Shown: positions 1 through 60,447 of the stretch, piece by piece
Numbering within the stretch: the stretch's first letter is position 1
How the letters are laid out: every line of letters starts with the position of its first letter
Assembly: GCA_044360755.1 (NCBI GenBank)
Contig: JBIKJV010000379.1
Coordinates: 1-60,447 of the forward strand
Source: Phycisphaerales bacterium
Lineage (GTDB): Bacteria > Planctomycetota > Phycisphaerae > Phycisphaerales > SM1A02
Reading direction: 5' to 3'
DNA length: 60,447 nt
Made by a program: the position numbers and the translations under genes
The notes under the pieces: model-generated
The model's input: the letters and a program-made list of their open reading frames with translations, nothing else
What the model was told of the DNA's origin: nothing
Database searches by the model: none

Positions 1-127
1 CGCATCGTGTGTCGCGAGCGCAATTCGCACAATGTCCAAAAAGTGCCACCCTATTTTCGGCACTTGGATAATTCACATAGGGTATACCCTATACACACAC
101 GCAAGCCCAGTATTCATGCGGGTTGCG
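1..127. repeat. terminal redundancy, copy 1 (exactly repeated at 60321-60447)
   Basis: Base-by-base comparison: nt 1-127 = nt 60321-60447 (127/127). Unique length 60,320 bp. Confidence 0.97.
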
Positions 128-191
128 AGCCACATACACACCAATTCTAATTATCCAGCTTGGATATTTCACCCCAAGTTTTGGATAATTC
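64..191. promoter_or_regulatory. TTGGATAATTC iteron/operator-like sites (part of an array spanning the genome junction)
   Basis: TTGGATAATTC at 64-74 and 181-191. Inverted pair AATTATCCA-gc-TTGGATATTT at 149-169. 12-bp palindrome AGGGTATACCCT at 79-90. Confidence 0.6.
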
Positions 192-409
192 GATATACAC
201 ATACACACAATGTATGTATACACACCAAGCCGTCAGGTGTTCGTTGACGAGCGGAGCTACGCATACACACATAGTGTGCGCAACAGCTTAGGACTGGCAA
301 TCCTTTAATCCATCAATTCGCCTCAAGCACCATCATGTCCTGAGCATGACATTAAACGGCTCACCCCATCAACCTTGTATGTATACACATACACACCTAA
401 GGACACACC

Positions 410-568
410 ATGACCGAAGCTCGATACGCCATTGGATTCACCACGCTATTCTTTCTCAGCCTATTCATTGGTTGGAATATGGAAGCGCCTGTGTTTCAGC
501 AAATCTTTCTGGTGTTCGCGGGCTTCAATCTTGGAGGCACAGCACTCATCATTGTCGAGGAACTATGA
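410..568 (+). CDS. small membrane protein (52 aa)
   Basis: ATG 410 preceded by AAGGA. Product MTEARYAIGFTTLFFLSLFIGWNMEAPVFQQIFLVFAGFNLGGTALIIVEEL has two hydrophobic stretches. Stop overlaps next start (ATGA). Confidence 0.45.
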   Translation: MTEARYAIGFTTLFFLSLFIGWNMEAPVFQQIFLVFAGFNLGGTALIIVEEL

Positions 569-810
569 CCAAGCCTAGATCACGCATCAAGTTCGAAGGC
601 AAGTTCTACAAAACTATGCCTTGGATAAAGCATGAGGAATGTGTCGGCTGTCACTTTTCACCACGGACATACAACTGTCCCAACCAACAAACCAAAGAAC
701 AGTTCTGCGACACGGACGGCGAGTTCTACGGGTATGTGTTCATCGAGCATGGCAAGGAAGGTCTTGCCAAATACATAGCAACCAAACTAGGAGGTTCTGA
801 TGAAAGTTAG
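565..810 (+). CDS. hypothetical early protein, Cys-rich (CVGC..C..C)
   Basis: In-frame ATG of ORF 346-810, coupled to the upstream micro-ORF by ATGA. The upstream part of the ORF lies in the repeat-rich control region. Confidence 0.5.
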   Translation: MTKPRSRIKFEGKFYKTMPWIKHEECVGCHFSPRTYNCPNQQTKEQFCDTDGEFYGYVFIEHGKEGLAKYIATKLGGSDES

Positions 811-1000
811 AGACATACGCAAACGAGCTAAGGGTAAGTACCAATCCAATGACGGATTCAAGTTCTTACGCCTAAGTCAGACCAAGCGATGCCGTACATA
901 TGAGAAGGGTTGCTTTCTCTGTGACTTCTGGCACTACTACGACACACGCAACAAGTTCCCAACATGGCATGAACTAATGGACGAAGGAGTAATCAAATGA
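800..1000 (+). CDS. hypothetical early protein
   Basis: 66-aa ORF overlapping its neighbours in a coupled gene string. Confidence 0.5.
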   Translation: MKVRDIRKRAKGKYQSNDGFKFLRLSQTKRCRTYEKGCFLCDFWHYYDTRNKFPTWHELMDEGVIK

Positions 1001-1164
1001 CAAACATGGATGACCTAAGTAAAGAAGAGTATGAGAAGATCATCGTTGATCTACTCCAAGACATGTTCAAGCATCCTGAGGTACGACGAATCATGGCAAC
1101 CAAGCTGTCAATGGTTAGGGCTTGCCTCGCAGTAAGTAAATGCCTATTGGAGGTACCGAAATGA
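997..1164 (+). CDS. hypothetical early protein (55 aa)
   Basis: ATGA overlap with the 800-1000 stop. Own stop overlaps the next ATG (1161). Hand-translated MTNMDDLSKEEYEKIIVDLLQDMF... Confidence 0.4.
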   Translation: MTNMDDLSKEEYEKIIVDLLQDMFKHPEVRRIMATKLSMVRACLAVSKCLLEVPK

Positions 1165-1421
1165 CATGGCGAGGCACTGAAGTACATCTTGTGGATTTGG
1201 TAGACATACACAACGCAAGTTCTGCCAAGTGGGAGTATGTCGAGAACACCGAACATGTAACCCGAGGCGTGATGCACTGGGTAGTAACTTTGTATGACGC
1301 TATGGTGCCTGATGATCGCGGTTGGCGTCGCAGAAACCATGTAATCAAGCTAGCCAATGGCGCTAACCTATTAACTGATGAGTATGTAACTCGTCTTGTC
1401 ATTAAAGAACTGGAGAGATGA
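1161..1421 (+). CDS. hypothetical early protein
   Basis: In-frame ATG of ORF 1140-1421, coupled (ATGA) to the upstream ORF. Confidence 0.5.
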   Translation: MTWRGTEVHLVDLVDIHNASSAKWEYVENTEHVTRGVMHWVVTLYDAMVPDDRGWRRRNHVIKLANGANLLTDEYVTRLVIKELER

Positions 1422-1603
1422 TGAAAAATTACGATGAAAACATAATCGACTTGTGGTGCTACATCTTGAATACGGCGGTTGTCTGCCATCCAGATGCCAT
1501 GAAAGACAAGGACTTTCACGAGTTTGCTCTCAATGTTGCTCTGGCATACCCTGATGAGTTTGAACTTGTAATGAAAATACTTGGATCGAGGAGTTCAAAA
1601 TGA
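1418..1603 (+). CDS. hypothetical early protein
   Basis: 61-aa ORF with ATGA coupling at both ends. Confidence 0.5.
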   Translation: MMKNYDENIIDLWCYILNTAVVCHPDAMKDKDFHEFALNVALAYPDEFELVMKILGSRSSK

Positions 1604-1686
1604 CTAGATGGGAAAAGCTAGAACGCATCGTCCTCCTTGCAGGATTGATCGTGGTAATGTTAGACCTTTTCTATTGGAGACCTTAA
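1600..1686 (+). CDS. micro-ORF, single-TM peptide (28 aa)
   Basis: MTRWEKLERIVLLAGLIVVMLDLFYWRP. ATGA-coupled upstream and TAATG-coupled downstream. Confidence 0.3.
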   Translation: MTRWEKLERIVLLAGLIVVMLDLFYWRP

Positions 1687-1862
1687 TGACAGAACTAGAA
1701 ATAGTACTTTCGATTGCAGTAATCGTATTACTGTGGGCGTACCGAGGTGCGGTCAGACGCGCAGATCACTTCAAGTGTCTGTTGCTTGCCGTAGGTGTAG
1801 GCGCTGTACGCATCGAGGTCAATGAGGAACAAAAGACTTATAAAGTGGAGGTACGCAAATGA
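1686..1862 (+). CDS. small membrane protein (58 aa)
   Basis: In-frame ATG of ORF 1608-1862. N-terminal TM segment LSIAVIVLLWAY. Confidence 0.45.
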   Translation: MTELEIVLSIAVIVLLWAYRGAVRRADHFKCLLLAVGVGAVRIEVNEEQKTYKVEVRK

Positions 1863-1981
1863 CCAAGCATACATATAGTGGCACGCTTTACTCTTTATGG
1901 GTGGACGATGGCTTCGGACAACTGACACGCATCGATCATGGGCAACTAATCAGCCGTATCGTGACTGGGTGGATGCGATGA
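1859..1981 (+). CDS. hypothetical micro-ORF (40 aa)
   Basis: ATGA coupling at both ends. Hand-translated MTKHTYSGTLYSLWVDDGFGQL... Confidence 0.35.
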   Translation: MTKHTYSGTLYSLWVDDGFGQLTRIDHGQLISRIVTGWMR

Positions 1982-2265
1982 GAATCAAGTGGCACCCGAG
2001 AGCAAATAACTTTTGGATGGCTAAGTTAGAAGAGCCGACCAAGGTTCTCCTGAAAACATTCAATGGTGATTACCACGACAGCAACTTAGAGGACATTGGC
2101 TATGTATGCAGGGTAGGCAATCACTTTGCAGTTAGGTTCTATGGCTCTATATACAGCGGTGCGCATCCAATCGAGCGGTGCGAGTACGCTACAAAAGAAG
2201 ACGCTATGCATAGCGCTGAGAGACACGCAACGGCAATTCTTGCCGCCAAGATACTGTCACGCTAG
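1978..2265 (+). CDS. hypothetical early protein
   Basis: In-frame ATG of ORF 1897-2265. C-terminal EYATKEDAMHSAERHATAIL motif is shared with 3435-3665 and 3662-3889. Confidence 0.5.
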   Translation: MRIKWHPRANNFWMAKLEEPTKVLLKTFNGDYHDSNLEDIGYVCRVGNHFAVRFYGSIYSGAHPIERCEYATKEDAMHSAERHATAILAAKILSR

Positions 2266-2382
2266 TGACAGGGCAATACATACACACATCACATAATTCA
2301 CTGGCTACCCTATCGTCCATGCGTACACGCATAGGGGCATGCATCTAGTTACGCGCCAACCTTTTCAACCACAAGGAAAATC

Positions 2383-3438
2383 ATGCGTTATTCAAATATC
2401 AAAACATCTATCCTCGAGCAATTCAAGGTAGACAACGGCAACAAGATCGTGCCATTCATCCTCAGCGCTCCCGGTGGCGGCAAGTCAGCACTCATTCGTG
2501 ATGTGGCTCGTACTATGTTCGCAGAGCGTGGCATGGAGATGATCCAGTACGACGACAGCAACCCCGACACATGGGAGACTGCTAACTATGTGGAGTTCAA
2601 TGCTTCGCTTCGTGACCCAGTCGACTTGCTCGGTACGCCTAACAACACAGGCACAGCAACCCGATGGAAAGCGCCGGGAGAGTTCTATGCACTGCGTCGT
2701 GGCACAGGCTTTAAGTTTGCCAACTTCGAGGAGTTGTCAGATGCTACAACACCTATGCAGAATGGCGTTTGTTCTGTTGTATACGATCGTCGTGCAGGTA
2801 ACACACTGCTGACAGATCAGTTGTTTATCTGTGCAACGGGCAATCGTACCGAGGACAAGTCAGGTGCTAACCGCATTGTTGGCAAGCTAGCTAATCGTAC
2901 TCGTCGCTTCGACTTCCAAGAGAATGTTGACGACTGGACTGAGTGGGCATTGGAGAATGACATCGATCCAGTACTGATTCAGTTCTTGCGCTTTAGACCT
3001 GCGTTGTTGTCTGACTATGACGCCAATCGTTTCGCCAACCCTACGCCTCGTGCATGGGAGCGTGTCAACATGATCCCTTCGGCACTCGATAGCGGTCTGT
3101 TCTTCGACAACTGTGCCGGTGAGGTCGGTGAGGGTGCGGCGGCTGAGTACACAGGCTTTCGCCGTATCTACTTGGCATTGCCTAACATCGAGAGCATCTT
3201 GCTTGACCCTGCCAATGCAGATGTACCTGCTGACCCTGCGACTCTGTATGCGTTGACTGGTGCGTTAGCTCGTAAGTCTACCAAGGACAACTTCGATCGT
3301 GTATCCAAGTACTTGTCGCGTATGTCTCCCGAGTTCAATGTCATGGCTACCAAGGATGCTATCAAGCTGTGCCCTCAGATCAAGTCGACTCGTGCATTCG
3401 TCGAGTGGGCTAGCAAAAATGCTGAGGTGCTGATGTGA
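2383..3438 (+). CDS. MoxR/CbbQ-type AAA+ ATPase (AAA_5-like)
   Basis: Walker A SAPGGGKS. Walker B-like NFEELSD. ICATGNRTEDKSGANRIVGKLANRTRRF matches the AAA_5 sensor region. Preceded by the conserved leader cassette. Confidence 0.8.
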   Translation: MRYSNIKTSILEQFKVDNGNKIVPFILSAPGGGKSALIRDVARTMFAERGMEMIQYDDSNPDTWETANYVEFNASLRDPVDLLGTPNNTGTATRWKAPGEFYALRRGTGFKFANFEELSDATTPMQNGVCSVVYDRRAGNTLLTDQLFICATGNRTEDKSGANRIVGKLANRTRRFDFQENVDDWTEWALENDIDPVLIQFLRFRPALLSDYDANRFANPTPRAWERVNMIPSALDSGLFFDNCAGEVGEGAAAEYTGFRRIYLALPNIESILLDPANADVPADPATLYALTGALARKSTKDNFDRVSKYLSRMSPEFNVMATKDAIKLCPQIKSTRAFVEWASKNAEVLM

Positions 3439-3665
3439 CATACAGCTGGGATCACAACCCCGGCATGGGCACATACTTCCTGATGGGGCCTTGGGTGGCT
3501 CCTGACGGAAGACCTGACCATAGAGAGCGTAGGCAGTATGCGCACATCTTAGATACGGCGGGTGGTGTGTACTGGGCTTGTATCAACACTAACGAACGAC
3601 CAACAAAGTTCTTCAATCTCGAGGAAGCCAAGGCGTTCGTGCTTGCATCGGTAGCACTGCGATGA
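3435..3665 (+). CDS. hypothetical protein
   Basis: 76-aa ORF, ATGA-coupled. C-terminal FFNLEEAKAFVLASVAL motif. Confidence 0.55.
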   Translation: MTYSWDHNPGMGTYFLMGPWVAPDGRPDHRERRQYAHILDTAGGVYWACINTNERPTKFFNLEEAKAFVLASVALR

Positions 3666-3889
3666 AGCTTGTATGGATGGCAAACAGCGACCACACGCAG
3701 ACACTGTTGAGGCAAGACACCCCTACCAAGATTCCACAAAAGATGGCGTGGGTTGCTAGGGTGTTTGCTTCTAATACGCCGCCACACATGTGGAGAGCAC
3801 AAATCATATCTTCAACGGATTGGTGCGTGTTTTCCTCATTAGACGAAGCCAGAGACTGGGCTCAAGCAGTCGTTCTTCTCAACCAATGA
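3662..3889 (+). CDS. hypothetical protein (paralog-like of 3435-3665)
   Basis: 75-aa ORF, ATGA-coupled. C-terminal FSSLDEARDWAQAVVLL motif. Confidence 0.55.
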   Translation: MKLVWMANSDHTQTLLRQDTPTKIPQKMAWVARVFASNTPPHMWRAQIISSTDWCVFSSLDEARDWAQAVVLLNQ

Positions 3890-3898
3890 AAGACCTAT

Positions 3899-4774
3899 AT
3901 GCAACCAACTAAACTGGCAGATAAGGTAATCCTTGTCAAGCTCACACAACGCAAAGTCGCATTGACCAAACGCGATGCGTACCTATCAGACAAGATACAA
4001 CGACAGGAGGGTGATGCGTCATTGACCGTCCTGACTAAGTTGTTCAGGTCTAAGGGCAATGCCATTGCGCAGATCATGACCAAGTTCAACGAGGTGTATG
4101 CGTATCACAAGAAGCACACGCTACCCTATGTGGATGCAGGCCCTCGCATCTTGCCCAATGACTTGTACTTCGAGTACACACAGGAGACCAAGCACCTAAT
4201 CACACAGGTGGAGAATCTCAAGCGTACTTACATGCCACAGTATGACCAGCTAGTGCTTGAGGATGTGATGTATCGCAACAGTGGACACGCGGCAGGTAGG
4301 GCTCATGTGGATGACTACCCGACAGCAGAGCAGTTCGACAGTGCCATGTCGATTGACATTCGCTTTCAACCTATGCCTGACTCGCGTCACTTCTTGTTCG
4401 ACTTAAGTGAGGAGGACTTGCAATCTTTCCAAGCGTCAGAGCAAGAGGCATCGATCGCAATGAACGCAGATGTTATCGGCAGGATGCTCAAGCCTCTGTC
4501 AGCACTCACTCAACGCTTGCAAGAGTACCAAGGTCAGAAAGGTGAGCGCTTTCACAACAGTCTTGTCGAGAATGTAATCGAAGGCTGTGACTTAGCTCTT
4601 AAGTTGGCAATCAACCCAACGCACGAGTTAATCGACGAGATTAATACTCTCAAAGCAATGGCGACTGGCTGTCTTAACACAGTCGAAGTCATCAAGGGAT
4701 CAGCGAACGCTAGGCACGACGCCAAAGCCAAGCTCGAAGCAGTAGCCGCTCGCATGGCGGATTTCAATTTCTAA
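3899..4774 (+). CDS. hypothetical helical protein between the ATPase and vWA genes (possibly DUF3150-like, from memory only)
   Basis: 291-aa ORF with uniform coding appearance. No motif I can name with certainty. Confidence 0.6.
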   Translation: MQPTKLADKVILVKLTQRKVALTKRDAYLSDKIQRQEGDASLTVLTKLFRSKGNAIAQIMTKFNEVYAYHKKHTLPYVDAGPRILPNDLYFEYTQETKHLITQVENLKRTYMPQYDQLVLEDVMYRNSGHAAGRAHVDDYPTAEQFDSAMSIDIRFQPMPDSRHFLFDLSEEDLQSFQASEQEASIAMNADVIGRMLKPLSALTQRLQEYQGQKGERFHNSLVENVIEGCDLALKLAINPTHELIDEINTLKAMATGCLNTVEVIKGSANARHDAKAKLEAVAARMADFNF

Positions 4775-4783
4775 GGAGTTAAT

Positions 4784-5329
4784 ATGAGACCAACACTTTA
4801 CGACGCCGCTCGGATGTTAACGACAGCGGGTATATCAGCGGACATCAAGTTCGATCCAACGCAAGTTACTAACAGACTCAAGAAGTCTATTCAAAAGCAG
4901 ATCATCAATGGTGTTATCACTGGCGGATGGTCATCGCATGCATCGCGTATCGCCAAGATACTGTGCAAGCAGTACAAGATTCACTACACAGCCAACACTT
5001 GGTATGGTATTAGCTTACCCGTTGTTGCAGTAGAAAACCGCGAGCGGTTTGTCGAGTTAATTCAGGCAGACCTTGCGGCTTATCTATTAGATGGCGACCA
5101 CTACAACCCGCAGTGGGAAAAAACAAATGCCCAAAGCACCATTGACCAAATTAGATCAGGCATGGCGACAGATGTTAGAACGCACAGCAAAGAGTACAAA
5201 GACAAGTTGACAGCTCTTCTTATAGAGACTCGAACACCAGCACAGATTAAGCATGCACAGGAAGTAGCGGCATTGCTTGACTCAAGAGAGCCTATCACCA
5301 TCAAACACTATTTCAACCAAGGAGAGTAA
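4784..5329 (+). CDS. hypothetical protein
   Basis: 181-aa ORF with strong SD (TAAGGAG) upstream. Confidence 0.6.
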   Translation: MRPTLYDAARMLTTAGISADIKFDPTQVTNRLKKSIQKQIINGVITGGWSSHASRIAKILCKQYKIHYTANTWYGISLPVVAVENRERFVELIQADLAAYLLDGDHYNPQWEKTNAQSTIDQIRSGMATDVRTHSKEYKDKLTALLIETRTPAQIKHAQEVAALLDSREPITIKHYFNQGE

Positions 5330-5331
5330 TC

Positions 5332-6441
5332 ATGGCAGTTACATCATTAGACAAAGCCAAGGTGTCCATCGTGACACAGCATCCGTTCTTCGCATCCATA
5401 CTTATGAAGCGACAGCTAATCGAGGATGAGACTATCCCAACAGCGGCAGTAGATCAGCGCGGTCAAATCTACATCAACCCAGTGTGGTTCGACACATTGT
5501 CAGTCGATGAGATTGTGTTCGTGTTAGCCCACGAGATCGGTCATGTCATCGGTCAGCATGCATCCCGTCGAGGTGCGCGTGATGCCAAGAGGTGGAACAT
5601 TGCAGGTGACGCTTGGATCAACGACATGCTCGAGGCATCAGGTATCGGTCAGCCTATCAAGGGTTGCGTTCATATGCCCGGCTCTAAGGATGAGACAGTC
5701 GATGAGATTTACAACAATCTCCCTGACATGCCGCCCGATGGCCCCGGCCCCGGCGGTACAGGCGACGACATCATCGAGCGTGGTACGCCACTTACATCAG
5801 AGGAAGCTACACGCATCGATGCCGAGACCCGTGTCGAGATTGCACAAGCAGCCCAAGCGGCTAAGGCTCAGGGTAAGATGCCAGCCGCATTGGCTAAGAT
5901 CATTGCTGATCTCATTGACCCCGGTACACCATGGCACGAGATTCTCGAGCGCTACATGACTTCGTTCACTCGTGGCGACTACACATGGTCACGCCCTAAC
6001 CGTCGCTTCGCTGATCTTGCGTACTTACCTAGCACTGGCAAGGTAGCTGAGATGGGTGAGATCGTCATCCAAGTCGATGTGTCAGGCTCTATCAGTCAGC
6101 GTGAGTTGGCTTATTACAACGGTCACTTGTCTCGCATCATCGAGCAGTGCAACCCCGCCCGTGTTCATGTCTTGTATGTTGACACTGCGGTATGCAAGCA
6201 TCAGGTGTTTGAGCAGGGTGAGGAAGTAACACTGGAGTTCTACTCTGGCGGTGGTACTGACATGGAGGAAGGCTTTAACTTCATCGCCAAGGAAGGTATC
6301 GAGCCCGAGGTATTCGTCTGTCTGACAGATGGTTACACCGACTTCAATGTCGCCAATGCGCCAAGTTACCCAGTTTTATGGTGTATCTCTAGTGACATTC
6401 AAGCTCCTTACGGCGAGAATATCCACTTTTCACTGGAGTAA
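5332..6441 (+). CDS. vWA-domain protein with N-terminal zincin-like metallopeptidase domain (DUF2201-type)
   Basis: HExxH in LAHEIGHVIGQH. MIDAS DxSxS in IQVDVSGSIS. Partnered with the MoxR-type ATPase at 2383. Confidence 0.8.
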   Translation: MAVTSLDKAKVSIVTQHPFFASILMKRQLIEDETIPTAAVDQRGQIYINPVWFDTLSVDEIVFVLAHEIGHVIGQHASRRGARDAKRWNIAGDAWINDMLEASGIGQPIKGCVHMPGSKDETVDEIYNNLPDMPPDGPGPGGTGDDIIERGTPLTSEEATRIDAETRVEIAQAAQAAKAQGKMPAALAKIIADLIDPGTPWHEILERYMTSFTRGDYTWSRPNRRFADLAYLPSTGKVAEMGEIVIQVDVSGSISQRELAYYNGHLSRIIEQCNPARVHVLYVDTAVCKHQVFEQGEEVTLEFYSGGGTDMEEGFNFIAKEGIEPEVFVCLTDGYTDFNVANAPSYPVLWCISSDIQAPYGENIHFSLE

Positions 6442-6443
6442 TT

Positions 6444-6593
6444 ATGGCTGACAACATCGACGACGCGATCGACCAACTGACCAAGCAGTATGACGAGGTA
6501 CTCAAGGCATGCCACGACGCCTTGGCAGAGGGAGTTTCACAGGCACAACGCGACGCAATTCGCGAACGAATAGCCGAACATCTCGGCAAATAA
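6444..6593 (+). CDS. hypothetical small helical protein (49 aa)
   Basis: Hand-translated MADNIDDAIDQLTKQYDEVLKACHDALAEG... Followed directly by a terminator. Confidence 0.4.
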   Translation: MADNIDDAIDQLTKQYDEVLKACHDALAEGVSQAQRDAIRERIAEHLGK

Positions 6594-6596
6594 CCT

Positions 6597-6620
6597 AGGG
6601 GCGCAAGCCCCTTTCTTTTC
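6597..6620 (+). terminator. rho-independent terminator
   Basis: AGGGGC-GCAA-GCCCCT stem-loop followed by TTCTTTTC. Confidence 0.7.
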
Positions 6621-6639
6621 AACCACAAAGGAAATCATC

Positions 6640-7308
6640 ATGGCAACAGTAAACATTACAAAAGAGTTCAAAGAACGAGTCGAAGCCCGCATCCGCAGTA
6701 TGCACCGCAAGGAGTTAGAAGCTGAGTTACCTAATCTCAATAAGCCTCAGCAGGTAGATGCGAGTTACTTGTATCACTATGGATGTTGGGGTAAGGATTA
6801 CATGCACTTAGTGCATGAGATTCCCAAGGACTGGTTGGCAAAAGTAAACGACAGCAGTGTCGAGATACATGGCACAGGCGAGGACGGCAAGCCGTTATCG
6901 TGCGCTGTTCGGTTCACTGGTATGAACGCCTACCAACGCCCCAAGGACAGCTACTATCAGCACACTCGTTCAGTCGTGCAGTACGCTGATTTGTTGGCTA
7001 TGCCTGAAGTTGTTGCGGGACGCTCCGAAGCTCTCCAAGCATGGGAGGAGAACAAGCAGGTTACTACTATCAAAGAGAAGTGGGCTAAGGTTGAGAAAGA
7101 TATTCTCGAGTTCCTTAACAAGTGCAAGACGCTTAACGAGGCAGTCAAGCTGTTTCCCGGTGTGCGTCTGTATGTTCAGCACGACGATCTCGAGCGCTTA
7201 GATCGTAAGGTCGAGCGCCTCAGTGAGCGCAAGAAGATCGTTGCTGAGATGGCAACCGATGAACTAACCGCAGCAGCCATCGCTGCAAAACTTATGGGGG
7301 CAATATGA
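6640..7308 (+). CDS. hypothetical protein
   Basis: 222-aa ORF preceded by the conserved leader cassette CTTTTCAACCACAAAGGAAA. Confidence 0.6.
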   Translation: MATVNITKEFKERVEARIRSMHRKELEAELPNLNKPQQVDASYLYHYGCWGKDYMHLVHEIPKDWLAKVNDSSVEIHGTGEDGKPLSCAVRFTGMNAYQRPKDSYYQHTRSVVQYADLLAMPEVVAGRSEALQAWEENKQVTTIKEKWAKVEKDILEFLNKCKTLNEAVKLFPGVRLYVQHDDLERLDRKVERLSERKKIVAEMATDELTAAAIAAKLMGAI

Positions 7309-7493
7309 AATACATGTCAAGAGCAGAGCCGTCAATCCCTGTCGGCCATCCTGATTATCGATGGACACCACACGGAGATGTGCAAGCAGTGTGGCGTAAG
7401 TTTGGATGGGTACCACCATCTGAGCATATGTCACCGCCACCACCCGAGAAGCCAAACGAATTCACCACTCATCAAAGGAACTATCGTGCCTGA
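7305..7493 (+). CDS. hypothetical protein (62 aa)
   Basis: ATGA-coupled to 6640-7308. Competes with the 5' part of ORF 7378-7986. Confidence 0.35.
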   Translation: MKYMSRAEPSIPVGHPDYRWTPHGDVQAVWRKFGWVPPSEHMSPPPPEKPNEFTTHQRNYRA

Positions 7494-7986
7494 CTTGCAA
7501 TCAGAACTTAAAAAATTAGAGACCCTCGCTTTCGACGACGAAGGCAAAACCACAACCACGGAGGCTACCATGCCAAGAGTTAACGACCACAAAATCACTA
7601 ACAATGTAACCCGCGAAACATTCAACTACATCAAGGACAACCCCGGCTTGCGTCGGGTTCAGATCGCTACCGCCATGGAGAATCGCGGCTTCAAGAAGAG
7701 TTCAACCCTTGCTCTAACATCGCAGTTTGTACGAAGCGGTATGGCTCGCATCGTGGACAGTGGCGTATTCATTGCACAGTCGGAGTACGCTCCGCCCAAG
7801 GGCAAGAAAATTAAGAAAGCCAAAGTCACCAAAGTGACAGCCAAGAAAGTAGAAACGCATATCATTGAGTCTGTTGCACAGCCTGAAGTTCAGCACGACA
7901 CACTGGTGAAAGCCATGTTGTCTCGTATGTCTATTCTTCAAGCGCGTGAGATGTACGACGAACTTAAGAAGGTGTTTTCATCATGA
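7486..7986 (+). CDS. putative winged-helix DNA-binding protein
   Basis: GTG 7486 is 6 nt after AAAGGA and in frame with ORF 7378-7986. NPGLRRVQIATAMENRGFKKSSTLALTSQFVRSGMARIV is wHTH-like, followed by a Lys-rich segment. Confidence 0.45.
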   Translation: MPDLQSELKKLETLAFDDEGKTTTTEATMPRVNDHKITNNVTRETFNYIKDNPGLRRVQIATAMENRGFKKSSTLALTSQFVRSGMARIVDSGVFIAQSEYAPPKGKKIKKAKVTKVTAKKVETHIIESVAQPEVQHDTLVKAMLSRMSILQAREMYDELKKVFSS

Positions 7987-8321
7987 GCCTACGCACACGG
8001 TTCTTTAAATGGCTGACGCATGGGCAGTTGCAAGTCAATGAGCCAGTGGAGGCTAAGACGCAAAGCCCTTATGCAATATCAGGGGCAGTACAGCCCGTGG
8101 CGTCATATCAGTTTGGTAATGCAACAGTAGCCGAAGAGCAAGCTAACGTCACGCTGAAGTTCATCAAGGCAATGAACGGCAGAGTTGTGGAGGTAAACTC
8201 GTTTGCCGTAAACAAGCACGGGCACTTTGATCGCACTGTAGAAACATATGTTGTTACCGAAGATCAAAAGATCAGTGAAGTCATTCTACAAATCCTTGCC
8301 ATCAAGGCATTGGAAAAGTAA
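7983..8321 (+). CDS. hypothetical protein
   Basis: 112-aa ORF, ATGA-coupled. C-terminal NGRVVEV...ETYVV...ILQILAIKAL resembles 10082-10399. Confidence 0.55.
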   Translation: MSLRTRFFKWLTHGQLQVNEPVEAKTQSPYAISGAVQPVASYQFGNATVAEEQANVTLKFIKAMNGRVVEVNSFAVNKHGHFDRTVETYVVTEDQKISEVILQILAIKALEK

Positions 8322-8791
8322 TGCGTAAACGCAGTAAGTACCGCCCTCGTGCGGTACTAGCAAACCCCTTGGGCTACGTGCTTGAGAGTATTACTCCTGT
8401 GGCAAAGTATGAGCAGTATCTTGTAGACCTGAAGATCAAGACTCATATGGCAATGACAACTTTGACCAAAGGACTTGCGACACGCGGTGACATCGACACG
8501 TTGATTGCAGCGGTGAACATAGTAGAAGCCCTATACAGATTGGGCTTTGGTAAAGAGTATGCTGACGTTGTAAAGAACGGACTAGATGCGTTGCGTGATG
8601 TAGGTAGACGAGGTGTGGAGAGCGGCAAGTTTATTCTCAAAGCAGACGAGATGAATGCGCTTAACTTAGTTATGGAATTGCACGATGCACAGATGGACAT
8701 CATCACGATCAAGGACATGGACAAAGCCATTGAACTTGTGAAAGAAGAGTTTCGTCTGCGCAAGGCGCGACCGATTGTGGAGACAAAATGA
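8321..8791 (+). CDS. hypothetical protein
   Basis: 156-aa ORF, coupled to its neighbours. Confidence 0.6.
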   Translation: MRKRSKYRPRAVLANPLGYVLESITPVAKYEQYLVDLKIKTHMAMTTLTKGLATRGDIDTLIAAVNIVEALYRLGFGKEYADVVKNGLDALRDVGRRGVESGKFILKADEMNALNLVMELHDAQMDIITIKDMDKAIELVKEEFRLRKARPIVETK

Positions 8792-8880
8792 ACAACCGCG
8801 ACATCTACATTTGGATTGCAATCTGTCTAACCTCTTTTTGGGCTTGTGTTTACATAACCATATCAAGGTGGATGCTATGA
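8788..8880 (+). CDS. micro-ORF, single-TM peptide (30 aa)
   Basis: MNNRDIYIWIAICLTSFWACVYITISRWML. ATGA-coupled at both ends. Confidence 0.3.
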   Translation: MNNRDIYIWIAICLTSFWACVYITISRWML

Positions 8881-9083
8881 AAACGGATGAAGACTATGAG
8901 TTCGAACGCATTGAACGTGAAAACAGAATCAGAAGTAGTGGCATGGAATGTTGCACCTACGACTGTATCCAAGGGCGCGACTGCCCGATCAGGAAACAGA
9001 AGTACAACATGGCCATTTCCGCCGTTCCCAAACCCGAAGGACAAGGGCAACCGACTCCCGAAATTCAACCCCGAAAACTATGA
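8877..9083 (+). CDS. hypothetical Cys-rich protein (68 aa)
   Basis: In-frame ATG of ORF 8775-9083. Contains CCTYDCIQGRDC. Confidence 0.4.
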   Translation: MKTDEDYEFERIERENRIRSSGMECCTYDCIQGRDCPIRKQKYNMAISAVPKPEGQGQPTPEIQPRKL

Positions 9084-9095
9084 GGACGCACCAGT

Positions 9096-9296
9096 ATGAA
9101 CGATGTACTTTACTTTCTTGTTGCACCAATGACCGTTGCAGTACTTATCCTGTTGTACAAGATGTACGAGCGTGAATGGGTAGACCTAACGACAGAAGAA
9201 ATTTTTAAACTGTGGGACAACAACGCAGAAAAGTTTGGCAGTGTAGAGCAGTTTGCTCGAGCTCTTGAACGTGCCATACAGGAGAAGAATTCATGA
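9096..9296 (+). CDS. small membrane-anchored protein
   Basis: N-terminal TM segment FLVAPMTVAVLILLY. ATGA-coupled to the glutaredoxin gene. Confidence 0.5.
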   Translation: MNDVLYFLVAPMTVAVLILLYKMYEREWVDLTTEEIFKLWDNNAEKFGSVEQFARALERAIQEKNS

Positions 9297-9547
9297 AGGT
9301 AACTATCTACACCAAGAGCAACTGCCCCAACTGTGTGGCAGCAAAAAAGTTACTACAGGCTCACAACATGAGCTACGAAGAAGTGGACATGGACAATGAA
9401 GCACGTCGTGCAAACTTCACTCAAGCGTACCCCGACGTACGAGGCATGCCTCAGATATTTTTTGGCGACCAACGCGTTGGCGGATTGCTTGGATTACAAG
9501 CAGCTATAAAGCAACTGGAGGAGCGCAATGCAACTGGTAGATACTGA
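9293..9547 (+). CDS. glutaredoxin/NrdH-like redoxin
   Basis: MKVTIYTKSNCPNCVAAKKLL has a CPxC active site in thioredoxin-fold context. 84 aa. Confidence 0.8.
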   Translation: MKVTIYTKSNCPNCVAAKKLLQAHNMSYEEVDMDNEARRANFTQAYPDVRGMPQIFFGDQRVGGLLGLQAAIKQLEERNATGRY

Positions 9548-9671
9548 AGTAGAACGCAGACGCTGCGCAGCTATTGTTCGACGTGCAATCGTACGCAACA
9601 AAGACAACATCATGCATGTACAAATACTCAAACGAGTACTAGAAAAAATAACCAACCCGAGAACTAAATGA
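9528..9671 (+). CDS. hypothetical micro-ORF (47 aa)
   Basis: Hand-translated MQLVDTEVERRRCAAIVRRAIVRNKDN... Its stop overlaps the next ATG. Confidence 0.3.
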   Translation: MQLVDTEVERRRCAAIVRRAIVRNKDNIMHVQILKRVLEKITNPRTK

Positions 9672-9844
9672 GTTTCGTAAAAACAAGAATCGACATTGGA
9701 AGTAAGCAACCAATTCACCAATTAAAACTGTGCAACAAGTGTGAAGAAATGAAACCGCCCGAAGGCGGAATTCAAATGAGCCCAAGCAAGTGGTACTGTG
9801 CCCCTTGCTGGACAAAGCGTGTAGTTGTTAGAAATCTTAAGTAA
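9668..9844 (+). CDS. zinc-ribbon protein (58 aa)
   Basis: CNKC...CAPC four-Cys pattern. ATGA-coupled upstream. Confidence 0.4.
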   Translation: MSFVKTRIDIGSKQPIHQLKLCNKCEEMKPPEGGIQMSPSKWYCAPCWTKRVVVRNLK

Positions 9845-9860
9845 CCACAAAGGAGCTAGT

Positions 9861-10082
9861 ATGGAAAAAGCAGACGATATGCAGGTAGGCGGCAGTCACT
9901 ACAAAGAGATGCCAGTGCAACCATGGACAGTGATGCAAGCGGTACTCACGCCGGAAGAATGGCGAGGATACCTCAAAGGCAACATCATCAAGTACAGCAT
10001 GCGAGCCGGACGTAAGGAAGGCAGTGACGACGCAGGTAAAGCGATGCATTACAAATACAAGCTCGACGAGGAGCAGCAGTAA
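9861..10082 (+). CDS. DUF3310 (SaV-like) family protein
   Basis: VGGSHYK...QPW...GNIIKYSMRAGRKEG...DAGKAMHY matches the remembered DUF3310 signature. AACCACAAAGGAG leader upstream. Confidence 0.6.
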   Translation: MEKADDMQVGGSHYKEMPVQPWTVMQAVLTPEEWRGYLKGNIIKYSMRAGRKEGSDDAGKAMHYKYKLDEEQQ

Positions 10083-10399
10083 TGGGACTACTAAACGCTA
10101 TTCTCGGACAGAACATGGCGAGCGGTATATTTTCAGCAGCTCAAGCAAACGGAGCAGGAATGCTGGCCAACACAGCACAGATACAAGGTTCATCAGTTCA
10201 CTACCCCGAAAGACCTCGTATGAAAAACAAGACACTCTTCAGTGGGCGTGTTGAAGTTCAGCAAGTCACCAATGGCTACATCGTAAACATCGCAACTCGA
10301 GAGGGCTATGAGTTTGATACGTACATTGCCGCGACTGTCAAAGACGTTAACGACATCATCTCAACTGCTATCGTGGCATTTCGACTGGAAGACGTATGA
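10082..10399 (+). CDS. hypothetical protein
   Basis: 105-aa ORF, TAATG- and ATGA-coupled. Confidence 0.55.
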   Translation: MGLLNAILGQNMASGIFSAAQANGAGMLANTAQIQGSSVHYPERPRMKNKTLFSGRVEVQQVTNGYIVNIATREGYEFDTYIAATVKDVNDIISTAIVAFRLEDV

Positions 10400-12348
10400 A
10401 ACCCATCTACTTGGACTTTGAGACGTACTGGGATGCAACCCACACGCTCTCACGAATGTCTCCTACGGAGTACATACAGCACCCTGACACAGAAATCATT
10501 TCGGTGTCAATCAAGGAAGGCGAAGAGCCGACCTACGTATTGTTCGGTGAGGACAACATACGCAAGCACATGCAGGCAATGGACTGGTCAGATGCTATGG
10601 CTATTGGTCACAACATGTCAGGCTTTGACGCAATGATTCTTGCATGGCGACTTGGCATCAACCCCAAGATGTACGGATGCACTGCGGCTATGGCAAGGTC
10701 ACAGTATTCCAAGACGTCGGTGTTTCATGGAGGCAAGACCTTAACGGGTGTGTCACTCAAGAAGCTCGCCGCTGAGTTTGGAGTTGGTGCGAAGCTAGAC
10801 CTCGAGGCTACCAATACAAAGGGCAAGCACTTAGCTAACTTCAGCGAAGATGAGATCGCTTCCATGGAGGAGTACAACAAGGTAGACACTGATCTATGCG
10901 CTGCATTGTTCAAGAAGCTAGCCAAGGGATTCCCCAAGCAGGAGCTGGTGTTGATAGACATGACTACACGCATGCTTGTCGAGCCGCAGTTCGAGTTGGA
11001 TAAGCCCAAGGTCAAGCTTGCTCTACAACAAGTCAAGATAGATAAGCGTGAGTCGTTGCTTCAGCTAGCCAAAGCGTTGGATATCGGTACGTTCGCAGCT
11101 AGCGCCCTTGAAGGCAATAGCATGGAGGAGACGGTGCGTACTGAGTTGGCATCAGCCGCTAAGTTCGGTGCGTTGCTTGAGAAGTTGGGCATCGAAGTAC
11201 CCATGAAGCAGTCGCCAACCAACCCAGCCAAGATGACACCAGCACTGGCTAAGACAGACGAGGCGTTCATAGCCCTACAAACGCATAAAAACCCCCTTGT
11301 AGCCGCCGCAGCTATGGCGAGACTCGAAGTTAAGTCGACGCTGTTAGAAACGCGCCTAGAGGCTTTTATCAAGGCCGCTAATGTATGTGACGGCAAGATA
11401 CCAGTGCCGCTCAAGTACGCAGGTGCAGACACTACAGGCAGGTGGTCTGGTGAGCAGTACAACATGCAGAACTTACCCCGCATCGGCCCATCGCCTAGAC
11501 CATCAGATGCGTTGCGCATGTCACTCCGGGCCCCCGAGGGCTACAAGGTTATCGTGTCCGATCTCTCGGGTATTGAGTTACGTGTCAACATGTTCTTATG
11601 GAAGGTTCCCTATGCTACAGCACTATTTAAGGCCAGCCCTGATAAAGCAGACTTGTACAAGTACTTTGCTGCGAACAATCTCTACCGAATTGAGGAGAGT
11701 CAAGTCACCAAAGCCCAACGTCAAGTTGGCAAGGTCGCACATCTCGGGCTGGGGTTCGGCGCAGGCGGCGCTACGTTCCAAAAGGTTGCGAAACTAATGG
11801 GCGGTGTGGACATGGACTTGGAAGAAGCCACGAAGGTGGTGGAAGCCTACCGTTCAGCCCACGAAGAAATCAAAGACGGGTGGAAGACATTCCAGAACTT
11901 TTTACCAAACATCAAGCAAGGCATCGAGACTGCCATCGATCCATGGGGCATGTGCATTACAGAGAAGAACGCAGTGCGTCTGCCATCAGGTCGTCGCATC
12001 CACTACCCTGACCTCAAGCAAGAACGTGATGACAACGGCAAGAACGAATGGTGGTATGGCAACGGTCGCACACGCGCTCGTATCTATGCAGGAAAGGGCG
12101 TAGAGAATTTAGTTCAAGCGCTTGCACGTGACGTCATTGCTGAGCATGCGGTTAAGTTCTTTAAGGCTACCGGTATGCGGCCAGCACTCACTGTGCATGA
12201 CGAGCTTGTGTACATCGTTCCAGAAGATTCCGCAGAGCAACACTTGGATACATTGCAGACCATAATGCGCCAAGGTGTGTCATGGTGGCCCGAGCTAGTG
12301 ACATGGTCTGAAGGTGACATTGCTGACTGTTATGGTGAAGCAAAATAA
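10396..12348 (+). CDS. family A DNA polymerase with 3'-5' exonuclease domain
   Basis: Exo I YLDFETYW. Pol motif A VSDLSGIELRV. Motif B RQVGKVAHLGLGFGAG. Motif C VHDELV. Confidence 0.9.
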   Translation: MKPIYLDFETYWDATHTLSRMSPTEYIQHPDTEIISVSIKEGEEPTYVLFGEDNIRKHMQAMDWSDAMAIGHNMSGFDAMILAWRLGINPKMYGCTAAMARSQYSKTSVFHGGKTLTGVSLKKLAAEFGVGAKLDLEATNTKGKHLANFSEDEIASMEEYNKVDTDLCAALFKKLAKGFPKQELVLIDMTTRMLVEPQFELDKPKVKLALQQVKIDKRESLLQLAKALDIGTFAASALEGNSMEETVRTELASAAKFGALLEKLGIEVPMKQSPTNPAKMTPALAKTDEAFIALQTHKNPLVAAAAMARLEVKSTLLETRLEAFIKAANVCDGKIPVPLKYAGADTTGRWSGEQYNMQNLPRIGPSPRPSDALRMSLRAPEGYKVIVSDLSGIELRVNMFLWKVPYATALFKASPDKADLYKYFAANNLYRIEESQVTKAQRQVGKVAHLGLGFGAGGATFQKVAKLMGGVDMDLEEATKVVEAYRSAHEEIKDGWKTFQNFLPNIKQGIETAIDPWGMCITEKNAVRLPSGRRIHYPDLKQERDDNGKNEWWYGNGRTRARIYAGKGVENLVQALARDVIAEHAVKFFKATGMRPALTVHDELVYIVPEDSAEQHLDTLQTIMRQGVSWWPELVTWSEGDIADCYGEAK

Positions 12349-12446
12349 TGTTGACGAATCGTAGGAACCTGTTAAAGTGGGGTCTTACAACCACGAGCCT
12401 CCAAGTGACGAATGTCGCATTGGGGGCAAAAACCTATGGAGCAGGC

Positions 12447-13100
12447 ATGGCTAACCCAGCATGGACTTACTCGCAGTTAGACACGTTTGAGACGTGTCCG
12501 AAGAAGTTCTATCACCTCAAAGTAATCCGCGATATTGTGGAGCCCCCAACGATTCACACCGAGTGGGGAACCAAGGTGCACACGGCATTCGAGAACTTCA
12601 TCTTGCATGGAGAACTCTTGCCCGACGGCATGACGCAGTGGCAGCCGCTAGCTAACAAACTAGCCGCACTCAAAGGCGAGAAGTTTGCTGAACGTGAGTA
12701 TGCTGTAAACAAGGACTTTACACCTTGTGACTGGAAGAACGCATGGACTCGCGGTATCGCTGACCTTGTTGTTATCTCCGGTAAGAACGCTGCTGTCATG
12801 GATTACAAGACTGGTAAGCGTAAGCCAACAGAACAGTTAGACCTGTATGCGGCGTACGTGTTTCACCATCACCCCGAAGTACAGAAAGTGACGACTGGGT
12901 TTGTGTGGCTCAAAGAAAAGAAGATCGACTGGCAAGTGCGTGAACGCGCAGACCTTGCTGGCATATGGCAGAACCTACTGCCACGAGTGCGCAAACTTGA
13001 ATCGGCTTATGAGCGTGACTCATGGCCGGCTAAGACATCAGGACTGTGCAAAGCATGGTGTCCGGTTACGTCGTGTGACTTCAACGGGAGGAAAGCATGA
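12447..13100 (+). CDS. PD-(D/E)XK (Cas4/RecB-like) nuclease with Cys cluster
   Basis: ATG 12447 has a GGAG SD (alternative start 12348). FETCPKKFY ... DLVVISGKNAAVMDYKTGK ... CKAWCPVTSC. Confidence 0.75.
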   Translation: MANPAWTYSQLDTFETCPKKFYHLKVIRDIVEPPTIHTEWGTKVHTAFENFILHGELLPDGMTQWQPLANKLAALKGEKFAEREYAVNKDFTPCDWKNAWTRGIADLVVISGKNAAVMDYKTGKRKPTEQLDLYAAYVFHHHPEVQKVTTGFVWLKEKKIDWQVRERADLAGIWQNLLPRVRKLESAYERDSWPAKTSGLCKAWCPVTSCDFNGRKA

Positions 13101-13405
13101 CGCCAGAAGGAAAAGTTAAAGAAGCTTGTAAGAAGTTTCTCAAGGAACGAGATGCATTTTTCTTTATGCCCGTGTCCAACGGCATGGGTCAAGTCGGCAT
13201 CCCCGACATCATCATTTGCTACCGTGGAATCTTTGTCGCCATTGAGACAAAAGCTCCCGGAAAACGTGCGAATGTAACTGACAATCAGAAGAGAATCATG
13301 GAGAATATTCGAGACGCCGGAGGGTTTGCGTGGGTTGTCGACGACCCCTCAGACATGGGCGCTTTGTTTACCGCACTCGATGCATACAAAAAACTAAATT
13401 CTTAA
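13097..13405 (+). CDS. VRR-NUC domain nuclease
   Basis: GIPDIIICYRGIFVAIETKAPG contains the PD...ExK core. About 100 aa, typical size. Confidence 0.8.
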   Translation: MTPEGKVKEACKKFLKERDAFFFMPVSNGMGQVGIPDIIICYRGIFVAIETKAPGKRANVTDNQKRIMENIRDAGGFAWVVDDPSDMGALFTALDAYKKLNS

Positions 13406-13421
13406 CCACGGAAATTTAATC

Positions 13422-14351
13422 ATGGCCCACACAACAGATGAAAAAGATTTTGTACCACTAGCGGCGCTGTTTAGAGCTGCAAAGAAAATCGATCATGCTC
13501 CTAATGATCCAAGTTTATACGCCGCAGATGCTATCTTTGTAATGTCTCCAAAAACAGCAGTGGCTGTTGAACAACTTTGTGAAAAACAAGATGGAACACC
13601 AATCACAAGCATTGACGATTTGCACTTACCGTATAACTCTATCATCGTGGAAATGCCGCTAACACCGGAAGTTCAAGCGTACAGAAATAAGATCAGCAAA
13701 AGCTCTACTGCCATACCAGTGCGAAGAGTTGGCGCGCTAATGAGGCAGTCTACAGATGCAGACGCAAAGTACGTTACGTTTTGGCCCTTTTGGGAATTTG
13801 AAAATGGCGCTTTGGGGGCAGGAGCTATCTGTCTAATGCTGGCTGAAGGGGATAACCTTTCATACCCATTTAAACTTATGCCGGGAACTACAAGACTGCA
13901 TCAAGCCGTCATCCCCTCGTCGCTTGTAATTCATGCGGCTACGAACCTGAATTTGTCAGAGCAGCAGCAACTAAAGTTTGTAGACTCTCTTGTGTCAAAC
14001 CCCATATACGTGGATGAGTCTATCGAAGAGGTTAGCCCATTGTTGTTTGCGTGGGAGACTTTAATTAACTGCAAGTCAGGGATTACACGTACAAAAGTTA
14101 CACCTAAGCCAACAAATCGTTTGCTGGGCCGCCGTAAGAAAATTATGGCAAATACGGAATACACTGTGATCTCTCTGACCGCAGTAGAAACCGTGTCAAA
14201 TGGGCAAAGCGCTCAACGCGCCGATGTGGAAGCCCATCTAGTACGCGGCCACTTCAAGCGCCGCAATAGCGGTGTGTATTGGTGGAACCCCTTTATTAGG
14301 GGGACTGGAGAGTTAAAAGAACGTAAAGCATACATCTTAGAAGGAGCTTAG
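13422..14351 (+). CDS. hypothetical protein (orphan, AT-richer gene)
   Basis: 309-aa ORF with leader TTAACCACGGAAA. C-terminal HLVRGHFKRRNSGVYWWNPFIRG. No recognisable domain. Confidence 0.6.
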   Translation: MAHTTDEKDFVPLAALFRAAKKIDHAPNDPSLYAADAIFVMSPKTAVAVEQLCEKQDGTPITSIDDLHLPYNSIIVEMPLTPEVQAYRNKISKSSTAIPVRRVGALMRQSTDADAKYVTFWPFWEFENGALGAGAICLMLAEGDNLSYPFKLMPGTTRLHQAVIPSSLVIHAATNLNLSEQQQLKFVDSLVSNPIYVDESIEEVSPLLFAWETLINCKSGITRTKVTPKPTNRLLGRRKKIMANTEYTVISLTAVETVSNGQSAQRADVEAHLVRGHFKRRNSGVYWWNPFIRGTGELKERKAYILEGA

Positions 14352-14353
14352 AA

Positions 14354-14620
14354 ATGCCCAAGTCAACCCCTCAAAAACTTGCATACCAAAAAGCCTACAA
14401 CGCACGGCCTGAAGAAGTAGCCAAGCGTGTGAAGAACAACGCTGCACGTCGCGAGGCTATCAAGGATGGCAAGGTGCGTGTCGGTGATGGCAAAGACGTT
14501 GCGCACAAGAAGTCACTAGAGAATGGTGGCGGTAATCACAAGAGCAATACAGCTGTGCAAGATCGAGCAACCAACCGTGGATGGAGGAAAGGCAGTGGCA
14601 GTTATAACCCAGATAAGTGA
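14354..14620 (+). CDS. small basic protein with degenerate HNH-like motif
   Basis: GDGKDVAHKKSLENGGGNHKSNTAVQDRATNRG resembles an HNH bba-Me finger (H...N...N). Confidence 0.45.
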   Translation: MPKSTPQKLAYQKAYNARPEEVAKRVKNNAARREAIKDGKVRVGDGKDVAHKKSLENGGGNHKSNTAVQDRATNRGWRKGSGSYNPDK

Positions 14621-14867
14621 TTACTCCGACATGCGGTACTGCTTCGCATGGAATCTAGTTCACACGCAAGGACTTACATATCAGAAAGCAGGAAAAGTTC
14701 TTGGAGTGTCAACAGCACGCGCACGGCAGCTGGCATTCAAGTATGAAAGAGAGTGTCACCGAACTCAACGCATGTTGGAATTGCAAGAAGAAGCATGGCT
14801 CAGAACATGGGGGAAACACATCAAAAGCGAAGCAATTCACTTAAACGAATCACTTAACAAATGCTAA
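14595..14867 (+). CDS. stand-alone sigma region-4-like HTH protein
   Basis: GTG 14595 is 6 nt after GGAGGA (alternative ATG 14631). GLTYQKAGKVLGVSTARARQLAFKYE resembles ECF sigma region 4. Confidence 0.5.
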   Translation: MAVITQISDYSDMRYCFAWNLVHTQGLTYQKAGKVLGVSTARARQLAFKYERECHRTQRMLELQEEAWLRTWGKHIKSEAIHLNESLNKC

Positions 14868-16429
14868 TTCACAAAGAAAAAAAGGCGGTTGTTCTCCGCT
14901 TAAAAAATCCAAGTCGGGTTACAACAGTAATACCGACAGCTATCGAAGTAGACCACAAAGGACAACGGCTTGTAGCCGTTCCACACCGCCCCGACGAAAC
15001 TCGGGTGTTAAGAAACTTAGGCTTTGAGGTTCCTGACCCCATGCCTATGCACTATGCGTTTCCCAAAGTCAGCGGACGCCACGAGCCGTTTGAAGCTCAA
15101 CGTGAGACTGCGTCGTTTCTGTCTATGCACAGTAGGGCGTTCTGCCTTAACGGTATGGGCACTGGCAAGACCAACAGCGCACTGTGGGCGTATGACTACA
15201 TGCGTCGCACGAAGATCGTAAACAAGGTACTCGTTGTGTGCCCGCTGTCGACGATGGAACGCACATGGGCTGACTCTGTGTTCAACACCTTTCCGCATCT
15301 CGATGCGGTAGTATTACACGGAACACGCGACAAGCGTTTGAAGCTTCTCAAGGAAGACGTACACATCTACATCATCAACATCGACGGCCTTACTACGATC
15401 AAAGACGAACTTGCCAAGCGACCAGACATTGATCTGATCGTCGTGGACGAGCTAGCCCTTGCGCGGAACTCAAGCACCGAGCGATGGAAGACACTGAACA
15501 CAATCTGCAACAAGCAAGGCAGCCGCCGTGTCTGGGGTATGACAGGTTCGCCAACACCCAATGCACCAACAGATGCGTGGGCGCAGTGCAAGCTCATCAC
15601 ACCCGACAACACCAGTGTGCCTAAATACTTTGGTGCGTTTCGTGATCGTGTAATGCGTCAGTTGACACAGTTCAAGTGGGCAGCCCGCCCCGACGCTAAC
15701 GATGTGATCTACCAGATGATGCAGCCGGCTATTCGGTTCTCGCTTGACGATTGCACTGACTTGCCCGAGCAGATGTTCATCACTCGTGAGGCTGAGCTGA
15801 CACTCGAGCAGAAGAAGGCTTACAAGGACATGTTGTCCAAGCTAGCCACTGAGTATGCAGGCGGCCAGATTCTGGCGGTCAACGAAGCGATCAAGGCAAA
15901 CAAGCTAATTCAGATTGCCTGCGGTGTCGCATATGGGACAGGTGGGGAGGAGGTAGTGATCCCATCTAAGCCTAGAATAGATGTCTTGAAGGAAATCATT
16001 GAAGAATCTGAAGGCAAGGTGATTGTGTTCGTGCCATTGACTGGGGCCCTTGAGAGCGTAGCGACAGAGCTACGTAAGGACTGGTCAGTAGAAGTTGTAC
16101 ATGGCGGCACTACTAAGTCACAACGAGATCAGATTTTTTCAGACTTTCAACGAGGGTTTGACCCTAAGATTTTGGTGGCAAATGCAGCTACCATGTCACA
16201 CGGGCTGACGCTAACAGCGGCAACTACCATCGTATGGTATGCACCGGTGCATAGCAATGAGATTTACGAACAGGCTTGCGCTAGGGTTAGACGCCCCGGC
16301 CAAACCAAAACCACTGTGATTGTGCATATCGCAGGCACAGACGTCGAAAGGCGTGTGTACAAGAGGCTACAAGACAAGCAGTCAATGCAAGGTCTGTTGC
16401 TTGACATGATGAAAGAACAACCTGAATAG
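14861..16429 (+). CDS. SNF2-family (SF2) helicase/translocase
   Basis: Motif I GMGTGKT. Motif II VVDELA. Motif VI QACARVRRPGQTK. Confidence 0.85.
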   Translation: MLIHKEKKAVVLRLKNPSRVTTVIPTAIEVDHKGQRLVAVPHRPDETRVLRNLGFEVPDPMPMHYAFPKVSGRHEPFEAQRETASFLSMHSRAFCLNGMGTGKTNSALWAYDYMRRTKIVNKVLVVCPLSTMERTWADSVFNTFPHLDAVVLHGTRDKRLKLLKEDVHIYIINIDGLTTIKDELAKRPDIDLIVVDELALARNSSTERWKTLNTICNKQGSRRVWGMTGSPTPNAPTDAWAQCKLITPDNTSVPKYFGAFRDRVMRQLTQFKWAARPDANDVIYQMMQPAIRFSLDDCTDLPEQMFITREAELTLEQKKAYKDMLSKLATEYAGGQILAVNEAIKANKLIQIACGVAYGTGGEEVVIPSKPRIDVLKEIIEESEGKVIVFVPLTGALESVATELRKDWSVEVVHGGTTKSQRDQIFSDFQRGFDPKILVANAATMSHGLTLTAATTIVWYAPVHSNEIYEQACARVRRPGQTKTTVIVHIAGTDVERRVYKRLQDKQSMQGLLLDMMKEQPE

Positions 16430-16487
16430 GAGGCGCTATCGAATACCGTAACTTAACCCCAATCAACCACAAACAAAAGGATACAAA

Positions 16488-16871
16488 ATGAAACTCTCAG
16501 ACGCAGTGAGCCTGTACATAAAGATGCGGGACAAGAAAGCGCAGATGAAAGCGGAGTTCGATGCCAGTGTCGCACCACTGAACGAGAAGATGGAAAAGCT
16601 AGAAGCCAAACTTCTAGACGTCTTCAACAAGACCGGCATGGACTCCGTCAAGACAGAATTTGGAACGGCGTATACCACGACTCGTGTTACAGCAAGCGTG
16701 GCAGATCGAGATATTTTTATGACTCACGTCAGAGAAAATGACGACTGGGCGCTGCTTGAAGTTCGAGCATCCAAATCTGCGGTAGAACAGTACCGCGAAA
16801 ACAACAACGACTTACCCCCGGGTATATCTATGCGTGAAGAACGTGTAGTAAATGTCCGTCGTTCGTCGTAA
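16488..16871 (+). CDS. hypothetical coiled-coil protein (Mu Gam/Gp157-like architecture, weak)
   Basis: 127-aa ORF with leader TCAACCACAAACAAAAGGA. N-terminal coiled coil. Sits next to the putative SSB. Confidence 0.55.
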   Translation: MKLSDAVSLYIKMRDKKAQMKAEFDASVAPLNEKMEKLEAKLLDVFNKTGMDSVKTEFGTAYTTTRVTASVADRDIFMTHVRENDDWALLEVRASKSAVEQYRENNNDLPPGISMREERVVNVRRSS

Positions 16872-16899
16872 ACTCTTTCCCCCAACCACAGAAAATATC

Positions 16900-17808
16900 A
16901 TGAATATTATTCCATTTGACTCCGGCTCCGGCTTGCCATCATTCCTGAAAAAAGTTGACGTAGCCACTCTGAACGCTGACTTGACAGCTCACGCTGGCGG
17001 CGGATTCCCAGTGATCTCCATCAAAGGCAAAGTGTTTGCAGTCGTTCGCGACGGTGAGCGCGAGTTGCAGATGAACCCTAAAGACCCCGACAGTGCAGCA
17101 ACTAGCCTGAACGTAGTGTTGTTAAAAGTCAACAAGGGTACATCTAAGGTGTTCTACCTCAAGGGCTACGACAAAGACACAAGCGAAGGTCAAAAGCCTG
17201 ACTGCTACTCCAACGATGGCATCGAGCCAGCAGCCGATGCACAGAACAAACAAGCCAAGAAGTGCGCTACCTGTGCCCACAATCAGTGGGGCTCTCGTAT
17301 CAGCGAGCGCGGTGCTACCAAGGGTAAGGCATGTTCCGATGCAGTTCGCATGGCTGTAGCCCCCGCTGGCCAGCTTAACGACGCTATGCTGTTGCGTATT
17401 CCCCCTGCATCTATCAAGGCACTGGGTGAGTACGGTCAGATGTTGGCTAAGCGCGGTGTCGGCTACAACATGGTTGTGACCAAAGTTGGCTTTGACTTGC
17501 AAGCCGAGTCCCCCAAGCTGACATTTGCTCCAGTTGGTTTGCTTGACGATGACGGCTTTGCTGAAGTTCAAGAGATTGTTCAGTCAGACATTGTTGCCAG
17601 TATTCTTGGCAGCAACCCCGCTCCCGTGGAATTTACCCCGGCTGTTGAAGTCGAGGAAGCTCCCGCCCCCAAAGCTGCACCTAAGGAAGAAGCGCCTGCG
17701 CCCAAGCCTGAAGTGAAAGCCAAACCCGCCGCTAAAGCCAAGCCTGCTCCCGCTCCAGTTGAGGACGATCTCGAACTCGATCTCGACGGTATCAGCTTTG
17801 ACGACTAA
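16900..17808 (+). CDS. putative ssDNA-binding protein (Cys4 zinc site, acidic C-terminal tail)
   Basis: ATG 16900 follows the AACCACAGAAAA leader. CYSNDG..CATC..C pattern, A/P/K-rich linker, C-terminal DDLELDLDGISFDD. Confidence 0.5.
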   Translation: MNIIPFDSGSGLPSFLKKVDVATLNADLTAHAGGGFPVISIKGKVFAVVRDGERELQMNPKDPDSAATSLNVVLLKVNKGTSKVFYLKGYDKDTSEGQKPDCYSNDGIEPAADAQNKQAKKCATCAHNQWGSRISERGATKGKACSDAVRMAVAPAGQLNDAMLLRIPPASIKALGEYGQMLAKRGVGYNMVVTKVGFDLQAESPKLTFAPVGLLDDDGFAEVQEIVQSDIVASILGSNPAPVEFTPAVEVEEAPAPKAAPKEEAPAPKPEVKAKPAAKAKPAPAPVEDDLELDLDGISFDD

Positions 17809-17858
17809 GCAACTTAACGGGGCTTCGGCCCCAACCCTCCAACTCTCTAGGAAATAAA

Positions 17859-18074
17859 ATGAACTACCAAATCAAACTTGAAATGAACCTCGACGCTTCT
17901 GCTTTGCAAGTGTTGCTCCGTACCCTTGATGCCGGCCCACATGGTCTGATGCGCGGCATGATCGACAACATCATTCAACAAGCACAAGCCCAAGAGCAAG
18001 AAGCCCGTGCTGCTGCCGAAGCTGCGCCTACTGACGTAGTAGATGGTATGCCTGTCACACCACTTCCCAACTAA
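17859..18074 (+). CDS. hypothetical protein
   Basis: 71-aa ORF preceded by the GGGGC-TTCG-GCCCC hairpin (17819-17832) and an SD. Confidence 0.5.
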   Translation: MNYQIKLEMNLDASALQVLLRTLDAGPHGLMRGMIDNIIQQAQAQEQEARAAAEAAPTDVVDGMPVTPLPN

Positions 18075-18095
18075 ACGACGATTGATTCAATCGGG

Positions 18096-18123
18096 AAGCC
18101 CGTGCGCGGGCTTTCTTTCGTTT
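18096..18123 (+). terminator. rho-independent terminator
   Basis: AAGCCCG-TGCG-CGGGCTT stem-loop followed by TCTTTCGTTT. Confidence 0.7.
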
Positions 18124-18170
18124 AACTGGAGTAGTCATGAGTTGCAAAAATACAACAGCAGGAGATCACC

Positions 18171-21100
18171 ATGGATGCCCTTGAGTTCCTCCGAACAATC
18201 CTGCCCGAATACGGCATCCACTACTTGACGCTCTTCACAAAAGAGGTCAACCCAAAGACAAACAAGTCTTACACCTACCACAAGTTTTACCTAAGCCTAG
18301 AAGAGATGGCAGAGGCCATCCCACACTGGGAGAACGACCCTAAGTTTGTGGCGACGTACCATGCCTGCGCGTCGTACTTAAAGCCATACATTGAGGTTGA
18401 GAAAGACGATGAGGTTCGCAAGAAGTACCGCGTCGAAGAGAACTGGGATCGTGCCAAATCTTTTTGGATTGACATTGATTGCGGTCAGAAGAAGCACGAC
18501 GCCGGTCAGGGCTACCTGACACAAATGGATGGCGTCAAAGCCATTGCTGCATTTGCCAAGAAGGTGGGCTTGCCCCGCCCTATGATCGTGGACTCCGGTA
18601 ACGGTATCCATGCCTACTGGCCCCTGACGAAAGATATCAGCCACACTAAGTGGGTCATGGTTGCTAAGTGGCTTAAGTCATGCCTAGCGCACGAGAAAGT
18701 CCTAGCAGATTCGTCACGCACTGCTGATTTTGCAAGCATCTTGCGCCCTGTTGGGTCAGCAAACCGTAAGGGTGAACCTAAAGAAATTAAGGTTCGTTCT
18801 ACATGCGAGCCTGTTGAACCGGCAGAATTTGCCCAAGCACTACAGACTTTTGTGTCTGCCAACGACGTCAAGCTCATCAAGGAGTCTGTCAAAAGGACTT
18901 ACAACGCCGATCTGAATTCCGATCTGACAGCGCACCTGACTACGTATCCTGACGTACCTGTGGATGCCAACGAGATGGCCGGTAAATGCCTTCAGGCAGC
19001 CGCTATGCGTGACTCTAAGGGTGACGTAGGGTACGAGCCTTGGCGTGGTGTCATCGGCTTGCTTAAGTACTGTGAGAACGGTGAGACGCTGGCCGAAGAA
19101 TGGAGCGCTGATCGCGAAGCCACTGGGCACGATCAGATTGACTGGCAGAACAAGTACAACACATGGGAAGCCGGCCCAACGACCTGCGCGTTCTTTGAGC
19201 AGCACAACAGCCCGGGCTGTGTAGGCTGTGAGTTTAAAGGCAAGGTCAACACACCCTTGGTTCTAGGTAGGGTAATCCCTATAGTAGAAGAATCTACCGC
19301 CGAAGTTGTTACTGAAGAAGGCGTAGTTGAGGAAGCTGTCATACCCGCTCTGCCATATGGCTATGTGTGGGATGGTAAATTGCTTAGCCGCCTATTGCCA
19401 GACAAGGAGGGGGTGTTACAACCCTTGCCCTTTTGCGAGAACTTGTTCTACCCGACCAGCCGTATTCGTAGCGAAGATGGTACGTTCAGGTACGGCATAA
19501 GATTCCACTTGCCCGACAAACGCATTCGTGACTTTGACATCTTAGGTGAAGCCGTTGCTTCGTCGACAGACCTACTACGGGCGTTGGCTCGGTATGAGTT
19601 GACTAAGAGTAACCATAAAAACGCAGGAGACCACATGTCCGCATATCTGCTTGACCAGTTGCAATCACTAAAGCGCCGTATCGCTGAGACAAACACCCTT
19701 ACAACATTCGGCTGGCGGGACGAACACAAAGCGTTCTTGCTTGGCGACAAGTTGTTTACTAAGGGTGTTGAGCCGGCTGAGGTATTGATTGGCGGTAACG
19801 CCAAGGCTAAATTTAATACGTTTGCACCTAACAAGGGATCGATCGAAGGCTACGCTGAAGCTCTGAACTTTCTGTACAACCGAGAAGGGGCAACGCATTG
19901 GCAATACACCATCTGCGCAGGCTGGGGTTCACTCCTAGCGCATCACTGCGAAGACCTCTACAAGGGTTTGATCTTGGCTTTGCAAGGCGGTGACACTGCT
20001 CGTGGTAAGACTACAGTCTGCCATGCTGCACTTGCTGCGTTTGGCAACCCTGAGAAGCTGACCTTGAGTTCGAAGGACGGCTTTACTACAAACGCTCTGT
20101 GGGCAACGCTTGGGGTGTTCAACAACATTCCGGTGCTTGCTGACGAGATGACAAGTGTCGACCCTGCGACCTTCAGTGATGTGGCTTATGGCGTGTCGAA
20201 CGGCAAAGAAAAAATCCGCATGACTTCCAAGAGCGGCAGTGTTGTGTTTGCTAATTCAGCTGAATGGCGACTCAACTTGTATGTCACTGGCAACAAAGAC
20301 TTCCATGGCACACTGGCTGCTCATCAAGCCAACTCACAGGCAGAAGCTGTCCGTCTAATCCAAGTCAACATCGATCGATACCCTCCGTTGATATTGGCTG
20401 ACCGGTCTTTGTTCCCCGCAGGTAAGGACGGCGACACCGCATGGAACGCTGCATCTGCACTGGTGGCCGCCGAGCACATCAAACAAATGACGCAGAACAG
20501 TGGCCATGCCGGCGCTGCCATTATCAAGTACATCTTGGACAATGAAGCTTCCGTGGCTAAGGCAATGTCGGACATGATTACCCGCTTCACGCAGGTTCTT
20601 CCAAGCCCCAAGTACCGGTTCTATCGTGCTCATAGCGCATGTACGATCGTTGCTGCTCAGATTGCCAAGAAGTTAGGCATCATCGAGTTTGACGTCAAAG
20701 AGCTGTATGCATTTACAGTTAACTTGATTGTTGAACTGGCAGACTCAGTCATGGAAACGAATGCCATCTCGTCAGACGATGCGTTCTCTCGTATGGTCAG
20801 TCACCTAGGCCCACGAATTATTGTCACTAGCGAGTACCGCGATAAGCGCGATGGTAGGGGCCCAGAGAGCCCACGCACTCGGATCATGGGTGATGTGGCA
20901 GGACGGTATGTGATCGGCACCACAAGCCAAAAAGAGCATGCGGGTCATCTGATGTTGTCGCAGAAAGAAGTACGCGACTGGTGTATGAAGAACCGACTAG
21001 ACTACCCCGCGATGATGACTGCCTTACAGAAGGAGGGCGCACTATTGAAGCAGGGTGAGAAGTTCACACTGACACGCGGTACTGACTACCCGATGGTGCA

Positions 21101-21209
21101 ACAGCGCTGCATTATTGTGGACACACTGAAGCTTGACAAGGACTCAGTAGCCCCTGCATTAACCCTAGTCTCTAATCAGTTTGACGGAGATGCTGTAGGG
21201 GATGTATGA
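18171..21209 (+). CDS. bifunctional primase-polymerase (AEP) / SF3 (D5-like) helicase
   Basis: AEP motifs WIDIDC, SGNGIHAYW and RTADFASILRPVG. Walker A GGDTARGKTT. Walker B VLADEMT. Confidence 0.85.
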   Translation: MDALEFLRTILPEYGIHYLTLFTKEVNPKTNKSYTYHKFYLSLEEMAEAIPHWENDPKFVATYHACASYLKPYIEVEKDDEVRKKYRVEENWDRAKSFWIDIDCGQKKHDAGQGYLTQMDGVKAIAAFAKKVGLPRPMIVDSGNGIHAYWPLTKDISHTKWVMVAKWLKSCLAHEKVLADSSRTADFASILRPVGSANRKGEPKEIKVRSTCEPVEPAEFAQALQTFVSANDVKLIKESVKRTYNADLNSDLTAHLTTYPDVPVDANEMAGKCLQAAAMRDSKGDVGYEPWRGVIGLLKYCENGETLAEEWSADREATGHDQIDWQNKYNTWEAGPTTCAFFEQHNSPGCVGCEFKGKVNTPLVLGRVIPIVEESTAEVVTEEGVVEEAVIPALPYGYVWDGKLLSRLLPDKEGVLQPLPFCENLFYPTSRIRSEDGTFRYGIRFHLPDKRIRDFDILGEAVASSTDLLRALARYELTKSNHKNAGDHMSAYLLDQLQSLKRRIAETNTLTTFGWRDEHKAFLLGDKLFTKGVEPAEVLIGGNAKAKFNTFAPNKGSIEGYAEALNFLYNREGATHWQYTICAGWGSLLAHHCEDLYKGLILALQGGDTARGKTTVCHAALAAFGNPEKLTLSSKDGFTTNALWATLGVFNNIPVLADEMTSVDPATFSDVAYGVSNGKEKIRMTSKSGSVVFANSAEWRLNLYVTGNKDFHGTLAAHQANSQAEAVRLIQVNIDRYPPLILADRSLFPAGKDGDTAWNAASALVAAEHIKQMTQNSGHAGAAIIKYILDNEASVAKAMSDMITRFTQVLPSPKYRFYRAHSACTIVAAQIAKKLGIIEFDVKELYAFTVNLIVELADSVMETNAISSDDAFSRMVSHLGPRIIVTSEYRDKRDGRGPESPRTRIMGDVAGRYVIGTTSQKEHAGHLMLSQKEVRDWCMKNRLDYPAMMTALQKEGALLKQGEKFTLTRGTDYPMVQQRCIIVDTLKLDKDSVAPALTLVSNQFDGDAVGDV

Positions 21210-21234
21210 TCGCCACGCTGGTTGCCATGACTAG

Positions 21235-21289
21235 CTCCTTTTCGTGGTTGAAAAGAGTAACCCCCGGCGTAAAAACCGGGGGTTTTTTT
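21235..21289. terminator. tandem hairpins / bidirectional terminator at the convergence of the two arms
   Basis: CTCCTTTTC-GTGGTT-GAAAAGAG (21235-21257), then CCCCCGG-CGTAAAAA-CCGGGGG + T7 (21261-21289). On the minus strand the second hairpin is followed by TTACTCTTTTC. Confidence 0.75.
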
Positions 21290-21440
21290 ACTTGCGCTTC
21301 GCAGTCTTTGCAGACTTGATAAAGTCAGCTTTCGTGGGAGCGCCTTTGCTGCCTACCTTACGCATCTTTTCACCGGAGCCATTCTTAATGCGCTCCTGTT
21401 TTGCGTTGATGTTGGCATAGAGGCCGGGCTTGGTAGCCAT
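21288..21440 (-). CDS. small Lys-rich protein (50 aa)
   Basis: Hand-translated MATKPGLYANINAKQERIKNGSGEKMRKVGSKGAPTKADFIKSAKTAKRK. Last gene of the minus arm. Confidence 0.5.
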   Translation of the reverse strand: MATKPGLYANINAKQERIKNGSGEKMRKVGSKGAPTKADFIKSAKTAKRK

Positions 21441-21442
21441 GA

Positions 21443-21634
21443 TTATTTACCTTTAGCCATACACTTGCCAGCGGCTTTGCACTTGGCAGGCATCTTACAG
21501 CCGGGGCATGGTTTGAATGAAGTGGACTTTTTGCCTTCGGCTTTTTCCATCTTCATGTACATCTTCTTAGAGCCAGCGGCTTTCATTTCCTTGGCTTCCT
21601 CTTTCTTCGACTCTTTACCTTTAAAGGGCATCAT
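21443..21634 (-). CDS. small Lys-rich protein with C-terminal Cys knuckle
   Basis: 63 aa, K/E/A-rich, CPGCKMPAKCKAAGKC. Confidence 0.5.
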   Translation of the reverse strand: MMPFKGKESKKEEAKEMKAAGSKKMYMKMEKAEGKKSTSFKPCPGCKMPAKCKAAGKCMAKGK

Positions 21635-21651
21635 AATAACCTCCAGTTAAG

Positions 21652-21906
21652 TTAACAGTTCCAAGCGCGTAACGATTTATTGATGCGGGAGTTCGGGTCT
21701 TTAGCCGTCTTCTCGCTAGTCAATTTCTTTTTCATGCCTTCCATGCGGGCACAGAATGAATCTCGACGTGGGCCGCCCTCTGGTTGGGGAGCCTTCAAGC
21801 CCGGCTTACCGGGGTTTGCTTTGTTGTAAGAGGCGCGTCCCTTGGCATTCAAGCCGCCCTTTTCAGACTTGCCCTCTTTACGTTGCCATGCAGGTGTCTT
21901 AGCCAT
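21652..21906 (-). CDS. small basic protein
   Basis: 84 aa, PAWQRKEGKSEKGGLNAKGR...RRDSFCARM...LRAWNC. Confidence 0.55.
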   Translation of the reverse strand: MAKTPAWQRKEGKSEKGGLNAKGRASYNKANPGKPGLKAPQPEGGPRRDSFCARMEGMKKKLTSEKTAKDPNSRINKSLRAWNC

Positions 21907-21915
21907 AACTTTCCT

Positions 21916-24900
21916 TTAAGAAACTGAGCTTACTTGCTCAACAAACCTACGATTTGATTTTGTGGTTTCTACACCACCAACCACGCCACGTTCACGCTTT
22001 CGTGCTTCCGCCGGTACTCGCAACAACTCAGACAGCGGTTGACGCTTATAGCCGTTCTTTGCTCTGGAATCCTGCAACTCTTGCCAACTGGTACGCGCAT
22101 CAGCCATTGCCGCAGCATCGCTTTGGCGAGATGCTTTCAAATACGAGCTCTTAATTTCACCTGCACGCTGCGAGTAAAACTTATCAAACTCTGCAACAAC
22201 TTTCTGCGTATATTGTCTGTCAGTAATGGTCGTTGTGGGAAGACCAACAGCTTGGAAAGCAGTGTCAATCAGGCTGATATCTTCAGGCTTGAGTACCAAG
22301 TCTCCATTGCGCATCGTAATGCCTTCAGCGCCGAAGCGATAACCCTTCATCAGATTGGCAATACCATTTGGCAACGCCAACTCTAAGCCCTTGTAGTATT
22401 CACCCTTGGACATCATGCCAAGCGCGTCGACAAACTTCAGTCCCAAACCGACTGACGGGCCCATCATCCCCACAATCATCTGAGCTGCATCTGCACGCGA
22501 AGTTAAGTTGAACTCCACAAACGGGCCGAATGGCGACGCCACGTTTTCCATTGCCAGACGCTTACCAATAGACTCCAAGCCAAGTGCGGCGGGCACACCA
22601 CGAAGGAGTAAGTCAGCCACAGCGCCGTCACCGATCATGCGACGTAGTTTGTACTCATAGTCATCGGGTTCATCTTCATCACCAAACACGCTAGACAAGA
22701 TGCTTGCAGCTTGAGACACAAACGGTACACCCAACGCACCGCCAAGCACAGCCATGTGTGCAGTAATGTACTTCAATGAGGCACGAGCGATAGCACGCTC
22801 TTCTGCACTGGCACCTTTGAATGAGGTGTGGATCAGCTTAGCCAACATGGACAACTGAATGATCTGGAAGCGTTTGAATTGCAACAAGACCTTAGCACCG
22901 CCGCTCTGCATGACGCGAGGTGTATTGAATCCATCGTAGTTACCATGGCTGTTAGACACTACTTCAGCAGCAAACTTAACGCCATCCGCGCCGGGAGCGC
23001 CTTTGTAAAGGTCAACATATCCGCGGTAAGCAGCAATGGCAGCCGTAGCACGGTTAATTGCTTCAATACGTGCGTTGACATTTTGCAGCTTGAACATCGC
23101 TTTGCCGAGGGGGCCTTTGTCATCTATACGCGCCGTAGCATCTGCATCAACACCAATATCGATCTTGCCCATGCGAACCAGTTCTTCGAGCATAAACCGG
23201 ACATCGGCAGGAGCTTTGTCAAAGTCAATGCGGTCAGAAACACCTAGTCCCGATACAAGGTAGGACATGTCACCGTAGGCACGCTTGATCGCACTGGCGG
23301 AACGGGCATAACCGAGACGACCCGCCATGTATGGCAAAGACAACACGGAAGTCTGAAGCGCCTGCTGGAGGTAGTACGCAGGGCTAGTCGACAAGTGCCA
23401 CAGTGTGGACATACGCAACATGTTTTGCGCCAAGACGCTAGGCTGAGAGTACTCCATGCTGTCCGCGTACCGTGTGTACAGTTCGTTGTACAGAGGCATC
23501 GCCTCTTTGCGGTTGTTGCGAGCCTGATTGCGCATGGTTTCTAGCGCGTCGTTTATAGCGTCGCCATGTTCCATGTTAGCTAAGAAGTGAGCATCAGCAC
23601 GACCGCTAGTGGCCAAGTTGCGCATCATGTTCTTATCAGCACCGGAGACATTCTTACGCTCTAGTTCAGAACGACGAGCGCTGGCTTCAGCCACAGTCAT
23701 CAGATACAGATCAGAAATCGCTTTGTCCAGCTTGGTATCGGTGGATTCTGATTGGCGGTTTGCCAAGTTGCGCAGACGAGCCACAGCCATATGAACATCA
23801 GAACCGCCAGCGTAAGAAGCACTAGCTTCCTTGATACCAGCGTCCTCGGGTTGAATGTCATACTGCCCCGTAGCTTGCAGGTCTGCAGCAATGCTGTCGG
23901 CCTCGCCTTGTGTTTCAGCAAACTGAACTACATAGTGCAGCGGATTGGAGACGTTGTCCTGCAGCCAGTTTTTAGCTTGCTGTGCGTCACCAGTGATCGA
24001 GTCAGCGCCAACGCGGGCTTCTGTACCCTTGGCAGCTTCTTCATACGCAATGAACTCTTTGGACTTGGCAACCACGACGTAATCGCCATAGCGACCGAGG
24101 TAGGCGTATGGCTCCGACACCTCTACATTGCGCAGTCTAGTCATGCGACGGAGCATCTGAGCTTTCTCTTTAGCAAGCCCCTGCAGTAAGTCTAAGTCAT
24201 TACCCGCAGCTTTCTCACGAGCTTCAAACTCACGATTTACTGCAGCCTCGGCGGCTTTCTGTTTCAATCTTAAGGCTTCATAGCCATGATTAAAGACGTC
24301 CTTAATCACCTTCTGAGCAGCCGGCGGAAATGCCTTAAAGCGCTCTTCCAAGTCGGGGTCGGTTTCAAATAGCGTAGTGCCGACTTGTTGCTCGCCGGGG
24401 TAATAGCCCCACTTCTTTTGGACAGTAGAGTCTTGGATGTATTCGTTGACACTGCCCTTACCGACTCCCTTGAGGTTCTCTGGCAGTTTCTCAAACTCGC
24501 CCAAAATGTCTTCGATTCGACGCTCAAACTCTAAGCGGGTACCTTGACGCTCGTACTGGGCTTGCAGATATTTAGCCGCAGAAGGCATGTACTTTGTAGC
24601 CAAGCCAATCACATCTTCTGTAATTGCGGATGCATACAAACCGCGTTTAGCCAAAGTCGAAATGTTTGTCCACTGCTCACGAGCGGACTTCTGCAGTGGC
24701 TTAGGCAGTTTGTCGATAGTGCGTTGGACTACGCTTTGGTCAGCTGCGTTCTTGCCAAACTTCATCTTTGCAGCAGCGCTATCAAATAGCTTCTGAGCTT
24801 CCGCACGGAGTGCATCAGCCGCTGCGGCGTCTTTCTCTTTGCTGGCACGGGTCAAGAGGCGGATAGCTTTGTCAATATTGGTATTGCCAGCCTTGGGCTT

Positions 24901-27900
24901 TTCATCCAACACAGGATTGGCTTTATCTGGCAGCCCTTCAAAGCGTCTCTCTTTGCTCAGGTAAGCACCACCACGACCTGTTGAGGTCAGAGTGTTTTCC
25001 GGACTAACATCCATGGTCGCTGCAGGGAACGATTTTACGCGTTCCTCAAAGCTCATGCCCATACGCGATTGGACGTTCCTAGCTTCAGCTTCACCTGCCA
25101 CCAAACGATAGAGTTCGTGGGCAACGTCTTTACCATCAGTAAGTTCGACGACTCGGGCTTTTAGTTCTTTGTTAGCCGCGTAGTGCTCGTCGGAGATAGT
25201 TTTAATTTTGTCGGAGTAAAACCGAATCTCCTTCATTTGTTCAGCGTAGTTTGCAACGCGCTTTAGGACGTTGACCTTTTTGTTTTCTTCCTTGAACTTT
25301 TTCTCAAGAACGCCCTTGGCTGTTTCCAATCGAGTGACTTCACTATCTAAAGCACGAACTTTAGAATACATTGGAGCAAGCTCAGCCGTATTGGCAAGTA
25401 AAGCATCAACCGCCCCCATTAAGTCGGCAGCCCTATTCTTTTCAACAAACTTGTCAAAGTTTGAAGAGTAGCGTTCACCACGGGCTTTGCGAGCTTGACT
25501 TTCTAGTTCAGACGCATCATAAGCATCAATTGCTTTTTGCAATTCATTACGCAGTTTTGTAAGAGCCGCCTTATTAGACAGGTCGCTACCCTGCGGACTT
25601 GAACCGTTTTCAAATTTCTCTTTTGATTGAATCCAGTGCTGGACTTCGTGCAGTACGGTCGACAGGGGGTCACGGGCGTACGGTGTAACAACCAATTTTT
25701 TAGTTTTGGGGTCAAACCAACCTTGCGTGCTTCCCCATACGTCCATCATTACTTTACGTTTTTCGAACGTAACGTCCTTCAACTCAGGATATTGAGCAAA
25801 CAATTCAGGGTGGTCTAAAACGTCGCTTAGTTTGAATTCAGTGTAAAGATCAATGTCTTTAAAGTCTTGTTTAAACTTTGCTTGACTGTCATCAAACTCA
25901 AAGCGCCATTTATTATCAGTACCTTTGTACCAGCCGGTTTCTTTCCAAATTGTTTCTGGGTCAACACCATTGGCCGTGTCTAGTTGAGCTTGAACTAATT
26001 CAAGTCGACGTTCAAAAGTTTTTGCTCCAGTAGCTTCGACTCCGCCAAAGCCGAATTTCATAGTGTCTGCAGTAATTTTAGTTTTCTTACCGGACAGTTC
26101 CAGTTTAGCTGCGCCAAAGGCCAAGTTAACTACGTCTTGCGCAGTTAGTGTTTCTGGTTTAAATCCAAGTTTAGTCAGAGCAACTTTAAAGGCGCTCCAC
26201 AAAGTACGGAACCACGTTTGCAAAGCACCGGATTGATTTTTAACAGCAGTAGGATCAATGCCGGCCATCATGGCTTCTTCGATGAAGTACGCCAGCACCT
26301 CTGATCGTTTTTGATCTTGTGCGGTCTCAGCCTTCATCACGCGATCGGCTGCCCTAACGGCTAAAATTGATTCAATTGTGGACTCATCGCCCTTTGCCCA
26401 ATCAACAATTTGCTGAGTAAGTTTGTCGTAGGCTGCTTTTGGCAATAAGTTTTCTAAGCCTAAGTGGGCTCCAACCTCATGCATAAACTTGGCACGACCT
26501 TGGCCTTGTTTGATTCTGTTGGCGATCAAGAACGCTTGGCCTGTCGGAGTTGCTACTCCATATGCACCTTCTAACATTAAGGCCGCGCCAACAGTTTGGC
26601 GATTTTTGTCCGAGGACATCAACAGATCAGTTACGCTATCAACAATAACTAGCTTGCGGCCAAGGATGTCGGCGCGGATAAAGTTCTTGATTTCTGCTTT
26701 TAGCTTGGGAGCGGTGTAGGGTTTATCGACGCGACCGTCTCTGCCGAACTTCAAACCAGCTTTTGCCAACTTAGTCAACTCAGTGTTGACATCATCTTCA
26801 GTCCAGTTGTCTGGGCCAAAGCCAATGAAGTTTTGTTGCTGTGCTTTTGTCAGGTCAGCAAACTTAGGAGCTGTGGGGTAGCTAGATGCTACTTTGTCCC
26901 ACGCTTGGGCTGCTTGCTCGCTGTTGGTGAGGACTTGGGTTTCACCTTGGCTGGCAGGCTTTTCGGCACGCCGTACTTGCTTGCCCACTCCTTGGCCAGC
27001 TTCGGTTTTTGGCTGAACAGGTACGCTTGCTGTGCTTTTGACTTGAACGGCATTTGTTTTCTCCAGTTTAGCCATCTTGACAGACAGCTCTTTTGTTTGG
27101 CCGCTCTTGAAATCAACGGTCACGATAGTGGCATCGCCGTCGCCGGAGAAGCCTTTAACCACACCAGTACCCAACTTAGGGTTTACCACAGTGTCGCCCA
27201 CCTCAAGACCTTTACGGTCGGCAGCTAACTTGGCAGCACGTTCTGCACGGAATTTTGCCGCTTCTGCTTCTTTAGCGGCCTCCTTAAACATGTCGACTTC
27301 TTCAGCAGCTTTTTGTGCGGCTTCGGTACTTGGCGGCTGCTTAGTCGGCTTCGGTACTTTTTTCGCTGCAGTCAATTTAGTCGTCAGCGCTGTGTATCGT
27401 TCCGTCAGTTCGTTAATGCGCTTTGCAGCGGCAGCTTCTGCTTCCGGCAAGCCGAACTGTTTAAGCTCGTCCGCTGCAACTTTTAATTCAGCAATCTTGT
27501 CAGCTAGGCTAACCAACTGAACAGCCATTTGGCTGCCGGCAGTACTGGCTTTTTGCCACTCGCGAGAATCATCTGCCAGCTCTTCAACATCCGATTCAGC
27601 TGTATCTGAAATGACTTGGTTCTCAGATTCGACAATACCGCCCTCACCAACAGCCTCGTTTGCCTGCGTTAGATCAACAGCAGCTTCTTTTGTAGACTGG
27701 ATACCAAGTTCAGTAAACACTTGATTGCGATCAAACCCCATGGCTACAGCAACGTTAGCCAGTTTTTCAGGATTACCGATCTGTCTTACACGCGAAGCAT
27801 CTACACCAAACGTAGCGCCGATCTCTTTTTGCATTTTGACGCGGTCGCCCCTAGGCACGGCTCGGCGGGCAGTGATATACGCCTGAATGATTTTGCGGTC

Positions 27901-29742
27901 ACGGTCTTTGTTACTGCTGTCTGCGAGTTGAGATTCAATGACTTCGTTAAGTTCAACCTTGGTGAAATTTTTCTGATCTTGTCGCTTGCCTGCTGCATCT
28001 GCCAATGTAGCGTTGATACCACCGGTGTTGCCTGTGGCTCGAGCAATCTCGACGTAGTCGTCTACAGCGGCATCCTGATCCGGCAGAGCTTCCTGCTGGA
28101 CTAAACGCAGTGTCGTATTGGGTTTTATCGGGGTTTTTTCTTGACGTCGAGTTTGTTCTGCTTTTACGAGGCCGTACTCTGCATCACTAAGATCAACGTT
28201 AGTAAGTTCAGTCTTAAGCTGATCGTCTGTTAGCGCACTAACTTTTTCTGGTGTAACCGCTCCACGAGTTAAAGTAGTTACAGTGGTAGATGGTTGGCCG
28301 GCGGTGTTTGGAAGAAGACCAACTTGTTGAAGTGGGGCTCCAGTTGTTGCGGCACCTCCACCCACTGCTCCTGCGAGAGAAGCATCTGATCCTGCAGCTC
28401 CCAGAGTTCCCGGAACGACAGCGCCCCCGACTCCCACGCTTCCTGCAGGCTGCTGTACAGTAGAAACTGCTGCGCCACGGGGACTCCTTGCTCGAATGAT
28501 CGCGCCAATAGTGTCAGTAGCAAACTTGAATTTGTTTTCGGACAGCGCGTTGAGGATGGGTTCGGCTTCTTCAGAGGTAGGATCAATACCCTTAGCCACC
28601 ATGTAGTCGTAAATACTACGCGACTTCTTTGTCGGTTTAATATTCAGTTCGTTAAGCGCTTCGTCTGTCTTGCTAAAAATTGACGGCGTAGTATCGGCAG
28701 CCTCTGTGGTAGGCGCAGTCAGATCAGTAGGGGCAGCAGCACTTGTAGTCGTCGTAGCAACAGGCGCGGTAACTTCAGCCGTAGAAGTATCTGCTGGCGC
28801 AGTCAAATCAGTTTCCTGACTCACCAACGATGTCGTTGTTGGCTGTGCAGCAGGGGCGGTTGCAGAAATATCAAGCCCGGTAGGAGCTTGAGCTGGCGGA
28901 ACCGGAGTCTCTGGCTGAGTTAAATCAATCTCGCCTTGGGCTGGGCGCGTACCGGCGACAGCAGAAAGCCCTGCACGAATAGCGCCACCACCCAAGAAGG
29001 CCTTGGCACCAGCCACACCATATTCATCAAAGGCTTCGGGGCCGGTAAGTGTCTTATACGCACCATAACGTTCCAACGCTGTCTGTGGAATTTCAGTAAT
29101 TGTTTCTTCTACGCCGCCACGAAGGGCCTGTCGGCTCAACGCGCCCCACAGACTTTCACCAGCTTCACGGGCTAAAAACTGAGTACCTTGACCGGCAATC
29201 TTTCCGGCAATACGTTCGGCACCACCAAAACGCTCTAGGGCTGCAGCTGGGATGGTAGCTCCCAAGGCGCGTGGACGATCATCAATACCAGCCTCACGCT
29301 GTTCCGACCGAATACCGCCGTATGTCTGAGCTACGATGGGCGCTAAACCGCCTACCAAACCGCCAAGCTGCTGGCCGCCAATAATACCTAAAGGGCCAAG
29401 AGGGGTGCCAAGAAAGCCGCCTATAGCGCGGCCAGCTAACTGACCACCAACGGCCAAGCCGACTTGAGGGACAATTTCGCCAACAGCTTCGCGTGCTGTG
29501 GTAAACGGACGACTTAAGACATCCTGAAACGACTGAATTTCGCTAGGATTGCGGCGAACAACACCCGCACCATAACTCTCCAAAGCACCGCCGGTGTCTT
29601 CCAAGCCAACATCACGCAGGGTAGAACCAAGGCCAGAAGCAAACTGCCCAGAGGCGCGTCTTACATCTGACAAAACTCCGGGGGCATTGGGCTTCTCAGG
29701 GTTGAAGAGGTTGTTGTTTACAGCGTCCCAAATGCCAGCCAT
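21916..29742 (-). CDS. giant virion-associated polyvalent/ejection protein (2608 aa)
   Basis: SD AAGGATG. Gly-zipper N-terminus, T/A/P linkers, sigma region-4-like HTH (~27760-27912), UvrD/PcrA-type Tudor (~27059-27208), HEVGAH (~26458-26487), LHEVQHWIQ zincin-like module (~25560-25960), hydrophobic C-terminal third. Confidence 0.8.
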   Translation of the reverse strand: MAGIWDAVNNNLFNPEKPNAPGVLSDVRRASGQFASGLGSTLRDVGLEDTGGALESYGAGVVRRNPSEIQSFQDVLSRPFTTAREAVGEIVPQVGLAVGGQLAGRAIGGFLGTPLGPLGIIGGQQLGGLVGGLAPIVAQTYGGIRSEQREAGIDDRPRALGATIPAAALERFGGAERIAGKIAGQGTQFLAREAGESLWGALSRQALRGGVEETITEIPQTALERYGAYKTLTGPEAFDEYGVAGAKAFLGGGAIRAGLSAVAGTRPAQGEIDLTQPETPVPPAQAPTGLDISATAPAAQPTTTSLVSQETDLTAPADTSTAEVTAPVATTTTSAAAPTDLTAPTTEAADTTPSIFSKTDEALNELNIKPTKKSRSIYDYMVAKGIDPTSEEAEPILNALSENKFKFATDTIGAIIRARSPRGAAVSTVQQPAGSVGVGGAVVPGTLGAAGSDASLAGAVGGGAATTGAPLQQVGLLPNTAGQPSTTVTTLTRGAVTPEKVSALTDDQLKTELTNVDLSDAEYGLVKAEQTRRQEKTPIKPNTTLRLVQQEALPDQDAAVDDYVEIARATGNTGGINATLADAAGKRQDQKNFTKVELNEVIESQLADSSNKDRDRKIIQAYITARRAVPRGDRVKMQKEIGATFGVDASRVRQIGNPEKLANVAVAMGFDRNQVFTELGIQSTKEAAVDLTQANEAVGEGGIVESENQVISDTAESDVEELADDSREWQKASTAGSQMAVQLVSLADKIAELKVAADELKQFGLPEAEAAAAKRINELTERYTALTTKLTAAKKVPKPTKQPPSTEAAQKAAEEVDMFKEAAKEAEAAKFRAERAAKLAADRKGLEVGDTVVNPKLGTGVVKGFSGDGDATIVTVDFKSGQTKELSVKMAKLEKTNAVQVKSTASVPVQPKTEAGQGVGKQVRRAEKPASQGETQVLTNSEQAAQAWDKVASSYPTAPKFADLTKAQQQNFIGFGPDNWTEDDVNTELTKLAKAGLKFGRDGRVDKPYTAPKLKAEIKNFIRADILGRKLVIVDSVTDLLMSSDKNRQTVGAALMLEGAYGVATPTGQAFLIANRIKQGQGRAKFMHEVGAHLGLENLLPKAAYDKLTQQIVDWAKGDESTIESILAVRAADRVMKAETAQDQKRSEVLAYFIEEAMMAGIDPTAVKNQSGALQTWFRTLWSAFKVALTKLGFKPETLTAQDVVNLAFGAAKLELSGKKTKITADTMKFGFGGVEATGAKTFERRLELVQAQLDTANGVDPETIWKETGWYKGTDNKWRFEFDDSQAKFKQDFKDIDLYTEFKLSDVLDHPELFAQYPELKDVTFEKRKVMMDVWGSTQGWFDPKTKKLVVTPYARDPLSTVLHEVQHWIQSKEKFENGSSPQGSDLSNKAALTKLRNELQKAIDAYDASELESQARKARGERYSSNFDKFVEKNRAADLMGAVDALLANTAELAPMYSKVRALDSEVTRLETAKGVLEKKFKEENKKVNVLKRVANYAEQMKEIRFYSDKIKTISDEHYAANKELKARVVELTDGKDVAHELYRLVAGEAEARNVQSRMGMSFEERVKSFPAATMDVSPENTLTSTGRGGAYLSKERRFEGLPDKANPVLDEKPKAGNTNIDKAIRLLTRASKEKDAAAADALRAEAQKLFDSAAAKMKFGKNAADQSVVQRTIDKLPKPLQKSAREQWTNISTLAKRGLYASAITEDVIGLATKYMPSAAKYLQAQYERQGTRLEFERRIEDILGEFEKLPENLKGVGKGSVNEYIQDSTVQKKWGYYPGEQQVGTTLFETDPDLEERFKAFPPAAQKVIKDVFNHGYEALRLKQKAAEAAVNREFEAREKAAGNDLDLLQGLAKEKAQMLRRMTRLRNVEVSEPYAYLGRYGDYVVVAKSKEFIAYEEAAKGTEARVGADSITGDAQQAKNWLQDNVSNPLHYVVQFAETQGEADSIAADLQATGQYDIQPEDAGIKEASASYAGGSDVHMAVARLRNLANRQSESTDTKLDKAISDLYLMTVAEASARRSELERKNVSGADKNMMRNLATSGRADAHFLANMEHGDAINDALETMRNQARNNRKEAMPLYNELYTRYADSMEYSQPSVLAQNMLRMSTLWHLSTSPAYYLQQALQTSVLSLPYMAGRLGYARSASAIKRAYGDMSYLVSGLGVSDRIDFDKAPADVRFMLEELVRMGKIDIGVDADATARIDDKGPLGKAMFKLQNVNARIEAINRATAAIAAYRGYVDLYKGAPGADGVKFAAEVVSNSHGNYDGFNTPRVMQSGGAKVLLQFKRFQIIQLSMLAKLIHTSFKGASAEERAIARASLKYITAHMAVLGGALGVPFVSQAASILSSVFGDEDEPDDYEYKLRRMIGDGAVADLLLRGVPAALGLESIGKRLAMENVASPFGPFVEFNLTSRADAAQMIVGMMGPSVGLGLKFVDALGMMSKGEYYKGLELALPNGIANLMKGYRFGAEGITMRNGDLVLKPEDISLIDTAFQAVGLPTTTITDRQYTQKVVAEFDKFYSQRAGEIKSSYLKASRQSDAAAMADARTSWQELQDSRAKNGYKRQPLSELLRVPAEARKRERGVVGGVETTKSNRRFVEQVSSVS

Positions 29743-29751
29743 GGTGCATCC

Positions 29752-31248
29752 TTATTTCGGAATTTGATTAATCAGCCCTTGGCGTACGGCTTCACGTTCC
29801 GGAGTTTGTAACCAAGGCAAGCTACCCAAGTCTACCTGACTCTTTGGGTATGTCGCATTGTAAGCGTCAACGTCTTTTTTGGTAAGTGGTTTTTTAGTAG
29901 TCGGATCAATTCCGGCCTGTATTGCTGCTGAAGCAATGGGGGGAGCGTATCCACGACGTACAAAAAACGCAACGCGTTGCTTGTCTATTTCTTCGGGGGT
30001 AGCTTGAGCCTCAATCAGCCCTCCCTCAGCCTTCAACCAAGCTTCGTTATCGGCGTCGCGTACCATGCCTTTCTTAAGTGCCTCAATGGCTGTTGGCACG
30101 TCCTTGTATGTACCTTTCGTAACCAAGCCTTCTGCAGTTTTAACCAGAGCTTCCGGAGAAGAAGACTTGCCGCCGGACTTATAAAGACTGCCCAGAGCAT
30201 TTTGCGTAGCAGCCGTAGCGTTACTGGCTGCAACAGAAGCGTTAGTCTTGAGTACGTCTAAATCATACTGTGCAAGTTGCAAAAACCCACCGGGTTTAGC
30301 TTTGGCGTCAATAATCATGCCCAACTCACGTTCGCTCTTGGCATCAGCAAATACTGAACGAGTACCGTCTTGGTTGACTTGGATGTAGCGAAACGGGTTT
30401 TTCGGGTCACGTTCCAGCTTGAACGAAGTGTTTTGCTCGTCAAACCATTCCAAGGCCGACACCACACCCTTAGCCCTAGACTGACGGTAGCCCTCTTCAA
30501 ACTTTTTAGCCTGCAACGTAATGTTGTTTAGCTCAGTTGTAGTGTAGCTAGCTTGCAACCGCTGACGCTCTTCCACCCCTTGAGTCCGCTCAATCAAATC
30601 AAGAATGGCGTTAGTCCGGTCTTCAGGCTTTTCGAATTTTTGTTTGTTAATTTCATCAAAACCCGTGTCAAAAGCCTGTTGTTTTTTTTGTTTGCGTAGA
30701 GCATCTGCAGCTTGAATCTCGGCCAACGTCCCTTGCGTTCTAGCGCCTGCGGTTTGAACATTCTGCAGCTCAATAGCCCCTTCTAATCTCTGTCTTTCAA
30801 GGGGATACATTTCGTCTTGTCGTTTTGCGAGGTCAATTTCTCGACGCATACGCAAACCCGCAGCAGGATCACGTTCAGCAATAACATCGGCCATTGCATA
30901 TTGTCTAACCCGATCAATTTCTTGTTGCGAGGGCGCGCGGTCAAACATCTGCTGGCCGACCTGATAGCGGCTCAAACCAATTCTCTGACCTTGAACTGGC
31001 ATTTGAGGCGCGTAGTTCACCTGCTCTTGGGGAGTCAAGCCAAACATCTCGGCATCTTGAGCTGCCATTGCTTGCGCTTCTGCACGAGCCCGGCCAATTT
31101 CGTCAGGCGTAGCTTCACGCTGTTGAACTTCCTTGGCAGTCAGAGCTTTTGCTTCTCGGATGCCGAGCTGCTCTTTACTTTGGTTGTAGGCGTCAAGGAT
31201 GCCTTGACCTAAACGTTCTCCGGCTTGAAGACCTGCTGCAAATCCCAT
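29752..31248 (-). CDS. putative internal virion/ejection protein (coiled-coil rich)
   Basis: 498-aa ORF with GGAGG SD. Position between two ejection-type proteins. No enzymatic motif seen. Confidence 0.55.
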   Translation of the reverse strand: MGFAAGLQAGERLGQGILDAYNQSKEQLGIREAKALTAKEVQQREATPDEIGRARAEAQAMAAQDAEMFGLTPQEQVNYAPQMPVQGQRIGLSRYQVGQQMFDRAPSQQEIDRVRQYAMADVIAERDPAAGLRMRREIDLAKRQDEMYPLERQRLEGAIELQNVQTAGARTQGTLAEIQAADALRKQKKQQAFDTGFDEINKQKFEKPEDRTNAILDLIERTQGVEERQRLQASYTTTELNNITLQAKKFEEGYRQSRAKGVVSALEWFDEQNTSFKLERDPKNPFRYIQVNQDGTRSVFADAKSERELGMIIDAKAKPGGFLQLAQYDLDVLKTNASVAASNATAATQNALGSLYKSGGKSSSPEALVKTAEGLVTKGTYKDVPTAIEALKKGMVRDADNEAWLKAEGGLIEAQATPEEIDKQRVAFFVRRGYAPPIASAAIQAGIDPTTKKPLTKKDVDAYNATYPKSQVDLGSLPWLQTPEREAVRQGLINQIPK

Positions 31249-31250
31249 GA

Positions 31251-32288
31251 TTAAACCTCCAACATCCGAATGCCGAGACCGGCGTAGTTAACTGCTTTGT
31301 ACCCGTCAGGTCTTGTAACAACCATCCGCGGGAACTTCTTCTCAACTTCATCAGCCATAACGCCAATAAAGCGTCTGCCAGTACCGTTTCTATATTCAAA
31401 CTCATAAAGCGGCAACTTGGTACGCTCGTCGCGACCAACAACTTTAATGTTCTCTTTCAAGCGGCGATCAGAGCCGCCCATCATAAATGGCAGTGCAGCA
31501 GCACCAAGCTTGCCGCCAGCGCCAACAAGTCCACCGATCATTTCGCCTTGAGCGTTCAAGCCTGCATTAAATGCACTTGTCTGCGAATTCAGGATGTTGC
31601 CTTGACCAGTGATACCCATCTGAGCGCCAGCTAGGGAGTAGCCAGCACCTTGGCCAAATGATCGGCTAAACTGATCCCCCGGAGCCATTGCAGAAGTGAG
31701 ACCGGTAGAACCTGCAGCGGTAGCCGCACTATAAGCTCCAGTCGAAGCGCCAGCCAAATTACGACCCAAGCCGGTGACGTCCATGCTACGAGCAAAACCA
31801 ATGCCTTCAGCTTGTCGACGGGCGTTGGTAGCTGCACCCGCAGTCATACTTGCAAGGTTTATAGCGTTTTGGTTTCTTAGCATCAGCCCGGCACCTGAAG
31901 AAGGGTTAAGACCTCGACGAGCCATCTCACGATTGCTAACACCCTGCGCAGTTTGGAACGCGTTTGCTGCGTCGGCAGCGGCTTGGGCAGCGATCTGGGC
32001 TCTGTTACCCTCGGTGTTGTAATTCTGCACTTGGGCTACTAGCCCAGTCTCCATCGGGCGGAACGTTCGCAGCTGGTAATCGTAGTAATCCTGCGCCTGC
32101 TTCATCTGCTGTTCCTGCGCAGCCATCTGCTGGGTGTAGACTCGTTCAGCCAGAGGTTTCATTTCCTCGTACTGACGCTGTGCGAAGTCCATTTGACGAT
32201 TGCCCAAACGCTCAGCCGTAGCGATGCCTTTTTCTGTGGCAGCGGTCATAGCCGAATAGTCTGGTGCTGGTTGCGATTTTCCGCCCAT
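31251..32288 (-). CDS. Gly/Ala/Gln-rich virion protein with C-terminal S74-type intramolecular chaperone domain
   Basis: ATG 32288 with AAGGAG SD. C-terminus GGSDRRLKENIKVVG...YEFEY...GVMADEV matches the Peptidase_S74 chaperone signature (~31251-31478). Confidence 0.65.
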   Translation of the reverse strand: MGGKSQPAPDYSAMTAATEKGIATAERLGNRQMDFAQRQYEEMKPLAERVYTQQMAAQEQQMKQAQDYYDYQLRTFRPMETGLVAQVQNYNTEGNRAQIAAQAAADAANAFQTAQGVSNREMARRGLNPSSGAGLMLRNQNAINLASMTAGAATNARRQAEGIGFARSMDVTGLGRNLAGASTGAYSAATAAGSTGLTSAMAPGDQFSRSFGQGAGYSLAGAQMGITGQGNILNSQTSAFNAGLNAQGEMIGGLVGAGGKLGAAALPFMMGGSDRRLKENIKVVGRDERTKLPLYEFEYRNGTGRRFIGVMADEVEKKFPRMVVTRPDGYKAVNYAGLGIRMLEV

Positions 32289-32290
32289 AT

Positions 32291-32707
32291 TTACTCCTTG
32301 CGCAGCCAACGACAGGTGTCAGGCCGCATTACCAAAATCTGCATGTCAGCGCCGGGAGCGCCGTCTTTCATTACGAACTCTTCCTCAAACCCTAGATGCT
32401 TATCGAATTCTATGATATGCGGTTCATTTGTGGGCACCATACCAGTGAGTCTTTTTAACTGGCAGTGGTTAAATGCGTAGTTGCACACATGCTCGAAGAG
32501 GGGGATGATCTGCTTCGTCTGCCGTGCGATGGCTATATGACACGTAGCGTTGGAACCATTGTAGTTGTTTATGACTACTCCGGCTAGAACCTCGTCACCT
32601 TGCATGACACCAAGCGCATAGAAACTACCCCAGTCTGCGCCCTGACCGACGCGCTCAGCAACCCAAGCGCCAATACGATCCTTCTGGTCAAAGACAAGTT
32701 CTGCCAT
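32291..32707 (-). CDS. GNAT-fold acetyltransferase-like protein
   Basis: ATG 32707 (the track start at 32743 is TTG). NYAFNHCQLKRLTGMVPTNEPHIIEFDKHLGFEEEFVMKD resembles the RimJ/L-type GNAT C-terminal half. AcCoA motif not clear. Confidence 0.5.
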   Translation of the reverse strand: MAELVFDQKDRIGAWVAERVGQGADWGSFYALGVMQGDEVLAGVVINNYNGSNATCHIAIARQTKQIIPLFEHVCNYAFNHCQLKRLTGMVPTNEPHIIEFDKHLGFEEEFVMKDGAPGADMQILVMRPDTCRWLRKE

Positions 32708-32721
32708 GTGCGTATTATGTC

Positions 32722-33153
32722 TTATTGCGGTGGAGTTGGCCAAGTGATTTCTGTAGGATAACCTGCCTGCGCAGTAATGTCACGCAACTCTTGGCGGTAG
32801 GTTGCCCAAGCTGTCTTGGTAGAGATCGGAACATCGGGTAACTGAGTCCAGTCACTGGCAACTAATTTAGCCTTACGTTCCATAAGCACTGCCCTTGTCA
32901 GCTGCTGCAGTTCCCTTTGTGCGATGGCCGCAGTCTGTGCGGCTTCTAACGCGGCTTGGTCTGGATTTGATTCCCAGCACAGCGTGGTTGTGTTCCAGAT
33001 GTCAAACTCAGAGGCTTTGGTTATGTAGTTCTCAGGGGGTTCGCCATTTCGCAGATACCAGCCGGAGGCATCAATGCCCTCGACCATGCGTTCGGAGCTA
33101 AAGCCCGTGTTTACCAGTGGGCCGTTTTCGCCATCCGTGTAATAGAAATGCAT
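32722..33153 (-). CDS. tail fibre assembly (chaperone) protein
   Basis: C-terminus SDWTQLPDVPISTKTAWATYRQELRDITAQAGYPTEITWPTPP is typical of Tfa/gpU'-like chaperones. Sits immediately downstream of the fibre gene. Confidence 0.7.
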   Translation of the reverse strand: MHFYYTDGENGPLVNTGFSSERMVEGIDASGWYLRNGEPPENYITKASEFDIWNTTTLCWESNPDQAALEAAQTAAIAQRELQQLTRAVLMERKAKLVASDWTQLPDVPISTKTAWATYRQELRDITAQAGYPTEITWPTPPQ

Positions 33154-33154
33154 G

Positions 33155-36100
33155 TTACTTCCTAATGATCTCTACACCAAGCCAAGCGTTGACGTTTGGG
33201 TTAGCCCCGCCGTCAGACCTTTGCGCCAATACCCGTGCGTATTTATACACGCTGGTCACATAGTTGGGGCGACGTACCGTCCACAGAGCCCCCTCAGTGC
33301 TATTTGCGATTTCAGTAGCAGTGTTTACAAAGTAAGCTGCAAAACCTTCTAGACCTCCGGTATCGGTACAAGTCACATTCAGCGTTGCGATTTGATTGGG
33401 GCCGTTAGTTGTATACGTCAACACATTGGGTGTAGTGTATGACCAAGCGAAAGAGGACAGATTAACTACACCTGACTGTGGTGTTCCAAAATTGCCAGAA
33501 CTAAGAATGTCGTCCGCACAATAATACAGCCTATAGGTTCCAGCATTAGGAATCAAAAACACGAACTGCATGGTTACAGTTCCGAAAGAGTTATTTGCTG
33601 GCCATACAGACAGTTCCGTTAGAAGTGCTCGCGTTCTATCAGCTGTGCCCCACCAGTAACCTCTTGTTGGCGCTCCATACGTAACAGGCGCTAATCGAAT
33701 GGGAGCAGCATTTGTAAATACAACCTGAGCATACGACACGTATGGATTCTCAGGATCGTAGCTTATAGACGTAAATGATTCATTAACTGTAGTCCATGTC
33801 GTGGCATCGGTACTGATCTGCAGTTTGTAGTTATCTAGTATCGATGTATTAGCAGCACCGGGTGATAGAGGTTGCACCATTAGCTTAAGGAATGCGCCGT
33901 CTTGTGCTGCAGAACTAAAATCAATAAAACCAATCTGTCGTAAGGACAGATCGGAAAATGGCCACGTATTTTCTAGCTCAACAATGGCTGAAAACGTAAT
34001 AGCGCCGCCAACAATCTGCAGCCTACCAACAGCCAACTCAGCGATCTTTGCGCTACCAATAGAAGCCGCAGGAACTTCGATATCACCGCGGGCAACAATA
34101 TTTTGAAACACAGCTTTACCAGAAACGCCGTTACCTTTGGCTACCGCCCAGCCCACAGTACCGTTATCAGTAATGTTGCCGTTTCCATCGATCGTGCCGT
34201 TAAAGTCCGAAGACGCAATAAAGTTCCCGATCTTGGCGTTTGAAACTGCGGCAGTACCGATCTTTGCATTTGTGATGGAGGCATCAGCAATATACGCTTC
34301 GCCAATGGCTGCACTAGCAATATAGGTGCTAATGTTGGCTGACGTAATCGAGCTTAAATAGGCAAAGTTTCCAAACGATGGGATGTTTGTGATCTGGGTG
34401 CTCCAGTTAACACTGCTCGCAGTAGCCAATGTACCGAGGCCAGTAACGCTAGAAGCAGCAACTGTGTTTGCAGTAGCCAACGAACCAAGACCTGTCACGC
34501 TGGAGGCAGCAACTGTGTCGGCAGTAGCCAACGAGCCGAGACCTGTAACGCTAGTAGCAGCGACTGTGTTTGCAGTAGCCAATGAGCCGAGGCCAGTAAT
34601 ATTAGTTGTGCTGAGCGGCGTACCAGCTGCAAAGATGATGTTTCCGTTAGAGTCCTTAATACTCAATCCACGGGTGTCGATCTGGGACGCAACTAATTGA
34701 CCGCGAATAGCTGCAGCGCCAAACTCAGCAACGCCGTTACCGTCAACTCGCCAGCCAGCATTACCAGCAACAAAGTTAGAAGACTGGATGTACTGGCCGA
34801 CACTAATTGAGCCAGCAATAATTTTGTCAGCAGTCAGACTGGTTATTTTTGCGCTGTCTACAGCAAGGTCAGCGATCTTAGCATTAGTGATTGTGCCGTT
34901 TTGGATGTAGCCATCAGTGATATACACGCCAGCGGGGACGGTTTGACCGCCAATTTCTGTTTCCGCAGTTCGCACAATGAAAGGCATTGTGGGTGTAATG
35001 CCCGGGCCACTAGGGCTAGCAATGTAGAACGAGTCAGCACGAACAGCAAAAGTACTAGTTGCTCCAGCAGTGTTAGCTGTAGATGCTAGACCAAAGCCAG
35101 AAACATAACCATTGAGGTCGACCTTAACTGTGTACCTACCTTCAAGATTCTCACCACTTGATTTTGTAAAGTAGTTGGCCTGTAGTGCAGCAGTCGTCGT
35201 GTAGTTGTCTAACGTGCTACTAGAGACAAAAGTTGTTGTAGCGTTGGTAATCGCAGAATCTGTGGCGGTCTTGGTGTAGTAGTCACTTGAGAGTGTGGCT
35301 GTTGTTGCGTAGTTACCAAGTGCAGAATTAAGGCCAGTCTCTGACACCAAATAAAGCGTGGCGTTACTAATTGCTGAATCGGTAGCTGTCTTAGTGTAGT
35401 AGTCGTTTGTTAAAGTCGCAGTTGATGTGTAGCTACCGAGGGTGTTGTTGAGCGCGGTTTCGGATACCAATCCAGTAGTTGCTACACTGATCGCCGAGTC
35501 AGTTGCGGTCTTGGTGTAGTAATCGTTGGACAGCGTAGCTGTTGTGGCGTAATTGCCCAACGTATTGTTTAGGTTCGTTGATGTAACCAGATCGAGCGTA
35601 GCTTGACTAATAGCACTGTCAGTCGCTGTCTTGGTGTAATAGTTGTTTGTTAAATCTGCTGACGAGGCATAGGTAGCCAACGCGCTGTCTAAAGCGGTAT
35701 TTGATACCAAGAACTGCGTAGCGGATGTAATCGCTGAGTCTGTGGCAGATTTTGTGTAGTAGTCGTTAATCAGATTGGCGGTCGTTGTGTACGCGCCAAG
35801 AGCATTGTTCAGCGCAGTCCCTGATACCAATGACGTCGTTGCCGAAGTGATAGCCGAATCCGTTGCTGTCTTTGTGTAGTAGTTGTTAGTAAGACTTGCA
35901 ACAGTAGCGGGCAGACCAGTTGTAGCGTCATTTACTTGGTTGTACAAAGTTTGGCGGGCAACAGTCTCCGCCCCAAGGTCGGTTACGATATTTCCGATCT
36001 GAGTTGTATGAGCAGCAACGACCTGACCAAGAGATGTGTAATCGCCGACCTTTGTCCAGTAAGTCGTGTTGGTGGGCAGGTTACCAGTCGTAGCTTGGAT

Positions 36101-36883
36101 TGCTTGGTAGATAGCGCCGTTGTAAGAAACCAACGCGTTAACCGCGTATGTTGTGGAGCTGGAGTATGCAGGTGTACTTTGCAAGTCGTTAACTTGAGCC
36201 TGCACAGCATTAACACGAGCGTTTACAGAACCTGCAAGGCTGGCAGGTGCGTCAATTAAATCAATGCGAGAACTAAGACCTGAGAAGAGTTGTGCAGATG
36301 TCAGTTCACCAGTCAACGCTTCTAGGAGTTTGGCAACATCTTGGCCGGTAGTGACAACAAATCCATTCGTGCCGCCAGCAGGGCTTGCACTAAGAACGCC
36401 GTCATTGGACTCCCACTTAATCCACAAATGCCACTCAGTAGCCGGGTCGGTAGCGTAAGAAGTAACTTGTCCCGCGAATTGGGTAATTTCAACCGCGTTA
36501 GCAAAAACTGGCTGAGGTTCACTACCTGCGCGTTTAGCACCGTAAATATGAGACGTACGGTGTCCATGCCCTTGTGTGTAAATAGGTGCGTCGCACTCAA
36601 TGATGATTGTGGTAATCGCAGCCGTAGCGGTAAAACCTGTAGGCGTAGGAGGCGCAGTAAGATCAGGAACGTAGGGGCCAGAGACGGATGGGCCAGTGAT
36701 AAGAGGGGCAGAGCCGCCGCCAAATTGGAAGTTACTTACCGAGGCAAAGCCTGAGTCAACCAAGTCGCGTAGCGTCACACCACGGTCAAGCGGGTCGCCC
36801 TGCTTACCCAAATAGGTCATCAAGGTCTCACGGACACGAGCGCCAAAGTTACTGGCGCTGTCGCTTGGAATGTCGTTTCTCAT
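33155..36883 (-). CDS. tail fibre / host-specificity (J-like) protein (1242 aa)
   Basis: FN3-like N-terminal region, six 40-aa NxYYTKTATDSAI repeats, RYTVKVDLNGYVSGFGL, four 17-aa TGLGSLATANTVAASSV repeats. Confidence 0.75.
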   Translation of the reverse strand: MRNDIPSDSASNFGARVRETLMTYLGKQGDPLDRGVTLRDLVDSGFASVSNFQFGGGSAPLITGPSVSGPYVPDLTAPPTPTGFTATAAITTIIIECDAPIYTQGHGHRTSHIYGAKRAGSEPQPVFANAVEITQFAGQVTSYATDPATEWHLWIKWESNDGVLSASPAGGTNGFVVTTGQDVAKLLEALTGELTSAQLFSGLSSRIDLIDAPASLAGSVNARVNAVQAQVNDLQSTPAYSSSTTYAVNALVSYNGAIYQAIQATTGNLPTNTTYWTKVGDYTSLGQVVAAHTTQIGNIVTDLGAETVARQTLYNQVNDATTGLPATVASLTNNYYTKTATDSAITSATTSLVSGTALNNALGAYTTTANLINDYYTKSATDSAITSATQFLVSNTALDSALATYASSADLTNNYYTKTATDSAISQATLDLVTSTNLNNTLGNYATTATLSNDYYTKTATDSAISVATTGLVSETALNNTLGSYTSTATLTNDYYTKTATDSAISNATLYLVSETGLNSALGNYATTATLSSDYYTKTATDSAITNATTTFVSSSTLDNYTTTAALQANYFTKSSGENLEGRYTVKVDLNGYVSGFGLASTANTAGATSTFAVRADSFYIASPSGPGITPTMPFIVRTAETEIGGQTVPAGVYITDGYIQNGTITNAKIADLAVDSAKITSLTADKIIAGSISVGQYIQSSNFVAGNAGWRVDGNGVAEFGAAAIRGQLVASQIDTRGLSIKDSNGNIIFAAGTPLSTTNITGLGSLATANTVAATSVTGLGSLATADTVAASSVTGLGSLATANTVAASSVTGLGTLATASSVNWSTQITNIPSFGNFAYLSSITSANISTYIASAAIGEAYIADASITNAKIGTAAVSNAKIGNFIASSDFNGTIDGNGNITDNGTVGWAVAKGNGVSGKAVFQNIVARGDIEVPAASIGSAKIAELAVGRLQIVGGAITFSAIVELENTWPFSDLSLRQIGFIDFSSAAQDGAFLKLMVQPLSPGAANTSILDNYKLQISTDATTWTTVNESFTSISYDPENPYVSYAQVVFTNAAPIRLAPVTYGAPTRGYWWGTADRTRALLTELSVWPANNSFGTVTMQFVFLIPNAGTYRLYYCADDILSSGNFGTPQSGVVNLSSFAWSYTTPNVLTYTTNGPNQIATLNVTCTDTGGLEGFAAYFVNTATEIANSTEGALWTVRRPNYVTSVYKYARVLAQRSDGGANPNVNAWLGVEIIRK
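34419..34600. repeat. 51-nt tandem repeat (~3.5 copies) inside the fibre gene
   Basis: GCAGTAGCCAA... units start at 34419, 34470, 34521 and 34572. Confidence 0.85.
35160..35890. repeat. 120-nt tandem repeat (6 copies plus 1 degenerate) inside the fibre gene
   Basis: CTTGGTGTAGTAG-type anchors at 35270, 35390, 35510, 35630, 35750 and 35870. Confidence 0.85.
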
Positions 36884-38523
36884 AGCTGTTTGAGTTCCTC
36901 AATAGATGTCGCGATGGCTGCATCTTGGACAGGGTTTGAACCTTCCAGCTCAATCTGAAACTCGAATGCGCGGTAGCCACTTGGCAACCTAAACGGATTG
37001 CGGTCTGCAACGGTCTGCGTGTGCTTTAGTGCGCCGTCGGCGTACAATCGGAATGTGACGGGGTATGCGTTGGCAACAACCACTGCAGCAGCAAAATTTA
37101 TTGGGGAGCCTTGGCGGAATGGCTTGCTGCGTGAGCGATATGTCATCGCTGTGCCTGCGTCCCACTTACCGACGTTTGTACCTGTCAATACATACAGTTG
37201 ATCTTTGAGGCTGTCGAAGTACATGGCTGAATAGCCAACATCGAGGAAGTAAATACCGCCGCCGTTGGGATCGATGATGAAGCCCTTGCGGCCAGAGCCG
37301 TCGTTGTAGCTGCCTAAGTACATACCCTCATACATCTTGCCAATAATGCTACTTGGAACCAGTGCTTGCCAGTCTTCACGAAGCATAACGCCATTAGTAA
37401 TAACCCTAGCACCATCTTGGCCAAGCCAGCACAGACCATCTTCAGAAGCCCAAGCCACACCAGTACCCATGCTTACAATAGAACGTGCAGCTACGCAGGC
37501 TTGGTTGATTTCCAAGGGCTTTTGATCCATACCATCAGGGGTCGAGCCTTGCGCAACCAACGGGCGTCCGGTTGTCAACACCAGCAAAGTTTGCCCGAAC
37601 ACGCCAAGGCCGACAGGTTTGCTGTCTGGTGGGATGATCTCGTACGTTGGAGGCCATGCATAAGGAGCATATGGCTCGCAGATGCGCACCGAGTTACCCG
37701 AGATACCACTCATCATTCCGTTCCACATAGCCGTCAGATTAGACAGCGTTGGTTCAGTAATGCTCGTTGCGCCGCCTGTTGGAACACCGGGAGCTGGGAA
37801 CCAGAAATTCGTTCCGAGGTTTTCACCAAGGGTGCGGTTGTCGTCTGTGGTTGACGACGTTGCGATAGTGATCTCGCGCAGGAAATAGAAGTCAGTGCCT
37901 GTTGAACTGCCTTGTGTGCGGTAGATGCGGATCGTGGCAATGTCGTAGTTACCAGATGGCGCAGCACTAAAGCCAGAGATGGCAGTTGAGCCTAGGGTGT
38001 CCCGGGTCACTAGGGCGCTCACAGGTGATGGCGCAGATTCCCAGCCAAGGCTGTTCACGTACGTGTAGACGTAGTAGTAATACTCGATGACTGGGGATGT
38101 AGCACCGGAATTGGTTCCAGTAACTGCTGGCGCAGAAACCGGAGCAGGCAGGCCCATAGGGCGTGAAGTCGTAGGATACGGCGCTGTGGCTAGGCCAATC
38201 ACGTTGTTGGTGAACTTGGGAGCGCCGTCGCCTGTGTAGAAGGTTTGCTCGGTTGTGTCGTTAGCATCAAAGCCACGCACCACATTCACAGCAGTTGTCC
38301 AGCTAAGCCAGTACTGGGCGTCTGAGTCAACATCACGACCCATGCGATAAATGGTCTCACGACCAGCCGGAACGGTAGCAACAGTAGTTGGGGATTTCCA
38401 AGGGCGTAAGTCACCACGCCCGGGTTTTTGGTTGCGGGATGCGACACCTACAGTCTCAGGCAACAGAACGGGGTTAATCGCTCGGTTCTCACCGGCAAAG
38501 CCCGCATAGCGAATAACGGCCAT
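36880..38523 (-). CDS. virion structural protein (tail hub/nozzle candidate)
   Basis: 547-aa ORF with AGGAG SD, ATGA-coupled to the J-like fibre gene. No motif I can name. Confidence 0.55.
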   Translation of the reverse strand: MAVIRYAGFAGENRAINPVLLPETVGVASRNQKPGRGDLRPWKSPTTVATVPAGRETIYRMGRDVDSDAQYWLSWTTAVNVVRGFDANDTTEQTFYTGDGAPKFTNNVIGLATAPYPTTSRPMGLPAPVSAPAVTGTNSGATSPVIEYYYYVYTYVNSLGWESAPSPVSALVTRDTLGSTAISGFSAAPSGNYDIATIRIYRTQGSSTGTDFYFLREITIATSSTTDDNRTLGENLGTNFWFPAPGVPTGGATSITEPTLSNLTAMWNGMMSGISGNSVRICEPYAPYAWPPTYEIIPPDSKPVGLGVFGQTLLVLTTGRPLVAQGSTPDGMDQKPLEINQACVAARSIVSMGTGVAWASEDGLCWLGQDGARVITNGVMLREDWQALVPSSIIGKMYEGMYLGSYNDGSGRKGFIIDPNGGGIYFLDVGYSAMYFDSLKDQLYVLTGTNVGKWDAGTAMTYRSRSKPFRQGSPINFAAAVVVANAYPVTFRLYADGALKHTQTVADRNPFRLPSGYRAFEFQIELEGSNPVQDAAIATSIEELKQL

Positions 38524-38553
38524 GGCTAACTCCTATATGCCTAGATTGTAGTG

Positions 38554-39168
38554 TTAACCACCCAAAACAGCTAGGGCCTGATTGATGTGTTTGATGCGAT
38601 CGTCAAGGCCAATTGTGCCTCCGTTGATGCGCTTCGTCATAGTCACGAAATCACGGCCATCGGCAATCTGGTTGAGCTTGTGTGTTTGCCAGAACCAGCC
38701 CGCGGTCTGCGAGGCGTACTTGGGTGTGCGTACCAGTTCAGGCTGCATCACGAAGTCTTCACCGAGGGCCTTGCCTGCGTGGTAGAAATTGCTATGGCCG
38801 GTCAACTGGAGGAAGCCGGAGCCGCGGAAACGAAAGCCATCCCCAGAAGCCTCATCCCTGTTGCCCATACGATTGCCGTAAATCCTATTGGCGATCTTAC
38901 GTGGCTGCTTCTCGTAGGCAGCAGCCTCCTCGGGTGTAAAGCCCCATGCACGTTTAGGCGTACGGGGGAACAACTTTAAAAGCGTTGCAGCCCTGTAGTT
39001 CAGGTTCTCTTCCATGATCTTAAAGTTGCCGCACTCGTGGCCACACTGACCGATCCAGCTGGCTTGCTGCAAGGGCGTGAGGATGCCGAACCGCTCGAAG
39101 GTCTCGTTGAACGCGTCTGCCAACGAGGGGTCAATATGCATCTGTTTGAGTTGGTCAGGACTTACCAT
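38554..39168 (-). CDS. endolysin, glycoside hydrolase family 19 (chitinase-like)
   Basis: IGQCGHECGNF...MEENLNYRA...GFRFRGSGFLQLTGHSNF match GH19 catalytic Glu contexts. No signal or SAR segment. Confidence 0.85.
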   Translation of the reverse strand: MVSPDQLKQMHIDPSLADAFNETFERFGILTPLQQASWIGQCGHECGNFKIMEENLNYRAATLLKLFPRTPKRAWGFTPEEAAAYEKQPRKIANRIYGNRMGNRDEASGDGFRFRGSGFLQLTGHSNFYHAGKALGEDFVMQPELVRTPKYASQTAGWFWQTHKLNQIADGRDFVTMTKRINGGTIGLDDRIKHINQALAVLGG

Positions 39169-39655
39169 TGATTATGTTCCTTGCTTCGTTATAGGCGTCA
39201 ATGCACGCGTTCAGTTGGGCCGCGTTTCGGTCGCCTTGGGCGACGATTTCTGCGATGGCTGCGAGGGTTGCTCGCTCGGCATCAGAAGCTTCATTAGACG
39301 GTCTGTCAGGTTCACTTCTTGTTTCTGGGCTATTTGTGGTGGCAACGGTGGGAGCTGCGGGGGTTTGTACACAACTGGGGGTGGGGAGGCGCACCCGGCC
39401 AGCAGCAATGAGACGATTGAGATCAGTTTGCTTTTGATTGACAACATTTGTGGTCTCCTGAAGTTTGGTTGCAGTGGTGTTAATCTGTTCGTTCAGCTGT
39501 TGCTCTTTAGCCCGAGACTCCTCGTTCTTCTTGGCAATCTCAATTTGCATTTCCTTGTCGCGATCAGACCAGCCGAAATGATACCCACCTCGGTAAGTGC
39601 CGAACAGTGTGATGCACAGACCAACTAGTACCCAAGGAAGTGGGATGCCAAACAT
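39155..39655 (-). CDS. i-spanin (Rz-like)
   Basis: N-terminal TM LPWVLVGLCITLFG, coiled-coil periplasmic part, embedded lipoprotein ORF, adjacent to the endolysin. Confidence 0.75.
   Translation of the reverse strand: MFGIPLPWVLVGLCITLFGTYRGGYHFGWSDRDKEMQIEIAKKNEESRAKEQQLNEQINTTATKLQETTNVVNQKQTDLNRLIAAGRVRLPTPSCVQTPAAPTVATTNSPETRSEPDRPSNEASDAERATLAAIAEIVAQGDRNAAQLNACIDAYNEARNIINGKS
39211..39447 (-). CDS. o-spanin (Rz1-like), embedded in the i-spanin gene in another frame
   Basis: Signal peptide + lipobox LLLAGC, then a Pro-rich mature part (SPPPVVYKPPQLPPLPPQ). Confidence 0.7.
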   Translation of the reverse strand: MLSIKSKLISIVSLLLAGCASPPPVVYKPPQLPPLPPQIAQKQEVNLTDRLMKLLMPSEQPSQPSQKSSPKATETRPN

Positions 39656-39657
39656 AA

Positions 39658-40164
39658 TCAGTTCTCCTTACGAGCGGCTGCAATCTCTGCACGGTCATCA
39701 TCAGGCTCCATATGCTCTGGAGGCGTTGTGGGTGGGGGCCCGGGTGTCCAAGACTCATCGAGGTCTGGGTTCTGGTAGCCCATCCAGTTGTAGTTAGGCA
39801 TGACCGACGCGGGGGTGGGCGCAGGTGAAATAATCGTTGCCTGCACAGGTATTGGTGTGCTAGAAGTCTGGGTTGGTGTTGGGGTCGTAGGAGCAATTGC
39901 CTTAGCGCCAGCAGCCACAGCTCGTTTACTCATCACACCGCCAATACCGCCTACTATCAACAACACAATGTCATTGAGCATCTTGGTGTACGCCATGTCA
40001 ATGGGTGCCATTGACTTGATAGGCTGCGTGACGAATGTCACAGAGTACAGAAGCGCTACAACAATGAAGCACAGAATGCAGGTAACGGCTACAACGACGA
40101 AGCCCCAGACTCTGACTTCAATATCATCAGGGGTTAGGTTTAGTTTCAGGCTGTTGGACGTCAT
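39658..40164 (-). CDS. candidate holin (two TM segments, long P/T-rich tail)
   Basis: TM1 WGFVVVAVTCILCFIVVALLYSV. TM2 IVLLIVGGIGGVM. Directly upstream of the spanins and endolysin. Confidence 0.4.
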   Translation of the reverse strand: MTSNSLKLNLTPDDIEVRVWGFVVVAVTCILCFIVVALLYSVTFVTQPIKSMAPIDMAYTKMLNDIVLLIVGGIGGVMSKRAVAAGAKAIAPTTPTPTQTSSTPIPVQATIISPAPTPASVMPNYNWMGYQNPDLDESWTPGPPPTTPPEHMEPDDDRAEIAAARKEN

Positions 40165-40339
40165 TGACTTTCTTCTCCAAGATAGGGGCTACAAGGTATT
40201 CAGGGCAAGTCTGGGTAAACTGGCACTTGGGCTTTTGGCACTGCGGAGCGTGGAAGTTGTCAGGGTTCTGACAATAGTAGCGGTACCGGTCTTCACAACC
40301 AGCCAGCAGTATCACCGCAAAAAGAAAAATATACTTCAT
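40127..40339 (-). CDS. Cys-rich lipoprotein (70 aa)
   Basis: MKYIFLFAVILLAGC lipobox. Mature part has 5 further Cys. Confidence 0.6.
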   Translation of the reverse strand: MKYIFLFAVILLAGCEDRYRYYCQNPDNFHAPQCQKPKCQFTQTCPEYLVAPILEKKVNDVQQPETKPNP

Positions 40340-40512
40340 ACCATAACGTCCACAGAGTTGGGTCTAGCCCATTGGTTTCTGACTTGCTGCAGCTTCAATT
40401 CCTGTTCCTTCTGTAGGTTCAGGCGTTGCAGTTCCTGCAGGTTCTTCTGGTGCATAACCCTGTATGTTTCTTGCAACATCTTGGCGTTGGTGTGGTAAAG
40501 CGTTACTTTCAT
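40336..40512 (-). CDS. hypothetical small coiled-coil protein (58 aa)
   Basis: Hand-translated MKVTLYHTNAKMLQETYRVMHQKNLQELQRLNLQKEQELKLQQ... ATGA-coupled at both ends. Confidence 0.4.
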   Translation of the reverse strand: MKVTLYHTNAKMLQETYRVMHQKNLQELQRLNLQKEQELKLQQVRNQWARPNSVDVMV

Positions 40513-40658
40513 AGCCCAATCTTCCCCAGTAAAAGTGCCACGATTTTGTTTGACAAGTCATCAGGCAGGAACTTCAGAAAGCCAAGGAACCACCACGCTG
40601 CACAGCCATAGCAGAAAACTTTGCAAAACAGGTCAAATTGTTTCTGGTACTCATTCAC
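40509..40658 (-). CDS. small membrane protein (49 aa, GTG start)
   Basis: GTG 40658 overlaps the upstream stop. CKVFCYGCAAWWFLGFLKFL and IVALLLGKIGL are hydrophobic. Confidence 0.35.
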   Translation of the reverse strand: MNEYQKQFDLFCKVFCYGCAAWWFLGFLKFLPDDLSNKIVALLLGKIGL

Positions 40659-41152
40659 CGCCCACACCTTTTTGTGGTTTGGCAAAAGTCCCACAACTCG
40701 TAAATGCCCACAAACAGTAAAAACAGCAAGAACGCAGTCGCAGCAATGGCAACGGCCCACTCCTGCATCTCAGCGTCTTTTTCTTTTTGTTTTTTCTCAG
40801 CGGCTTTGAGCGCTGCCATTTCCTTGGCATCGTCCCTGTCCATCTCGGCTTGACGCTCTTTGATCTTGTTCCACACGTCGATCTTGCCAGTCTGCATAAA
40901 GAGCATTTTTAGCTCCTCCTCGAAGGCGCGAGCTTGCTCAAGCGCCATTTCGATTTGCAGGGCGGTGCCCATGTTAGAGCCTTTTTTCTCACGCTTCGCT
41001 TGCAGCATTGCTTTCGTTGCAGTGCTTTTAGCATCGAACATCTTGCCGATCATCGGCGCAAGCGAGCCTAGGTCATTGGCGACTTTACTCGCCTTCTTGA
41101 CCATGCTAATGGCTGACTGTATGCCAGCTAGGGCCGTTACGGGATCAATCAT
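40655..41152 (-). CDS. tail-anchored membrane protein (165 aa)
   Basis: Helical and charged body. C-terminal TM WAVAIAATAFLLFLLFVGIY. Confidence 0.55.
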   Translation of the reverse strand: MIDPVTALAGIQSAISMVKKASKVANDLGSLAPMIGKMFDAKSTATKAMLQAKREKKGSNMGTALQIEMALEQARAFEEELKMLFMQTGKIDVWNKIKERQAEMDRDDAKEMAALKAAEKKQKEKDAEMQEWAVAIAATAFLLFLLFVGIYELWDFCQTTKRCGR

Positions 41153-41283
41153 TTCTTCTCAACTTTTTTCCATTCAAGGCAGATCACCTTGCGGTTGTAC
41201 ACGTCCCCAGACCATGTCCATCGGACACAGCGATATTCCGTGTTTGAGCTAAGAACTAACGCTAATGCCGCAAACCATGCCAT
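41149..41283 (-). CDS. micro-ORF (44 aa) with hydrophobic N-terminus
   Basis: MAWFAALALVLSSNTEYRC... ATGA-coupled downstream. No SD. Confidence 0.3.
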   Translation of the reverse strand: MAWFAALALVLSSNTEYRCVRWTWSGDVYNRKVICLEWKKVEKK

Positions 41284-41297
41284 GGTCAGCGGTGGGT

Positions 41298-41525
41298 TTA
41301 TGTTCTGCTAAACAGACGGGAAAGGGCGGACTTAATGGAGTTGAAAAAGCTACCGCGAGTGGGTTCTGCGTTTTTCACTTCGGGTTCTGGGGTCACAGGA
41401 AGCTCAACGGGCAGCGTAACAGGTTCAGGTGTCGAAACCGTGACTGTCTTTTGCTTGGGTACAGCACGCTTCACCGGCGCTACTTTAGCGGGTGTCTTGC
41501 TGGGGGTTTTCTTTGTTGTAGCCAT
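41298..41525 (-). CDS. small basic protein with amphipathic C-terminus
   Basis: 75 aa, K/P/T-rich, C-terminal GSFFNSIKSALSRLFSRT. Confidence 0.5.
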   Translation of the reverse strand: MATTKKTPSKTPAKVAPVKRAVPKQKTVTVSTPEPVTLPVELPVTPEPEVKNAEPTRGSFFNSIKSALSRLFSRT

Positions 41526-41536
41526 ACAACATCCTA

Positions 41537-41770
41537 TTACTTATCTTGCTTGGAGTCAAGCTTGTCAAAGATTTGGCGCAGGATGTCTTTGATCTCTTTG
41601 ATGTCGGCTTTGTAGTCATCCTTCTGGACATAGTCTCGGAGGATTTGCTCACGCATAGAGGCCACATCGTCCTCCAGTTTCTGGATTTTGCGAGTAACCT
41701 GATTGAACACAAACACGGCCAAGAACGCGGCAATGCCCACGACGAAGTTAAAGATTTGTTGATTGTCCAT
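41537..41770 (-). CDS. N-terminal-TM + coiled-coil protein (DUF2730/Mu gp25-like architecture, weak)
   Basis: TM IFNFVVGIAAFLAVFVF followed by a heptad-like charged helix. Confidence 0.5.
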   Translation of the reverse strand: MDNQQIFNFVVGIAAFLAVFVFNQVTRKIQKLEDDVASMREQILRDYVQKDDYKADIKEIKDILRQIFDKLDSKQDK

Positions 41771-41792
41771 GGTCTGCTCTTAGAAAATAATT

Positions 41793-42383
41793 TTAGACGC
41801 CAAATAAATTCGCAACAAGATCAATACCCGATGCACTAGCTACAATGTTTGTACCCGAACTATTAGTAGAAATCTCTATAGTGTACGTTGCTGATACACT
41901 GCTATTAGTGCCAGAGTTATAAACCTGAACACCCTGACCAGCGCCTATCTGCACCCATCCAGTACTACCCGATGCTGAGTTACCGAATCCACCCGAGAAA
42001 AACGTTCTTGTAAACCGAATCCAGTATGATGACCCAATGTTAGCAGTTGTAGGTGTTGCCCAATTACCGTCTATGCCTCCAAGGGCTTCAAGGACAGCAT
42101 CCCAAGTACCATCAGAATTAAAATCCAGATTGACTGCGCACGCTTCTCCGGGAGCAAGAGCACTACCCTCAAAAGGCTCGTTAGAAGTTATTGATGCTAA
42201 GGAAATCGTAACCGCAGACTTACCAAAACCACTGGACATGCTAATGGTTGTACCGCTTCCACCAACTCCAAACAAAGACCGCACCGCCGAATCGTTCATA
42301 TCAATTGTGGCCGTAGCCGACCGTCCCAGTTCAGTATTTACCTGACCTAGGGATATCGAATTACCGGAGGCGGGGAGTGTCAT
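41793..42383 (-). CDS. tail-fibre-associated protein
   Basis: 196 aa. N-terminus MTLPASGNSISLGQVNTELGRSATATIDMNDSAVRSLFG is a pattern I recall from fibre-module proteins. Confidence 0.55.
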   Translation of the reverse strand: MTLPASGNSISLGQVNTELGRSATATIDMNDSAVRSLFGVGGSGTTISMSSGFGKSAVTISLASITSNEPFEGSALAPGEACAVNLDFNSDGTWDAVLEALGGIDGNWATPTTANIGSSYWIRFTRTFFSGGFGNSASGSTGWVQIGAGQGVQVYNSGTNSSVSATYTIEISTNSSGTNIVASASGIDLVANLFGV

Positions 42384-42385
42384 GG

Positions 42386-42778
42386 TTACTCAGCGGCTGG
42401 GATTGGCTCTGGAGACTCAGAAACTGGTGCCCATGGCATAGGAGTTGAAGCCAAAGAATGCTTAGCAACTTCTTTGTCTAGGACAAACTGGATGTGGGCT
42501 TTAATACCGGGCAAGCGAGTTTCTGCGGCTTCGATCCAAGCAATAACAGCAGCTTCAGTCAAGTTAGCCAAGGGGACGAAGTTTGCTGACTCTGGGTCTG
42601 CCAAGGTGATGGTTTGTGGCAGTTCAAACTTCTGACCGGCTTCCTCGCCAACCAGTGTCCAGTCGACTTGTTTGACGGTGTTCTCAAGGCCATTGACCGT
42701 AGCGGCGCGAATAGCATTGACTTTAATTGTGAAGGTAGCCGTGAAATTGTCAGGCTGAGGTGCTGCTTCGATTGTCAT
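42386..42778 (-). CDS. hypothetical fibre-module protein (130 aa)
   Basis: ATG 42778 with GGAGA SD, immediately after the fibre stop (42780). Confidence 0.55.
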   Translation of the reverse strand: MTIEAAPQPDNFTATFTIKVNAIRAATVNGLENTVKQVDWTLVGEEAGQKFELPQTITLADPESANFVPLANLTEAAVIAWIEAAETRLPGIKAHIQFVLDKEVAKHSLASTPMPWAPVSESPEPIPAAE

Positions 42779-42779
42779 A

Positions 42780-45700
42780 TTAATCTCCGATGAGTTTGCT
42801 GATGAGGGATTCAAGGTGTGCTACTCGAGCTCGCAAGTCTACGACCTCTTTGGCTAATTCTACAGCGGAGGCGAGCGCCGCGCCACCATAGTTTACGGAC
42901 AGAGTTTGCATCTCATCCTTAGCCGTCATGATTGCCTGTGGAAGCAACTTCTGGAACGACTGAGCTGAAACACCAACTTGCGCCATTTCTGTCTCGTCAA
43001 TGCGGTCGTAGATACCAACTTTGACTTCGGCAAGACGAGTAACATAGTCCTCTGGCATATCTCGCCAGTTGGTCTTAAGACGTTCATCTGAGTAAGCTGT
43101 GATGTTACCTGATGCAACAATTGAGTTAGAAATCGCACAACGGAATGAACCGTTGTTAATGATGAGCAAGCCGTGGTCAGTCAAGTTGCCAGCAGCGCCA
43201 CCAGTGTTAGGATGTGACCAAGCCATGCCGTAGAGGGTACCTAAACTCGTTCCATCAGCGGCAAGTTTATAGCTGTCACCCATGGCAAACACGCCTTGGT
43301 AACGGTATGAGCTGTATACGCCAACAACAGTATTACCGTAGTTGTCGTCAATGTACATGTTGCCGTTGGCTCGGGTTGCTCTGGCAGCGGTAATACCCCA
43401 AGACCCGGAAGCCGCAGTTTGGATAGCTGCTGCTGCAGCTCCGGCTGTCCAGCTACGAATATAGTAATCACTGCTGTTAAAACCAGCAAAATACCCAAGC
43501 CCTGAGCCGTTGCGTTCTGTACCGCCTCCGCTGGTATAGAAGTAGCTATTTTGGATATAGCCGTTGCCGTCGCGCTGAACAATAGTGTTTGCACCACCAG
43601 TTTGGTTTGGGCCGTAACCTTGCAAAGTACTTGCGGTAGTTGCAGAAACGGCGTTTTCGTTGTACTTCAGTGGTCTATAAGCTGTTTGAGTAGTTTGTAC
43701 AGACCCAGAAAGCGACGATTCATATTGAATAGCAAACTGATCTGCGTAGTTCCCGTCAAACTGTGTGTAGCCGTTTACAACGTTAACGACATCCAACCCA
43801 GTGTAGTTACTAGCAGGGAACGCTACCCAAAGGTTGTACGCACTGTCGTACCCAAAGCGAACATCTATAGCTGTACCAGAACCATCCATAAGGCTGGCTT
43901 GTGGTGAGTACCAGTAGTTGCCGCCGTAGTTGTAACCGCTGATGCGAATGTCGTAGCTTTCGTAGCCTTGGTAAATTCGAACTACGAACGACAACATCCA
44001 GCTAGTGGCTGCTAAAATTCGAACTTTATAGTACCCGCTACTTCTACTATCGCTAGTACCAAAGTGCGCTCGTTGATGAAAAGCAGTCGATGATTTTGAA
44101 CCTACAGTTGCGGCATTGCCGGTAATGCTAATACCCCACGTACCAGACGCCCCGGAACCTGTTAGTGATGGGCTGTAGCTGGTGTAGTTGCCAGCGTGAA
44201 GTGCTGTACTTCCAGCGATAGTTAGTTGGTTTCTAAAACCAGAAGTGCCGCTATCTTGGTTTACCCAAAACTGGGTAGCATTGGTGATGTTGTTGCCATT
44301 ACTTTGGTACTGGTCTTCGTCAATCACACGGAAAACAGGCCCAGTGTCGCCAGCGCCGTAGACGGTCACGCCTTCGTTGTCGATCATCAACCCGCCAGTA
44401 TCGTTATCAGACACTTCGATGTTGATAGCCCCAGTAGCGCCGTTTAGAGCAAACGGGAAACCAGCATTAAGCGTTCCGGAACCTGCGGGTCTCCATCCAA
44501 TGCGAGCAGTATTAGAACCATTAAGCCTTATTTCAGCAGTAGCATAAAGATTTCCGCTAACAGTACCCCCACTCAAAGGCAGAGCGTATGAACTGTAATT
44601 ACCGCTGTGCAAATACGGCAGGCCTCCGGTGTACTTATAAATATCGCCATCAACATAAACGGTTTTATTGAAATAAAACTGCGGACGATCAGTTTGTATA
44701 TGCGCATAGCTAGAATTTTGCGCACCAACATCAACGTAGCCATAAGAAGTTTGGCTGCGAATTGCTCCTGAACCACCACCAGTGATGTAGTTGCTGTCGT
44801 CGCCCAAGTAGTATTCACTTGCTCGAACTTTCCCATCAACTTTGCCATTGCTCAAATATTGAACAAATCGGGTGCCAAACCAAGTGCCGTGAGTATTGTT
44901 CGACTGACGCTGACCAAACTCAGCCCAACCGTTAGCATTTCCAGTGGTTCCGTTGCCTAGATAAAGCTCAAATGCCTGACTCCAATCATGACTACGACCC
45001 CAGACAAACTGCCCGCTACTGCGTATGTACCAAGTATTTGTACCGCTGTAGTCTGCAATGACCCTATAGCCGCCTCTGGTGTAATCGTCAAAGTAGCTGT
45101 AAGCAGGGCTGTAACTGGTGTAATTACCTGCATGAAGTAACTGATTACCATTTAAAGTCGCTACGCCTGAGCCGTTGCCAATAATAAAATCGGCCCCACC
45201 CGTCGTGGTAAAACGATGACGATTTCCACTTCCGGCTCTTTGCCAGCTATCGGTCCCGTCCGCATCAAATGTAAGACGATATAGATCAAGACCGGCTGAT
45301 GCACTAATTGTGAGCTTTCCGCTCAACGTACCACCACCCAAAGGCAAAGCGTATGAGCTGTAATTCCCTGCGTGGAGGACTTGGTTGCCTGCCTGCTGGA
45401 TTGCTCCTTCAACATTCAAGCCATTGCTTGGGTTTGCAGTTGCTGTATAGCCGCTGCCAATCGTCACACCACCATGGATGTGCATCTTCTTTCCAGAAAC
45501 AACAGAACCGCCGCCGCCAAAAGACCAAGTGCCAGTAGCGCCATATATCCATAGGTAGTCGGTACCGCCAGAATCTGTAGCGGTAATGCCTGTCCACGCG
45601 GTTCCATTGCCGTTCAGCGTAATTTGCGTATCGGTAGAGTCTTGGAACGTGACACGACCACTAATTGTTCCGCCACTAATGGGAAGGGCGTAAGTGCCAA

Positions 45701-48584
45701 CATTTCCACTATGGAGTAAGGTGTACCAAGCATTCCAAGTGCTATCAATACCATTACGGATACTGAGTTTTGGTTGACCTGAAGCGTTAACACCAGTGGT
45801 GTTTGCAAACGACAACTGATAAGACGAATCGCCTGTGCTTGCAGTAGTGCCAGTCCAAGGACTAAATGTCATCACACCAGCGTAGTTACCCGATCCGTTA
45901 CCAGTTCCAGCGCCAACAAAATCAAAGTTTACAGTTCGCGCAAAGCTATTTGGTAAGCGATCAGAAAGGTCTCGTGGGCCATCGTTGTACTGAATCCGAA
46001 TAGCGTTAGTAGCTAAGGAAGCTGTACCGGAAATGTTAATACCCCAAGTACCTGATGCCCCAGAACCACCTAATGATGGGCTGTATGAGGTGTAGTTACC
46101 TGCGTGAAGGACTTGGTTGCCGGACTGCTGTAGCGCAACAGACGAGTTAACTGCACTACCAGAAATAGTCAACCAGTTTGAAGAACTGGAGCTTCTAAAA
46201 TAATAGCCAGAAAAATCACCGTACCAACCACCGTTAGTACCGGACTGGTTAAACATGTAGGTATTGCCATAAACATCGTCAGGGCGATATCCTGCATTAC
46301 CCGCAGCATTAAATATGCCGTTGGCTGAGTCGTTAGGAAAGTAGATACTGCCGCTGAGAGTGCCACCGCTCAAAGGCAAATAACTGTGAGTATGAGAAAT
46401 CGGTGCAAACGCCTCATCCATCCATCCGTGGTAATTTGTCCAAAGACGGCCATTACTTGCAAGCAACATACGCCGCTCGGCAGCAGAGTCCCCACCATAC
46501 ATCCAAGCAAAGGCATAACCACCAATACCAGACGCAAACTCGGTTGTTCCATCAGTACGGAAAACCATCTGACGTGTATTGCCGTATAGCTTTACGTTTG
46601 CGTCATCGTTAGCATCTCGAAGCCACGCATTGTTTACATCGTAAGTATGGTTGTGGCCAACAGTAGCGGCGTAGTTAGTGTAGTTACCAGCGTGGAGGAC
46701 TTGATTGCCGCCTTGCTGTAATGAGCCGCTGCCAACGTTAATGGCGCTACCACTAAACCGCATGTTTGCACCACTAGAAGAAATATTTAGCGTGCCATAA
46801 GTTTGAGTATCGCGGTTATAAACAAAAACGTAACCTTCGCCGGAAGACATTCCTATTTCAGCTGCAGTGCCAGTGGCTGCGTTACCTGTATACCAACCCG
46901 TAAAACGACCTTGGCCGGTGGCGCTTATGTCACCAGAAAAAGCTCGTTGAGAAGTTGTTGCTGAGTTTCCGCTGATTGAAATACCCCAAGTCCCGCTTGC
47001 GCCTGTTCCAGTTAAGGTTGGGCTGTAGCTGTTGTAGTTACCTGCGTGGAGAACTGTGTTGCTGTTAATTTGTGTTGCGCCATCATCAAGATCGAACGAA
47101 ACACGAACGCTACCGCCGCCAATAAACCGGATTTGATTGCTGTCACCATCCCAGCGAATACCCCAAGCATTTGCTGCGGTTGCATTAGAAGGGTAGTAGT
47201 CTCGTGAGATTCCCCATATGTCAAAGTTGGCGTCACCAGTATCAAGACCTAAAAAGCCGTTGGGCATTTGAGGCTTATCTGCATTAGCGCTTGGAAAAGT
47301 TACTTTTCCTGTCAGCGTGCCGCCAGCCAAAGGCAGTTTTGTGCTATCTGTTGCAGACGTTGCTGTCGCAGCGTTGCCGGTAATGTTGATACCCCAAGTA
47401 CCGCTTGCGCCTGTACCAGTTTTTGTTGGTGCGTAAGTGTTGTAATTGCTCGAGGTAACTGCAGTGCTGCCGTTAATGGTCAGCGCTGAGCCATTAAATT
47501 CCATCGTAGTCGCTACGGAGTCACCAGCAGCGATTGCCGTCAGAACGGCTTTAGTACCGCGGTTAGCCGCAGTGATATTCTCAGTCGCAACAAACGAAAG
47601 ACCGGCACCACCAACCCAACCGGAGCCGGTGTAACCAAGCGCAGCAACATTCAAAAGGGTCTGGGTATTTAAACTCTGTGTTCGTGCCGCAGTAGTACCG
47701 CCAGATGTACCGCCCATGAAGCCAGCAACCGTGCCAGCGTTTGTAGGGACACCATAAATCTCATTGCGACCATCAAGTGTGAGCTTACCGCTAAGCGTAC
47801 CGCCAGCTAGTGGTAACTTCGTTGCGTCAGCGACTGTGATGTCGGCGGAGCCGTTGAAAGACACACCGTTAATGTTGCGGGCTGTAGCAAGGGTAGCCGC
47901 GCTACCCACGGACATAGAAGCCTGATCGGTTTTTGTCCACAGACCTGTGGAACTAACATAGACAAGCGTTTGGCCGTCAACGGGTGACCGTGCTGACACA
48001 TCGTGAATCTCGTCAAGCTCATAACCGTTTTGGATTTTGACTTGGATCGTGCCTTGTGTGTTATGGCTGTAAGTGACAATGCCTACGTAAACCAGATGCG
48101 TAGGAGCGTAAGGCTTAGTGTTTGTGTAGCCCCCCGCGCTAACGCCGCTCAAATACAGCTGTGTGCCGTCTGCAAACGCAGAGGTATTTAAACCACTAAC
48201 CGCGCCGACAACTACAACATAGCCGTTCTGGTTATGTGGGATGTCAGCTTGAACCATACCATAGGTCTGAGCTGAGGTAGAGTCACCTGTTGCAAGGGCT
48301 TTGGAAACAACCGCCTTATTGCCAGCTGCACCGCTGATGTAGACAACCGTACCCTTGGTAAGTGTTGCACCAGTTTCGTTGCGAACTTGACTAATCAAGG
48401 TAGCTGTACTGCCAGCAACGCCCACGCTCAAATCCCGGGTAGTACCGGAGCTGGAAACAACTACGCTGCCGTCGGCGGACGTAATCGACTCAACTTTGTC
48501 AGTATTAAGATTTGTAAAGTTGCTATCAACTTCGTTATTGGTAAGGGGCGAGCCCTTACCTGCGCGGGTGACAATAGTGCTCAT
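42780..48584 (-). CDS. giant modular tail fibre (1934 aa) with C-terminal S74 intramolecular chaperone
   Basis: N-terminus KGSPLTNNEVDSNFTNLN. At least 8 LHAGNYxSY(S/A)P..G(T/S)GASGTWGI modules. C-terminus YSDERLKTNW... (~42783-43092). Confidence 0.8.
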   Translation of the reverse strand: MSTIVTRAGKGSPLTNNEVDSNFTNLNTDKVESITSADGSVVVSSSGTTRDLSVGVAGSTATLISQVRNETGATLTKGTVVYISGAAGNKAVVSKALATGDSTSAQTYGMVQADIPHNQNGYVVVVGAVSGLNTSAFADGTQLYLSGVSAGGYTNTKPYAPTHLVYVGIVTYSHNTQGTIQVKIQNGYELDEIHDVSARSPVDGQTLVYVSSTGLWTKTDQASMSVGSAATLATARNINGVSFNGSADITVADATKLPLAGGTLSGKLTLDGRNEIYGVPTNAGTVAGFMGGTSGGTTAARTQSLNTQTLLNVAALGYTGSGWVGGAGLSFVATENITAANRGTKAVLTAIAAGDSVATTMEFNGSALTINGSTAVTSSNYNTYAPTKTGTGASGTWGINITGNAATATSATDSTKLPLAGGTLTGKVTFPSANADKPQMPNGFLGLDTGDANFDIWGISRDYYPSNATAANAWGIRWDGDSNQIRFIGGGSVRVSFDLDDGATQINSNTVLHAGNYNSYSPTLTGTGASGTWGISISGNSATTSQRAFSGDISATGQGRFTGWYTGNAATGTAAEIGMSSGEGYVFVYNRDTQTYGTLNISSSGANMRFSGSAINVGSGSLQQGGNQVLHAGNYTNYAATVGHNHTYDVNNAWLRDANDDANVKLYGNTRQMVFRTDGTTEFASGIGGYAFAWMYGGDSAAERRMLLASNGRLWTNYHGWMDEAFAPISHTHSYLPLSGGTLSGSIYFPNDSANGIFNAAGNAGYRPDDVYGNTYMFNQSGTNGGWYGDFSGYYFRSSSSSNWLTISGSAVNSSVALQQSGNQVLHAGNYTSYSPSLGGSGASGTWGINISGTASLATNAIRIQYNDGPRDLSDRLPNSFARTVNFDFVGAGTGNGSGNYAGVMTFSPWTGTTASTGDSSYQLSFANTTGVNASGQPKLSIRNGIDSTWNAWYTLLHSGNVGTYALPISGGTISGRVTFQDSTDTQITLNGNGTAWTGITATDSGGTDYLWIYGATGTWSFGGGGSVVSGKKMHIHGGVTIGSGYTATANPSNGLNVEGAIQQAGNQVLHAGNYSSYALPLGGGTLSGKLTISASAGLDLYRLTFDADGTDSWQRAGSGNRHRFTTTGGADFIIGNGSGVATLNGNQLLHAGNYTSYSPAYSYFDDYTRGGYRVIADYSGTNTWYIRSSGQFVWGRSHDWSQAFELYLGNGTTGNANGWAEFGQRQSNNTHGTWFGTRFVQYLSNGKVDGKVRASEYYLGDDSNYITGGGSGAIRSQTSYGYVDVGAQNSSYAHIQTDRPQFYFNKTVYVDGDIYKYTGGLPYLHSGNYSSYALPLSGGTVSGNLYATAEIRLNGSNTARIGWRPAGSGTLNAGFPFALNGATGAINIEVSDNDTGGLMIDNEGVTVYGAGDTGPVFRVIDEDQYQSNGNNITNATQFWVNQDSGTSGFRNQLTIAGSTALHAGNYTSYSPSLTGSGASGTWGISITGNAATVGSKSSTAFHQRAHFGTSDSRSSGYYKVRILAATSWMLSFVVRIYQGYESYDIRISGYNYGGNYWYSPQASLMDGSGTAIDVRFGYDSAYNLWVAFPASNYTGLDVVNVVNGYTQFDGNYADQFAIQYESSLSGSVQTTQTAYRPLKYNENAVSATTASTLQGYGPNQTGGANTIVQRDGNGYIQNSYFYTSGGGTERNGSGLGYFAGFNSSDYYIRSWTAGAAAAAIQTAASGSWGITAARATRANGNMYIDDNYGNTVVGVYSSYRYQGVFAMGDSYKLAADGTSLGTLYGMAWSHPNTGGAAGNLTDHGLLIINNGSFRCAISNSIVASGNITAYSDERLKTNWRDMPEDYVTRLAEVKVGIYDRIDETEMAQVGVSAQSFQKLLPQAIMTAKDEMQTLSVNYGGAALASAVELAKEVVDLRARVAHLESLISKLIGD

Positions 48585-48621
48585 ATTCCAAACTCCTGAC
48601 GTTCACTACGTCAAAACTGTA

Positions 48622-49059
48622 TTAACTGACGGTGATTGCCCAAGTAATAGACATGGCGTCATCAGCGCCTTTATTAACCACAGCAAACACAGTCCGGCAC
48701 AACATGGTGCCCGCAGTAGGATCATTAAAGACACCCGCTTCAACAACAGCACCTGTACCAGTGCCGGGTGGGAACGTCGCAACATAAGTCACAACAGCGC
48801 CAGAAGAGCTAGAGGACGTCAAAGCAACGCGGCCCAAGGAAGCACCCAATGCTGTGTCACCGTTTGCAGCGGCGGTACTGCTCGAACCGACAGCCATGTG
48901 GCTCATCGTCGTTGGCGTGCCAACCATACGGCCAGCAATGAAGGTTTTACCACCAGCTACTACGAGGTTTTTAATCTCACGGCGGTCTTTAATCTGGCCA
49001 TCTGCGCCAGTGATTTCGACGACTACGTCGCCGGTTACTTTTAAGTTGTCGTTTAACAT
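48622..49059 (-). CDS. small beta-rich structural protein
   Basis: 145-aa ORF between fibre-module genes. S/T/G/A/V-rich. Confidence 0.55.
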   Translation of the reverse strand: MLNDNLKVTGDVVVEITGADGQIKDRREIKNLVVAGGKTFIAGRMVGTPTTMSHMAVGSSSTAAANGDTALGASLGRVALTSSSSSGAVVTYVATFPPGTGTGAVVEAGVFNDPTAGTMLCRTVFAVVNKGADDAMSITWAITVS

Positions 49060-49067
49060 GGAAGCTC

Positions 49068-50252
49068 CTATGAAAATGTGCGGGATAAGCCGACGTAGTC
49101 TTCTGCGAAGTATGACAGATCGCAGTAGCTTTGGGAAGTCAAAAGACCAGCACTCACCAAAGATACCGTATCGGTTTTGGCAAGGCTGTTAGACAAGACT
49201 TTCGCGTCGGTGGCAAAAGCCAAGTTATTGATGTACTTAACAGACTGGTACGTAATCCCGTCCGCCAAATCGGCGGTGTCGTTCATCGCAAAACCGTCTT
49301 GGATTGTACGAGTAAGCGTGCGGGATAAAAGCTCAGTAAACGCAAAAGCATCCGCAACTACTTTGTCAACGGCGCTACTAGTTACATCTGACTGATTAAA
49401 CGAGTCCTGAAGCGTTTTTTCGGTGACACGCGTCGTAGTCTCGGAGAACGTAAATAAATCGGTTAGAGCCTTACCAAAGTCGCGCGTAGTGGCATCCGTT
49501 TGGGTAAAACTGTCGGCTAAACTTTTTTGGGGTGTTAAACGCGCTGCATCCGTAAACGTAAACGAGTCCGCTACAGGGCGAGTTAGCGAAAAACTCCTAG
49601 CATCCGTGGGTGCGACCGACTCAGTTGTATTCTTGGTGTAAGCCCAATAGGTTGCGTCGGCTGTAGCAAGCAAGTCTGTTCGGAGTTTAGTTGTAGTAAA
49701 AATAGGACGCGTGTCTACCACCCCGACCGAGTTGACTCTGGCTTTGCTAAAAGTTTTAGTTGTTGTGTCACCTAGTGCGAAGGTACTAGCAAGCGGTCTA
49801 CTAAACGTAAACGACACTCTGTGCGTAAAACCGAACGTATCTGTAAATCTACGTATGTACTCCAGTGTTCGGATGATGAAGTCCGGCGTAGAAACGCTGT
49901 CGTGCTTGCTGGTGGCAAGATTTTTGGACGTGATGTAGTCCGTCGACTCAAAAGTAGTTGTAAGGGTTTTCCCTACTACACGGAACGTAGCGTCCGTAAC
50001 AAAGACTTCTTCGGGGAAATACTGGAAGCGACCAGACGTATCAAGATACGCCCCAGACGCCATGAAGATGTAGTTCAGATTTGCAACAGGCACAACCGCA
50101 GTAACAACTGCGCTGATAATTTGTACTGAACTTGCTGCGGCTAAAAGGGCAGCCGAAGTCTCGGCTACCGGCGCTACGATGACGACGCTTGCCCTTGCTC
50201 TCGTAACAGCTGTAGCAGCCGTAAGAGCAGTTCTGACAACCGTCACGCCCAT
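49068..50252 (-). CDS. repeat-containing structural protein (DSFxFTD-type repeats)
   Basis: 394 aa. Repeated ~12-14-aa units (ADSFTFTD, ADSFTQTD, TDLFTFSE, QDSFNQSD, ADAFAFTE). TAATG coupling upstream. Confidence 0.6.
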   Translation of the reverse strand: MGVTVVRTALTAATAVTRARASVVIVAPVAETSAALLAAASSVQIISAVVTAVVPVANLNYIFMASGAYLDTSGRFQYFPEEVFVTDATFRVVGKTLTTTFESTDYITSKNLATSKHDSVSTPDFIIRTLEYIRRFTDTFGFTHRVSFTFSRPLASTFALGDTTTKTFSKARVNSVGVVDTRPIFTTTKLRTDLLATADATYWAYTKNTTESVAPTDARSFSLTRPVADSFTFTDAARLTPQKSLADSFTQTDATTRDFGKALTDLFTFSETTTRVTEKTLQDSFNQSDVTSSAVDKVVADAFAFTELLSRTLTRTIQDGFAMNDTADLADGITYQSVKYINNLAFATDAKVLSNSLAKTDTVSLVSAGLLTSQSYCDLSYFAEDYVGLSRTFS

Positions 50253-50584
50253 TAGAAGTCCTCGCGCAGCTTAAACTTCAACAAGTCGTAAACAGTTTGA
50301 ACCGTAGTGTCCGCAAAGGTAATCTGAATCTCGCCTTCGTAGTCACCGGCCTCACCCAACAACATAGCAGGCGCAGATGCGGGGTAGAAAGCCACTTGGC
50401 CGTTAGGGCCGTCAGTGATGGAGCCAGTAACGGTAGCGGTCAGGTCGGTTGCGCCGACTGCACGAAATTTAAGCAGTACAGTCGCGCCTGTGAGCGCAAT
50501 AGCGTTACCGGTGATCTCATCAGTAATGTTGCAGACCAAGGCTGGCTTGGTATCCCCTTGAACCAGTTTAATTTTCTCGGCCAT
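50252..50584 (-). CDS. Ig-like BppU_N-type domain protein
   Basis: KLVQGDTKPALVCNITDEITGNAIALTGATVLLKF...GQVAFYP...GDYEGEIQITF resembles the baseplate-upper-protein N-terminal domain. Confidence 0.55.
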   Translation of the reverse strand: MAEKIKLVQGDTKPALVCNITDEITGNAIALTGATVLLKFRAVGATDLTATVTGSITDGPNGQVAFYPASAPAMLLGEAGDYEGEIQITFADTTVQTVYDLLKFKLREDF

Positions 50585-50592
50585 GGTTTACC

Positions 50593-51252
50593 TCAGACTT
50601 TAGGCGCAACGCCTGTTGTACCGGCCATTTCAGTGGTCAAAGCAGCTTGAAAAGCACCGTAGTGAGCCTGCGCACGCTGAGCGTTACCCGCGTACTCGCT
50701 GTCCTTGGTGTAGGCGCGGTACAAGATGTAGTCGGCCAGCACGTTGCCGTAGATGTCAGGCAAGCTGATATTACCGGCCACAGCGCTGTACAAAGCGCCG
50801 TCAGCGGGCTCTGTGATGTCTGTTGGGTAGGCAGAGTACACCACCTCTACAGAAGCGCCTGAAGCGGCTGCTGGTGGGTAGACGTAGAACACTTTAGGGT
50901 CGCGAGGATCGTACATGTAGTGCAGAATCTCGGTCACACCTGTCAAGTTGTACCAGTTGGGGCTTTGTGTGTCCAAGATGTTGCGAACGGTCATGCGGAC
51001 AGAACGCTTTGTGCCGCTGGTGTTGCGGATCACGTCGATCAACTTAGAACCGTTGGAAGGCAAGGCTTGCTTCGCGCCGCTAGCCAAAGCAATAGTGGCG
51101 TTAGTCACCATTGAGTCGGGGCGGTACAAGACCACTTCACGCTGGCCGTCGTTCAAGTAACGAACAAGCTCAGCCACAGGCCAACGAACGGACGTGTTGT
51201 CCTGCATTGTCTCAACGACACGGCGGATGATTGATTGGGCTGCAATGGTCAT
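50593..51252 (-). CDS. head-tail adaptor/connector candidate
   Basis: 219-aa ORF two genes downstream of the MCP. Call rests on position and size only. Confidence 0.45.
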   Translation of the reverse strand: MTIAAQSIIRRVVETMQDNTSVRWPVAELVRYLNDGQREVVLYRPDSMVTNATIALASGAKQALPSNGSKLIDVIRNTSGTKRSVRMTVRNILDTQSPNWYNLTGVTEILHYMYDPRDPKVFYVYPPAAASGASVEVVYSAYPTDITEPADGALYSAVAGNISLPDIYGNVLADYILYRAYTKDSEYAGNAQRAQAHYGAFQAALTTEMAGTTGVAPKV

Positions 51253-51260
51253 GATTTACC

Positions 51261-51893
51261 TCAAGCAAAAGGGCGGGCACGAACGCGCATCGAACCACGG
51301 ATCGAGCCGTAGTTTCCATCGATGCGAGCACTATTGGTTTGTCTAGCTGCAGAGTCAAGCAAGTACTTGGCCTGTGCAAAATTTGTGAAGGGTTGATCGG
51401 GAATCTGCATTGCCCGTGCGATGGCCATCGAAGTGATGGCATCAGACCACATGTTAAACAGATCGTCATCCAACTGCGTAGCGGTCATCGCTGGGCGCAA
51501 ATTGACGTTTACTACGACAGGGTATCGACCATCGGGTGGAGGCGACAGCTTAAGCGTCAGAACATTGTCTGTGCGGTCTGTGTAGAAGCCGCGGGGTTTA
51601 GCATTAGCTGTCGGCAAGTCGTTGCGGATCGCTTCGAACAAACCGGGGGAGAGTTCTTTACCATCAACGGCTACGCTCATCACACGATCAATGTCGTGGT
51701 TTGCAGTAGGCGGGTCTAAGTCGTATTGAGAAATACCAACAACAGTCCTGAACGAGTCAAGATTTTGGCGCAGCACGAGCGAACTTTCGCAGAAGTCAAT
51801 GGCTGCGCTGACCAAAACTTGATCGACCAAGGGCTCCGAGCAGCCGGGTAGATACGGCAGAATTCTTGAATAAAAGACGCTCAGAGGTTTCAT
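51261..51893 (-). CDS. head-tail adaptor/connector candidate
   Basis: 210-aa ORF downstream of the MCP. Call rests on position and size only. Confidence 0.45.
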   Translation of the reverse strand: MKPLSVFYSRILPYLPGCSEPLVDQVLVSAAIDFCESSLVLRQNLDSFRTVVGISQYDLDPPTANHDIDRVMSVAVDGKELSPGLFEAIRNDLPTANAKPRGFYTDRTDNVLTLKLSPPPDGRYPVVVNVNLRPAMTATQLDDDLFNMWSDAITSMAIARAMQIPDQPFTNFAQAKYLLDSAARQTNSARIDGNYGSIRGSMRVRARPFA

Positions 51894-51901
51894 GATGTAC
51901 C

Positions 51902-52174
51902 TTATTCGGCAGCAGCTTGAGTAAGCCCAACGACTGGCTCACTAACAATTTCAACAGATTCTACCAGTTGTGCTTTTGTTTTGCGAGTTTTTGTTGCAGC
52001 TTCAGCCACAGCCAAATTTGAATGTTCGTTGGTCAGCAAGACGCCGCGATCCGTCAGAACCCATTCTGTGTCCTCGAGGCGAGCAACAATAATGATCTCA
52101 CCTTCAATGTAAACACGGATTTTGTTGTTCAGGATTTCGCCGCCAAGACGTTCCATCAGTTCAAGAGCAGTCAT
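51902..52174 (-). CDS. hypothetical head-module protein (90 aa)
   Basis: ORF directly after the post-MCP terminator, with its own SD. Confidence 0.5.
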   Translation of the reverse strand: MTALELMERLGGEILNNKIRVYIEGEIIIVARLEDTEWVLTDRGVLLTNEHSNLAVAEAATKTRKTKAQLVESVEIVSEPVVGLTQAAAE

Positions 52175-52190
52175 ATTTTCTCCAAGGTTT

Positions 52191-52217
52191 AAACAAAAAA
52201 GGGGCCCGAAGGCCCCC
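52191..52217 (-). terminator. strong rho-independent terminator after the capsid gene
   Basis: Minus strand: GGGGGCC-TTCG-GGCCCC followed by TTTTTTGTTT. Confidence 0.8.
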
Positions 52218-52231
52218 TCTTTATACCACTA

Positions 52232-53239
52232 TCAGGTGGCTGAGCCAACCACGGCAGTAACCATGGCTTCTGGCTTGACAACCTTGCGGCCATACACAGC
52301 CAAACCGCGGACGATGTCGCCGAAGTCTGTCTGGTTACGCAGGGGTTCTGTCTTGTTGATGGTCATCGCGAAGGAAGTGGCATGCTTAGTGCCAGCAACC
52401 ATCAAACGACGAGCCTTGGCGTTGGTAACTGCACCGCCAGTGGAGGTAGCAGACAAACCAGCAACCAATGCCTTACCAGCTTCGCCGCGTGGCAGCAAGT
52501 TGGAAACATAGACGCTGAAGCGATCCAACATACCGATCTTGCCGGTACGGATGGTGCTTGACTGGTCGCCAGTGAAGTACGCCTGAGCGATGTTAGATTG
52601 CATCAACAGGTGACGGTCGAATGGGCTGATAACCAAGAAACGGCCATCTTCAGGAACGTTCTGCTCGTCCAAAACTGTAGACATGCGAAGGATGGCCTTC
52701 AACACGTTTTCAGGAGTGGCTTGATCGATAGGAGCGACGTCTGTACCCAAGTTGTAGGCAGCAGAAATCTTACCGGCAGTAGCGCCTTCGTTCTGAGCAG
52801 CAGGGCCTTCAGTCACGAAGCTGTTGAAGAACACTTCGTTTTCGATGGCGATTTTCAACTGCTTAGCAGCGTCTTCTGTGAACATGTTCATCAAGTTCAT
52901 GTCGGACTGATAGGCCAACACGTCATTGACTTGCACGCCGAAGTACTTACCCTTGTTCACTTGCATATCTTGGAAGATAGGAGTGGGGACTTCGTACGAC
53001 AGAGTCTGACCAACGGTGTAGTCAGAAATGCTGATAGAAGGAGCCAAACGGATACGGACGGTATCGCCTTGGTTCTTCAATTCGCCTTCGTAGTCAGTGT
53101 TAGTGACTTCAGACAACATGGTGTTCTGGTAGAACTTAGCCAAGAGTTTGCCTGACCACAGCGTGGGGATAAAGGCACCGGAATAAGAAGGGTTGGTGTC
53201 AAATGCACCAGAGCCCGTGACAGGATAAACAGCAGCCAT
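52232..53239 (-). CDS. major capsid protein (HK97-fold, P22-coat-like family)
   Basis: 335 aa between scaffold and terminator. N-terminal FIPTLWSGKLLAKFYQNTMLSEVTNTDYEGELKNQGDTVRI resembles the P22_CoatProtein family. Confidence 0.75.
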   Translation of the reverse strand: MAAVYPVTGSGAFDTNPSYSGAFIPTLWSGKLLAKFYQNTMLSEVTNTDYEGELKNQGDTVRIRLAPSISISDYTVGQTLSYEVPTPIFQDMQVNKGKYFGVQVNDVLAYQSDMNLMNMFTEDAAKQLKIAIENEVFFNSFVTEGPAAQNEGATAGKISAAYNLGTDVAPIDQATPENVLKAILRMSTVLDEQNVPEDGRFLVISPFDRHLLMQSNIAQAYFTGDQSSTIRTGKIGMLDRFSVYVSNLLPRGEAGKALVAGLSATSTGGAVTNAKARRLMVAGTKHATSFAMTINKTEPLRNQTDFGDIVRGLAVYGRKVVKPEAMVTAVVGSAT

Positions 53240-53289
53240 TTTGGCCTCCTAAATAAAAAACAGGTTGGGTAAATGCTGCATGCAGGGAG

Positions 53290-54258
53290 TTACGCTCGAA
53301 CGCGTCCTTCTCTGTAAGCCGCATCAATTTCAGCTTCAAGTTTCATTGCGTCATCGCGCTGGCCCCTCGAACTCAGTTCAACAGACTTCTGGAACATTTT
53401 CTGGATTTGTGCGTCCGTATATGTTTTAGCCTGCTGTGAAACTGGTGCGTTGGTCGCAGAACGTTTCGGCTGGATTTGTTTTTCAAGCTCAGCGGCTTTA
53501 TCGCTTGGTTGCTCCACAGGGGCGACGCTCGCTTTGAACATCCCAATGTAGTGTGCAACGGCTTCGGCATCGCCAGTGTTGAACGCTTCTTGTGCAACAG
53601 ATTTTCTCGGTGCTCGGAGCAGAGGGTCAACCTCGTTCAACCAGTTAATCCAACGTTCGTCGGTGTTAACTGTCTGAAAGTCTGGTACCAAACGGTACAG
53701 ACGTTGCTCGAAGGATGCCTCTGATACTTGAGAGCCGGTTGTATTGAGTTGCTCGCGCAACTTTTCATTTTCGGCTTTCATAGCGTCGAGTTCACCTCGA
53801 AACTCTGCTGCCACTTCGCGGGCAACCTTGCGTTGGACTTCGATCAAGTCCTCACCAAATGCTTGAACATCAGCATCCGTAACCAATTTAGTCGGTTGAG
53901 CGGCGGGTTTCGTCTCTGGTTTTGGAGCTTCGGCGGCCTTCTGGAGTTTCTCCATCTGGGAGCGTAATTCTCTTACGTCAGAGTGCAAACGAGGCACTTC
54001 AGCGTCGTACATACCCTTGAGGGTCTTGTATTTCTGCTGCCATGTCTCTTCCGGCACTTCCGGTTCAACTGGCTTTTCTGGCTTAACTTCTGGCTGTGGA
54101 GCAACCGGCTCAACGTTCTGGGTAGGTTCTGCGGGCTCTGCGGGCTGTGGGGCAGGGTCTTCAGGGGTTGCCTGTGGATTCTGCTGTGCAGCTAGCTGCT
54201 TTTCGATCTCTTCCAGCTCTTTCAACTGGGCTTCAACTTGCCTTGGTAACGCCATCAA
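53290..54258 (-). CDS. scaffolding protein
   Basis: 322 aa, E/P/Q/A/K-rich, coiled coil. Located between the portal and the MCP. Confidence 0.6.
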   Translation of the reverse strand: MMALPRQVEAQLKELEEIEKQLAAQQNPQATPEDPAPQPAEPAEPTQNVEPVAPQPEVKPEKPVEPEVPEETWQQKYKTLKGMYDAEVPRLHSDVRELRSQMEKLQKAAEAPKPETKPAAQPTKLVTDADVQAFGEDLIEVQRKVAREVAAEFRGELDAMKAENEKLREQLNTTGSQVSEASFEQRLYRLVPDFQTVNTDERWINWLNEVDPLLRAPRKSVAQEAFNTGDAEAVAHYIGMFKASVAPVEQPSDKAAELEKQIQPKRSATNAPVSQQAKTYTDAQIQKMFQKSVELSSRGQRDDAMKLEAEIDAAYREGRVRA

Positions 54259-54344
54259 TATCTCCTAAAAGCTCCAACTCTGCTTAGGGCTCCTACTTCG
54301 GTCTGCCTGCCACATAATGGTTTGCTAGGACTACAAAATTCGGG

Positions 54345-54587
54345 TCATTTGACCCGGTCGAAAATCTCGGACGATCTCTCAACCGCCTCGAGAAAATCTG
54401 TTAAAACCTCAGCCCGACCCTGCAAACGGTGCAATTTGACTAGATCGTCTGCGACGACGAGGGAGTTTTTGGTCTCCTCTAGCTTCTTGCGGAACAAGTC
54501 CAGCAAGGCTCCGTTTTCGTCCAGCTTGCAGCGCTGTAGCGCAAACATGTGCTGGCGGTCAGGCTTTTGGCCTACAAAAATTTTCAT
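54345..54587 (-). CDS. hypothetical protein (80 aa), possibly leaderless
   Basis: ATG lies 8 nt after a -10-like TATAAA. No SD. Confidence 0.4.
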   Translation of the reverse strand: MKIFVGQKPDRQHMFALQRCKLDENGALLDLFRKKLEETKNSLVVADDLVKLHRLQGRAEVLTDFLEAVERSSEIFDRVK

Positions 54588-54595
54588 ATGTCGTA

Positions 54596-54624
54596 TTTAT
54601 ACCACTGACTATTTGACCAGTCAA
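54596..54624 (-). promoter_or_regulatory. near-consensus sigma70-type promoter
   Basis: Minus strand: TTGACT (54624-54619), 17-nt spacer, TATAAA (54601-54596). Confidence 0.5.
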
Positions 54625-54631
54625 CAGTCTT

Positions 54632-56722
54632 TTAAACACCATTTGGTCTTGGGGACATCATATTGCCCTCGCGACCGCCTACCTGACTTCCGTCAGGCAA
54701 CATATTCTTTGGTGCGGGGCCCTGAGTCATACCACCCGGTGCCATACCCGCATTCTGAATCTCACCCATGATCGCTGCCAACTGTTCTTGCAATTGAGCG
54801 ATGGTCTGCTGTTGTTGCTGTACAACACTGAGTTGCTGACGATCAGGAACGATGCGATCCACATTGCCGCTCAAGTTCTTAGCTTGGTCACGGAGCAACT
54901 CTGCAGTGCCGTCCATACCGACGATCTGCTGAGCCACTGGGCTGTTGAGCACAACCTGCAGGAACTCGTTACGACGAACAGCTTCAGCTTCTTTAATCAC
55001 GAGGCTAGTCGCGCCAGTAGCTACGATGTTCACATCGCCGATCAAGTCAGGGTCTTTGCTGTAACGCAAGTTGTCTTGGTACAAGCGCTCGATGGCTGGC
55101 GTGATGACGTTCTTGTCGATGTTGCTGATAACCTGCTTGATACCCTTACCGGCGTTGGAGATCAACATGGACAGACCAGACGATGTACGTCCTGCGCCCG
55201 GTGTGTTCTCACCCGTCATGTAACGAGGGATCATCGTGTCTTCGTCAGCGCGTGCAGAGAATTTCTCAAACACAGCCATCAGCTCGTTGGCGTTGCTGTT
55301 AGGCTGGAAGAACGTAATGGGTGGAGAGTTGTCACCGTAGTCAGAAGACGAGAACTGCCAAATCTTCCATGGGTGCATGTCAGAGATGTCTTCGCCTGCG
55401 GGTAAGCGTGAGATGTTAATTCCGACCTGTGGGCCAGAGCTAATACCCATGTTGTTTGCCAGTGCGCGGCCCGATGCGTTCACCATAGCCTGTGCATCAC
55501 GGCACAAATCAGTCACGCCTTTACCGTCAACGGAACCGGGGAGGTTCTCATAGCTTGTGAGGTAGTAAGGTTTGCGACCGAGGGGGTCGTAGTTCAGAAC
55601 AGCACGAATCACAACGTTGCCGATGAGCCACACTTCGCATGGATAGCTCAGAGCTGGATCAGGAATCTCTTTCTCAGTCAGGCCCCACTCGAGGAGCAAG
55701 CTACCCTTGACAGAGTCCCACAGCTGCAGTGCATCAACCAAGTCGCCAGTGATGGAACTCTCGGTGACGTCTTTACCTTCAGCTTCTGCTTTCGATGAGT
55801 CAGACCACAACCACTGCTTCATGCCCATTGTGCCGAAGTCGTTCAGGATTGTACGAATAGCGTCGTTGTTGTAACCGGGCACATCGATGAGGGCCTGCAG
55901 TGCTTCAGCTGTTAAGCGATGACGCTCGATGACGTAACCATCGCCTAAGTCCCACGACCATGGAGCCCAGTACAACATGAACGGATCAACGCGCTCCCAC
56001 TCGTTGCGAATCTCTTCGACGGGAACCAGTGCGTTGTTCTGCCACTGCAGTGTTTTGCGTTTGCGCTTGATCGGGCCCTTGAGCACGGCGTATGGGAATG
56101 TAACGATGTCATCCAAGAATTCGTTGAACGCTTTATACCAACCGCCCTCGAGCAACTGGTCTTCCATCTTACGTTCCATGCGGCTAACACGATCTGCGGA
56201 TTGCTCACGCATCTCACGCTCAGCTTCGTCTTTCATCTGAAGCGCCATTGTGCGCAACTCTGAGGGACTGGGCTGCATGCCGCCCTGCTGTATGTGAACC
56301 ATCAACTCGTTGGCCAATCGTGCCTGCAATTCCTGCATGATCTCCGGAGGCATGTCAGGGTTCGGCGTTCCAGCAATCGCCCAAGGTTTGTCAGAGCCAG
56401 AACCTAACAACGTATCACGCAACCAGCTTGTCGCTGCGCGGCACTTGACCGAGGTCAGGTTGATATAAATATCGGAGCCGCCCTGCTCTCTGATTTCCTG
56501 CAATTTCTCAGGGTCATACTCGCCGTTACGCTGGCGCAGGCACTGCAGCATGCGGTCTTCCAACGTTCGTTTCGCGGTGCGAGCACTGTCCCATCGAGTG
56601 CGGACGTGCGCAGCCAAGCCCTGAATCACGGGCTGGTTCTGCATAGAATCACTACGCTTTTTAGATTCCGCCTCAAGGTCACTTGCGCGGGCAACTGGAA
56701 TGAGAGCAATACCTGTAGCCAT
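54632..56722 (-). CDS. portal protein
   Basis: 696 aa, directly downstream of TerL and upstream of scaffold/MCP. Call rests on size and synteny. Confidence 0.7.
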   Translation of the reverse strand: MATGIALIPVARASDLEAESKKRSDSMQNQPVIQGLAAHVRTRWDSARTAKRTLEDRMLQCLRQRNGEYDPEKLQEIREQGGSDIYINLTSVKCRAATSWLRDTLLGSGSDKPWAIAGTPNPDMPPEIMQELQARLANELMVHIQQGGMQPSPSELRTMALQMKDEAEREMREQSADRVSRMERKMEDQLLEGGWYKAFNEFLDDIVTFPYAVLKGPIKRKRKTLQWQNNALVPVEEIRNEWERVDPFMLYWAPWSWDLGDGYVIERHRLTAEALQALIDVPGYNNDAIRTILNDFGTMGMKQWLWSDSSKAEAEGKDVTESSITGDLVDALQLWDSVKGSLLLEWGLTEKEIPDPALSYPCEVWLIGNVVIRAVLNYDPLGRKPYYLTSYENLPGSVDGKGVTDLCRDAQAMVNASGRALANNMGISSGPQVGINISRLPAGEDISDMHPWKIWQFSSSDYGDNSPPITFFQPNSNANELMAVFEKFSARADEDTMIPRYMTGENTPGAGRTSSGLSMLISNAGKGIKQVISNIDKNVITPAIERLYQDNLRYSKDPDLIGDVNIVATGATSLVIKEAEAVRRNEFLQVVLNSPVAQQIVGMDGTAELLRDQAKNLSGNVDRIVPDRQQLSVVQQQQQTIAQLQEQLAAIMGEIQNAGMAPGGMTQGPAPKNMLPDGSQVGGREGNMMSPRPNGV

Positions 56723-56770
56723 CAGTCGTCCTTAAATAGTTACCGCATTGTACGCTGCCGTGTCAAGCGG

Positions 56771-58243
56771 TCAAGTGTATGCATACTTTACTCGCTTAAC
56801 TTCTTTGCGTCCGGACGCCAGTGCAGACCCCCTCAAATTCATGTCCATCACGGAGTCCGCGTACTGGTTCGCATCATGGACGTGCGAGAACTCGTTCTTG
56901 TCCGGTTTGTCTTCCATCTCGCCGTTCTTCTTAATCTTGTACCGATACCCGTACCGAAATCCCTTGATGAGCGACGTGCATGCTGGATCAATCAAATACA
57001 GCGCCTTACCTTCCAGCTGCTGCATGAGTAAGCGCTCCACAGCCTGAATCCTGAGTTCCGGCTTATTCGTCGGGGGCCGTACACATTTGAACCCCGCATC
57101 CTTCAAGACATCGACTAGCGACATCTCGTTTTGCTGCTGTTTGGCATAACCAGCCGGGTCAGGCGCAACTAAAAAAGTACACCCCTGCAGGTGATTGGCA
57201 ATATGTGGGTTCAGTTTAGTGCGGATGAAAGTCTCGATACCCATGTTCTCCGAGACCAGCTCTCCCAGCGTCACGACACGCCCGCGGGGATCACGCTGCT
57301 TAAACACAGCAGCTGGTGTACGCCCAAAGTCCAAACCGATGATGACCGGATAGTCCGCGCTCTTGATTGGCTTGATGGTGTCTTTGGCCACATGGAAATC
57401 AGCAGTGAACGTCTTCTCGTACACCGGGGTACCTGAGAGCGACCTACCATATTCCGACCTCAGATACACACGCAGCCAGTCCTCAGTCTTGCCGGGGATC
57501 AAGTTGGGATAGTACTGTTTGGGCAGGTGGTTGTAGTTATCCGCCTCTGGGTTGACACACCATTCCTGAGCGTCTTTATCCAGCAGGACTTCTTCAGGCT
57601 CTTCGCCGAATCGCTCTGTGTATACGTCGGGTTTTAGAATCGCAGCCGGCTGTTTGTAGATCGACCAGTTGCTAGGTGGTTCTTCCATTTTGTTATGCCA
57701 CCACGTATCTTCGTCCGGCATGTTGGTATCAAACAGAGCGCATGATCTTGTGGGCCCACCGTCTTTCATTGACGGATAACGGTTCAGACGACCGAGCAGA
57801 CCATCCACAACGTCTTGGTGTAGTTCTCGGGATTCGTTTCCCCAGATGAACGTCGTCTCTAGTGACAGCGCTTTTCGCACGTCGTCTGGTGTATCCAGAG
57901 CAATAAATAGCCACTCCGATTCGACCGTGGTGCCGTCGGCTAATTTAGCCATCAGTATAAACGTCTTCTCAACGGCTTTCCATATCCCAGCCTCACCGGG
58001 CGGCAGCCAATCGAACACTGTTTTCCTTGTCGTAAGCGCCAGCTGGTCAGCCGTGTTACGGACAATAACCGCCCTAGTTTTTCGAATTTTTTTCGAATTT
58101 GGCGCTTGACCCATGGCTAGACGTACGAGTTCATGTACGCATGTCACAGATTTACCGCCACCAACTGGCCCTGCCAAGACGCGGACGTAGTTTTCGTCCA
58201 ACATGAATTCACGCTGCGTCGCCGTCGGTTTGTAAACGCTCAT
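56771..58243 (-). CDS. terL: terminase large subunit
   Basis: Walker A LAGPVGGGKS. Walker B-like TTFIWGNESRE. Nuclease-domain IIGLDFGRT. Confidence 0.85.
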   Translation of the reverse strand: MSVYKPTATQREFMLDENYVRVLAGPVGGGKSVTCVHELVRLAMGQAPNSKKIRKTRAVIVRNTADQLALTTRKTVFDWLPPGEAGIWKAVEKTFILMAKLADGTTVESEWLFIALDTPDDVRKALSLETTFIWGNESRELHQDVVDGLLGRLNRYPSMKDGGPTRSCALFDTNMPDEDTWWHNKMEEPPSNWSIYKQPAAILKPDVYTERFGEEPEEVLLDKDAQEWCVNPEADNYNHLPKQYYPNLIPGKTEDWLRVYLRSEYGRSLSGTPVYEKTFTADFHVAKDTIKPIKSADYPVIIGLDFGRTPAAVFKQRDPRGRVVTLGELVSENMGIETFIRTKLNPHIANHLQGCTFLVAPDPAGYAKQQQNEMSLVDVLKDAGFKCVRPPTNKPELRIQAVERLLMQQLEGKALYLIDPACTSLIKGFRYGYRYKIKKNGEMEDKPDKNEFSHVHDANQYADSVMDMNLRGSALASGRKEVKRVKYAYT

Positions 58244-58752
58244 TTAATTTCCTTAGTTTCTACATCCAATGTAACAGGCTGCATGACTGGCTGGTTTCCA
58301 AGGCTCAGTGTCTGGCCTCCACCGAGGTCAATCGAAAGTGTGAAGGTCGGCCCTGTATTTTGCGCTCTTTCCTCTTTTGGCTCCAGACCGCCGGCCTTGA
58401 TGAGCGTTTTGAGAATTTCGTGCTTCTGACTTAGAGTCGCATCTTTGCTGGCACCGCTTACATACACCTGATGCAGGAGTTCGCTGGCCATCCATGTGGC
58501 TTTTGCCTTGAATGTGACGCCGTTTTTCTCAAATTCCGAGCGTTTTATGGCTACTTGGAGCTGAAACCACTTTTCTTTCTCTAGCGCTTGGTACTGCTCA
58601 ACGCTTAAACCATGCCGAGCTGCCACGATCAGGTCATCTTCCATGCCTAGGGCGATAGAAGCCACCATTTCATCGCTTATATGTGGGAACGAGGTGCTTT
58701 TTTCACCATATTCCAGAGGTTCATCACCAATTTCAGGGTCAAGCTGTGACAT
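58240..58752 (-). CDS. terminase small subunit candidate
   Basis: 170 aa, ATGA-coupled to terL. HTH-like DDLIVAARHGLSVEQYQALEK. Confidence 0.5.
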   Translation of the reverse strand: MSQLDPEIGDEPLEYGEKSTSFPHISDEMVASIALGMEDDLIVAARHGLSVEQYQALEKEKWFQLQVAIKRSEFEKNGVTFKAKATWMASELLHQVYVSGASKDATLSQKHEILKTLIKAGGLEPKEERAQNTGPTFTLSIDLGGGQTLSLGNQPVMQPVTLDVETKEIK

Positions 58753-58924
58753 TTTCGGCCTCCGCCAGTGCTTTTTCCTGTTTTTCGAGGGCTTGCAGGT
58801 ACTTTTCTAGGGCAATTCTGACCACATCGGCAGCAGAAACGCCTCGTTTTTTAGCCAAATTTTGTGCTTTTTCTAGCAGCGGCACGGGGATAAATAGGTT
58901 CCAACGCTTCATTTCCGAGATCAT
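58739..58924 (-). CDS. ribbon-helix-helix (CopG/Arc/MetJ-type) DNA-binding protein
   Basis: ATG 58924 with AAGGAG SD 7 nt upstream (the track start 58951 is GTG inside the operator). KRWNLFIPVPLLEKAQNLAKKRGVSAADVVRIALEKYL is an RHH signature. Confidence 0.65.
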   Translation of the reverse strand: MISEMKRWNLFIPVPLLEKAQNLAKKRGVSAADVVRIALEKYLQALEKQEKALAEAENVTA

Positions 58925-58939
58925 TTCGGGCTCCTTGAG

Positions 58940-58959
58940 GTGTGTATACACACATTCTA
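58940..58959 (-). promoter_or_regulatory. late/packaging-arm promoter -10 element abutting a 14-bp perfect palindromic operator
   Basis: Minus strand: TAGAAT (58959-58954) immediately followed by GTGTGTATACACAC (58953-58940). A-tracts upstream. Confidence 0.5.
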
Positions 58960-58980
58960 CGGTATTTTTTCATTTTTTAC

Positions 58981-59011
58981 GTGCGTATACATACAAAAGG
59001 TGTGTATGTAC
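58981..59011. promoter_or_regulatory. two imperfect copies of the GTGTGTATACACAC operator
   Basis: GTGCGTATACATAC (58981-58994) and GTGTGTATGTAC (59000-59011). Confidence 0.5.
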
Positions 59012-59055
59012 TTTATTTTTTGGCGTGCTGTAAGACTGAGTCGTAAGGATGGCGC

Positions 59056-59075
59056 GGGGTGGGGGCGGGGTCGGG
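59056..59075 (+). other. canonical G-quadruplex motif
   Basis: GGGGTGGGGGCGGGGTCGGG has four G runs of 3 or more with 1-2-nt loops. A further GGGGGG lies at 59084-59089. Confidence 0.6.
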
Positions 59076-59100
59076 TGTCCTGTGGGGGGTGGTGCGTTCT

Positions 59101-59158
59101 GATTATCAACTCTGCCTATGTTGAGGAGGCTGAGATTATCAACTCTGCCTCTGTTGAG
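59101..59158. repeat. 25-nt direct repeat x2 (24/25), each with a 5-bp inverted repeat
   Basis: GATTATCAACTCTGCCT(A/C)TGTTGAG at 59101-59125 and 59134-59158. TCAAC...GTTGA lies within each. Confidence 0.85.
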
Positions 59159-59252
59159 CGGTGATCGTACCGCACATCCCAAGGGATTTTGTTCTTTGTT
59201 GCCTAGCGACTAACTCAGGGAAAGTTGCGAGCGGAGGTTTCCGAACCGAAGC

Positions 59253-59286
59253 GGGCGTATGACAAGGGCGAATGATGGGCGTTGAT
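59253..59286. repeat. tandem GGGCGnnTGA-type decamers x3
   Basis: GGGCGTATGA 59253-59262, GGGCGAATGA 59266-59275, GGGCGTTGAT 59277-59286. Related GGGTGTTGAT at 59468-59477. Confidence 0.7.
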
Positions 59287-59677
59287 CGTTAAAAATTTAG
59301 TAGTGGAATCTCCCTTGGTGACGCGAGGGATGGGTGCGAAGTAGTCGAAGACACCCTGACAAGCATTGACTATGTATGCGAGTCTAGCTCTATCGAATGA
59401 GTGAGCCGTAAGGCGGACATGAGTCCCGTGGAAGTAAGTTGGCAACAGAAGTGTTGTACCGAAAAGCGGGTGTTGATTGTGCCTACCCTGAAAAGCGTAT
59501 TCGAATAACTAGGATCACCAGTAGTCTTACGCGACAAGTTATGGCGGTGCAAGACCGTATAGTTTGGAAGGCCCCGTGGAAAGACATTGGCAAAGGCGAA
59601 AGTCCCACTCTAGTAGTGGGCTTCAGTATGTATTCATCCGAGTACATATCCAAGCTCAATCAACCAAAGGAAAAATC

Positions 59678-60181
59678 ATGGAACTCGCACAATTCACTCC
59701 CGCTCACATTCTCGTCGACGGCAAAACCAAGGTCGAGCGTCAACTCTCAGTAGTTACTCAGGCTTCAGGTTATACCCGCATGGCTCTTGCCAATGCCAAG
59801 GGCAAAGTCGGCTTAGCCGCCCGTAGTGGCATCGTTAATGGTGGAATCCAAGCCATTGCCAAGCAAGCCGCATGGCCATCATGTAACTATCGACCAGTCG
59901 GTGAGTATTTTGCCGCCCAACTTGGTGAGCCTGTCGTGATCTCAAATCGTGCCGCTTTTGAGTCATTAGCTGACCGATTCGAAGAGCGCATCATCAAGGC
60001 TAAACTCAAGAACAATGGCATGGTTGTCGACAAAAAGACTGGAGCATTGAAGCCAAATGCCGTCCACGCCAAGATGTTGGAACTCAAAGCGGTTGCCACA
60101 GAGATGATTTCATCTGCCGAGTACTTCAGCTCCGAAGCCAAAGCCGCCCAAGCCGAAGCCAAGTCTGCCATCACCGCCTAA
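59678..60181 (+). CDS. hypothetical protein, first gene of the plus arm (167 aa)
   Basis: ATG 59678 preceded by the TCAACCAAAGGAAAAATC leader cassette, in frame with ORF 59564-60181. Ala/Lys-rich helical C-terminus. Confidence 0.65.
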   Translation: MELAQFTPAHILVDGKTKVERQLSVVTQASGYTRMALANAKGKVGLAARSGIVNGGIQAIAKQAAWPSCNYRPVGEYFAAQLGEPVVISNRAAFESLADRFEERIIKAKLKNNGMVVDKKTGALKPNAVHAKMLELKAVATEMISSAEYFSSEAKAAQAEAKSAITA

Positions 60182-60281
60182 TTATCCAAGGGTTGAGTTT
60201 GGATAATTCGTTGGATAATTCGAAAAGCTAATGAAATCAACCACTTAGTCAATCGAATTATCCAATTATCCAATTATCCAA
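60180..60281. promoter_or_regulatory. TTGGATAATT iteron/operator array
   Basis: AATTATCCAA 60180-60189. TTGGATAATTC 60199-60209 and 60211-60221. AATTATCCA x3 with 8-nt period at 60256-60280. Confidence 0.65.
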
Positions 60282-60304
60282 AGAAAACACACCACATGTG
60301 TACT

Positions 60305-60318
60305 ATGAGAATTCTCAT
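60305..60318. promoter_or_regulatory. 14-bp perfect palindrome ATGAGAATTCTCAT
   Basis: Self-complementary by inspection. Lies between the iteron array and the early region. Confidence 0.5.
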
Positions 60319-60320
60319 CA

Positions 60321-60447
60321 CGCATCGTGTGTCGCGAGCGCAATTCGCACAATGTCCAAAAAGTGCCACCCTATTTTCGGCACTTGGATAATTCACATAG
60401 GGTATACCCTATACACACACGCAAGCCCAGTATTCATGCGGGTTGCG
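60321..60447. repeat. terminal redundancy, copy 2 (identical to 1-127)
   Basis: 127/127 identity with the window start. Confidence 0.97.

Follow-up and report, generated by a model that had tools for sequence, protein, structure and literature searches.

A giant 2608-aa protein encoded by an uncultivated phage carries a genuine UvrD/PcrA-type Tudor domain that is held under purifying selection and lies downstream of a helix-turn-helix (HTH) module. We give about an even chance to a reading in which the protein is ejected, is of the polyvalent kind, and uses its HTH-Tudor cassette to link DNA to the hairpin on which UvrD docks, either on the beta subunit of RNA polymerase (RNAP) or on UvrB, a binding that we infer. 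The module beside the Tudor domain is more likely an ordinary DNA-binding HTH than the sigma factor mimic proposed in a first-pass annotation of the sequence. The wider interest lies in the apparent capture of a docking domain from a bacterial repair helicase, under strong selection in an uncultivated phage lineage, and the question bears on how podophages that encode no polymerase secure host RNAP at DNA entry.

The giant protein and its place in the phage genome

The window, a stretch of 60,447 nt, contains an exact terminal overlap of 127 nt, indicating a complete genome of about 60.3 kb; its source is an uncultivated podophage-like phage. Within the late/structural arm, the giant gene lies close to the 3' end, and the claimed ORF is real, with an ATG start on the minus strand. 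Its modules and neighbors are as follows.

21652..21906, minus strand: 84-aa DUF6321 ORF directly downstream of the giant gene (PF19846, E=3.9e-19)
21916..29742, minus strand: giant ORF of mosaic polyvalent type, ATG start, 2608 aa, from the ORF list
21985..23928, minus strand: PLxRFG C-terminal domain, aa 1939-2586 (NF032893), the family's constant anchor
25063..26049, minus strand: LPD23 domain (aa 1232-1291, E=3.5e-17) and zincin-like module
26068..26745, minus strand: conserved HExGxH domain, aa ~1000-1225 (53 homologues and alignment A7)
27058..27207, minus strand: UvrD/PcrA-type Tudor domain, aa 846-895 (sequence and structure matches, purifying selection)
27208..27702, minus strand: acidic stretch and long helices between HTH and Tudor, aa 681-845
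27703..27975, minus strand: six-helix HTH module, aa 590-680, sigma-70 region 4-like in sequence, below threshold
28063..28872, minus strand: Thr/Ala/Pro-rich low-complexity linker, aa 291-560 (from composition per 100 residues)
28873..29742, minus strand: Gly-rich conserved N-terminal region, aa 1-290, shared by about 80 of the 120 homologues listed
29752..31248, minus strand: 498-aa upstream protein, no family match, in the same place as JC1 gp68
31251..32309, minus strand: 352-aa homologue of JC1 gp64 (BLASTP E=2e-17; phrog_8003, phrog_4287; PF13884)

The motifs quoted in the first-pass annotation all occur where it had placed them, namely, DRDRKII (aa 613-619), SRVRQIGNPEKL (aa 650-661; nt 27760-27795), VGDTVVNPKLGTG (aa 848-860; nt 27163-27201), HEVGAH (aa 1088-1093; nt 26464-26481), ETGWYKG (aa 1268), HEVQH (aa 1365-1369), and YRLVAGEAEARNV (aa 1545-1557; nt 25072-25110), although the last falls slightly beyond the range given for it. 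The description of a giant product of polyvalent type, encoded in the virion-gene arm, also holds, as the protein contains at least six distinct modules, including LPD23, and is encoded in the late arm. At least 187 giant metagenomic proteins have the same Gly-rich N terminus and PLxRFG C terminus, and the family is built around a constant C terminus, with the middle serving as a variable cassette zone. Megablast of the giant gene against 50,697 phage records gave no match, and neither did phmmer of the whole protein against the PDB.

The C-terminal third, previously described as hydrophobic, turned out to have a single hydrophobic stretch, near aa 2330, and to consist of the PLxRFG domain (NCBIfam NF032893; E=1.6e-86; 291.3 bits, cut-off 100; profile positions 26-672 of 681), which has tblastn matches in 75 phage records. 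At the other end, the proposed Gly-zipper hydrophobic N terminus is indeed Gly-rich, but aa 1-290 contain no strongly hydrophobic window; this region has no Pfam match and a median identity of 52% among the 83 homologues with a qualifying match. The Gly-rich N terminus and the PLxRFG domain would presumably serve virion incorporation and ejection.

Synteny and mosaic homology suggest that the giant protein probably travels inside the virion and leaves it together with the DNA. Its gene adjoins homologues of JC1 gp61 and gp64, both of which were found in virions by mass spectrometry, as was the giant gp69 (PMC9144972), and it occupies the place of that giant virion protein in the gene order. 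The PLxRFG C terminus, common to POI1126 gp30 and PEp14 gp27, provides a mosaic link. Direct homology to JC1 gp69 was expected and was dropped when BLASTP found no significant similarity between the two proteins, which reduces the virion argument to synteny and mosaic links. The 498-aa protein, likewise, has no significant similarity to JC1 gp68, a 510-aa virion protein. The 352-aa protein ends in a Peptidase_S74 chaperone domain, and one relative of the giant protein (P0057) is followed by the same DUF6321 neighbor. In its place in the gene order and in having homologous flanking genes, the giant protein resembles the "DarB-like" giants (4500-4900 aa) of the Bcep22, PEp14, and POI1126 type, of which JC1 gp69 is the only one found with mass spectrometry evidence for presence in the virion (PMC9144972), but it lacks their methylase-helicase core.

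The earlier statements that the phage has neither an RNAP gene nor sigma region 2 are supported: no polymerase-like ORF was found among those examined (PHROGs/Pfam), all ORFs longer than 600 aa in the phage genome were assigned to non-polymerase roles, and neither the giant protein nor the other ORFs scanned had a Sigma70_r2 or Sigma70_r3 match.

The UvrD/PcrA-type Tudor domain and its binding face

Sequence and structure comparisons show that the UvrD/PcrA-type Tudor domain claimed at first pass is genuine. UvrD/PcrA C-terminal domains fill the top nine places when family profile A2 is searched against the PDB (best E=1.4e-8), and the C terminus of the NCBIfam UvrD equivalog matches the domain at E=2.9e-6 when the fragment is searched and at E=1.5e-5 with the whole protein. 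For the corresponding Pfam family, PF21196 (cut-off, 23.9 bits), the fragment falls just short at 22.3 bits and the whole protein reaches 14.7 bits, and the relative P0082 has a precomputed PF21196 match. In the AF2 model, the five-stranded Tudor fold superposes on solved UvrD/PcrA C-terminal domains (CTDs) with a local pLDDT of ~70, within a full-cassette model of low overall confidence (pLDDT 58.7). The best Foldseek matches to the Tudor model are 7egs_B, 5dma, 6yi2, 9dqs, and 7egt_B, with target TM scores of 0.62-0.89 (0.80-0.89 without the longer construct 6yi2) and rmsd values of 1.2-1.8 A; the top match, 7egs_B, is the UvrD CTD in its complex with the RNAP lobe (TM 0.86, rmsd 1.2 A), and it matches with a Foldseek probability of 1.00, as do 5dma (TM 0.83) and 7egt_B (TM 0.89). 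CdnL, CarD, and the Mfd RID appear among the lower-ranked matches; the giant protein is not a member of Pfam CarD_TRCF_RID (E=0.063; 13.8 bits, cut-off 23).

The Tudor domain is the most conserved module of the protein, with a median identity of 84% versus 37% for the PLxRFG anchor. Pairwise estimates based on only 60 codons and four pairs put its dN/dS at roughly 0.04-0.11. Synonymous differences approach saturation: in three of the four pairs, pS is 0.59-0.75, and pN is 0.09-0.13, compared with an anchor pN of 0.41-0.46. Because synonymous sites are near saturation, recent recombination was rejected as the source of the Tudor identity for these three pairs, and the identity is attributed to purifying selection rather than to recent transfer; the pair with P0057 is less diverged (pS 0.38). 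The domain is present in 28 of the 120 listed homologues, where it follows any of three different HTH variants, and in the relative P0030, an HTH, a Tudor domain, and ART-PolyVal occur in one protein. Beyond a weak Tudor match in MT835525, tblastn with the HTH and Tudor modules found nothing in the 50,697 phage records. No relative of the HTH-Tudor cassette was found in GTDB species genomes, and hence prophages offer no clue to the host.

A TGE hairpin mediates the binding of the PcrA and UvrD Tudor domain to RNAP beta and to UvrB, and PcrA K712 and L714 are required for RNAP binding (PMC5397179, PMC8318588). Docking on RNAP through the Tudor domain, as the first-pass annotation envisaged, is only partly consistent with the residues at the corresponding positions, for which PcrA H681, W684, K712, and L714 and UvrD K708 served as references. 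The equivalents of K712 and L714 are kept (K884 and L886), as is the Phe of the partner-binding face (F878). The domain also matches the UvrD/PcrA Tudor domain (PF21196; 5dma, 6yi2, 7egs) in sequence and fold. In contrast, H681 and W684 are replaced by N854 and L857, such that two of the four PcrA RNAP-binding residues are retained and the phage domain has Asn and Leu where PcrA needs His and Trp/Phe for RNAP binding. All four positions are invariant across the phage family. The two settings of the domain also differ, the phage copy lying inside a virion protein and the UvrD/PcrA copy at the C terminus of an SF1 helicase. Further, UvrB competes with RNAP for the same surface of the UvrD/PcrA Tudor domain (PMC8318588), and RNAP is therefore not the sole candidate target. 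No strict match to the helicase-interaction motif [VIL]DxxTGE[VIL][VILT] was found in the six translated frames of the phage, which argues for a host protein as the partner. A literature search on links between phage Tudor domains and RNAP found nothing.

Possible roles of the HTH-Tudor cassette

Knowledge of polyvalent ejected proteins is mainly computational. Like the phage-type members of this class (PMC5512222), the protein analyzed here is giant, multidomain, and mosaic, lies in a virion-gene context, and contains LPD23 and an HExxH module; its relatives also carry ART-PolyVal and LPD39, as polyvalent proteins do. Unlike them, it combines a Tudor domain with a sigma-like HTH, neither of which appears in the main text of that paper, where only "other HTH domains" are mentioned. 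Injection and a part in establishing transcription have been proposed for polyvalent proteins, and the modules described under that theme are an N4-type RNAP and covalent modifiers, with no noncovalent RNAP-docking domain among them (PMC5512222).

In the reading to which we give an even chance, the constant ends would flank an exchangeable central effector zone made up of the HTH, the helical spacer, the Tudor domain, the HExGxH domain, and the LPD23/zincin-like peptidase. After ejection, the Tudor domain would dock on the exposed beta-hairpin, the "helicase interaction motif" that normally recruits UvrD/PcrA and that both the RNAP beta lobe/SI1 and UvrB possess. The HTH would hold DNA, and together with the Tudor domain, it could tether host RNAP to the entering genome. 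For a phage that lacks a polymerase, this would favor early transcription or DNA entry driven by transcription.

Such tethering would follow the logic of CarD/CdnL, in which a Tudor-like RNAP-interaction domain that grips RNAP beta is joined to a DNA-contacting helical domain. The likeness is one of logic: the domain order in the phage protein is reversed, with a spacer of ~165 residues, and the docking site expected on beta is the SI1/lobe hairpin, in contrast to beta1 for CarD/CdnL. A second parallel is the virion RNAP of N4. Like that enzyme, the giant protein is the largest and the last encoded of adjoining putative virion genes (352, 498, and 2608 aa), and by analogy, it might be delivered with the DNA to start transcription; unlike that enzyme, it has no polymerase domain and would have to borrow the host's. 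That the Tudor domain captured from UvrD and the HTH form a nonenzymatic virion-borne adaptor, bringing host RNAP and so doing the job of the N4 virion RNAP, is a tentative proposal that we consider rather unlikely. If it were true, relatives bearing an ADP-ribosyltransferase beside the Tudor domain might use the latter to target covalent modification of RNAP. Phages capture RNAP by ADP-ribosylation, by sigma appropriation, and by means of virion polymerases, and RNAP docking, if real, would add noncovalent capture to this repertoire. As the domain comprises ~50 residues and its hairpin is known on RpoB and UvrB, these proposals are cheaply tractable.

The Tudor domain might instead target UvrB or other TGE-hairpin proteins or act as a decoy that displaces UvrD/PcrA, thereby blocking repair, R-loop removal, or a UvrD-dependent host response instead of recruiting RNAP. 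This is an unlikely reading, although several observations fit it: the UvrD/PcrA Tudor domain binds UvrB through the surface for which RNAP competes (PMC8318588), 7egt_B, among the top Foldseek matches, is the UvrD CTD in a complex with UvrB, and the substitutions fixed where PcrA has His and Trp could reflect retargeting. However, nothing indicates that phages of this kind are limited by UvrD or UvrB, and the adjoining HTH and the missing phage RNAP suit a transcription role at least equally well; the lack of a helicase-interaction motif in the phage proteome points to a host partner. If the target were UvrB or partners of UvrD, the cassette would point to an unrecognized conflict between phages and the UvrD network.

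Alternatively, the HTH and Tudor domains could bind the phage's own DNA end or virion components as a pilot or a capsid-internal organizer, with conservation driven by assembly. Such a role accords with the location of the gene in the structural arm, the scaffold kept constant at both termini, the common occurrence of small Tudor/SH3-like folds among uncharacterized phage proteins, and the presence of an HTH in most members, with the Tudor domain optional. We nevertheless consider it quite unlikely, as the resemblance of the Tudor domain to UvrD/PcrA is specific in sequence and goes beyond a mere likeness of fold, the domain is far more constrained than the presumed structural anchor, and most members do without it, as would not be expected of a core assembly element.

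The HTH module and the remaining modules

According to the first-pass annotation, the module at aa 590-680 could be a virion-delivered mimic of sigma-70 region 4 that, with the Tudor domain, reprogrammes host RNAP; in such a model, it would occupy the beta-flap or the -35 element. The sequence similarity behind this reading is real. All 28 PDB matches of the close-family profile A1 are sigma factors, 9 of 25 diverse members match Sigma70_r4 at E<=1, and other subfamilies have at the same position a Sigma70_r4_2-like HTH that scores 24.6 bits against a cut-off of 25.7. Every score, however, lies under the curated cut-off; against a Pfam Sigma70_r4 cut-off of 24.1 bits, the whole protein scores 12.7 and the fragment 19.4, and NCBIfam sigma70-ECF matches the HTH at E=0.03-0.34. 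The signal also fades as the profile is broadened, from a best E of only 0.0049 with profile A1 to 0.085 with the broader HTH family profile. The AF2 model is confident (six helices, pLDDT 87), and yet Foldseek returned no significant match for it, the best being Spo0A (E=1.1); sigma factors surfaced only within the noise, the SigD sigma-4 domain 3vfz_B at E=3.2 and TM 0.63.

Details of the module also speak against mimicry. A near-invariant Gly-Asn, mostly in the form GNP, cuts the recognition helix after 7-8 residues, and the equivalents of the Arg and Glu that contact the -35 element are lost in the alignment of profile A1 with the PDB matches. The "RVRQI" string occurs in close relatives only, with VRKIGN, VDKIGN, or VRKYGN in distant ones. 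In an exhaustive profile search of 1.84 billion representative proteins, the HTH had 36 matches, nearly all in giant proteins, typically at aa ~600-800, and a few near the start of apparently truncated proteins; a word-indexed search with profile A1 had returned zero matches, not even its own family, which we attribute to the search method. Of the three out-of-family matches in the exhaustive search, one has canonical sigma-4 repeats (E=9e-4), and the other two, P0152 and P0153, are repeat proteins aligned to separate segments of the module. An HTH-class module at aa ~600-800 is present in many members: two sequence types account for 46 of the 120 listed homologues, and representatives of the remaining members have assorted sub-threshold HTH matches in the same region. 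At this position, the subfamilies carry HTH modules that are Sigma70_r4_2-like, HTH_23-like, or KorA-like, and such swapping of unrelated HTH types is easier to reconcile with general DNA binding than with imitation of one particular surface. Taken with the sub-threshold scores, this makes the sigma mimic improbable, and an ordinary DNA-binding HTH is the more likely identity of the module.

DarB-like proteins join an N6-adenine methyltransferase and an SF2 (SWI2/SNF2-like) helicase in one chain. An anti-restriction role of this kind, after the RefSeq name of homologues in cultured phages, is highly improbable and is refuted at the domain level, since neither domain was detected anywhere in the giant protein, JC1 gp69, which has both a methylase and a helicase domain, shows no significant similarity to it, and the match to phrog_10089 ("DarB-like antirestriction"; E=8e-47), like the tblastn matches that land on genes so named, must be weighed against its span of profile positions 3919-4637 of 4647 only, which correspond to the PLxRFG C terminus.

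Between the HTH and the Tudor domain, aa 681-845 contain the conserved motif DDxREWQKASTAGSQ (invariant columns in alignment A3) and helices predicted with low to moderate AF2 confidence. Downstream of the Tudor domain, the domain at aa ~1000-1225 has an invariant H-E-x-G-x-H-x-G motif (HEVGAHLG, aa 1088-1095); its profile found only coiled-coil noise in the PDB, and hhalign detected no relation between it and the zincin-like module. That module is laid out as HEVQH (aa 1365), a coiled-coil insert, and GEAEA (aa 1550). A search for Pfam MPTase-PolyVal gave no match, and the module profile retrieved coiled-coil noise and no peptidase from the PDB. The earlier suggestion of an LPD/zincin-type module is upheld at the motif level by the LPD23 match and by the HExxH and downstream GExEA motifs, which are invariant in six divergent homologues (alignment A4) at variable spacing. 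Both phrog_13543 and phrog_21376 match aa 1245-1386. The putative LPD23/zincin-like peptidase would probably serve self-processing.

Phage genome and virion proteins

The first 127 nt of the window recur exactly at its end (1-127 and 60321-60447), giving a unique length of 60,320 bp; with this exact terminal overlap, the window holds a phage genome in full, as a circularly closed assembly. Its genes lie in two convergent arms, as follows.

346 to 21209, + strand: replication arm, with DNA polymerase, exonuclease, helicase and a 1012-aa DUF927 primase-helicase
58752 down to 21652, - strand: late arm

The late arm encodes, in order, terminase, portal, major head protein, a 1934-aa fibre with a Peptidase_S74 chaperone domain and lysis genes, followed by a 547-aa virion protein, a 1242-aa tail fibre, a fibre-assembly protein, an acetyltransferase and a 352-aa virion protein, and finally a 498-aa protein without assigned function, the 2608-aa giant protein (21916-29742, -) and three small ORFs. 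A GC-rich hairpin with T-runs on both strands (21259-21284), resembling a bidirectional terminator, separates the two arms. Among cultured phages, none has a large terminase more than 40% identical to that of this phage, and the presence of Rz-like spanins indicates a Gram-negative host. As the first-pass annotation had proposed, the phage has no recognizable RNA polymerase (RNAP) among its ORFs, each ORF of more than 600 aa being otherwise assigned.

We infer from gene order and mosaic homology that the giant protein is probably a virion protein. The 547-aa and 352-aa proteins encoded near it are homologous to gene products gp61 (E = 8e-77) and gp64 (E = 2e-17) of the cultured podophage JC1, both of which were detected by mass spectrometry in CsCl-purified virions, as was the giant JC1 gp69, with 51 peptides (PMC9144972). 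The gene for gp69 occupies a place in the gene order equivalent to that of the giant gene; the two proteins have no detectable similarity to each other. The PLxRFG end of the giant protein is common to POI1126 gp30 (E = 2e-50) and PEp14 gp27 (E = 7e-29), giant proteins of two other cultured podophages, which in turn have a methylase-helicase core in common with JC1 gp69.

Several features of the surrounding genes were also recorded. The 352-aa gp64 homologue (31251-32309, -) has at its C-terminus a Peptidase_S74 intramolecular-chaperone domain (aa 280-330), a domain usually carried by tail fibres and spikes and also present on the 1934-aa fibre (42780-48584). The acetyltransferase gene (32291-32743, -) is embedded among the virion genes of this arm, an arrangement shared with Bcep22-like phages (JC1 gp63). 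Directly downstream of the giant gene is a stand-alone 84-aa DUF6321 ORF (21652-21906, -), whose sequence in PHROGs forms the C-terminus of far larger proteins (e.g., positions 850-928 of 928 in phrog_3477). The same small ORF follows the giant gene in a relative, P0057 (L007), which suggests a conserved partner or a domain that has become detached.

Mosaic architecture and peptidase-like modules

The giant ORF and all of its previously quoted motifs were recovered where the first-pass annotation had placed them. Profile searches with the whole protein returned Sigma70_r4 (aa 613-655, E = 0.093), PcrA_UvrD_tudor (aa 848-895, E = 0.028), UvrD equivalog models at their C-terminus (E = 1.5e-5), LPD23 (aa 1232-1291, E = 3.5e-17) and the PLxRFG domain NF032893 (aa 1939-2586, E = 1.6e-86), for which a literature search found no experimental work. 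The PHROGs "DarB-like antirestriction" match is limited to the final ~720 of 4647 profile positions, and neither a methylase nor a helicase was found in the giant protein.

Matches to the giant protein number at least 187, all of them metagenomic giant proteins of about 1,900 to 3,300 aa, and usually only the C-terminal ~36% aligns well.

Regions of the giant protein found among 120 listed homologues
N-terminal region: 80 of 120
PLxRFG region: 109 of 120
HTH module: 21 of 120
Tudor: 28 of 120
LPD23/zincin module: 8 of 120

Between proteins that are 97 to 100% alike in their N- and C-terminal parts, identity in the HTH module falls to as little as 61 to 65%, which makes the giant protein a recombining mosaic with a constant scaffold and a variable centre. 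In relatives, this centre carries ART-PolyVal, LPD39, ParB-like and other domains, which is the architecture described for phage-type polyvalent proteins, for which the main text of the describing paper makes no mention of Tudor or sigma-like domains (PMC5512222).

The zincin-like motifs noted earlier proved to belong to two different modules. In the first, LPD23 is followed by LLHE[VIL]QH and, 120 to 185 residues further, by GExEA; both motifs are invariant in six homologues 25 to 57% identical to the module, and the insert between them is coiled-coil and variable. The same HExxH-plus-Glu arrangement with inserts is found in polyvalent-protein metallopeptidases (Iyer et al.), and no profile-level link of the module to a known peptidase was obtained. 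The HEVGAH motif lies in a separate domain (aa ~1000-1225; 26068-26745, -), conserved in 53 homologues with H-E-x-G-x-H-x-G and several Glu residues invariant. This motif differs from canonical zincin motifs. Neither Pfam nor PDB yielded a relative of the domain, which may represent a new type that binds metal or is catalytic.

The HTH-Tudor cassette

The first-pass annotation had read the HTH module as a possible mimic of sigma region 4, for which the sequence evidence is consistent but weak. The Pfam Sigma70_r4 score was 19.4 bits against a cut-off of 24.1; all 28 PDB matches of a close-family profile were sigma factors, yet the best E value was 0.0049, and the signal dropped to 0.085 once distant members joined the profile. 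When 1.84 billion representative proteins were searched exhaustively, the module was nearly confined to giant proteins, typically at aa ~600-800, and canonical sigma-4 repeats occurred in one of three out-of-family matches (E = 9e-4). Modelled alone, aa 590-680 formed six helices (pLDDT 87), for which Foldseek found nothing significant (best match Spo0A, E = 1.1; sigma factors, with SigD sigma-4, were among the noise). The recognition helix has just 7 to 8 residues and stops short of a Gly-Asn that is nearly invariant and in most members reads GNP, and RVRQIGN of close relatives becomes VRKIGN, VDKIGN or VRKYGN in distant ones. Different HTH modules occupy this position in other subfamilies: a type found in 25 of 120 members scores 24.6 bits against the Sigma70_r4_2 cut-off of 25.7, and the remaining members give sub-threshold matches to HTH_23, Sigma70_r4, KorA, CENP-B_N and others. 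Given the absence of a significant structural match, the weaker broad profile, the short helix and the swapped HTH types, the sigma-4 mimic is dropped; the common denominator of these modules is a fast-evolving simple HTH, a putative DNA-binding element, rather than mimicry of one sigma surface.

Two proteins from the exhaustive search are of separate interest. P0154 (334 aa) has ankyrin repeats followed by two tandem canonical sigma-70 region 4.2 copies without region 2, an odd stand-alone sigma-4 architecture, and P0152 (753 aa) has about nine tandem HTH-like repeats (…W-x-x-NPEILA-x-x-AEETGKTV-x-EL…) that match the second half of the HTH module.

The proposed UvrD/PcrA-type Tudor, in contrast to the sigma-4 mimic, is genuine. 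A ten-variant family profile had only UvrD/PcrA C-terminal domains (CTDs) as top PDB matches (Deinococcus radiodurans UvrD, E = 1.4e-8; PcrA, 9.3e-6; Escherichia coli UvrD, 7e-5). In the AF2 model of aa 590-903, the Tudor is a small barrel with four beta strands by DSSP (local pLDDT about 70), and its best Foldseek match is the UvrD CTD in a crystal complex with the RNAP lobe (7egs_B; TM 0.86, rmsd 1.2 Å), other best matches being 5dma (PcrA Tudor), 6yi2, 9dqs and 7egt_B (UvrD CTD bound to UvrB); CdnL, Mfd and CarD rank below UvrD/PcrA. The Tudor is also the best-conserved part: its median identity to the giant protein is 84%, compared with 37% in the PLxRFG anchor and 40% in the HTH. Over only 60 Tudor codons, four relatives differ from the giant gene with pS of 0.59, 0.75, 0.73 and 0.38 (P0057) and pN of 0.02 to 0.13, and in the PLxRFG anchor of the same gene pairs pN is 0.41 to 0.46, except in P0017 (~0.15); by this codon comparison, the Tudor values in gene DNA show selection rather than recent transfer. 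The order is always HTH, helical spacer, Tudor, and the pairing is recurrent, because the Tudor stands downstream of all three HTH variants.

Candidate partners of the Tudor

RNAP pull-down is lost in each of the PcrA mutants H681A, W684A, K712A and L714A, and RNAP remodelling is weaker with UvrD K708A (PMC5397179). The Tudor target is a beta-hairpin "helicase interaction motif," [VIL]-D-x-x-T-G-E-[VIL]-[VILT], present in the RpoB SI1 insert and in UvrB, which compete for the Tudor (PMC8318588). Aligned with PDB UvrD/PcrA, the phage Tudor keeps K884, L886 and F878 and has N854 in place of His and L857 in place of Trp/Phe, all five being invariant within the phage family. The docking lysine is thus kept in the alignment, yet the predicted binding face is altered, so that RNAP binding, as first proposed, is plausible but not established. 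Since the phage proteome has no copy of the strict motif, the partner is probably a host protein.

The best-supported reading is that of a polyvalent protein delivered with the DNA and composed of a scaffold and an HTH-Tudor cassette. The scaffold would serve packaging and ejection, the cassette would couple DNA to a host protein bearing the UvrD-docking hairpin, and processing of the polyprotein into its working parts would fall to the zincin-like module. The main rival is that the Tudor targets UvrB or displaces UvrD, and UvrB, which carries the same hairpin, is an equally legitimate candidate partner. RNAP beta is the more attractive target, because the phage lacks a polymerase, the cassette design parallels CarD/CdnL and one relative has a polyvalent-type ADP-ribosyltransferase after the same cassette. 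The polyvalent framework is already known; the captured UvrD-type Tudor, the strong constraint on it and its recurrent HTH pairing appear undescribed, no description having been found in the literature searched, and the captured Tudor and the pairing appear to be absent from cultured phage genomes.

In P0030 (locus L006, gene 101-7207), HTH, Tudor (aa 817-864) and ART-PolyVal (aa 1207-1376, E = 1e-28) follow one another, and the ADP-ribosyltransferase downstream of a putative RNAP-docking domain recalls T4 Alt. Directly after the Tudor of the giant protein (aa 896-934; ~26940-27057, -) is a linear motif, AVQV-x-S...VQP-x-x-EAGQGVGKQVRRA-x-KPA, in otherwise disordered surroundings; 17 of 149 family members have it, some of them Tudor-less (P0024), and it could serve for processing or docking. 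BFVD matches to the model (mb3bc6bc3b21d) included many uncharacterised 45- to 90-aa phage proteins with weak Tudor/SH3-like structural likeness (e.g., Q19XS8 of Mycobacterium phage Wildcat), and small stand-alone barrels of this kind may form a wider, unstudied class in phages.
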